32,000 bases of DNA. Source: Ktedonobacterales bacterium. GTDB taxonomy: Bacteria; Chloroflexota; Ktedonobacteria; Ktedonobacterales; JADMIN01. The notes below the pieces were generated by a model. The model was not told where the DNA came from and did not search any database. It saw only the letters and a program-made list of their open reading frames with translations. Shown in pieces: positions 1 to 32,000 of this stretch (positions are counted from its first letter, which is position 1; each line of letters starts with the position of its first letter). The DNA is taken from the NCBI GenBank assembly GCA_030167145.1, contig CP126532.1:3990001-4022000 (forward strand). Reading direction: 5' to 3'. The translations under genes were made by a program, and so were the position numbers.

Positions 1-1029
1 CCCGCAGGCGAGCACCAGCCCCACAGCCAGTGGTAGTAACACCGTGGCAACCGACTTGCCGATGGTGAGCCGGTGGCTGGCCGAGATAGCGAAGACCGAC
101 AGCACGATCTCATAGATGCCCAGTGCGAACGCAGCGATCCCACCGAGCACCGGAATCAAGCCCAGGATGGCAATCACCCCCTGGATCGGCACATAGAACA
201 GCATCAACGCATACGAATGGTGCAGAAATGTGCCAGTTCCGCCGAAGATTTTGGCGCAGAGAAACAATATCCCCGCGCCGATGAAGAATCCCAGTGGCAC
301 CCCGATAATGGATCCCCATCCTGCTGAGGCCGGGATGCGAATGGTGTTGGTAGCGCCATTCGCGCCAGGAACTTGGAATGTGGTCACAGTATAGAGCGCG
401 GCGATGCCACCCGTGATCGCGCTCAGCACTCCCAGGGCGATCACGCTGAGCCAGATGTCGCGCCAGTTCGCGGTTGGCAACTCATTCGCGAATGAGGCAA
501 CGCCGGGCTTGGTGGTGACGTTGAGCCACTTTTGCCAGATGCCGTTGAGTCCTGCCGGTTGTGGCGCGGCATAGGCCCCTCCCCCCGCTTGCGCACCGCC
601 ATACGCGCCATAGCCACCATAGCCGCCGTACGGAGCCGCGGGCGGTGGTGGCGGCGGGGCATACTGTTGCTGTGGATACGGGGGTTGCGCTGGTGGCGGA
701 TACTGCGGTTGCGCCTGCGCTGGCGGTGGATAGGGTGGCTGCGCCTGGGGTGGATAGCCCGGTTGTGGCTGGTAGCCCGGCGGCGGTGGATAGCTCGGCT
801 GCGCTGGTGGCGGTGGATACCCCGCCGCGCCCGCTGGTGGTGGATAGCTCGGCTGCGCTGGTGGTGGCGTGTTGGGTGCGCTCTCGCGCGGCGGATATTC
901 GGGCGGCTGTGCATGCTGCTGTGGCGCTCCCTGCGATGGCGTATCCGGCGCATCCAGTGTATCCGGGGGGTCTGGCGTGCCCGATGGATAATTGGGATCG
1001 CGCGGTGGCTGGGTCGGATCACTGCTCAT
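1..1029 (-). CDS. Yip1-domain polytopic membrane protein with a long Pro/Tyr/Gln-rich N-terminal region (3' end runs off the window)
   Basis: Absent from the ORF track because there is no stop in the window. Hand translation of the minus strand from ATG 1029..1027 gives MSSDPTQPPRDPNYPSGTPDPP..., then about 170 aa of PPAQPSYPPP-type repeats. This is followed by GLNGIWQKWLNVTTKPGVASFANELPTANWRDIWLSVIALGVLSAITGG... and further hydrophobic segments (IIGVPLGFFIGAGILFLCAKIFGG, LMLFYVPIQGVIAILGLIPVLGGIAAFALGIYEIVLSVFAI) typical of Yip1/DUF1282 proteins. The frame is open to base 1. Confidence 0.75.
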   Translation of the reverse strand, partial: MSSDPTQPPRDPNYPSGTPDPPDTLDAPDTPSQGAPQQHAQPPEYPPRESAPNTPPPAQPSYPPPAGAAGYPPPPAQPSYPPPPGYQPQPGYPPQAQPPYPPPAQAQPQYPPPAQPPYPQQQYAPPPPPPAAPYGGYGGYGAYGGAQAGGGAYAAPQPAGLNGIWQKWLNVTTKPGVASFANELPTANWRDIWLSVIALGVLSAITGGIAALYTVTTFQVPGANGATNTIRIPASAGWGSIIGVPLGFFIGAGILFLCAKIFGGTGTFLHHSYALMLFYVPIQGVIAILGLIPVLGGIAAFALGIYEIVLSVFAISASHRLTIGKSVATVLLPLAVGLVLACG

Positions 1030-1249
1030 GGAAACTCTCCCCTCCTGGGTAGACTGCTGCTGTTCAGCATCTCTGCACGGCAAAGATGAGCGACAGCGCC
1101 TCATGCGGTCCTCTACACTACATATGTCGTGCCATCGCATGGCTGGCATGGCCCCTTCACTCCCCGCAGCGCCACCGATGGAACACAGCACGACACCCTC
1201 GCGTGCTAAGATGCAGAGAGAGACATTGCACATAGAGGAGCTTCACACG

Positions 1250-2098
1250 ATGCCCAACCCACCATCCTTGCCCACGCCGTCATTTGGCGCGCTGCTCCGC
1301 CAATATCGCCTGTCGCGCGGGCTGAGTGTCGAGCAGGTCGCCGAAGCGGCTCAGCTTGCGCCCAGTGTCATCCGCACGATGGAGGGTGGCCAGCGCATCG
1401 CCCCGCCGCATGCGTCTATTGAGAAACTGGCGGAACTGCTGCAACTGAGCAAGAACGAACGCCTGATGTTTACGCTTGCGGCGACCATGGATTCGCCTAT
1501 CATGTCAGCCTGGTTGCAGCCTTCCACCGCACCCAAGTTGCCGCCGCTTACCGCTGCTATCCTGGCGTTCCTCATCGCCGATGTGCGGGGCTATACCCAT
1601 TTCACGCAGGATCAGGGTGACGCGGCAGCCGCGCGGCTGACCACCAAATTCGCCGATCTGACACGCAGTGTGGTCGAACGTTGGGATGGGCGGCTGGTCG
1701 AGCTACGCGGCGACGAGGCGTTGGTGGTCTTCGGCTCGGCTCGTCAGGCGCTTCAAGCCGCGCTAGAGATGCAGGATCGCTTCGTCGAGGCGACCAATGC
1801 TGATCCTGATCTGCCCCTGGCGGTGGGCATCGGCATAGATGTAGGCGAAGCGGTGGCGTTGGAGGAGGGCTATCGCGGCGCGGCGCTCAATCGCGCAGCG
1901 CGACTGTGCAGCATGGCGGGCGCGGGCGATGTGCTGGTGACGACTGGGCTGGCCTACGTCGCGCCGAAGGTGGATGGTATAGATTACCTGGGACGTGGGC
2001 GTGTCTCGCTGAAGGGCTTCACCGAGCCGGTAGACGTGCTTGCGGTGACGCCCGCGCCAATCCTCATGATTGAGGCACCCGAAAGAGAGAGCCAGTGA
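1250..2098 (+). CDS. HTH_XRE domain fused to a class III adenylate/guanylate cyclase catalytic domain
   Basis: ORF 992..2098. The N-terminal part is FGALLRQYRLSRGLSVEQVAEAAQLAPSVIRTMEGGQR, an XRE-type helix-turn-helix. The C-terminal part carries cyclase motifs: FLIADVRGYT (metal Asp), VELRGDEALVVF (second metal Asp) and YRGAALNRAARL (transition-state Asn/Arg). The preferred start is ATG 1250, with GAGGAG 10 nt upstream. ATG 1211 or the listed start at 992 remain possible. Confidence 0.85.
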   Translation: MPNPPSLPTPSFGALLRQYRLSRGLSVEQVAEAAQLAPSVIRTMEGGQRIAPPHASIEKLAELLQLSKNERLMFTLAATMDSPIMSAWLQPSTAPKLPPLTAAILAFLIADVRGYTHFTQDQGDAAAARLTTKFADLTRSVVERWDGRLVELRGDEALVVFGSARQALQAALEMQDRFVEATNADPDLPLAVGIGIDVGEAVALEEGYRGAALNRAARLCSMAGAGDVLVTTGLAYVAPKVDGIDYLGRGRVSLKGFTEPVDVLAVTPAPILMIEAPERESQ

Positions 2099-2101
2099 TT
2101 T

Positions 2102-3532
2102 TTAGTTGGCGCTGGTCTCTGCCTCCGCTATCACGGGCGCAGCTTCTTCGTGTGTTCGCCGTGTCTCACGCACTTTGAGGATGAACGCCGCGCCCAGCAC
2201 CAGAAAGAGCGTCGCCAGCCCGAAGACCGCGCGATAGCCCAGCGCCGTTTCGCCGAAGCGGTCGGCGGCGAAGATCACCACGCTGCCCAGCATCGGCGCC
2301 AGGATGCCCGGCAACGTGGAGGCAGTGCTCCACAAGCCGAGATCTTTGCCCGCCTCGCTCCGCGACGGCAGCGCGTCTATTGCCAGCGCCACATCCACAC
2401 TCATGTACGCGCCGTAGCCCAGGCCGAAGAGGATGCCGAGCGGCCACAGCGGAATCTGCCCCGGCGCGACGACGAAGGCCAGCGCCGCCAGCGCCATGCA
2501 GGCCGACGCCCCGAAGACGATGGGCACGCGCCGGCGCATACGGTCTGAGAGCGCGCCTAGCAGCAGCGTGCTTGCCACCGCGCCCAGCAGCGCCATGATC
2601 GCGTTGATCGCCGTCGCCTGCACGAAGTTCGTTAGATGCGCGACCCGCGCGAAGTAGTATTCGATATACGTCATGAATAGGGCCAGCCCCAGCATGACGA
2701 AGCCGCGCGTCAGAAAGACCCAGGTGAAGTTGGCATGCCGCCAGGGCGCGAGCCACATGCGCGCCAGCCGTTCGCGCCGGGTGGAAGTATCCTCGTTTGT
2801 CTTCGCGGCGTGGTGATGCGGCAGATGCAGCGGGAAATGCGGCGTCTCGCGCACACCAACGAATGTCACCACGATGCCCCCGAGCAGCACAAGCGCTCCC
2901 AGCCCATAAAACAGCGCCGCGCCGTGCGCCGTAGCCAACCCTGCCGCTGCGGAGCCGTGTCCGCCGCCTTGCCCCAGCAGCAGCGAGGCCACTGCCAGGC
3001 TGCCGACTGTGCCGAGCAATGTCATCAGCCCGACATACCCCGATGCGACGCCGCGCTGTTCGGCGGGCACGCGGTCCGGCACGAGACCCTGGAACGCTGC
3101 GCCACTGACGGTATTCGCCACGACAACGAGGAACAGTCCCGCCACATAGAGCGCCATATTGTGCGTTGCTGCTAGCAGCGTCAGTCCGCCCAGCATAATC
3201 ACGCCGCCCCCCAGCACATACGGGCGCCGCCGCCCTAATCGGCTGCGCGTGCGATCCGAGAGCGCGCCCGCCACGGGCTGGATGATCACCGCCGTGACCG
3301 CACCCAGCGCCGCCAGCCCGCCAAGGAAGAGCGCCTGCTGTGCGTTGCCCGCCGCTCCGGGAGCGATGAACAGCACGATCTGCGCGGGTATCACGATGGG
3401 CAGCAGCGCGGCGAAGGTGAAATTGAGGGCGAACCAGAGAAAACTGAGGCCGAGTAGCTCGCGGCGGGAGAGCAGCGCCGGGCGGTCCTGCGTGAGGACG
3501 GCGGGCGCTTCTTGACGTATCTGCACCAGCAA
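2102..3532 (-). CDS. MFS transporter, GPH/glycoside-cation symporter-like
   Basis: ORF 2102..3790. It has about 12 hydrophobic segments. The loop motif is duplicated: GALSDRTRSRLGRRRPY and GALSDRMRRRVP. The first ~86 codons of the listed ORF are W/C-rich with poor GC3. GGAGG at 3545..3541 lies 8 nt upstream of the in-frame TTG at 3532; GTG 3526 is an alternative start. The gene is divergent from the beta-glucuronidase gene. Confidence 0.85.
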   Translation of the reverse strand: MLVQIRQEAPAVLTQDRPALLSRRELLGLSFLWFALNFTFAALLPIVIPAQIVLFIAPGAAGNAQQALFLGGLAALGAVTAVIIQPVAGALSDRTRSRLGRRRPYVLGGGVIMLGGLTLLAATHNMALYVAGLFLVVVANTVSGAAFQGLVPDRVPAEQRGVASGYVGLMTLLGTVGSLAVASLLLGQGGGHGSAAAGLATAHGAALFYGLGALVLLGGIVVTFVGVRETPHFPLHLPHHHAAKTNEDTSTRRERLARMWLAPWRHANFTWVFLTRGFVMLGLALFMTYIEYYFARVAHLTNFVQATAINAIMALLGAVASTLLLGALSDRMRRRVPIVFGASACMALAALAFVVAPGQIPLWPLGILFGLGYGAYMSVDVALAIDALPSRSEAGKDLGLWSTASTLPGILAPMLGSVVIFAADRFGETALGYRAVFGLATLFLVLGAAFILKVRETRRTHEEAAPVIAEAETSAN

Positions 3533-4132
3533 GGATGAAACCTCCAGGAACGTTGTCGTCAATTGCCCATCACGTCCGCGCGGCGCAGCCTCTTCCGCGA
3601 GGGGAGCCACCGAGCGCGCATATGAGCAAGGCAACGGAGCGAGAAGGCACTGCCTTGCCACCTGGGGCAGCCAGGGAACCTTCCATGAGGAAACCGCTGG
3701 TGTGTGGTCACATCGCTCCCATCCTGGGGCATCCACATCTACCACCACGGCCCTTCCATCTGCCCACAGTATAGATGACATAACGCTCAATGACCAACGT
3801 TCTCACCCGAATGGCTGCGGCGCGAGCGCGAGCGTGTGATACTAATTCCGCCTGAATTGTTGTCATGTGCGCTCTCGGCCTTGAACGGCCGGAGCTCGGT
3901 GCAATCGGGCCAGAAGCCCCTGTATACTCCAACTATCCAGCGCAAATTGCTATTATCACTCGGAAGTAGTAAAACTCACGGTAGCGATAGGGGAGGCGAA
4001 CGCGGCGACTCGGCAAGATGGCGGCGATGGCGGAGCGGCAATACCTGTAGCGGGTCGAGTGTCACTGTGCGCATGCGTATTGCCTGCCCGCCCAGAACTC
4101 CTGTCAGTCTGCTTTGAGATACGGGGTTGATT

Positions 4133-5944
4133 ATGCTCTATCCTCTCATGACATCCACCCGAACACTTGTAGACCTGGGTGGCATCTGGGATTTCAAGCT
4201 GGATCACGGCGCAGGATTTGAGGAGGCCTGGTATGCGCTTCCGCTCCAGGAAACGGCGCCGATGGCTGTTCCAGCGTCCTTCAACGATCTCGTCGTTGGC
4301 GCAGACATCCGCGATCATATTGGGTGGGTGTGGTACGAGCGGGAGCTTGTCATCCCGGCGCGCTTTTTCGATCAACGCATCTGGCTCCGCTTTGGCTCAG
4401 TGACCCACACGGCGAAGGTCTACGTCAATGGACAACTCGCCGCCGAGCATAAGGGAGGGTTCACCCCGTTCGAGGTCGAGATCACTGCTCTCGCCAATGC
4501 GGGCAAGAACCGCCTGACGGTCGCCGTGAACAATATCCTCGACTACACGACACTACCGGTGGGAACCTACCGTGAGGATGTCGTTCTTGGTCAGGGAATG
4601 GTCGCATCGGATGCGCCAAACTTTGACTTTTTCAACTATGCTGGCATCCAGCGTCCCGTCAAGCTGTACACGACCCCGCGCGCCTATATTCGCGATATCA
4701 CCATCACCACAAATCTGGCGGGCGACACAGCGCAGGTCAACTATTCGGTCGAGGTCGCGGGTGATGCGCAAGAAGCGCTGGAGGCGCGTGTCACCATCCA
4801 GGATGCGCGGGGCGATACCGTCACCAGCGGGCGTGGAGCAACAGGTCAACTCGCCATCGAGCATGCGCATCTCTGGCAGCCACTCCACGCCTATCTCTAC
4901 ACGTGTGTCGTTGAGTTGTGGCGGCACGACCAGCTTCTGGACACCTATGAGCAGCCGTTTGGTGTGCGCACAGTCGCGGTCAGCGATGGCAAATTCCTCA
5001 TCAATGGGCGCCCGTTTTACTTCAAGGGCTTTGGCAAGCACGAGGACTCCTATATTCATGGCCGCGGGTTCGACGAAGCGCTCAATGTGAAAGACCTCAA
5101 TCTGCTTCGGTGGATCGGCGCCAACGCATTTCGCACTTCCCACTATCCCTATTCGGAGGAGTTGATGCGCCTGGCGGACCGCGAAGGATTCGTGGTGATT
5201 GACGAGGTTCCAGCAGTCGGTCTGAATCTGAACTTCGGTGGCCTTATGAGCGGCGACACGCAGCCACACGCGACCTGGGCGGAGATTCGCACGCAGGAAC
5301 AGCATGCCCAGGCGATTCGCGAACTCATCGCCCGCGACAAGAACCATCCAAGTGTCGTGATGTGGTCTATCGCGAACGAGCCAGCTTCGGATGAGGAAGG
5401 CGCGCATGAGTACTTTGCGCCGCTGGCGCAGATGACGCGCGAGCTTGATCCGCAGAAGCGCCCCATTACGATTGCGACGGTCATGACGGTGACGCCTGAC
5501 TCCTGCCGCGTGACCGATCTCGTGGATGTGGTGGCGCTCAATCGCTACTACGGCTGGTACACCCAGGGCGGCCAACTGGACGTGGCGAAAGCGCGACTGC
5601 GCGCGGAGTTGACGCGCTGGACAGAGGTGGCTCCAAACAAGCCGATCATCTTCACCGAGTACGGGGCCGACACCATCGCGGGCCTACACGATAGTACCCC
5701 CGTGATGTTCACTGAGGAATATCAGGTAGCTTTCCTGAAGGCCAATCACGAGGTAGTGGATGGGATTCCAACGTTCGTCGGCGAACTGGTCTGGAACTTC
5801 GCCGATTTCCAGACCAGCCAGAATTTCTTGCGTGTGCAGGGAAATAAGAAGGGTGTGTTCACCCGCGCCCGCGAGCCGAAGATGGCTGCGTATGCGCTGC
5901 GCGAGCGCTGGACGAGCATTCCAGACTTCGGCTACAAAGGCTAA
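4133..5944 (+). CDS. uidA: beta-glucuronidase (glycoside hydrolase family 2)
   Basis: The product is colinear with E. coli UidA as I remember it: [31 protein letters not shown] (acid/base Glu), [17 protein letters not shown] (nucleophile Glu), VWNFADF and [11 protein letters not shown] (the N-x-K glucuronate-recognition motif). The start is ATG 4133; the track's 4127 is a TTG two codons upstream. Confidence 0.95.
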
Positions 5945-6378
5945 GAACCTATCCGGCTGGGTGGTTGGCGCTGGGGGCGCACCCTCACCCCAACGCCTAT
6001 TACTAAGTCCGTCGAGGTCCTTGTCGTTTCCTGGTGCGCCGAGGCCACCAGGGGAAGAGCATTGCGGAGCGCATGCGCCCCGGCCGCTGTTGGAGTTCTA
6101 CGCAGCGCGCCGGCTGGACGTCCTCTCATTCCTCGATGTCACGGAAATGGCAGTTGAGCAGCGGCCCATCCGAGAACTGCCAGAGATGTTCGCCCACTGC
6201 TCACCTGCGCCTCCAGAAAGGCATCGGCAACCGCACGGCTTAGAAGGTGGATGCATCTCACGTCTCAAGAATACAATAAACTCACCGGATTCGTTGTGAG
6301 ACACTGGCGTACATCTACGTAGAGGATGCAGGTGTGGAGGACGATGCGCCGCTCGCGTGCGGAGAAGGGAAGAACATC

Positions 6379-6657
6379 ATGCCGGTCTATACGATTCTCA
6401 GCGTGGATGTGCAGCCGCCCTGTGCTGCCGGTCAGCGCCACCTCGCGCGGGCTAGTCTCTTTGTGGATGGCGGCGCGGCTGGTATCGCGCCCATCGCACA
6501 ACTGCTGACGATGATTGACGCTAGCGACCGCTTCGTCGTCGGCCCCATCGCGCGCCCCGAAGCGCAGGTGGCGGCGACCTTCCCCCTATGCGCCTGTGGC
6601 AACGGCCACCTGCTCGCGCCAGCGGGCAGCGTGGACGAATATCCCGCGCGTGGGTAG
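6379..6657 (+). CDS. small hypothetical protein (weakly DUF3892-like)
   Basis: This is the internal ATG of ORF 6334..6657, preceded by GAGAAGGGAAG. The product is MPVYTILSVDVQPP...DRFVVGPIARPEAQVAATFPLCACGNGHLLAPAGSVDEYPARG. The layout loosely recalls DUF3892. No firm motif is present. Confidence 0.4.
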   Translation: MPVYTILSVDVQPPCAAGQRHLARASLFVDGGAAGIAPIAQLLTMIDASDRFVVGPIARPEAQVAATFPLCACGNGHLLAPAGSVDEYPARG

Positions 6658-6896
6658 AACTGAGAACAGTGCATCTATCGCGGATCAATATTCTGGAACG
6701 TCTGCAAATGTGCGCAGGGGATGCACTCGGCAGAGCGCGGCGGCACGGGTGAGAATCGGACAATTCACCACCACGACGGCATACTGGCGTGCGACATGAT
6801 CTTCGAATTCAGCGATGAGGCGGTCACGACGAGCAACACTGATACGTTTCGGAGTCATGCGAGCCATGCGGGAGAGCGACGCTAGAACCTCGACTC

Positions 6897-7757
6897 TTAG
6901 CTATGCGAATGAGACCTATCAGCCTGCACATCTTTGCGGGTGAGCGTCAGATAGCCGACGACGCCGACGATCAAAATGGTCAAGACCAAACTCACCAGCC
7001 CGTCGCCAAAATTCAGACCATGCACGCTCTTTGGCTTTCCCATCCAGTCAGCAAACGAAGCCCCAAGGGGGCGGGTCACGATATAGGCAAGCCAGAAAGC
7101 GACCAGCGCGTTCAGTCTCAACAGCCCGTAGGCCAGCGCGGGCAGCGCGAACAATGCGGTAAACAGCAGTCCCGATGTGAAAAAGCCCAGGCGCAATGTA
7201 TATGCCGTCATATCACCGGCGGCGGTGCCCAGTGCGAATGTAGCCATGACGGTAGCCCAGTAGAACACTTCGCGGCGCGGCGTATTGATGCTGTGAATGG
7301 AGAGCGTTTTCTCGGTGAGATACCAGATTGCGAAGATGACCACCAGGCAGGCTGCAAAGAATATGGTGGATACGAGATATGCGACAGTGGGACCCAGCAA
7401 CGGACTGAGCAGCACGATATGGACGACATCGGCTGCCATCGTGCCGAAGATCGCGACCATCACCACCGCCAGCCAGTAGACCCACGCGATATACCGGCGC
7501 ACCCGAAACTGGAGGATCAGCGCGATAGCCAGACCAATGCCGCCGAGCACGACCGCGAGATAGGGATTGATCTGATAGACCAGATAATCTGACGTTGACT
7601 CGCCTAGCGCGGTGCTCAGCAATTTCGCGATCCAGAAGAATATGGTAATCTCCGGGACCTTCCTTGCGACGTTGAGCGCACGATCCAGCGTTTGAGCAGT
7701 AGTGCCGCGAGCACTGAAACCCACATTGAGTTGGCGGTTGGGGATAGTCCGTCCCAT
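6897..7757 (-). CDS. integral membrane protein, COG4705-like (uncharacterised membrane-anchored protein family)
   Basis: ORF of 286 aa. It has the N-terminal motif KVPEITIFFWIAKLLSTALGESTSDYLV followed by about 7 hydrophobic segments. GGGAGAAGAAG lies upstream of ATG 7757. Confidence 0.8.
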   Translation of the reverse strand: MGRTIPNRQLNVGFSARGTTAQTLDRALNVARKVPEITIFFWIAKLLSTALGESTSDYLVYQINPYLAVVLGGIGLAIALILQFRVRRYIAWVYWLAVVMVAIFGTMAADVVHIVLLSPLLGPTVAYLVSTIFFAACLVVIFAIWYLTEKTLSIHSINTPRREVFYWATVMATFALGTAAGDMTAYTLRLGFFTSGLLFTALFALPALAYGLLRLNALVAFWLAYIVTRPLGASFADWMGKPKSVHGLNFGDGLVSLVLTILIVGVVGYLTLTRKDVQADRSHSHS

Positions 7758-8042
7758 CTGCTTCTTCTCCCATCTACTGCACGCGCTGGTTTAGCTCCGG
7801 CATATCTACGCAATATGGCTGAACCTCACTGTAGGCGAACGGTTCCGGATGGTCAATATTGCATGGTACTTTGCTCTGTCTGCCTCAGCCCTTTTGCTCA
7901 ACGTTGTAACGACGCGGGGTTCGTTCAGGCTGGCGCAGCATGTGATGGGGCATGAAATGAGGTGTTTCGGCGTACTTCCCAACGAGGAGGTAGTGAGCTA
8001 GCGGCAGAAAAAGCAACTATGATCGCCTAGCTTATATGTGCT

Positions 8043-8315
8043 CTATGGCAATTGGTCAAGCAGTTTATCATATTCCGCATGTGCTCCAATCCAAAACCAG
8101 AGCCAATGTTCGGACTTGCGGACCGCCAGAGCGCGATAATGAATGCCGATACGGGCAGAATACGTTGGGCCCTCCTTGCTAACCTGCTTGAAGTCCAGAC
8201 CAGGACGCGCGGGGTTTGCTTTGAACAAGCGATAGGCGTTGTTAGCTTGTTGCCGCACCCTGTCAGGCAACGCCAGAAATCGCACCTGAAACTGTTTGGT
8301 GCGCCGCGATTTCAC
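8043..8315 (-). CDS. type II toxin, RelE/ParE superfamily
   Basis: 90 aa: KQFQVRFLALPDRVRQQANNAYRLFKANPARPGLDFKQV...YSARIGIHYRALAV...WLWFWIGAHAEYDKLL. This is the characteristic pattern of this toxin family. The GTG start at 8315 overlaps the upstream stop as GTGA. Confidence 0.85.
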   Translation of the reverse strand: MKSRRTKQFQVRFLALPDRVRQQANNAYRLFKANPARPGLDFKQVSKEGPTYSARIGIHYRALAVRKSEHWLWFWIGAHAEYDKLLDQLP

Positions 8316-8569
8316 GCGAACGTGTCTCCGGTGATCTCCTCGGTTTCGCCCGCGTCATCTTCGGCTATAGCTTCAGCAACCAGTTTTTCCAGCAGTTGGT
8401 CAGAGCGCGGGTCGGTGAAGAGCGCGTCCCAGCGGTCTTCTGACTGCATCTCCTCTAAGAGAAGCTGTGCCAGGAGTTCTTGTTCAGCTTCCGGGCGCTG
8501 CTCAGCCAGTGCAAACGCCTGTTTGAGTCGCTCGATCATAGAAAATATGCCTGCTTTCTCCACTACCAT
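8312..8569 (-). CDS. cognate acidic antitoxin (small helical protein)
   Basis: This is the internal start of ORF 8312..8845. The product is MVVEKAGIFSMIERLKQAFALAEQRPEAEQELLAQLLLEEMQSEDRWDALFTDPRSDQLLEKLVAEAIAEDDAGETEEI, the usual partner type of the toxin above. ATG 8539 is an alternative start. The longer listed ORF reads through the tRNA gene, so I reject it. Confidence 0.7.
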   Translation of the reverse strand: MVVEKAGIFSMIERLKQAFALAEQRPEAEQELLAQLLLEEMQSEDRWDALFTDPRSDQLLEKLVAEAIAEDDAGETEEITGDTFA

Positions 8570-8694
8570 TTGATATTGACGCCTGTAGTATATGCCAAAT
8601 GCTTCCAGGTAGCGAGGAGTAGTGATATGCTCAAAACGCGAATGCCCTGAGCGCCGATTCTTGGGGCACTCAGGGCACTGGCATGATGTATGGG

Positions 8695-8768
8695 GGTGAC
8701 CGACGGGGCTTGAACCCGCGACCTCCAGAGCCACAATCTGGCGCTCTGCCGGCTGAGCTACGGTCACC
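8695..8768 (-). tRNA. tRNA-His (anticodon GUG)
   Basis: Folded by hand on the minus strand: G(-1) GTGACCG TA GCTC AGCCGGCA GAGC G CCAGA TTGTGGC TCTGG AGGTC GCGGG TTCAAGC CCCGT CGGTCAC C. The acceptor, D, anticodon and T stems all pair, with one G-U in the T stem. The extra G-1:C73 pair is the His identity element. The 3' flank reads CCC, so CCA is not fully encoded. Confidence 0.9.
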
Positions 8769-8781
8769 ATACGGCCACCCC

Positions 8782-8811
8782 AGTATAGCCCGCGCGGTGG
8801 CCCAATGTCAA
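8782..8811 (-). promoter_or_regulatory. sigma70-type promoter for tRNA-His
   Basis: The minus strand reads TTGACA (8811..8806), 18 nt, TATACT (8787..8782). The -10 element ends 13 nt before the tRNA 5' end. Confidence 0.45.
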
Positions 8812-8897
8812 CGTCGCGCGTCAAGCGGGCAGACGCATCCTTCATGCTACACTAGCGACATGAATGGTGGTGGGCTGGCACGTGCGAGGTATGCGCC

Positions 8898-9644
8898 ATG
8901 TTTTCCGCACTCACCCCAGGCGAGCGTATCTGGTTGATCGCCCTGCTCGCGCTCTGGGCCGCGCTGCTCTTCGGCGGCTTTCTCTTCGGGCGGCCCCATG
9001 CCTCGCCGCCGCAGCGCATGCCCACCTGGGCGCGCCTCGGTTCGTCCCTCACACTCGCCGCCGCCGCATGGAGTTGGGTCGCCTTCGCGGGCGCGGGCAC
9101 CCCGCGCATAGTGGCGCTGCTGATCGCCATCGGCATGACGTTAGGCTGCCTGGGAGACGTGCTGCTTGCCGAGATCGCGCCGCTGGCGCAGCCGCTCATC
9201 GCCGGTATGGCCGCATTCGGCCTCGGCCACCTCGCCTATATCGCTGCGCTCATCATCGCGGGCAACGTGGACAACCTGACGGCAGTGGGCCTGCGCTGGG
9301 GTGCGCTGGCCGTATGGCTGGTCATCGGCGTCGCGGGCTGGTACGCGGTCGTCATGCGCGGCCACTCAGCAACGCTGATACAGTATGCGGCGCTACCCTA
9401 CACACTGCTGCTGGCCAGCGTCACCGGGCTGGCCTGGGGGCTGGCGCTCCAAAGCGGCGCATACTGGGCTGTGGCTGTGGGCGCGACGCTGTTTCTCGCC
9501 AGCGACCTGATCCTGGCCGCGCAAACCTTTCAAGGTCTGCGCTTCCAGATGATCGGCGACCTCATCTGGTTGACCTACGGGCCTGGCCAGATGCTGGTGG
9601 TGTATGGCATGGGCGCTGCCCTGCTCAGTATTGGCGTCCGCTAG
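8898..9644 (+). CDS. YhhN-family membrane protein (lysoplasmalogenase family)
   Basis: 248 aa with about 8 hydrophobic segments. Motifs are LGCLGDVLL, FGLGHLAYI and FLASDLILA, as in YhhN/TMEM86. GAGG lies 8 nt upstream of the ATG. Confidence 0.8.
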   Translation: MFSALTPGERIWLIALLALWAALLFGGFLFGRPHASPPQRMPTWARLGSSLTLAAAAWSWVAFAGAGTPRIVALLIAIGMTLGCLGDVLLAEIAPLAQPLIAGMAAFGLGHLAYIAALIIAGNVDNLTAVGLRWGALAVWLVIGVAGWYAVVMRGHSATLIQYAALPYTLLLASVTGLAWGLALQSGAYWAVAVGATLFLASDLILAAQTFQGLRFQMIGDLIWLTYGPGQMLVVYGMGAALLSIGVR

Positions 9645-9651
9645 TACGCGC

Positions 9652-10176
9652 CTACTGGACGAAGGCAGGTGACGAAGTAGCCGCCACTGCCGCGATGATG
9701 ATCAGGAAGACCACCAGTGCGATGATAGCCAGTGCGAACAAGCCTAGGTGAATATAGCCGACAATTAGCCCCGCTTTTGCCAGCCCTTCGCCTTGCTCCG
9801 GGGGATTGGCGCGCCGGATCTGCCCCAGCGCGATATGGCCGAAGATCACGCCCAGAATCGCGCCTACTACTGGCAGAATGATGAAACTGCCAATCGAACA
9901 GGCGAGACTGGCGATAGCCATGCCATTCGTCGAAGGCGCCATCGGCCCTGCGTAATACTGGGGATACGCGCCCTGCGGTGGCGCAGGATACGGCTGCCCG
10001 CCCACGGGATATGGTTGCGGCGCTGGTTGCGGTGGCGGCATAGCATCTGGCGGATACTCCACACCACCCGGCGGATAGCCGATGGGCTGACCACCTGCCG
10101 GTGGCGGATAGCCCTGCCCGCCTGGTGCGCCATAGGCTGGTGGTTGCGGATATGCCTGGTTTGGATCGCTTGACAT
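9652..10176 (-). CDS. DUF4190 membrane protein with a Pro/Tyr/Gly-rich N-terminus
   Basis: ORF 9652..10200. The preferred start is ATG 10176, with GGAG 7 nt upstream. The product begins MSSDPNQAYPQPPAYGAPGGQGYPPPAGG. The C-terminal part, MAIASLACSIGSFIILPVVGAILGVIFGHIALGQIRR...GEGLAKAGLIVGYIHLGL, is the DUF4190 two-TM pattern. Confidence 0.8.
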   Translation of the reverse strand: MSSDPNQAYPQPPAYGAPGGQGYPPPAGGQPIGYPPGGVEYPPDAMPPPQPAPQPYPVGGQPYPAPPQGAYPQYYAGPMAPSTNGMAIASLACSIGSFIILPVVGAILGVIFGHIALGQIRRANPPEQGEGLAKAGLIVGYIHLGLFALAIIALVVFLIIIAAVAATSSPAFVQ

Positions 10177-10414
10177 GAGTGTGCTCCTCGCTCCCGCCAT
10201 CCCCGGATCTCGTCCCGGAGTGACTTCACGTTAGAGATACGCGCAAGAACCGCAAATGACGCACCAGAAGTCACCGCTATTCCCTTCGCTACGCAAAATC
10301 TGGTATACTAAATACATCTTGATGCGATATATATAGCGTTCATCCTACGCCAGTGCTACCAACTCTGGCGCATTCTCCCCGATGGGAGGGCAGTAGCCAA
10401 CCAGGGAAAGTGGT

Positions 10415-12535
10415 ATGCATCGAAACGGAATCTCAGCGCATGAGGCGAAGGCGCTCCCGGCAAGCACCCTGCCAGAGCGCGAAGAGCGGAGACAGCTCAT
10501 CATCTTCTCGCTTGCGGGTGTCGGGCTTGGGGTGGTCGGGGCGATAGCGGCGTGGGCGCTCTATCATCTGATTAACATTTTCACCGGCCTCGCGTTTTAC
10601 CGGACCTTCACCACGAAATCGCCGCTCTATCCGCCAGCAAGCGGATTGGGTATCTGGGTCATTATCGTGCCAGTGGTGGGTGGCCTGCTCGTTGGCGTCA
10701 TGGCCAAATACGGCACCGACCGCATCCGGGGACACGGCATCCCCGAAGCCATGGAGGCTGTGCTCAAGCATAAGAGCCGCATCAGTCCCCGTGTCGCCAT
10801 CTTCAAGCCAATCTCAGCGGCCATCGCCGTCGGCACCGGCGGTCCGTTCGGCGCGGAAGGGCCGATCATTCAGACTGCCGGCGCGATTGGCTCGCTGATC
10901 GGCCAGACGATGAAGCTCAGCGCCAAAGAGCGGCGTATTCTGCTCGCCTGTGGTGGCGCGGCAGGTATGGTCGGCATCTTCAACACGCCCATCGCCGCCG
11001 TTGCGCTCGCGCTGGAACTGCTGCTCTTCGAGTTCCGCGCACGCTCGCTGATCCCCGTAATCCTGGCCAGCGCCGTCGCCGCTGCTTGCCGCACGTTCCT
11101 GCTCGGCAGCAATCCGATGTTCGCGCTCGGCACCTTTCCTTCCATTGGCGGTCCGCTCGACCTGCTCTGGTTCGTGCCGTTAGGCATCCTGATTGGCGTT
11201 TGTTCGGTTGGGCTGAGCAAGGCGCTCTACGTCGTCGAAGAATTTGTTGACCATCTGCCAATTGACCTGCTCTTCAAGCCCGCGCTGGGCGCGCTGGTGC
11301 TCGGCATCGTCGCTGTCATTCAGCCACGGGTGCTTGGCATGGGTTACGTCACCATCACGAATGTCCTGCACAACCACTTCAGCAACGCCGACCTCGCCTC
11401 GCTGGGTATCGGCAAAGCAGTCGCGGTCGTCGCCTCGCTGGGCGCGGGCACATCTGGTGGCTTGCTCGCGCCTATGCTGCTGATCGGCGCAACCATCGGC
11501 TCTGGCTATGGCCGCGCGATCAATCACGTCCTCCCTGGCGCAGGTATCAATCCCGGCATCTGCGGCATCGTCGCGATGAGCAGCCTCTTTAGCGCCGCCG
11601 CCCGTGCGCCGCTGACCTCATTCCTCTTCGCCTTCGAGCTAACCGGCGATTACAAAGCGATTCTGCCGCTGATGGTTGGCTGCATGGTCGCCGACATCGT
11701 CGCGCGCAGCCTCTCACGCGAGTCCGTCATGACGGAACGGCTCGCCCGTCGTGGGTTGAAGGTCGAGCAAGGCTATGAAGCCCGGCTGCTCCAACTGCTC
11801 TCGGTTGGCGAAGTGATGACCAAAGCCGTGATCTCGCTGCCCGCGTTCGTCACCGTGCGCGAGGCCGCGCAGGCGATTCTCGGCGAGTCCGCCGCACGTT
11901 TCCCGATTGCGGCGGGCGCGCTCTGCCTGCGCGATACCGCTCCTGGGGCAGACGCAGTCAATGCCCACGGCAACGCAAACAATGCGAGCGACGCGGACAG
12001 CGCGGACAGCGCGGACGGCGGCAGGAGTATCAGTCCGGCTATCGTGGATGCGCTGCGTCACTGGACCTTGCCGGTCGTCACTGAAGAGGGGCGGCTGAGT
12101 GGCATCGTCACCCGTGGCGAGTTGCTGGCGGCGGCCAGCGACCCCAATCTGATCGAGAAGCCCGTCGAGGAGATCGTCAATCGCCGCGTCGTAGTGGCCT
12201 ATACCGATGAGGCGCTGGATACCGCGCTGATGCGTATGCTCGAAGACGACTTCCAGCTTTTGCCCGTAGTGGACCGCGCCGACGCGACGCTCTTGCTCGG
12301 CGTACTCAGCCGTCGCGACGTGCTGCGCGCCTGGCGGCTGCGCGCAGAAGACGAAAACCGCCGTGAGCGTACCATCAGTGTGCCGCGCTGGCAGCGGTCA
12401 CGCTCGCTGGCCGAGACACGCGAGGTTGACGGCAATGCGGTGCTTATCACCACCGATGGGACATCGCAAGAAGAAGGTGATAAGGCACTCTTCGAGAAGC
12501 ACGTGGAATCCCTCTCACCCACCGACGAGCAGTGA
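10415..12535 (+). CDS. ClC-family chloride channel/antiporter with a C-terminal CBS pair
   Basis: 706 aa. Motifs are RGHGIPEAMEAVL, GAEGPIIQ (gating Glu present) and GTSGGLLAPML. The C-terminus has two CBS-like segments split by a low-complexity insert (NAHGNANNASDADSADSADGG). Confidence 0.9.
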   Translation: MHRNGISAHEAKALPASTLPEREERRQLIIFSLAGVGLGVVGAIAAWALYHLINIFTGLAFYRTFTTKSPLYPPASGLGIWVIIVPVVGGLLVGVMAKYGTDRIRGHGIPEAMEAVLKHKSRISPRVAIFKPISAAIAVGTGGPFGAEGPIIQTAGAIGSLIGQTMKLSAKERRILLACGGAAGMVGIFNTPIAAVALALELLLFEFRARSLIPVILASAVAAACRTFLLGSNPMFALGTFPSIGGPLDLLWFVPLGILIGVCSVGLSKALYVVEEFVDHLPIDLLFKPALGALVLGIVAVIQPRVLGMGYVTITNVLHNHFSNADLASLGIGKAVAVVASLGAGTSGGLLAPMLLIGATIGSGYGRAINHVLPGAGINPGICGIVAMSSLFSAAARAPLTSFLFAFELTGDYKAILPLMVGCMVADIVARSLSRESVMTERLARRGLKVEQGYEARLLQLLSVGEVMTKAVISLPAFVTVREAAQAILGESAARFPIAAGALCLRDTAPGADAVNAHGNANNASDADSADSADGGRSISPAIVDALRHWTLPVVTEEGRLSGIVTRGELLAAASDPNLIEKPVEEIVNRRVVVAYTDEALDTALMRMLEDDFQLLPVVDRADATLLLGVLSRRDVLRAWRLRAEDENRRERTISVPRWQRSRSLAETREVDGNAVLITTDGTSQEEGDKALFEKHVESLSPTDEQ

Positions 12536-12563
12536 CGTCCAGCTTTAGTATGCACCCTCAGTA

Positions 12564-12591
12564 GATAGCCTCAGCGGGAGTTGGGGCTATC
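12564..12591. terminator. hairpin between the two convergent ClC genes (possible bidirectional terminator)
   Basis: GATAGCC (12564-12570) pairs with GGCTATC (12585-12591) across a 14-nt loop. It sits in the 62-nt gap between the stops at 12535 and 12598. The stem is weak and there is no clear U-tract. Confidence 0.3.
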
Positions 12592-12597
12592 CGTTCT

Positions 12598-14505
12598 TCA
12601 TCCGCTTGGCACGCCCGTTCGCGGGTCGCGCGGCGGTGAAGATGTCCGTGCGGAGCGGAATCGCGGGAAGACGATGCGTAGCGGCAGCACGCGCTCTCGT
12701 CGCTGCTCAGCCTCCAGGTTCAGCGCGCGCGCTTGCAGCAGCGCATGCAGCGAGATCATCCCCGTCAGCGTATGCCCAGCATCGCGCTCCACCACGGGGA
12801 AGCGCGTCAGGCCTGTCTGCGCCATGCGATACACCACCACTCGCAGTGGTTCATCAGGATACGCGACCACTGGATCCGTGGTTGCCAGCGTGGCCAGTGG
12901 TCGCACAGCCGCGTCGGCAGTCGTGCGCTCCAATGCCGCGAGCAGGTCGGCGCGCGTCACCACGCCTACCAGATGCCGCGCGTCATCCACGATCGGATAG
13001 AGTGATTGGCCGCGCGGCGTTGCGCCGTCACGAATATGCTGATCCAGCTCACACAGCGGCAATTCAGCCTTCAGCGCCAGAATATTGGTGCGCATCACCT
13101 CGCGCGTGAAGAGGATTTCAAGCGGATCAGTGGCATACTCGCGGCTCAAGTGATAGCCCCGGCGGCTTACCTTCTCCGTCAGGATCGAACGGCGCAGCGT
13201 CAGCACGGTGAAGGCATGCGCGATGACCACCGCGAGCAGCAGCGGCAGCAGCACATTGACATCGTGCGTCAGTTCGATCATAAAGACGACGCCGGTGAAC
13301 GGCGAGCGCATCGTGCCGCCGAGGATCGCGCCCATGCTTATCAGCGGCCAGAAACCCACGCCCACATGCGGCAGAAACAGCGCCTCCAGCCCGCCCAGCG
13401 CGCCTCCCATCAGCAGCAGTGGCGCCAACACACCCCCCGACGTGCCTGAGCCAAGCGCAACCGCCCAGATGACCGACTTGACCAGCAGAATTCCCAGCAG
13501 CACCCCACCCGCCACAGTGACATCGAGCAGTTGCGCGATGGTATCATAGCCGACACCCAGCGCCTGCGGGAAGATCAGCCCACCGAGGCCAACGACGATG
13601 CCACCAAGCGCGGGCCACCACATCCAGTGAATCGGCAGTTTGCGAAAGGCGTCTTCCGCACCGTAGACCGAGAGCGTCAGCACCGCCGAGAGTGCGCCCG
13701 CCAGCAGTCCCACCAGCACACAACACAGCAGCGCGACTGGTCCGATGAACGCGGGGTGCGGTGGTGTGGGAAAGAGCGGCCCGAAACCAATAAGATAGCG
13801 CCGCATGATAGCCGCCGTGACACTCGCCAGCGCCACCGGCACCAAACTGCGCGGCTTCCACTCGAAGAGCAGCAACTCCACCGCCAGCAACACCGAAGCC
13901 ACTGGTGCGGCGAAGGTGGCCGACATCCCTGCCGCCGCGCCCGCCACCAGTAGCGTCTTGCGCTCAGTGCTAGTCAGCCGCAGATATTGCGCGAGCAGTG
14001 AGCCAACCGCACCACCGGTCATGATGATCGGGCCTTCCGCGCCGAACGGGCCGCCAGACCCGATGGAGATCGCTGATGAGAGCGGTTTGAGAATCGCCAC
14101 CCGTGGCTGCACCTTGCTGCCGTTGATCAGAATCGCCTCGATGGCTTCGGGGATGCCGTGGCCGCGAATGCGCTCCGAACCGTAGCGCGCCATGAATCCG
14201 ATAATCAGACCGCCCACGACCGGCACCAGTACCACGAAGATTCCAAGCGTATTGCCAGCAGGCGAAACCAGCGTCGTGCTCCAGCGATGGAAAAAGAAGA
14301 GGTTGGTGAAGAGACCGATCAGCCGCAGCAGGATCAGCGCGATGAACGCCCCCACCACACCAATGCCGATAGCCATCAGCGAGATGGGTGTCACACGCCA
14401 GGTCGTGGTGAAGTCGCCAAGCCGCTGGCTCGCCTCGTCCTTCACCACCAGGCGAGATACGAGTCGGGTACGCATACGCCACACGTCAGCAAACGATACT
14501 TTCAT
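12598..14505 (-). CDS. ClC-family chloride channel/antiporter with a C-terminal CBS pair (paralogue of 10415..12535)
   Basis: 635 aa. Motifs are RGHGIPEAIEAIL, GAEGPIIMTGG and GTSGGVLAPLLL, plus CBS-like segments (YPIVDDARHLVGVVTRADLL, FPVVERDAGHTLTGMISLHALL). Confidence 0.9.
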   Translation of the reverse strand: MKVSFADVWRMRTRLVSRLVVKDEASQRLGDFTTTWRVTPISLMAIGIGVVGAFIALILLRLIGLFTNLFFFHRWSTTLVSPAGNTLGIFVVLVPVVGGLIIGFMARYGSERIRGHGIPEAIEAILINGSKVQPRVAILKPLSSAISIGSGGPFGAEGPIIMTGGAVGSLLAQYLRLTSTERKTLLVAGAAAGMSATFAAPVASVLLAVELLLFEWKPRSLVPVALASVTAAIMRRYLIGFGPLFPTPPHPAFIGPVALLCCVLVGLLAGALSAVLTLSVYGAEDAFRKLPIHWMWWPALGGIVVGLGGLIFPQALGVGYDTIAQLLDVTVAGGVLLGILLVKSVIWAVALGSGTSGGVLAPLLLMGGALGGLEALFLPHVGVGFWPLISMGAILGGTMRSPFTGVVFMIELTHDVNVLLPLLLAVVIAHAFTVLTLRRSILTEKVSRRGYHLSREYATDPLEILFTREVMRTNILALKAELPLCELDQHIRDGATPRGQSLYPIVDDARHLVGVVTRADLLAALERTTADAAVRPLATLATTDPVVAYPDEPLRVVVYRMAQTGLTRFPVVERDAGHTLTGMISLHALLQARALNLEAEQRRERVLPLRIVFPRFRSARTSSPPRDPRTGVPSG

Positions 14506-14780
14506 GCGCCCCCCTTCGCCGCCAGAGCAGCGGCGTGGGCGGAATAGGAGCCAGCGCTACATGATCGTCGCTTTCATTCCATCTTATCACGACATAATAC
14601 GAAGGGCAAAAGGCACTCGATGCGGACTTTTGGGTGAAAAACTCTATTGTGGCTCTACGTCTATCCCATAGTACCGCTATGAGGGCGTCCTCTGAGGGCA
14701 GGCGGTATAATGGCTACCGATGCGCAGGGTGGCGCGCTATACGAAAATCGGCGCGCCAGACACGCGGAAAGGGCGATGGC

Positions 14781-16469
14781 ATGCAGTCGTGGCAGCTAGG
14801 TTCGTATGAGATAGTGCGTCAACTCGGTGAGGGCGGCATGGCGCAGGTCTACCTTGCGCGAGATGTGCGTCTGGGCCGCGAAGTCGCCATCAAAGTGCTG
14901 GACCAGCGGCTTGCCGAGCGACCCGGATTTCGCGAGCGCTATCTGCGCGAGGCGCAAGTGGCGGCGGCGCTTGATCATCCTCACATCGTTCCACTGTATG
15001 ACTTCGGCGAATCCAATGGCTTGCTTTACCTCGTCATGCCCTACCTCAGCGGCGGCAGCTTGCAGGATATGCTCCCCAAGACGCCGCTGCCCGCTGCCGA
15101 TGTCGTCACCTATGGCACTCAGATGGCCGATGCGCTCGCCTATGCGCATGAGCGCGGCGTGGTCCATCGCGACGTCAAGCCCGCCAACATGCTGTTGCAT
15201 GCGGATGGCCGTCTGATGCTCTCCGACTTCGGGCTGGCGAAAATCCTTAGCCCATCCAGCCGCCCATCAGCCCCGCGCAACCACCCCGACGCTGGCACGC
15301 CCGAATATATGGCGCCGGAGCAGATCGAAGGCCGCACCGATGAGCGTTCGGACATCTACGCGCTGGGAGTCGTACTCTATCTGTTGCTCACCGGACATCT
15401 CCCCTTCGCCGCACCAACCTCCAGCGCGGTCATGGAAGGCCATCTGTTTCGCCTGCCCGAAGAGCCGCGCCGGCTGAATCCAGGTATTTCTCCCGCGATG
15501 CAGACCGTCATCTTGCAGGCGATGGCAAAGCATCCAGCAGATCGCTTTCAGCGTGTCACCGAGCTAGGCGCGGCGCTGCTGAGCGCGCTCGTGGCGGGCG
15601 ATGCCGAGCCGCTGCCATTTCTGCTCAGCAACCCCACCCCTGCGCCACTGAATCCCCCAACGCCCGTCACTGTGGTGCAGATGACGCCACCGACGGTTGA
15701 CGACATCACCGCACCAGCGACAGGCGAGCCGCACGAGCAGCGCAAGGTAACTGCGCCGCGCATGCCCGCGATCAATCCCGACGCCCTCCCCAGATTGGAC
15801 CGCGTCGTGCCCGTCGCCGCTCCCGTACATGAGCCGCGCCAATCACTGGCATCAGCGCCGCCAGCGTCACCAGTGTCGCCGCTGCCTCATCACGTCACCG
15901 TCGCGCCACAGTACCAGGGCAATGGTCTACTACCAGCCCAACCCGCACCAGCCTCACCAGTATTCCCGGTCGCGGCGTTGCCACCCATGGGCAGCCCGCC
16001 GATGCCGCTGTCTCCCGCGTCTTCCGGCCAGCATGGCGGGATCATGACGCCACAAGCCTACTCGCCCCAGCGCGGCCTGCCCTCACAATCGGGCTATCCC
16101 GCGCAATCCGGTCATCCCGCGCAGTCGGGCTATCCCGCGCAGTCGGGCGTGCCATCATCACACTCGGGATCGGGAGTGTTCCCACAGCCGGGCTATGGCC
16201 AGCCCTTCGCACATGCGCTGCCCGCCATGCTGGACGACACTCGCCAGACAGGCCCACATGCGGCGTCCGTTATGGCGCCTCCGCCGCGCCCCATTGAGCG
16301 CCAAGGCTCGAAGGTGTGGCTGGCGCTGCTTGTCATCATTCTCGCGGTGGCGCTACTCGGTCTGATAGCGGCGCTGGTCGAACATCTGATGCAGATTCAG
16401 GCGCAGTCATTCGTTGCGCCCCATCAGGCGCTCGCCACGCTCCATACTATCGCCGCAAGATTCCTATGA
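14781..16469 (+). CDS. Hanks-type Ser/Thr protein kinase with a Pro-rich linker and a C-terminal TM anchor
   Basis: ORF 14634..16469. The preferred start is ATG 14781 (MQSWQLGSYEIVRQLGEGGMAQVY), with GGAAAGGG upstream. Motifs are VAIK, HRDVKPANMLL, SDFGLAK and YMAPEQ. The TM segment is VWLALLVIILAVALLGLIAALV. Confidence 0.9.
   Translation: MQSWQLGSYEIVRQLGEGGMAQVYLARDVRLGREVAIKVLDQRLAERPGFRERYLREAQVAAALDHPHIVPLYDFGESNGLLYLVMPYLSGGSLQDMLPKTPLPAADVVTYGTQMADALAYAHERGVVHRDVKPANMLLHADGRLMLSDFGLAKILSPSSRPSAPRNHPDAGTPEYMAPEQIEGRTDERSDIYALGVVLYLLLTGHLPFAAPTSSAVMEGHLFRLPEEPRRLNPGISPAMQTVILQAMAKHPADRFQRVTELGAALLSALVAGDAEPLPFLLSNPTPAPLNPPTPVTVVQMTPPTVDDITAPATGEPHEQRKVTAPRMPAINPDALPRLDRVVPVAAPVHEPRQSLASAPPASPVSPLPHHVTVAPQYQGNGLLPAQPAPASPVFPVAALPPMGSPPMPLSPASSGQHGGIMTPQAYSPQRGLPSQSGYPAQSGHPAQSGYPAQSGVPSSHSGSGVFPQPGYGQPFAHALPAMLDDTRQTGPHAASVMAPPPRPIERQGSKVWLALLVIILAVALLGLIAALVEHLMQIQAQSFVAPHQALATLHTIAARFL
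16086..16157 (+). repeat. 4 tandem copies of an 18-bp unit inside the kinase linker (QSGYPA repeats)
   Basis: The four copies are caatcgggctatcccgcg, caatccggtcatcccgcg, cagtcgggctatcccgcg and cagtcgggcgtgccatca, read directly. Confidence 0.9.
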
Positions 16470-16495
16470 TGCGCCCGCGCGCATAATACGGCAGA

Positions 16496-16924
16496 CTACA
16501 GCAGGCCAATCCCAGGCCAGCCAGTCAGCTCGCGGGCCAGTGCCAGGAAATCATCAAGCTCGAAGGGCTTGAGCACCAGGTGTGCGCCCATCGCATCAAG
16601 CTCGCTCTTCTCGTGGACAAGACTTGGCAGGCTCATCCCCGTCAGCAAAATTGCTTCAGGCGCTTCTTTCGCCTGCTTGCGCAGTTCGCGTATCAGATCC
16701 ACTCCACCACGATCGCTGCCCCGCAGCCGCAGATCACTGACGAGCAACTGCGCCGGCTGTGTACGGAACGTCGCACGCGCGGATTCCGCGGTGGGGCAAG
16801 CCGTCACCCGAAAGCCATCCTCCTGCAGCGCCGATTCCAACACATAGCGTGTGTTCTCGTCATCCTCGACCAGGACCACATGTGGCGGCAAACTCGATGT
16901 ATGTGCCGATGGGTGCTGTGGCAT
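16496..16924 (-). CDS. single-domain response regulator (CheY-like receiver)
   Basis: 142 aa: VVLVEDDENTRYVLESALQEDGFRV...LLVSDLRLRG...ILLTGMS...LVLKPFELD. The receiver acidic pocket, the phospho-acceptor Asp context and a conserved Lys are present. Confidence 0.85.
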   Translation of the reverse strand: MPQHPSAHTSSLPPHVVLVEDDENTRYVLESALQEDGFRVTACPTAESARATFRTQPAQLLVSDLRLRGSDRGGVDLIRELRKQAKEAPEAILLTGMSLPSLVHEKSELDAMGAHLVLKPFELDDFLALARELTGWPGIGLL

Positions 16925-17142
16925 CCGATTCGCTCCGCATCTCTGTGAGCGCCGCGCGAGCGGCTCATGTTCCTTCCTCGGTGTAGCATGCAGTGTAGCA
17001 CACAGGCGAAAACCGCCGCAAATACGGGCGAATGCCTGTGTACGACATGATGCAGTGATATCCCGCAGAAGCGATGCCGATCTACAACTTGAGCTTGTGT
17101 GCCGCTGCGCGCCCGCTCTATGGCTTGCTCGTGGCGCATCAG

Positions 17143-18357
17143 TTACTCAAATAGCCGTAGCAGAGCATCTCGCATGCGTTCCGCATCGCCCGCGAGATTC
17201 ACGCGGAATCCCACCCACTCCACGCTCTTGTGGCAGAAGTATGACGAGTCCATCAGCAACACGCCCGCGCTCCGGGCGAGCGTCCTGCTATCAAGCCTGG
17301 GCATCCGATGGCGGGGCAGCGCGGCCAGCATGTAGGGGCCGGAGTCTACCGGCGAGAGCGTAAAGCCTATCCCATGCAAGGCCTCCGTGAAAACCAGGCG
17401 ATTGCGGCGCAGCCGTGCCACCACGCCGCCGCGCCACTGAAGCATCGCCCCATTCCGCCCAGTGCGCGCCTCTTCCAGCCAGTCGCGCCAGCAATCCAGA
17501 TACGCCAGCGCCACCGCCTCACCGTTGCCCGCGCTTGAGCCGATGAGTGCGTCGCCCAGCCGCTCTACCGCGCGCACCACTTCTGGCGCGCCCAGCAGCA
17601 CGCTCGTCTTCAACCCATTGAGAAAGAAAAGTTTGCTTGGCGAGCGCAGCGCCACCACCTGATCGCTATACTCAGCGGCATACCACGGCAGCGGCGTGTC
17701 CCAGTTCAACCCCAATCGCGTCTCATCCAGCAGGACGTAGGCCGAGTACGGCAACGCAGCGCAGAGCCGCCTGATCGTCTCCCATCCATACTCCACGCCC
17801 AGTGAGAACGCCGGATTGGTCAGCAGTAGCGCTGCCCGACCTCCGCGCATCGCCCGCACAATCCGCTCGCTATCCAGCGCGCCGGTGATGAAGTCGCGCG
17901 CCGGAACCACCTCAATTGCCAGCTCAAGGTGGCGGCACACCTCAGCCACTGCGTAGTAACACGGCGCAGCCACCACCACCCGCTCGACCCCGCGCTCCTT
18001 GAGCGCGCAGAGCGCCAGCAGCAACCCTTGTGTGCTGTTCTGCAAGATTGCCACCCGCTCTGGCGTCACTGGCGCGCCGCCATGCCGGATCGTCGCGCCG
18101 AAGACCTCAGCCGCTTGCTGCTTCGCAAGCGCAAAATCTCTGGCGTAGGCATACCCCGCCAATCGCGGACGCAGCGCACGCAGCCTGCGCACCAGCGTGG
18201 GCGGCGGGGCTATCTGTTTATCCTCAACCTCCCAACCGCTCACGTTGACCGCCGCGCGCCCCGTCTCGGCCTCGTACTCGCGCATCGCGGCCACCACCGG
18301 CCCGAAGTCACCAGCAAGACATCCGCTCGTCTCGATCATCTGTTGCTCATCTACCAC
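17143..18357 (-). CDS. class I/II (fold type I) PLP-dependent aminotransferase
   Basis: ORF 17143..18384. Motifs are NSTQGLLLAL, LLLTNPAFSLG, VLLDETRLG and RSPSKLFFLNGLK (Schiff-base Lys context). The preferred start is GTG 18357, with GGGGGAG 8 nt upstream. The listed start, TTG 18384, overlaps the upstream gene by 8 nt. ATG 18339 is also possible. Confidence 0.8.
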   Translation of the reverse strand: MVDEQQMIETSGCLAGDFGPVVAAMREYEAETGRAAVNVSGWEVEDKQIAPPPTLVRRLRALRPRLAGYAYARDFALAKQQAAEVFGATIRHGGAPVTPERVAILQNSTQGLLLALCALKERGVERVVVAAPCYYAVAEVCRHLELAIEVVPARDFITGALDSERIVRAMRGGRAALLLTNPAFSLGVEYGWETIRRLCAALPYSAYVLLDETRLGLNWDTPLPWYAAEYSDQVVALRSPSKLFFLNGLKTSVLLGAPEVVRAVERLGDALIGSSAGNGEAVALAYLDCWRDWLEEARTGRNGAMLQWRGGVVARLRRNRLVFTEALHGIGFTLSPVDSGPYMLAALPRHRMPRLDSRTLARSAGVLLMDSSYFCHKSVEWVGFRVNLAGDAERMRDALLRLFE

Positions 18358-18376
18358 GCAAGTTACTCCCCCCGAA

Positions 18377-20017
18377 TCAGCCAATCTGCACCTTCACGCG
18401 CTGCCAGCCTGTCGCACCGTTCGGCACCGTGCCCCGTTGTGCTGGCGTCTGCGTCACGCCTGTGCCGTCAGTCGCGCGCACCACCAGCGTATAGCTGCCT
18501 GATGTCGTCGGCTGCCATGTCCAGTTCCAGAACACCCAACTCTGGTCAGAGAGAGGCGGCATCAGTGTTGCAGTGTGCCAGGTCGCGCCGCCATCCGCGC
18601 TCACCTCCACGCGCTGGATGCCCCGGATGCCCGCGAAGGCTACCCCCGTCACCGGCACTGGCCCCACTGGCAGACGGCTGTTCCGCACTGGCGCGTCAAT
18701 CCGGCTGAGCGTCTCCAGTTGTGCCGCGCTCCATCCCTGGCTCTGGTAGAAGCCTTTGAACTCATGGTCCGCGATTTCGATTTGCGTCAGCCATTTCGCG
18801 CTCTGCTCGCCATAGCGTCCCGGCACCACCGCACGCAGGGGAAACCCATGCCGGGCGGGCAGCTCCTGCCCATTCATCTCCCACGCCAGCAATGTGCGCG
18901 CTTCCAGCAGATCCGCCAGCGGCAGGCTTGTCGCGTAGCCATCTACGCTGCGGAAGATGACATATTTGCCGCTGGGCAGCGCACCCCCCGCCTCGGCCAG
19001 CAGTGTCGCCAGCGCTACCCCCCGCCACACCGCCGTACTCAGCAGATGCCCGCCGACCTCATTCGAGATGCATTCAAGCGTGATCGCTCGTGTCTCACTC
19101 GCCAGCCTGCGTATCTGGTCGTAGCTCCACACCTTAGATCGTCGTACCAGCCCCGTCACCTCAAGTTGCCAGCGGTCCGCGCTCACCACCGGATCGAGTA
19201 CGTTCTTGCTCACCACGTAAAACTCATCGCGCGGCGTGATCGGCGTAATCGCCGCCGTCGGTGACGGCGTGCCGTGTCCCTCATACGACAGATTCGAGCG
19301 CGCGAGATATGCGCTGAGCAGGCGAACAATCGCCCCCGCGCCCGCTACCGCCAACACCGCTCCGCCACCCATGGCCAGCGCCGCGCGCCGGTTTACCCGC
19401 GCCGCCTCGTCCGGCGCCGCTTGTGCCATGCCTGCGTCATGCTTGCGACGCTGCCCCAACCAGCCCTCCCAGGTGTAACGCAGCGTGGCGCTCGCTACCG
19501 CCGTTACCCCAGCATACGCGGCAAACGTCAACGCCAGCGCCAGCAATGTCAGCAGCCGTGCCCGCCCGATGGGATCGCCGTACAGCCCCTCTGGCAACAC
19601 CGGCCAGAAGACCACCAGTGCGACGATCTCCATCGCCAGCGCCAGCCCACCAGCGGCCAGCCAGCCGCGCCGCGTGGGCAGCCATCGCGCCACGCTGCTC
19701 CCAACGCCAGCGAGCCGCTCGTAGAGCGGACCCAACAGCACACCCACAGCGAACTGGCCGAGCAGCGTCAAGCCGAGTGGCCCGGTCTTCTCGTTGGGCT
19801 GGAAGCGAATCAGCAGCGCAACGAATTGGTCTGCCGACATCAGCGGTAGGATACGCTCGCCCAGCAGTTCCGGCGGCGTCGGTGTGCCCCAGGCGAGCCG
19901 CAGCGCCAGCATCACCACAATCGCCGCCAGCGAGCCGAGCAGCCCCGCCGCCAGCCCCAGCGCGTTCCGCTTCAGCGCCCGCCATGTGAATTCTGTGTAC
20001 TGTCGTAACCGTTTCAT
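18377..20017 (-). CDS. molybdopterin-dependent oxidoreductase (sulfite-oxidase/YedY fold) with an N-terminal polytopic membrane domain
   Basis: 546 aa. The N-terminal ~230 aa have several hydrophobic segments. These are followed by FYVVSKN, WQLEVTGLV, ITLECISNEVGG, HGFPLRAVVPGRYGEQSAKWLTQIEI and a C-terminal Ig-like segment (VTGVAFAG...VEVSADGGATWHTA). Confidence 0.85.
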   Translation of the reverse strand: MKRLRQYTEFTWRALKRNALGLAAGLLGSLAAIVVMLALRLAWGTPTPPELLGERILPLMSADQFVALLIRFQPNEKTGPLGLTLLGQFAVGVLLGPLYERLAGVGSSVARWLPTRRGWLAAGGLALAMEIVALVVFWPVLPEGLYGDPIGRARLLTLLALALTFAAYAGVTAVASATLRYTWEGWLGQRRKHDAGMAQAAPDEAARVNRRAALAMGGGAVLAVAGAGAIVRLLSAYLARSNLSYEGHGTPSPTAAITPITPRDEFYVVSKNVLDPVVSADRWQLEVTGLVRRSKVWSYDQIRRLASETRAITLECISNEVGGHLLSTAVWRGVALATLLAEAGGALPSGKYVIFRSVDGYATSLPLADLLEARTLLAWEMNGQELPARHGFPLRAVVPGRYGEQSAKWLTQIEIADHEFKGFYQSQGWSAAQLETLSRIDAPVRNSRLPVGPVPVTGVAFAGIRGIQRVEVSADGGATWHTATLMPPLSDQSWVFWNWTWQPTTSGSYTLVVRATDGTGVTQTPAQRGTVPNGATGWQRVKVQIG

Positions 20018-20126
20018 GTGCGAATTCCTGACTCCCTCGCGGGAGCCTGGACCCCCTCTACCTCTTCATGATTGCCGCATGAATCCAGAGCGCAACGAGT
20101 ATCAGCGTGCAGGTATACACTGCGTC

Positions 20127-21194
20127 TCAAAGGCTCCACTTGCTGCCGCAGCCTGCGCATTGATCCCACGGCTGATCGCTATCGAATGCCGCGCGGAACG
20201 CCTGATATCGTGGGCCATTCCAGATGTCGGCAAACGGCTGCGCGAAGACGTTGCCTAGCACGCGTGTCCTGGCGGGGCCGGGGTGGAATGGCGCAAAGCA
20301 GCACGAGAAGACATTGCCCGTCGCCGTGATGTACGCTAGCTTGCGCGGGCGCTCGCAGCCTGCCCAGGGCCGCCGCTCCTGAGCCGTCGCTGGTGCGCTC
20401 ACATAGTCTTCCGGCTGGTGCCCGCCCGTCGCGCGGAATGTCAGTCCACGCTCGCGGCATGTGCGCGCAGTCTCCGCGATGATCGCCACCTGCTCAGCTT
20501 CGGCATGGCGGAACAGCGCCTGTTCTTCGCGCGCCAGTCCTTCGCCGAAGTAGACCAATCGCTGCACGTAGATCTCGCGCACGCCCGTCTCCAGCGCAAT
20601 CTCCACCAGGCGCGGCAATTCGTGGATGTTCTCGCGCATCGCCGTGAACCAGAACGATAGTCGCGGGCGCTCTGCGCCCATCTCGCGCTGTATTGCCGTG
20701 AACGCTGTGAGATTGCGGATGATTTTTGGCAGTGTCCGCGCATTGACACCGCGCACGCGGGCATACGTCTCGGCCGTGCCGCCATCCAGCGAGACCCGCA
20801 ACTCATTCAGATCAGCGGCGATGAGTGCGCGGCCAGTGCGCTCGCTCAGCGCCGTCGCGTTCGAGTTGAAGAGCACATATGCCCCGCGTGCGCGCAGATG
20901 CGCCACGATAGCCGGCAACTCTGGGTTCAACAGCGGCTCGCCCAGCCCGTGCAATACCACGCGCTCCAGCACGGGTAACTGATTGGTGATGGCCACCACC
21001 TCCGCCAGCGAAAGATCGCGCTCCTCCTCGCGCTTCAGGTGCGTGCGCGGGCACTGGTCGCATAGCTCATTGCAGCGATTTGTGCTTTCGAGATACAACT
21101 CGCGCGGCAATGGCAGTGGCTCGGCGCTCACGCCAGCGGGCAGCGCCGCGAGATCGCCTCGCTGGCTGGCGGGCAAAACCGTAATTGTACGCAT
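20127..21194 (-). CDS. radical SAM enzyme with a truncated SPASM/twitch-like C-terminal domain
   Basis: 355 aa. The CX3CX2C cluster motif is TNRCNELCDQC. The GGEP-like motif is HGLGEPLLNP. The C-terminus has C-X12-G-X4-CC (GCERPRKLAYITATGNVFSCC) and CAGC six residues before the stop. GGAG lies upstream of ATG 21194. Confidence 0.9.
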   Translation of the reverse strand: MRTITVLPASQRGDLAALPAGVSAEPLPLPRELYLESTNRCNELCDQCPRTHLKREEERDLSLAEVVAITNQLPVLERVVLHGLGEPLLNPELPAIVAHLRARGAYVLFNSNATALSERTGRALIAADLNELRVSLDGGTAETYARVRGVNARTLPKIIRNLTAFTAIQREMGAERPRLSFWFTAMRENIHELPRLVEIALETGVREIYVQRLVYFGEGLAREEQALFRHAEAEQVAIIAETARTCRERGLTFRATGGHQPEDYVSAPATAQERRPWAGCERPRKLAYITATGNVFSCCFAPFHPGPARTRVLGNVFAQPFADIWNGPRYQAFRAAFDSDQPWDQCAGCGSKWSL

Positions 21195-21200
21195 CGAACA

Positions 21201-22718
21201 TTACTCCTTGATTGTCGTGGTGATGAACTGCGCCAGGCGCGGCAGCGCATGATGTACGTGCCCCCAGCGACGCCTAGCGAGTGGATACGCCGCTATCGCC
21301 AGCGGCACGATGAAAAACCAGTCGAAAAGTCCGGCATTGCCCTGCGGCGCGAAGATCACATAGGTAAAGGGCATCGCGAGCACGAACAGCCATAGCGCGA
21401 ACGCTAGCGCTGTGCTGCTGCTCGTAGGAGTGTGCGGCGTATGCCCATCGAGCGCGGCCTGCAGTCCTGGACCTTTCAGATAGAGCGCCAGCAATGGCAG
21501 CAGCCCGCCGACATACCAGGGGAAGAGATGCGGCGAGACCAGTATCCAGCCTGCCGAGAGCGCCAGCACCCCCATTTCGGCTGGCAAGCCTTTTCGCAGT
21601 CGCAGCCACAGCACCGCCGCGCAGATCGCCAGCAGCGTCAGCGCCTGCAACGCCATCTGAATCGGTCTGTTCACAAAGAGCGTCGTCACCAGCCGGAACA
21701 CCAGTCCCTGGTCCACGAAGCGCTGCGCGAAATAGGTCGCCAGAAAGCCACCCGACCCCAACCCCAGCCGCAGAAACGGCAGGTAGCCCAGCACGACGGT
21801 TCCCGCCACCGCCAGCACGAACCGCCAATCACGCGCAACCGCGCGCACCGCACCGCGATAGCCGCGCTCAGACGCCGCACCATCCCCATCGCCGCGCCCC
21901 ACCATCGCCAGCACGAAGAGCAGCGGGTACAGCTTCGTCAGCGCTGCCATCCCCAGCAGCGCCCCCGCCAGTGGCCGCGCGCCGCGCCGTCGCGTGTTGG
22001 CCACTACCAGTGCCGCCAGCAGCCATAGCGTCGCCGCCGCATCTACATGCCCCGTAAAGCTGAACTCCAGCACCGGGATTGGGTTCCACCAATAGAGGAT
22101 GCTGCGGCGTGGGTCCAGTCCGTGCTGGCGCAGCAAAACAATGCTCAGCGCTCCGCAGAGCAGATCGCAGAGGCCCATCGCCAGCTTCATTGCCGCAATA
22201 TTCAGCGGCGCGACCGCATTCACCAGCAAGAACAGCATCTGCGCCCCTGGCGGATAGATCGTCGGCGCATCTCGCCAGTCGAGCTTCGGCCAGATCACAA
22301 TATCGCGTAGCGACACCAGTGCGGGATCATTGACCGTGTGAGCATAGGGGCTGACACCGTGCGCCACCAGATGCGCGTCCCACACATAGCGGTAGGCATC
22401 GTGGGAAAGCACCGGCAACGCCGTCAGAAAGACCACCCGGAACGCCACCCCAACGCCCACGATCAGCGCCGTTTCGGTCCACCAGCCGTGCTGGTTCACC
22501 AACTCCGCGCCGGACTCCGCTTTGCTCGCCATCTGTGCCCGCGACACTACCCACCAGCCAGCTACCGCGACTGCTGTCACGCCCAGCCCCGGCCACAGGA
22601 ACAGCCCACCGTTTCCGCCCACATCGCCCGCAATGTCACGAATGCGTGCGTAGAGCGGCAGCGCCGCGACGCCGAGCAGCGCCAGCGCCAGCCAGCGCCG
22701 CAGGTCACGCCCGCCCAT
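21201..22718 (-). CDS. polytopic GT-C-type glycosyltransferase, DUF2029/GT87-like
   Basis: ORF 21201..22856. The preferred start is ATG 22718 (MGGRDLRRWLALALLGVAAL), with GGGAGG 6 nt upstream, overlapping the upstream stop by 14 nt. There are more than 10 hydrophobic segments. The loop motif SHDAYRYVWDAHLVAHGVSPY is typical of this family. Confidence 0.8.
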   Translation of the reverse strand: MGGRDLRRWLALALLGVAALPLYARIRDIAGDVGGNGGLFLWPGLGVTAVAVAGWWVVSRAQMASKAESGAELVNQHGWWTETALIVGVGVAFRVVFLTALPVLSHDAYRYVWDAHLVAHGVSPYAHTVNDPALVSLRDIVIWPKLDWRDAPTIYPPGAQMLFLLVNAVAPLNIAAMKLAMGLCDLLCGALSIVLLRQHGLDPRRSILYWWNPIPVLEFSFTGHVDAAATLWLLAALVVANTRRRGARPLAGALLGMAALTKLYPLLFVLAMVGRGDGDGAASERGYRGAVRAVARDWRFVLAVAGTVVLGYLPFLRLGLGSGGFLATYFAQRFVDQGLVFRLVTTLFVNRPIQMALQALTLLAICAAVLWLRLRKGLPAEMGVLALSAGWILVSPHLFPWYVGGLLPLLALYLKGPGLQAALDGHTPHTPTSSSTALAFALWLFVLAMPFTYVIFAPQGNAGLFDWFFIVPLAIAAYPLARRRWGHVHHALPRLAQFITTTIKE

Positions 22719-24228
22719 GCGCGCCTCCCTCGCCAGCGGCAGCCAGCACCACTGCTTCAAGCGCGGCCAGTGTTGCGGGCGCAGGGTCCGCAACGTCCGA
22801 GGGCGCGTATCGCAATGCGGCGGCGAGCGTTTCCAGGTCTTCAATCTCATCCACATCGAAGCTCGTGGGCAGCGTCATCACGCGCAATCCTAGCGCCTCC
22901 ACCCGCGCCAGCGTCTCTGTGTAGACCGTCGCCGTGCTCATCTGGATGCCCGTGAAGAGATCGGCGGGCCACTGCGCCGCATGTGACGCGGTATGTCTGG
23001 CGCGCCGCTGGCCGAGCAGGTAATAGCCGCCATCGTGCGCCGGGCCGAGCGCCACATCATGCGTATCCAGCGCCGTGAAAGCCGCGCGCACCCAGTCGGC
23101 GGGCATATGCGGTGAGTCCGAGCCGAGTACCACGATCCGCTCGTAGCCCCGTGCCGCCAGCTCAGTGAACCCATGCCACAGCCGCTCCGCGAAGTCCCCC
23201 GCGGGCTGGCGCATCAGCCGCCCACCCGCTGGCACACACACCGCGAACTCCGCATCACCGTATTCATCGGGCGCGGCGTAATTCCAGTACAGGTCGTAGC
23301 CGTTGCGCATTGCCGCATCGCTGAAGCGCTCACCCAGGTCGCGCAGGAATGCCGCATACAATGCCGCCGCCGCCTCGTAGCCGAGCGCGCGGCCCAGCCG
23401 CGTCTTCGTTTGCCCCGCCACCGGAAGCCGCGCCACGATGAACAGCGCATCCCTCCGTTCCCCCTCGCTGTCGTAGGGGCGTCCGGTGGACGTCTGCGCC
23501 GGTCGCCATCCGCGATAGCGCCACAGCGTGCGAAGGATGTGTATGGACGCCTTCATCGTGCCGCTTAGCGTTCCCGCAACCTTCGACTTCCCGCCCGCGC
23601 GGCGATGGTAATCTACGGGCGCTTCCACGATCCGCAGACCAGCCCGTGCCGCCTTCGCCAGCATCTCGGTGGACCATCCGTAGGCCATCTCGCGCATCTC
23701 CAGCCGCAGCAGTGCCTCGCGCCGGATCGCCCGCACCGGCCCAATATCGCTGACCCGCGCGCCATAGAGCAGCCGTAGCGCCAGCGCGCCAATGCGATTC
23801 CCCACCCGCTGCTGAAGTGTCAGCGCGCCGTGTTCGCTCTTCCCGCGCGCCCGCGATCCCATCGCCAGATCCGCTTCGCCGCGCGCCACCATTGCCGCCA
23901 CCCGCGCCGCGCCCGCCGGATCGTCGCTGCCGTCCGCATCCATCAGCAGCACGATCTCGCAATCCTCAGCCGCCCGCACCCCCGCTAGGCAAGCATACCC
24001 GTAGCCCCGGCGCGGCTCGTATACTACCTCTGCTCCTGCCGCACGCGCCACCTCTGCCGTCGCGTCATCGCTGCCGTTATCCACGACGATGATCCGCCTG
24101 ATCGGCAACGCCGCCAGCGCGGAATGCGTCCGCAGCGCCCGCACCTGTGCTCCGACGGCAGCTTCTTCATTCAGTGCGGGCATTACTATCGCAATGGAAG
24201 GAATATCCCGTTCAATCGCAACGTTCAT
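22705..24228 (-). CDS. fusion of a GT2 polyprenyl-phosphate-sugar-synthase-like glycosyltransferase and a DUF2064 (CofC-like) domain
   Basis: ORF 22705..24252. The preferred start is ATG 24228 (MNVAIERDIPSIAIVMPALNEE), with GGGGAGG 7 nt upstream. The N-terminal half has VVDNGSDDAT, YGYACLAGV and LLMDADGSDD (DXD). The C-terminal half has ALFIVARLPVAGQTKTRLG, VVLGSDSPHMP and GPAHDGGYYLLG, the DUF2064 pattern. Confidence 0.85.
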   Translation of the reverse strand: MNVAIERDIPSIAIVMPALNEEAAVGAQVRALRTHSALAALPIRRIIVVDNGSDDATAEVARAAGAEVVYEPRRGYGYACLAGVRAAEDCEIVLLMDADGSDDPAGAARVAAMVARGEADLAMGSRARGKSEHGALTLQQRVGNRIGALALRLLYGARVSDIGPVRAIRREALLRLEMREMAYGWSTEMLAKAARAGLRIVEAPVDYHRRAGGKSKVAGTLSGTMKASIHILRTLWRYRGWRPAQTSTGRPYDSEGERRDALFIVARLPVAGQTKTRLGRALGYEAAAALYAAFLRDLGERFSDAAMRNGYDLYWNYAAPDEYGDAEFAVCVPAGGRLMRQPAGDFAERLWHGFTELAARGYERIVVLGSDSPHMPADWVRAAFTALDTHDVALGPAHDGGYYLLGQRRARHTASHAAQWPADLFTGIQMSTATVYTETLARVEALGLRVMTLPTSFDVDEIEDLETLAAALRYAPSDVADPAPATLAALEAVVLAAAGEGGAHGRA

Positions 24229-24412
24229 CTGTACGCCTCCCCTTCTCGGCACAGCGCCTCAGTACCGGAGAGTATGGCGTACGGTTCTTGTCAACTCGTA
24301 ACGAATCTTGCGAATTGATTACGGTCTGCTGTTAAGCCTCGCGTAACAGTTTCGCGGTATTCTATGTCCAATGGCGGTCATCATGATGGTGAGCGCAACC
24401 GGAAGATGGGAC

Positions 24413-25168
24413 ATGGCGAACATGAATGCGATGGCAGGTATCAGCAGCACTACAGCGCTACACGGCGCCGATCAGCCGAAGCGGCGTGTGCTGGTGGTAG
24501 ACGACGAAGCGAATATCCGCGAGGTGCTCGGCCAATATCTGGAGCTTGAGGGCTTCACGGTCATGCTCGCGGCGGACGGCATCGAGGCGCTGCGGCTGGC
24601 GCAGAGCGCGCCGCCCGATCTCGTCATTCTCGATCTCATGCTCCCCGGCATTGACGGCCTGGAAGTCTGCCGCCGTCTGCGCGCCACCAGCGCCGCCCCG
24701 GTACTCATGCTCACCGCTCGCAGCGACGAATCCGACAAGATCGAAGGCTTTCGCGCGGGCACAGACGACTATGTCACCAAGCCGTTCAGCCCGCGCGAAG
24801 TAATGCTCCGCGTCCAGGCGATCATGCGCCGTGTCGAGGCTACCAGCGTCCCCGCGATGGTGCTCGATGGAGCGCTGCGAGTTGGCGCGCTGGTCATCTA
24901 CCCGCAGCTTCACCGCGCCGAGCGCGATGGCGTGGTGCTCGATCTCACCGCCAAGGAGTTCGATCTGCTCAGCTTCCTCGCCGCCAATCCGCGCCAGGTC
25001 TTCAGCCGCCAGCAATTGCTCGACCGGGTGTGGGATTACGACTACTACGGTGACGCCAGCACCGTCACCGTGCATATTCGCCGGTTGCGCGAGAAAGTCG
25101 AGGCCGATCCCGCGCGCCCACACCATATCAAGACCGTCTGGGGCGTCGGCTACAAGTTCGAGCCGTAA
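24413..25168 (+). CDS. OmpR/PhoB-family response regulator
   Basis: ORF 24371..25168. The preferred start is ATG 24413, with GGAAG 7 nt upstream. The receiver has VLVVDDE, LVILDLMLPG and KPF. The winged helix has LTAKEFDLLSFLAANPRQVFSRQQLLDRVWD...TVTVHIRRLREKVE...IKTVWGVGYKF. Confidence 0.9.
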   Translation: MANMNAMAGISSTTALHGADQPKRRVLVVDDEANIREVLGQYLELEGFTVMLAADGIEALRLAQSAPPDLVILDLMLPGIDGLEVCRRLRATSAAPVLMLTARSDESDKIEGFRAGTDDYVTKPFSPREVMLRVQAIMRRVEATSVPAMVLDGALRVGALVIYPQLHRAERDGVVLDLTAKEFDLLSFLAANPRQVFSRQQLLDRVWDYDYYGDASTVTVHIRRLREKVEADPARPHHIKTVWGVGYKFEP

Positions 25169-25218
25169 TCACGAAACATCATTCACCCGCCAGCACGAAA
25201 TGCTACAGGAATGAGCTT

Positions 25219-26598
25219 ATGGAGACGATTCGCCAGCATCCGGCGCAGACATGGCCGCTCGCGCGATCACGCCGCCGCTTACGCATCGCCGCACGCTGGC
25301 TCAGCCTCACCTTGCTGGTGGTGGTGCTCACCGTCGCCGCATTCATCCTCGTCCTCCATCCACCGGCCGGCCACGTTCGCGACATGGCATTTTATCTGGC
25401 GCTGGCTGGCCTTGGTTCGTTGGTGCTGGGTGAGGGCGCGCTCTGGGCGGCCAGCGCCGCGCGCTTTCGCAACATCCGACTGCAGCTTGCCATTCCACCC
25501 GTGCTTACCGCGCTCGTCATCGCTTGCACCGTCATCGCGCTGGGTCAGGCGATGTTCCTCTCCTCCGACGACACGCGACTGCTGCTCATCTTTCTGGCCT
25601 TCGCGGTCTTCGTCGCTCTCGCGCTGGCCTGGTCCATCGCGAGTGAGATGGCGCGTTCCATCGCCCGGCTCGAGATCGCCGCACGCCGTATCGCTCAGGG
25701 TGACTACGGCTTCCGCGTGCCCGACGACAATTTCTCCGCCGCTGAGCTATCGCGTCTCGCCCGCTGGTTCAACGCCATGGCCGCCAACGTGCAGGAAGCT
25801 TTTGCCAAGCAGCATACCGCTGAGTCCGAGCGCCGTCAGGTGCTCGCCGCCGTCTCGCACGATCTGCGCACGCCTCTCGCCTCGATCCGCGCGATGATCG
25901 AAGCTATAGATGATGGCGTCGCCACCGACCCCGCCACCGTCCGCCGCTACCAACATACGATCCGCGCCGAGGTCCGCCGCCTCGCCACACTGATGGACGA
26001 ACTCTTCGAGCTATCCCGCCTCGACTCCGGCGCGCTGAAGCTGGAATACGAGCGCCTGGGCATCGAAGACCTCATCTCCGACGCGCTCGAAGCTTTCCAC
26101 GAGCAGGCCGCGCAGGCCGGTGTGCGCCTGGAAGGCAGTGTCGCCGACGGATTGCCACCCATCATGATAGATCCGCGCCAGATTTCGCGCATCCTTGCCA
26201 ATCTGTTGCAGAACGCGCTCTCCGCCACCCCATCCGGCGGCGCAATCTTCATCCGTGCCCGCCAGGCCCAGCCCGATGCGCTGCTCGTCGAAGTGCTCGA
26301 CACCGGCACGGGTATCGCCCCCGGCGACCTGCCCCATATCTTCGAGCGCACCTATCGCGGTGAAGTCTCGCGCACCCGCAACGGCGCCAACAGCGACGAA
26401 CACGCGCCCGCCAGCGGCGCGGGCCTCGGTCTCGCCATCGCGCGTGGCATCGTCGAACTGCACGGCGGGCGCATTTGGGCCGTCTCCCCGCTCCCCACCG
26501 ATCTCCGCGCCGCTCTCATCCCTTTGCTCGCCCTCGACCGTCAGAGCGAGCCATTCGCCGGAACTGCTCTCTGCTTCACCCTGCCCTCCGATAGATGA
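25219..26598 (+). CDS. sensor histidine kinase (2 TM, HAMP, HisKA, HATPase_c)
   Basis: 459 aa. The H-box is AAVSHDLRTPLASI. The N-box is ILANLLQNALSAT. The G-boxes are DTGTGI and GAGLGLAIARG. A HAMP-like segment (RLARWFNAMAANVQ) is present. Confidence 0.9.
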   Translation: METIRQHPAQTWPLARSRRRLRIAARWLSLTLLVVVLTVAAFILVLHPPAGHVRDMAFYLALAGLGSLVLGEGALWAASAARFRNIRLQLAIPPVLTALVIACTVIALGQAMFLSSDDTRLLLIFLAFAVFVALALAWSIASEMARSIARLEIAARRIAQGDYGFRVPDDNFSAAELSRLARWFNAMAANVQEAFAKQHTAESERRQVLAAVSHDLRTPLASIRAMIEAIDDGVATDPATVRRYQHTIRAEVRRLATLMDELFELSRLDSGALKLEYERLGIEDLISDALEAFHEQAAQAGVRLEGSVADGLPPIMIDPRQISRILANLLQNALSATPSGGAIFIRARQAQPDALLVEVLDTGTGIAPGDLPHIFERTYRGEVSRTRNGANSDEHAPASGAGLGLAIARGIVELHGGRIWAVSPLPTDLRAALIPLLALDRQSEPFAGTALCFTLPSDR

Positions 26599-27226
26599 AT
26601 ATCGCTGTACGTGCTTTTGTGAAATCGTGCTCCGTGACCACCGTGCCGATAACCTCGGCGATCTTGGCTCCACCCTGCGCCGACGGTTCGATGGGATTCG
26701 CATAGTCCGCTGGCGTCGTGCAGATCAAGCGCAGATCCAGCACTGGCAGTCCCGCCTCGCCCGCCACCCGCAAGATCACGTCGTTGAACGCCGTCAGCCC
26801 AGCGACCGCCAGCCGCTGTATGCCTGGGTCGGGAAACGCTGGATAGTAAATCGTACAGAGCGCCACCGGCAGCCTGCGCCGCAATACCGCCTCAACCATA
26901 CGGCGGTATTCGACCTCGAATGCCTCGCCCAGCGCCGATACTCGCTCGAACACCTCGGCTACACTCCGCGCGCTCTCCGCCAGCATATCGGTGTGCTCCA
27001 GCGCATCGTTGCCGCCTACGCTCACAACAATATGGCTGGCGTCATCGGGCATGCGCGCAAGCTGGCCGGGCACGTCGCTCATCACGCTGCCATCCACTGC
27101 CAGCAGCGTCGCCTTCCAGTCGTGTGGCAGCCGCTCCCGCACCTGCGCGATCACCGGCGGCTCATCCGGCGCGATATATGCGTGGTTGTCGAAGATGGAA
27201 TCGCCTAGCAGCGCCACATGCCCCAT
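26576..27226 (-). CDS. SGNH/GDSL-family hydrolase
   Basis: 216 aa. Block I is VALLGDSIFDN (GDS). The product also has SVGGNDAL and a C-terminal D..H-type region. GGGAGG lies 7 nt upstream of ATG 27226. The 3' end overlaps the convergent kinase gene by 23 nt. Confidence 0.85.
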   Translation of the reverse strand: MGHVALLGDSIFDNHAYIAPDEPPVIAQVRERLPHDWKATLLAVDGSVMSDVPGQLARMPDDASHIVVSVGGNDALEHTDMLAESARSVAEVFERVSALGEAFEVEYRRMVEAVLRRRLPVALCTIYYPAFPDPGIQRLAVAGLTAFNDVILRVAGEAGLPVLDLRLICTTPADYANPIEPSAQGGAKIAEVIGTVVTEHDFTKARTAIFIYRRAG

Positions 27227-27250
27227 ACCACCGCCTCCCGTCGCTACCCC

Positions 27251-28120
27251 TTACTCCACGAAATCCACCGGAACCTCATTCGCAATCACGCCCTGCTCCG
27301 CCGCGCGCTTCAAGAACAGCCGTATGCTCTCTTGCCCGCGCGGCCCCATATCCAGCGTCCAGTCGTTGACATACATGCCTACGAACTGGTCCGCCGTCGC
27401 CGTTTCCAGCCCGCGCGCATACTGCATCGCATGCGCCAGCGCGGGCGCGCGATGCTCCAGCCCGTAGGCGATGCTCGCCTTCAACACGCGCGAGAGCGCT
27501 GCCATCGTTTCCGCGCCCAGGTCGCGCCGCACGGCGTTCACCCCCAGCGGCAGCGGCAGCCCGTTCGTTTCCGCATGCCACCACTTGCCCAGGTCTATCA
27601 CCTCGTACAGCCCGTACTGCCCATGCGTCAGTTGCCCCTCGTGAATCAACAATCCGGCGTCAGCCTTGCCCGCGTTCACATATGGCATGATCTCATCGAA
27701 CGGCACCACATCGTACTCAAAATCCCCCAGGAAGAGCCGCAGCGCCAGAAACGCGCTGGTCATCGTCCCGGGAATCGCGATCTTCTTGCCTTTCAGCCAT
27801 TCTGTGCCCTGCGGCTCGCGTGCCACCACCATCGGCCCATAGTTGTCACCCATGCTCGCGCCATGCGTCAGAATCGCGTATTTGTCCGCCACATAGGCAT
27901 AGGCATGTACCGAGATCGCCGTTATCTCCAGCCGTCCCTCGCGCGCCCACTCGTTCAGCGTCTGGATGTCGCGCAGCACATGTTCGAAAACGAATCCCTC
28001 AGCATCTACCTTGTGTTCCGCCAGACCATAGAACATGAAAGCATCGTCGGAATCCGGGCTATGACCCAGCCGCATGACGTGCGTCGTATCACCCTGAGTA
28101 GCGGAAGTGCTCATCGTCAA
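27251..28120 (-). CDS. MqnA/MqnD/SBP-family protein (futalosine-pathway-type, periplasmic-binding-protein fold)
   Basis: 289 aa. It has RLGHSPDSDDAFMFYGL near the N-terminus, then ITAISVHAYAYV, IAIPGTMTSAFLALRL and LLIHEGQLT, as in the COG2107/MqnD-like family. The listed start is TTG 28120. ATG 28114 or ATG 28075 are alternatives. Confidence 0.75.
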   Translation of the reverse strand: MTMSTSATQGDTTHVMRLGHSPDSDDAFMFYGLAEHKVDAEGFVFEHVLRDIQTLNEWAREGRLEITAISVHAYAYVADKYAILTHGASMGDNYGPMVVAREPQGTEWLKGKKIAIPGTMTSAFLALRLFLGDFEYDVVPFDEIMPYVNAGKADAGLLIHEGQLTHGQYGLYEVIDLGKWWHAETNGLPLPLGVNAVRRDLGAETMAALSRVLKASIAYGLEHRAPALAHAMQYARGLETATADQFVGMYVNDWTLDMGPRGQESIRLFLKRAAEQGVIANEVPVDFVE

Positions 28121-28301
28121 TTTCTATCCTCTCGCGCGGCGCGCTATACAGAAGGAACTAGCTCCAACCGGAGATTGTAGCGCGACCACCTCGCGCGGGC
28201 CAATTTCGCGCAGCGCGGTTGTCCACCAATTCTTCCTATGTGGTGTTACTGTCATCCCTCACTCATGTTACCCTTGCATCAGAAGCTCTACAAAAGATTG
28301 C

Positions 28302-28474
28302 GGAGCAGGAGGAGTTAGAGAAAGGAGAGGAGGCAAGAGGGATCCGCAAGGAAGAAGCGGAGGTCAGAGGAGAGGAGGAGAGGACAAGGAAGAAGGGAAC
28401 GCGGGAGAGGAAGCAGAGGAAGCAGAGGAAGCAGAGGAAGCGGTAAGGATGAGGAAGTAGAGGAAGGAGGGAGG
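28302..28474. repeat. 173-nt polypurine (plus strand) / polypyrimidine tract, GGA- and GGAGG-rich
   Basis: By hand count, 21 pyrimidines in 173 nt on the plus strand (about 88% purine) and about two dozen GGA triplets. It lies in the divergent intergenic region between 28120 (minus gene) and 28593 (plus gene). Confidence 0.9.
28406..28441. repeat. perfect 4x tandem repeat of the 9-bp unit AGAGGAAGC
   Basis: Read directly: agaggaagc at 28406-28414, 28415-28423, 28424-28432 and 28433-28441. Confidence 0.95.
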
Positions 28475-28592
28475 TTTCGTAGTCGCGTTGGCACAGGATG
28501 CGATTGAAGTGACCGATGACGTGGAGCGACACCATTGACCCCATCCAACGGCATTGGATGGAGCCGCCATCAAAGAGGATGGAGGGAACCGA

Positions 28593-30005
28593 ATGCGACA
28601 TTCCGAGACAATGCGTGCCTCAACTCTGGAACATGCATATTCGCCAGCGCCCCGCTCTAGGGCATCGCAACGTAACAGCAAACGGCGGCATCGCCTTGCC
28701 GTCTTCATTGGTTTCATGGCCAGCGTGCTATTGATATTGGCTGCGGCGGCTGGTGGCATTCTCGTCACGCATCCACAGCTTTTCACGCACGCTGAGCAGA
28801 TCAACCAGGATTGCGTGCTGATTGTACCCGATCAGCCGCTCACCGCCAAAGGACTGGCGACACCGTATCAACTCACTGCCAGAACCGCCACAACTGGGAC
28901 ATGCCATGAGGCAAACGGCATCCAGGCGGCATTCGTTCAGGGCGCGATTCTTGATCCGACTACCGGCAAGATTTCGATCTATAACCCATTGGTGGTGGAT
29001 AAGGGCGCCACTCCGGCCATTGCGCCCGCCGCGCCCACATTGCCCACAGGCGCGATTGTGGCGCTGTGGTTCGGCTTCAACGGAGAGACACTCCATCTGC
29101 GCAAAGCGCGGGGCAACACACTGCTGCGTGGTGCGCGGGACAACACGCTGCAATCCGCCAACTGCGTCAACGGGCTGAATGGCTCGCCTTTCGGGCAGAT
29201 GGCCTATTGCAACGCCTCGCGGTTCTTCCAGGCTGCCAATCGGTTGATACGCGCTGGCAAAATGACGCCGCCCGCACTGGGTACAGCCAAAGACGGCCAG
29301 ACCTGCCCCACAGTGCGCGACTTCGCCATCGTAGACCAGGACCAGAGCGATAACGTGACCACGACGTACCTGATTACCAGCGATGGCCAGATGGCGCAGA
29401 ATACCGCCGCGAACATGGCAGCGCTTGCCGGAAAGTCCCCACATGTTCTCGCCAACGGCAGCGACAACCGTCTGCTTTCGGTCGCGGTAGATTCCGCGCT
29501 GGGGTGTACTCCGTGGTCCGCACCCGACCTCGCCGATGCTGGCGCCCTGGCGTCCGCGTTGCCGCTCAACGAGTTGCAGGCGGCAGCCCACCAGCCCGCG
29601 CCCGTCGCCACCGTGCCCAGCGCCGATCCGATGGTGCTGCGCAACGGCAAACCAGATCTGGCGAAGCAGAATCTCTATCGCGTCGGTGTGGATCAAGCGC
29701 CCGTGGCCTCTGTGGGCCAGGCGGCGGCGCAACTACGCGCGTACTGCCAGAATCTGTATCGTATCGGACCAGTCCGCCTGCTGAAAGATCAGGCGTATCT
29801 TGTCAGCGAGCCATCGCTCGATTCTGGTGTCGCCAACAATCTGTTCACCTTTTTGGCGCAGCGCTTCGTCTTCACCTTCGGCCAGCAGGGATTGGGATGT
29901 GCTGACCGGTTCCAATTGCAAGATCCGGTCACCCTGCATCAGGACGCCGATGGAGTGACGATTGACGCGACGATCAGCTATCCCTCGCCGCCAACCGGCG
30001 CATAG
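28593..30005 (+). CDS. hypothetical signal-anchored extracytoplasmic protein with 8 Cys, no family recognised
   Basis: ORF 28554..30005. The preferred start is ATG 28593, with GGAGGG 6 nt upstream. The N-terminus is basic (SQRNSKRRHR), followed by the TM segment LAVFIGFMASVLLILAAAAGGILV and a ~420-aa domain with 8 spaced cysteines. GC3 is coding-like. Confidence 0.75.
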   Translation: MRHSETMRASTLEHAYSPAPRSRASQRNSKRRHRLAVFIGFMASVLLILAAAAGGILVTHPQLFTHAEQINQDCVLIVPDQPLTAKGLATPYQLTARTATTGTCHEANGIQAAFVQGAILDPTTGKISIYNPLVVDKGATPAIAPAAPTLPTGAIVALWFGFNGETLHLRKARGNTLLRGARDNTLQSANCVNGLNGSPFGQMAYCNASRFFQAANRLIRAGKMTPPALGTAKDGQTCPTVRDFAIVDQDQSDNVTTTYLITSDGQMAQNTAANMAALAGKSPHVLANGSDNRLLSVAVDSALGCTPWSAPDLADAGALASALPLNELQAAAHQPAPVATVPSADPMVLRNGKPDLAKQNLYRVGVDQAPVASVGQAAAQLRAYCQNLYRIGPVRLLKDQAYLVSEPSLDSGVANNLFTFLAQRFVFTFGQQGLGCADRFQLQDPVTLHQDADGVTIDATISYPSPPTGA

Positions 30006-30098
30006 CTGAATTGGGATACGCGATAGCTGTTGTTGTCTGTCTGCGCCGCTCCGCCAGCGATAGGGATCCCAGACATACAGGGATGGAGGTGGGGACCG

Positions 30099-30431
30099 AT
30101 GCTCACGCGGTTTCCCAGGATGATGGCGTGGCTCGTAACACTGCTCGTGATCGGGCTGGCCACCAGCGCCACCATACTTGGGATCCATACGCTTAGCCTG
30201 TCGCAGGCCGCGCAACGCCACCATGCTCATGGTGTAGTCGTCGCGATCAAGGGAGATGACCGCTTTGCCCTCAAGGTGGCCGGGCATCCGAGTGTTGAGT
30301 GGTTTCGCCCAGCACCCGGCGCGCCCATCTCGATGGCGCATCTATGGCGGCATCTGCACGAAGGCGCGGCAACCGATGTGACATATCAGATGGCTGGGTC
30401 GGGGATGATGCTGGCATGGAGCGCCGATTGA
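30099..30431 (+). CDS. small hypothetical membrane-anchored His-rich protein
   Basis: ORF 30030..30431. The preferred start is ATG 30099, with GGAGGTGG just upstream. The product is MLTRFPRMMAWLVTLLVIGLATSATILGI (TM) followed by a ~80-aa domain containing RHHAHG, GHP and AHLWRHLHEG. Confidence 0.6.
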   Translation: MLTRFPRMMAWLVTLLVIGLATSATILGIHTLSLSQAAQRHHAHGVVVAIKGDDRFALKVAGHPSVEWFRPAPGAPISMAHLWRHLHEGAATDVTYQMAGSGMMLAWSAD

Positions 30432-30508
30432 CGCCGCCAAAGCGGCGCGGATAGCAACAGCGGCGATACGAGCGACAACACGAGAGTAGCTAGCGAGGAG
30501 GTATGCGG

Positions 30509-32000
30509 ATGATGCGCTTCCAGCGCAATCGCCAGAACGCGAGCAAACCGCATGCGAGCGTGCCCGTGCCAGATTTCGATTATCTGAGCACGTTCAAGGT
30601 GCCCGCGCCCGACACCACCGGCACGGCTTCGAGAGTCCGCTCAGGCGGAACGTCAATTGCCGAGCAGGTGATGCAGCGCGGCCACGCGCAGATCGTCGTC
30701 GTCGGAAATGGCATCGCTGGCTGTGCCGCCGCGATGGAGGCACGGCAGTACGCGCCTGATGCCGAGATTGTAATCGTCACCGAACAGAGCCATCCGACCA
30801 TCAATACGCCTGCGCTCAAGCAATTTGGCGCTGGCTATTTGGAACTGGCGCAGCTCCTCGCGCAGCCACCGGATACCGAGCGTCGCTTAGGTATTGGCGT
30901 CATTCACGAGCATGTCGAGCAACTCGATGCCCGTACGCGCCGTGTGATGTTGCTCAGCGGCCAGCAGATCACCTATGATCGTCTGCTGCTTGCGACCGGC
31001 TCGCGGCCAGTCGGCCTGGGGGCGCTGCCCGGCGCGGACTTCGATGGTGTGATGACCCTGCACACGCTCAGCCAGTATCTGGATCTGCGCCGGCGGCTGC
31101 CCGGCGTGTCGCGAGCCATCGTCATCGGAGGCGGCTACCATGCCGCCGAGAGTGCGCTCCTGCTCCGCCACGCTGGTATCGCCACCACGTTGTTAGTGCG
31201 CGGGCGCTGTCTCGTCTCCAGCTTGCTCGATCTGCCTGCCGCTGACCTGCTCCGCCAGCATCTTCAACGGCAAGGCGTGGAGGTGCGGCTGGAGACCGAG
31301 GTGGCCGGTGTGGTAGGGCGCATGGGTGTTGCTGCTGGCGTCTTGACCACGGAAGGCGCGTTTCTCCCTGGCCAGCTCATCATCGTCGCCATTGGCGTTC
31401 AGCCGGATGTTCGGCTGGCGCGTGGGGGCGGCATGGGGGCAGACATTGGCAAGGGAGTGCGCGCCTATCGGCAAATGCAAACCGAAGTAGCGAGTGTCTA
31501 TGCGGCAGGCGCCGTGGCGCGCGTGCGCGACCCGCAGACCGGCGGATGGGAGTCGCGGGCGCAGTGGTATTTCGCGTTCCAGCAGGGCCGGCTGGCGGGC
31601 GCCGCGCTGGCGGGCGCGAGGATTCCCGCTGGCTCCGAATCGGGAGCGATGGGCGCATTCTGGCATGCCACCCAGTTCGGCAAGCTGAGTATTCTGGCGG
31701 CAGGCGCGCCCACCCTCAGCGACCGCGAGCATCGCGACTACGAAGTGCTCACCAATGGCTCGGCCAGCTTCTATCGCCGTCTCGTGCTGCGCGATCACCG
31801 CGTCGTCGGTTACCTCGCCGTGGGGGCGAACCCGCCCGCTGGTCTCGCCATCAAGCGCATCATTGATGAGCAAATGGATGTGCGCGAGGTAACACGCCAG
31901 CTTTTGGGTGAGTCGTTCGACGCGCGTGCGTTCTTCACACGGCAGCAGTTGAACGTCCTGCAAACGGGCGGCAGCGCCGCTCACATGTCCGCGCCAGCCG
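30509..32000 (+). CDS. FAD/NAD(P)-dependent pyridine-nucleotide-disulfide-family oxidoreductase (3' end runs off the window)
   Basis: Absent from the ORF track because there is no stop in the window. Hand translation from ATG 30509 (GAGGAGG 7 nt upstream) gives MMRFQRNRQN..., IVVVGNGIAGCAAA (FAD GxGxxG), LLLATGSRP, AIVIGGGYHAAESA (NAD(P) fold) and VYAAGAVARV. The C-terminal part is a Reductase_C-like region. The frame is open to base 32000. Confidence 0.85.
   Translation, partial: MMRFQRNRQNASKPHASVPVPDFDYLSTFKVPAPDTTGTASRVRSGGTSIAEQVMQRGHAQIVVVGNGIAGCAAAMEARQYAPDAEIVIVTEQSHPTINTPALKQFGAGYLELAQLLAQPPDTERRLGIGVIHEHVEQLDARTRRVMLLSGQQITYDRLLLATGSRPVGLGALPGADFDGVMTLHTLSQYLDLRRRLPGVSRAIVIGGGYHAAESALLLRHAGIATTLLVRGRCLVSSLLDLPAADLLRQHLQRQGVEVRLETEVAGVVGRMGVAAGVLTTEGAFLPGQLIIVAIGVQPDVRLARGGGMGADIGKGVRAYRQMQTEVASVYAAGAVARVRDPQTGGWESRAQWYFAFQQGRLAGAALAGARIPAGSESGAMGAFWHATQFGKLSILAAGAPTLSDREHRDYEVLTNGSASFYRRLVLRDHRVVGYLAVGANPPAGLAIKRIIDEQMDVREVTRQLLGESFDARAFFTRQQLNVLQTGGSAAHMSAPA

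Follow-up and report, generated by a model that had tools for sequence, protein, structure and literature searches.

Organisation of the gene cluster

The window analysed here, a 32,000-nucleotide stretch of a soil Ktedonobacterales genome, contains five co-oriented minus-strand genes, g1 to g5, between positions 24228 and 17143 (Table 1), and their open reading frames agree exactly with the coordinates and junctions given in an earlier note on this DNA. The longest frame of g1 begins with a GTG at 24252, but the ATG listed is the one preceded by a Shine-Dalgarno sequence, GGGGAGG. The start codon of g2 at 22718 sits behind GAGGGAGG and leaves a 14-nt overlap with g1, and g3 follows g2 after 6 nt with AAGGAG upstream. 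A gap of 109 nt, in which no significant fold was found, separates g3 from g4. Two starts can be considered for g5, the GTG at 18357, behind GGGGGGAG and 19 nt from g4, or the TTG at 18384, which would overlap g4 by 8 nt. No terminator-like or promoter-like sites were found on the minus strand within the cluster, nor were any Rfam matches. Judged from gene order in relatives, the cluster behaves as a functional unit, since its synteny survives permuted order and gene fusions exist among its members.

Table 1. Features of the gene cluster and of the adjoining regulatory genes (window coordinates)
Feature	Position	Strand	Description
g1	22705..24228	-	GT2 + DUF2064/TIGR04282 fusion; start ATG 24228
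GT2 domain of g1	about 24189-23569	-	resembles polyprenyl-phosphate sugar synthases AglJ, DPMS, PpgS, ArnC
DUF2064 domain of g1	about 23445-22834	-	resembles CofC/MobA nucleotidyltransferases; 'GQTKTRL' motif
g2	21201..22718	-	polytopic GT87/DUF2029-type GT-C glycosyltransferase; ATG start
g3	20127..21194	-	radical SAM (rSAM) enzyme
CX3CX2C of g3	21074-21051	-	radical SAM motif, C41/C45/C48
Twitch domain of g3	20363-20148	-	C-terminal
g4	18377..20017	-	membrane-anchored sulfite-oxidase-fold (SUOX) Mo enzyme
TM domain of g4	20017-19325	-	aa 1-231, five TM segments
Moco domain of g4	19192-18746	-	Mo-ligand Cys316
Ig-like dimerisation domain of g4	18706-18437	-	
g5	17143..18357	-	class I/II PLP aminotransferase; alternative start TTG 18384
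Divergent intergenic region	24229..24370	.	candidate shared operator and promoter region
OmpR-family response regulator	24371/24413-25168	+	
HAMP-HisKA histidine kinase	25219-26598	+	

The divergent OmpR/HisK pair, proposed earlier as a plausible regulator, stays beside the cluster despite rearrangements in a Ktedonobacterales clade (10/36 loci), lying on either side of the cluster or between its halves in L001-L026. When 11 orthologous intergenic regions were compared, the regulator side showed apparently conserved direct repeats of TTAC(G/A) spaced by about 11 bp, and the g1 side showed reverse-complement GTAA-type repeats upstream of a hexamer resembling TTGACA. Adjacency and repeats both favour the proposal, and the pair probably regulates the operon, as a candidate dedicated regulator in this clade.

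Domain assignments of the encoded proteins

Pfam and NCBIfam profile matches recovered all the domain assignments of the earlier note, what it had called a truncated SPASM domain being a twitch domain. The g1 protein, in which no TM segment was found, matches PF00535 with 67 bits and PF09837/TIGR04282 with 150.4 bits. The latter score exceeds the TIGR04282 cutoff of 134 and bears out the suggested membership of the DUF2064 domain, whereas the companion suggestion of TIGR04283 for the GT2 domain fails, at 37 bits against a cutoff of 182. Structure matches of g1 include DPMS (PDB identifier 5mlz), ArnC and, for the DUF2064 domain, a protein annotated as 'nucleotide-diphospho-sugar transferase' (PDB identifier 3cgx; E=2.7e-26). 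The g2 protein matches the GT87 family PF09594 with 37 bits (cutoff 25) and has at least nine hydrophobic segments. A loop motif following a TM segment (S105-x-D107-xx-R110-Y111-x-W113-D114 ... G121..P124 ... Y155-P156-P157) is invariant in 35 sequences, including a Xanthobacteraceae homologue and the neighbours of DUF2064::rSAM fusions.

The g3 protein combines PF04055 with PF13186, and its C280, C299, C346 and C349 align with the four auxiliary-cluster cysteines of BtrN. Based on this alignment, g3 is classed as a BtrN-type twitch rSAM enzyme with a four-Cys auxiliary cluster, a kind known from sugar dehydrogenases and epimerases. BtrN is an example of a twitch enzyme that oxidises sugar carbons, and HygY and the NeoN-type epimerases are further radical SAM sugar enzymes with a twitch domain. 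The CX3CX2C motif and a single auxiliary [4Fe-4S] cluster with four Cys at BtrN spacing are common to g3, BtrN and SpeY, and genome context implies a small-molecule sugar substrate for g3; however, identity to these enzymes is only about 16-20%, the full-length fold superimposes moderately, with a TM of about 0.4-0.65, and g3 has an additional, invariant Cys298 beside the BtrN-type set. Foldseek neighbours include DesII, BlsE, BtrN, SpeY and MoaA, as well as the peptide-modifying SuiB, SkfB and PqqE.

In g4, PF00174 (155 bits) and then PF03404 follow five N-terminal TM segments, and RR210-211 before TM5 resembles a Tat signal anchor; both this pair and Mo-Cys316 are invariant in 31/31 Mo-enzyme sequences. 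By alignment, g4 keeps the Mo-ligand Cys and is without the sulfite-binding residues: in the cluster-linked Mo enzymes, R55 of SorA is replaced by Val (31/31), Y236 by Trp (31/31) and H57 by Lys or Gln, and a role as sulfite dehydrogenase was rejected. The enzyme scores higher with SoxC/SorA (136 and 125 bits) than with MsrP (57 bits), every NCBIfam score being under its family cutoff. The Moco domain, the Mo-ligand Cys and, as predicted, Tat-type export are common to g4, MsrPQ and SorAB, and SorA likewise has a C-terminal Ig-like dimerisation domain. MsrPQ and SorAB use a heme subunit; g4 has instead its own 5-TM anchor, in which no conserved His was found, and thus no electron path is evident.

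The g5 protein matches PF00155 with 52.6 bits. Its PLP Lys is invariant, as is an AspAT-like Arg motif, 'GFRVNLAG', in 12/12 sequences, and the Arg presumably binds an alpha-carboxylate, by analogy. On these sequence features and its distribution, g5 is a lineage-specific, amino-acid-type class I accessory transaminase, which argues against sugar amination.

Conservation of the cassette

Conservation was surveyed at 80 loci from genomes and as many from metagenomes, and counts for Ktedonobacteria refer to the 36 loci in which the rSAM gene is flanked by 6 kb or more on either side. GT2 and DUF2064 are each found beside this gene in 36/36 loci, 23/36 have both a GT87-type GT-C and the membrane Mo enzyme, and both are absent from the neighbourhood in 13/36. 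The aminotransferase gene, always directly after the Mo gene where present, occurs in 9/36 and in none of the other clades; a sister clade has an AHL-synthase/FeeM-like acyltransferase in its place. Gene order varies, some loci being split into divergent halves, and the rSAM gene may follow DUF2064, lie between GT87 and Mo, or follow the aminotransferase. The arrangement is conserved well beyond chance and is no chance juxtaposition; four modules, GT2, DUF2064, rSAM and GT-C, form its true conserved core, and the Mo enzyme is often present as an accessory.

The GT2::DUF2064 fusion belongs to the window's clade, the two being separate adjacent genes in most other Ktedonobacteria. Distant relatives show other fusions, DUF2064::rSAM in P0140, P0147, P0152 and P0171, of which the first two are located in GT87-GT2-GT2-fusion operons, and GT2::rSAM in P0127, next to genes for a DUF2079 membrane protein and a stand-alone DUF2064. 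A soil-abundant Xanthobacteraceae clade also has the cassette (in loci with room, DUF2064 28/29, GT87 21/29, GT2 19/19), and in Dehalococcoidia cassettes DUF2079 substitutes for GT87. Beside a 42%-identical rSAM, a canonical NTP_transferase takes the place of DUF2064. In 9/19 Xanthobacteraceae loci with room, the cassette is accompanied at varying positions by an MsrP-like SUOX enzyme with a cytochrome b partner, as in MsrPQ; this enzyme and g4 represent different, non-orthologous SUOX subfamilies (28% identity) in two phyla. A nucleoside-phosphorylase-family gene (PNP_UDP_1) abuts the cassette on either side in 16/80 Xanthobacteraceae loci and is weakly similar to HpnG, the phosphorylase that works with the adenosylating rSAM HpnH. 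Distant cassettes have sulfur-handling and methylation genes nearby (rhodanese, DsrE, methyltransferases), along with a second rSAM. No nucleoside phosphorylase, flippase or obvious acceptor gene was found in the window or in the Ktedonobacteria loci. All such evidence from gene neighbourhoods is correlative, and shared ancestry accounts for part of it inside each clade.

A putative lipid-linked glycosylation pathway and its alternatives

With gene content, conservation, fusions, conserved motifs and family memberships observed directly, we regard the region as a real, conserved and undescribed variant of lipid-linked extracytoplasmic glycosylation, in which the identity of the sugar and the role of the Mo enzyme are inferred. 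There is about an even chance that it represents, in Ktedonobacteria, a widespread and uncharacterised cassette of four modules that would place a polyprenyl-phosphate-linked rare sugar on an extracytoplasmic acceptor. The sugar would most likely be a 5-deoxy-5-substituted pentofuranose from a SAM-derived nucleoside such as 5'-methylthioadenosine, and the DUF2064 domain would turn its 1-phosphate into a nucleotide sugar. The TIGR04282 and 3cgx matches of DUF2064, its replacement by an NTP_transferase in one relative and the PNP_UDP_1 neighbour in Xanthobacteraceae are in keeping with such a nucleotide-sugar logic. The twitch rSAM enzyme could then tailor it by H-atom abstraction at a ring carbon, leading either to epimerisation, such as ribo to xylo at C-3, or to oxidation, and might thereby replace an NAD-dependent epimerase of the mycobacterial pathway described below. 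The GT2 domain would load the sugar onto polyprenyl phosphate and, after flipping, the GT-C would move it onto an envelope glycan, lipid or protein. The Mo enzyme, Tat-exported and membrane-anchored, would be active on the outer face, where it may act on the heteroatom of the sugar, most plausibly in sulfoxide/thioether redox by analogy with MsrP and with MSX and MTX on the lipoarabinomannan (LAM) of M. tuberculosis, or alternatively on the acceptor. The MsrP-like neighbours in Xanthobacteraceae and the sulfur-handling and methylation genes near distant cassettes are in keeping with the former.

The closest parallel by gene content, pointed out in the earlier note and upheld here at that level, is the GT2, DUF2064 and GT-C core of M. 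tuberculosis Rv0539-Rv0541c. Rv0539 (MtxS) makes decaprenyl-P-MTX (methylthioxylose), from which the GT-C Rv0541c (MtxT) transfers MTX, and Rv0540 is presumably the DUF2064 gene between them. As would apply here, a short GT2 yields a polyprenyl-P-pentofuranose donor that a GT-C uses outside the membrane. The initial donor of the MTX pathway is the SAM-derived nucleoside 5'-methylthioadenosine, and MTX, for which an antioxidant role has been proposed, has an enzymatically reducible sulfoxide form, MSX, which on LAM is an in vitro substrate of M. tuberculosis MsrA. An MTA phosphorylase and an NAD-type epimerase belong to the mycobacterial model, for which neither an rSAM nor a Mo enzyme is known to have been described. 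That pathway's acceptor is mannose-capped LAM, and neither Chloroflexota nor Xanthobacteraceae are known to possess it. The identity of MtxS and MtxT gives a much more specific lead, viz., a nucleoside-derived 5-deoxy-5-substituted pentofuranose. A polyprenyl-phosphate sugar synthase and a GT-C are also common to three-component periplasmic glycosylation systems, in which one sugar is added on the outside of the cytoplasmic membrane (GtrA/GtrB/Gtr-type GT-C, and the pentofuranose systems of Kelly et al. 2024), but the window cluster is without a GtrA-like flippase, has the rSAM, DUF2064 and Mo modules in addition, and does not form its donor from PRPP via a PRP-type enzyme as in the latter systems. 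In line with the earlier note, the literature searched describes no pathway joining these genes to this rSAM and Mo enzyme.

The 'arsenosugar' cassette, ArsS-TIGR04282-TIGR04283, likewise couples a DUF2064 and GT2 pair to a radical SAM enzyme and raises an alternative that we consider unlikely, in which the rSAM, following the logic of ArsS and HpnH, would attach a 5'-deoxyadenosyl group from SAM to a small substrate X without tailoring a pre-formed sugar. The resulting 5'-X-5'-deoxyadenosine would pass through a phosphorylase, DUF2064, GT2 and GT-C to give a 5-deoxy-5-X-pentose decoration. TIGR04282 and TIGR04283 are named 'arsenosugar biosynthesis' families by NCBI, and were originally described as neighbours of the adenosylating rSAM ArsS. 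The tight rSAM-DUF2064 fusions fit consecutive steps, and the HpnG-like neighbour and the methyltransferase and second rSAM of distant cassettes point the same way. However, the window rSAM is a twitch-domain enzyme, the GT2 is not TIGR04283, and the 25 best NCBIfam matches of g3 do not include TIGR04167 (ArsS). The BtrN-type, fully Cys-ligated twitch cluster, associated with two-electron oxidation, is not known from the adenosylating rSAMs ArsS, HpnH and MqnE. The window encodes neither ArsM nor any other methyltransferase nor a candidate substrate X, and the arsenosugar cassette is not known to have a GT-C or a Mo enzyme.

It is also improbable that the functional unit is the four-gene glycosylation cassette only, with the Mo enzyme and aminotransferase co-located and perhaps co-transcribed but independent in function, or with the Mo enzyme as the glycosylated acceptor. 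Such a unit fits the Ktedonobacteria loci with neither Mo nor GT87 near the rSAM, the Xanthobacteraceae loci, only about half of which have a Mo enzyme, the gap ahead of g4, and a short Pro/Thr/Ser-rich linker, GTPSPTAAITP, read from the sequence behind TM5 of g4. Against it, Mo directly follows GT87 in most rearranged loci that have them, and in the remaining ones only the rSAM gene (or rSAM and c15) lies between the two, or their order is reversed. Moreover, two non-orthologous SUOX subfamilies have been recruited beside the cassette, and the active-site substitutions are invariant throughout the cluster-linked Mo subfamily.

For the window's clade, a route in which a BtrN-like rSAM dehydrogenase forms a keto sugar, g5 converts it to an amino sugar and this is lipid-linked and transferred appears quite doubtful. 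In butirosin biosynthesis, BtrN oxidation does feed an aminotransferase-containing pathway, and g5, with its catalytic residues intact, is kept directly after the Mo gene in this clade. However, g5 is a PF00155 protein with an AspAT-like motif, and the known sugar aminotransferases belong to the DegT family; it is missing from 27/36 Ktedonobacteria loci and all other clades, the rSAM being universal, and is replaced by an acyltransferase in the sister clade. The aminated sugar of the earlier note is weakened on the same grounds. Finally, it is very improbable that the rSAM serves to mature the Mo enzyme, by post-translational modification or in cofactor assembly, beside a separate glycosylation module: g3 lies directly upstream of g4, has weak MoaA similarity and finds as its best NCBIfam matches TIGR04311 ('putative metalloenzyme maturase', 125 bits) and TIGR04317 ('tungsten cofactor oxidoreductase rSAM maturase', 123 bits), but its TIGR04311, TIGR04317 and MoaA-type scores fall far under the cutoffs of 400, 380 and 284, the rSAM keeps GT2 and DUF2064 in all 36 loci, including the 13 with no nearby Mo, the rSAM and Mo genes stand apart in other gene orders, and rSAM fusions are with DUF2064 or GT2, never with the Mo enzyme.

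Gene layout and component enzymes

The five minus-strand open reading frames and the four junctions between them that the earlier note had described were confirmed exactly by an ORF check (see table), with a purine-rich Shine-Dalgarno sequence 5' of every preferred start. All of the modules named there could likewise be recovered with Pfam and NCBIfam models, namely GT2 and DUF2064/TIGR04282, GT87, Radical_SAM and SPASM, Oxidored_molyb and Mo-co_dimer, and Aminotran_1_2. No terminator-like or promoter-like site was found on the minus strand within the cluster, an Rfam scan of 16300-24600 returned zero matches, and the predicted folding of the gap between g3 and g4 is insignificant (z = -0.48). 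The absence of internal signals fits a single operon, short of proof.

Location of the cluster genes, of neighbouring regulators and of selected features in homologous loci (L numbers) and at a radical SAM cluster representative (P number)
Feature	Location	Strand	Remark
GT2-DUF2064 fusion (g1)	24228-22705	minus	
GT87-type GT-C (g2)	22718-21201	minus	14-nt overlap with g1
Twitch radical SAM enzyme (g3)	21194-20127	minus	6-nt gap before
Membrane-anchored sulfite-oxidase-fold Mo enzyme (g4)	20017-18377	minus	109-nt gap before
Class I/II aminotransferase (g5)	18357 or 18384 to 17143	minus	two possible starts
OmpR/HisK pair	24371-26598	plus	divergent, adjoining g1
Single-domain response regulator	16496-16924	minus	about 200 nt downstream of g5
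Acyltransferase	e.g. L013:5995-6912		sister Ktedonobacterales clade
Protein of about 150 residues	L036, L037, L049, L053, L058, L062, L074, L076, L079; e.g. L074:5033-5479		Ktedonobacteraceae
Alpha/beta-hydrolase	e.g. L071:7682-8485		Ktedonobacteraceae
MurJ-family flippase	e.g. L056:5098-6708		Ktedonobacteraceae
PNP_UDP_1 gene	L107, L109, L113, L116, L117, L130, L138, L148, L154, L157, L159, L166		Xanthobacteraceae
PNP_UDP_1 gene, partial	L105, L110, L119, L131		Xanthobacteraceae
Distant cassettes with SAM-dependent methyltransferase	L084:1889-11836, P0124 locus, L167:1597-9008, L172:4765-6657		
Locus with NTP_transferase and flavoprotein	L171:313-3598		

The DUF2064 half of g1 scores 150.4 bits against TIGR04282 (cutoff 134) and 84.9 bits against PF09837 (cutoff 25.8), and matches PDB entry 3cgx (E=2.7e-26) as well as CofC. 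As judged from its sequence it is a GT-A-like domain related to CofC and MobA, and the motif 'GQTKTRL', read off the sequence, is one that we take to be typical of nucleotidyltransferases. The GT2 half falls far below TIGR04283 (37.1 bits against a cutoff of 182); of the two families named for the transferases in the earlier note, the first therefore stands and the second does not. Its best NCBIfam matches are AglJ (110 bits), Dol-P-hexose transferase and PpgS, each under its own cutoff, and the profile is alike across clades, where AglJ, Dol-P-hexose transferase, PpgS and GpgS lead. Based on this family profile and on matches to the solved DPMS and ArnC structures, the GT2 is a polyprenyl-phosphate sugar-synthase-like enzyme; no TM segment of its own was found in it. 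Fusion of the two domains is a feature of the window's clade; most other Ktedonobacteria loci encode them in separate adjacent genes.

The GT-C protein g2 scores 37.2 bits against GT87/DUF2029 (PF09594; cutoff 25), is polytopic with at least nine hydrophobic segments, and gave no match in a search against PDB sequences. Two of its aspartates, D107 and D114, are invariant among 35 homologues in a loop that follows a TM segment and is predicted to be extracytoplasmic, and a signature after the TM segment (S-x-D-xx-RY-x-WD ... G..PY ... YPP) is invariant and common to all clades, as would fit an active GT-C.

The radical SAM enzyme g3 (100% identical to NCBI OJF49_003851) is of the twitch-domain, BtrN type, with a CX3CX2C motif at C41/C45/C48. 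Each of the four cysteines that ligate the auxiliary cluster of BtrN has an aligned counterpart in g3 (C280, C299, C346 and C349), and these residues, as well as the neighbouring C298, do not vary among 24 sequences that represent two phyla. The second SPASM cluster motif, CX2CX5CX3C, is absent from the g3 sequence and the domain is therefore a twitch domain, which bears out its earlier description as a truncated SPASM. In BtrN, the fully ligated twitch cluster supports the two-electron oxidation of a cyclitol carbon. The AlphaFold model of g3 (pLDDT 77) has mixed fold neighbours, some of which modify sugars or nucleotides (DesII, BlsE, MoaA, BtrN, SpeY) and others peptides (SuiB, SkfB, PqqE, EpeE). 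The fold alone thus leaves the substrate class undecided, and it is the fusions and the genomic context that would decide it: the fusion of radical SAM homologues to DUF2064 and to GT2 argues for a small-molecule pathway. Other assignments were set aside. Against a peptide maturase, the conserved neighbour families showed no sign of a recurring small ORF. MoaA or another molybdenum cofactor enzyme was rejected on a score of 39.6 bits (cutoff 284) and on the 13/36 loci that have no Mo enzyme beside the radical SAM gene, and the scores for the metalloenzyme-maturase families TIGR04311 and TIGR04317 are also too low (125 bits against 400 and 122.8 against 380, respectively).

In the Mo enzyme g4, five TM segments are followed by the Oxidored_molyb and Mo-co_dimer domains. 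The Mo-ligand cysteine (C316) is conserved in 31/31 sequences; at the positions of SorA R55, H57 and Y236, which are presumably the sulfite-binding and catalytic residues, there are V269 (31/31), K/Q and W429 (31/31), respectively, and the R55M mutant of SorA (PDB entry 2ca3) is among the structural-sequence matches. The protein scores under every NCBIfam cutoff. Identification as a sulfite dehydrogenase or oxidase was rejected on the replaced active-site residues and on the SoxC and SorA scores (136 bits against 420 and 125 against 600), and identification as MsrP (YedY) on a score of 56.7 bits against 207 and the lack of an MsrQ gene. The replaced residues and missed cutoffs, together with the lack of a conserved His in the TM domain, indicate that g4 is not a sulfite dehydrogenase and is without an MsrQ-like heme site. 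An invariant arginine pair (RR210-211) precedes TM5 and looks like a Tat signal anchor, which would place the Mo domain outside the membrane.

Linkage in Ktedonobacteria and beyond

A genome scan with the radical SAM alignment retrieved 80 loci, all from class Ktedonobacteria and at 51-80% identity, with which the window proteins were compared by tblastn. Of the 80, 36 extend for 6 kb or more in both directions from the radical SAM gene; in these, GT2 and DUF2064 are always present (36/36 each), GT87 and the Mo enzyme occur in 23/36 each, the OmpR/HisK pair in 10/36 and the aminotransferase in 9/36, though such neighbourhood counts inside each clade are partly phylogenetically dependent. The position of the radical SAM gene varies: it may come right after DUF2064, stand between GT87 and the Mo enzyme, or follow the aminotransferase. 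In L069, L070 and L072 the cluster consists of two halves that diverge. Linkage that is kept through rearrangement argues for function rather than inertia, and along with the gene fusions it lends good support to the earlier proposal that the five genes are a functional unit.

The accessory genes differ between clades, the aminotransferase being that of the window's clade. A sister Ktedonobacterales clade without it (L012-L023) has, between radical SAM and GT87, an acyltransferase resembling autoinducer synthases, FeeM and PEP-CTERM-associated acyltransferases (PF00765, 45 bits; TIGR03694, 55 bits). In Ktedonobacteraceae the cassette is bordered, on one side or the other, by the gene of a conserved protein (about 150 residues) that matches neither Pfam nor NCBIfam models. 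In Ktedonobacteraceae loci without nearby GT87 and Mo genes, GT2-DUF2064-rSAM is abutted by an alpha/beta-hydrolase gene on either side (15 loci) and by a convergent MurJ-family flippase gene (15 loci), which may be either a housekeeping copy or a flippase for the donor.

A search of 1.84 billion cluster representatives returned 199 radical SAM clusters at E<=1e-30. They include DUF2064::rSAM fusions (P0140, P0147, P0152, P0171, P0174) and a GT2::rSAM fusion (P0127), the latter accompanied by DUF2079, DUF2064, rhodanese, methyltransferase and a second radical SAM gene. The neighbourhoods of P0140 and P0147 read GT87 - GT2 - GT2 - DUF2064::rSAM with 4-nt overlaps, a Dehalococcoidia MAG has DUF2064 - rSAM - DUF2079 - GT2, the P0124 locus has rSAM - methyltransferase - rSAM - ? 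- GT87 - DUF2064 - GT2 beside DsrE, and another distant locus has methyltransferase - GT2 - GT-C - DUF547 - GT2 - rSAM - rSAM. SAM-dependent methyltransferases recur in distant cassettes, as does a second radical SAM protein of about 330 residues (L084, the P0124 locus, L167), and rhodanese, c-type cytochrome or DsrE/DsbD/redoxin genes lie near them; these neighbours hint that the sugar may undergo chemistry involving sulfur and methyl groups. At L171, the genes after a 42%-identical twitch radical SAM gene encode a flavoprotein resembling amine oxidases and a canonical sugar-1-phosphate NTP_transferase in place of DUF2064, GT2 and GT-C, and this locus may represent a cytoplasmic nucleotide-sugar variant of the pathway. 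Seven further representatives (P0160, P0166, P0181, P0192, P0207, P0218, P0253) are giant proteins (770-1480 residues) in which rSAM-SPASM units with about 30% identity to g3 are arranged in tandem; in P0160, TPR repeats and a sulfotransferase domain are present as well.

A Xanthobacteraceae clade, 43-46% identical to g3, is very abundant in soil metagenomes and has the gene order DUF2064 - GT87 - rSAM - GT2; where the retrieved locus leaves room, DUF2064 is found in 28/29, GT87 in 21/29 and GT2 in 19/19 loci. The next genes in 9/19 loci with downstream room encode a PF01292 cytochrome b and a Mo enzyme resembling MsrP, at times joined by a ModA-like binding protein, and in other loci the cytochrome b/Mo pair is upstream, or 3-4 kb off on the opposite strand. 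This Mo enzyme (motif 'HVCVEGWS') scores 85 bits, below the cutoff, against the MsrP model and is only 28% identical to the Mo core of g4; two different sulfite-oxidase-fold subfamilies have thus been recruited to the cassette in two phyla. A gene of the nucleoside-phosphorylase superfamily (PNP_UDP_1) is present in 16/80 Xanthobacteraceae loci, directly after GT2 or directly before DUF2064. It is divergent (90 bits in Pfam, with weak similarity to DeoD, AMP-nucleosidase, HpnG and MtnN), and GT87 is missing from three of the retrieved loci that carry it (L109, L113, L116). No PNP-family gene was found at E<1e-4 in the window or in the Ktedonobacteria loci.

Possible relation to methylthioxylose glycosylation and competing readings

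Rv0540 of M. tuberculosis is presumably a DUF2064 protein. The methylthioxylose (MTX) route that Angala et al. are said to have proposed in 2017 leads from 5'-methylthioadenosine through methylthioribose-1-P and a nucleotide sugar to C-3 epimerisation, decaprenyl-P and lipoarabinomannan (LAM). Rv0539 (MtxS) makes the decaprenyl-phosphate-linked MTX donor, and Rv0541c (MtxT) is the GT-C that caps LAM with MTX. The cluster resembles the module MtxS-Rv0540-MtxT in combining a short polyprenyl-P GT2, a DUF2064 protein and a GT-C, a likeness of family-level gene content only that extends to the window, 23/36 Ktedonobacteria and 21/29 Xanthobacteraceae loci. The parallel with an Rv0539-Rv0541c trio drawn in the earlier note holds at this level. 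What the cluster has in addition to an MTX-type pathway is a radical SAM enzyme of the twitch type and a recurrent Mo enzyme with the sulfite-oxidase fold. The parts of a three-component system that it contains are a synthase-like GT2 and a GT-C; no GtrA-like small gene lies within 17143-24228, where the genes are tightly packed, a MurJ-family gene is beside the cassette only in some Ktedonobacteraceae loci, and the window encodes no flippase, acceptor or phosphorylase gene. We consider the cluster best filed as a variant of MTX-type lipid-linked extracytoplasmic glycosylation that is widespread in soil bacteria, no description of the cassette having been found in the literature searched.

The chances seem to us roughly even for a five-step scheme of lipid-linked glycosylation, in which DUF2064 would activate a nucleoside-derived sugar-1-phosphate, the twitch radical SAM enzyme would tailor the sugar by epimerisation or oxidation, GT2 would load it on polyprenyl phosphate, GT-C would transfer it outside the membrane, and the Mo enzyme, exported and with a pocket that does not suit sulfite, would act on the product. 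In this scheme the radical SAM enzyme would stand in for an epimerase, none of which appears to be encoded by any cassette, as judged from Pfam annotations of the retrieved loci and the conserved neighbour families. By analogy, a 5-deoxy-5-substituted pentofuranose from a SAM-derived nucleoside may be the common denominator of MTX and arsenosugars, and the Xanthobacteraceae phosphorylase-family gene and the NTP_transferase substitution agree with such nucleoside-derived-sugar logic.

In vitro, M. tuberculosis MsrA accepts the sulfoxide form of MTX (MSX) as a substrate, and MTX itself has been suggested to serve as an antioxidant. Together with the MsrP-like partner in Xanthobacteraceae and the rhodanese/DsrE and methyltransferase genes near distant cassettes, this precedent makes sulfoxide/thioether redox the preferred chemistry for the Mo enzyme, yet we hold the specific combination of a thioether sugar with a sulfoxide reductase to be unlikely. 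An equally doubtful extension is that the envelopes of soil Chloroflexota and Xanthobacteraceae bear an MTX-type methylthio-pentofuranose or another 5-deoxy-5-heteroatom sugar made from SAM by-products, with the radical SAM enzyme as epimerase or oxidase and the extracytoplasmic Mo enzyme keeping the thioether reduced or cycling it, as a regenerable surface antioxidant shield.

The radical SAM enzyme may instead have an adenosylating role of the ArsS/HpnH type. NCBI labels both TIGR04282 and TIGR04283 as 'arsenosugar biosynthesis' families, and their genes, as we understand it, neighbour the adenosylating radical SAM enzyme ArsS. The 25 top-scoring NCBIfam models for g3 (all E <= 3e-8) do not include TIGR04167 (ArsS), and an ArsS-linked arsenosugar cassette was rejected, g3 having a SPASM/twitch C-terminus and the window cluster no methyltransferase.

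An amino-sugar route could operate in the window's clade, where the aminotransferase g5 scores 52.6 bits against PF00155 (cutoff 19.7) and reached no NCBIfam equivalog cutoff. Its 'SPSK' Lys250, 'DETR' and 'GFR393VN' are invariant in 12 orthologues and presumably correspond to the PLP-binding Lys, the pyridine-N Asp and the alpha-carboxylate Arg of AspAT. The PLP lysine, the DE motif and the AspAT-like 'GFRVN' arginine point to an amino-acid-type transaminase and not to a DegT-type sugar aminotransferase.

The Mo enzyme could also be functionally independent, or itself the acceptor. It follows GT87 within about 2.2 kb in 26/37 cases with room; in most other cases, the window included, the radical SAM gene alone or with the neighbour-protein family c15 separates the two, or the Mo gene precedes GT87. 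The exceptions are L021, where the Mo gene is about 5.6 kb upstream of GT87, past the OmpR/HisK pair, and L024, which has no Mo match. Weakest is the proposal that the radical SAM enzyme matures its Mo neighbour, since it is always with GT2 and DUF2064, is fused to them, and is often without a nearby Mo enzyme.

According to Kelly et al. (2024), it is unclear if MTX-type modification occurs beyond LAM assembly, and the cassette is a concrete candidate for it outside LAM in two unrelated soil phyla. MTX-type glycosylation, if the antioxidant-shield reading is true, would be an ancient and widespread environmental trait and not a mycobacterial speciality. The pathway would give a function to DUF2064/TIGR04282, to a twitch radical SAM family that lacks curation (199 clusters at 50% identity and the above threshold, with thousands of soil sequences) and to a distinct sulfite-oxidase-fold Mo subfamily predicted to be unable to bind sulfite; should the Mo enzyme act on the sugar, it would be the first dedicated to glycan modification. 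To our knowledge, the envelope glycobiology of Ktedonobacteria is essentially unexplored, and the cluster would offer a first handle on it.

Regulatory and flanking genes

The region between g1 and the OmpR/HisK pair (24229-24370) was compared with the orthologous intergenic regions of L001, L005-L007, L013, L019, L022, L023, L025 and L026. TTAC(G/A) half-sites about 11 bp apart adjoin the OmpR-type regulator gene in 11/11 loci; towards g1, a TTGACA/TTCGCA hexamer is preceded by repeats of the reverse-complement GTAA type. These repeats look like a candidate shared operator of the OmpR/PhoB type. The single-domain response regulator downstream of g5 probably has its own promoter, because TGTGCTACACT is present in its intergenic region; its homologues (neighbour-protein family c12), most often accompanied by a histidine kinase, lie within a few kb of GT2-DUF2064-rSAM in 11 Ktedonobacteraceae loci.

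Nothing evidently connects the cluster with the rest of the window, which encodes CLC channels, an MFS transporter, a GH2 hydrolase and a Ser/Thr kinase. The CLC chloride-channel genes (10415-14505) are two, convergent and back-to-back, and encode proteins of 706 and 635 residues with CBS domains.
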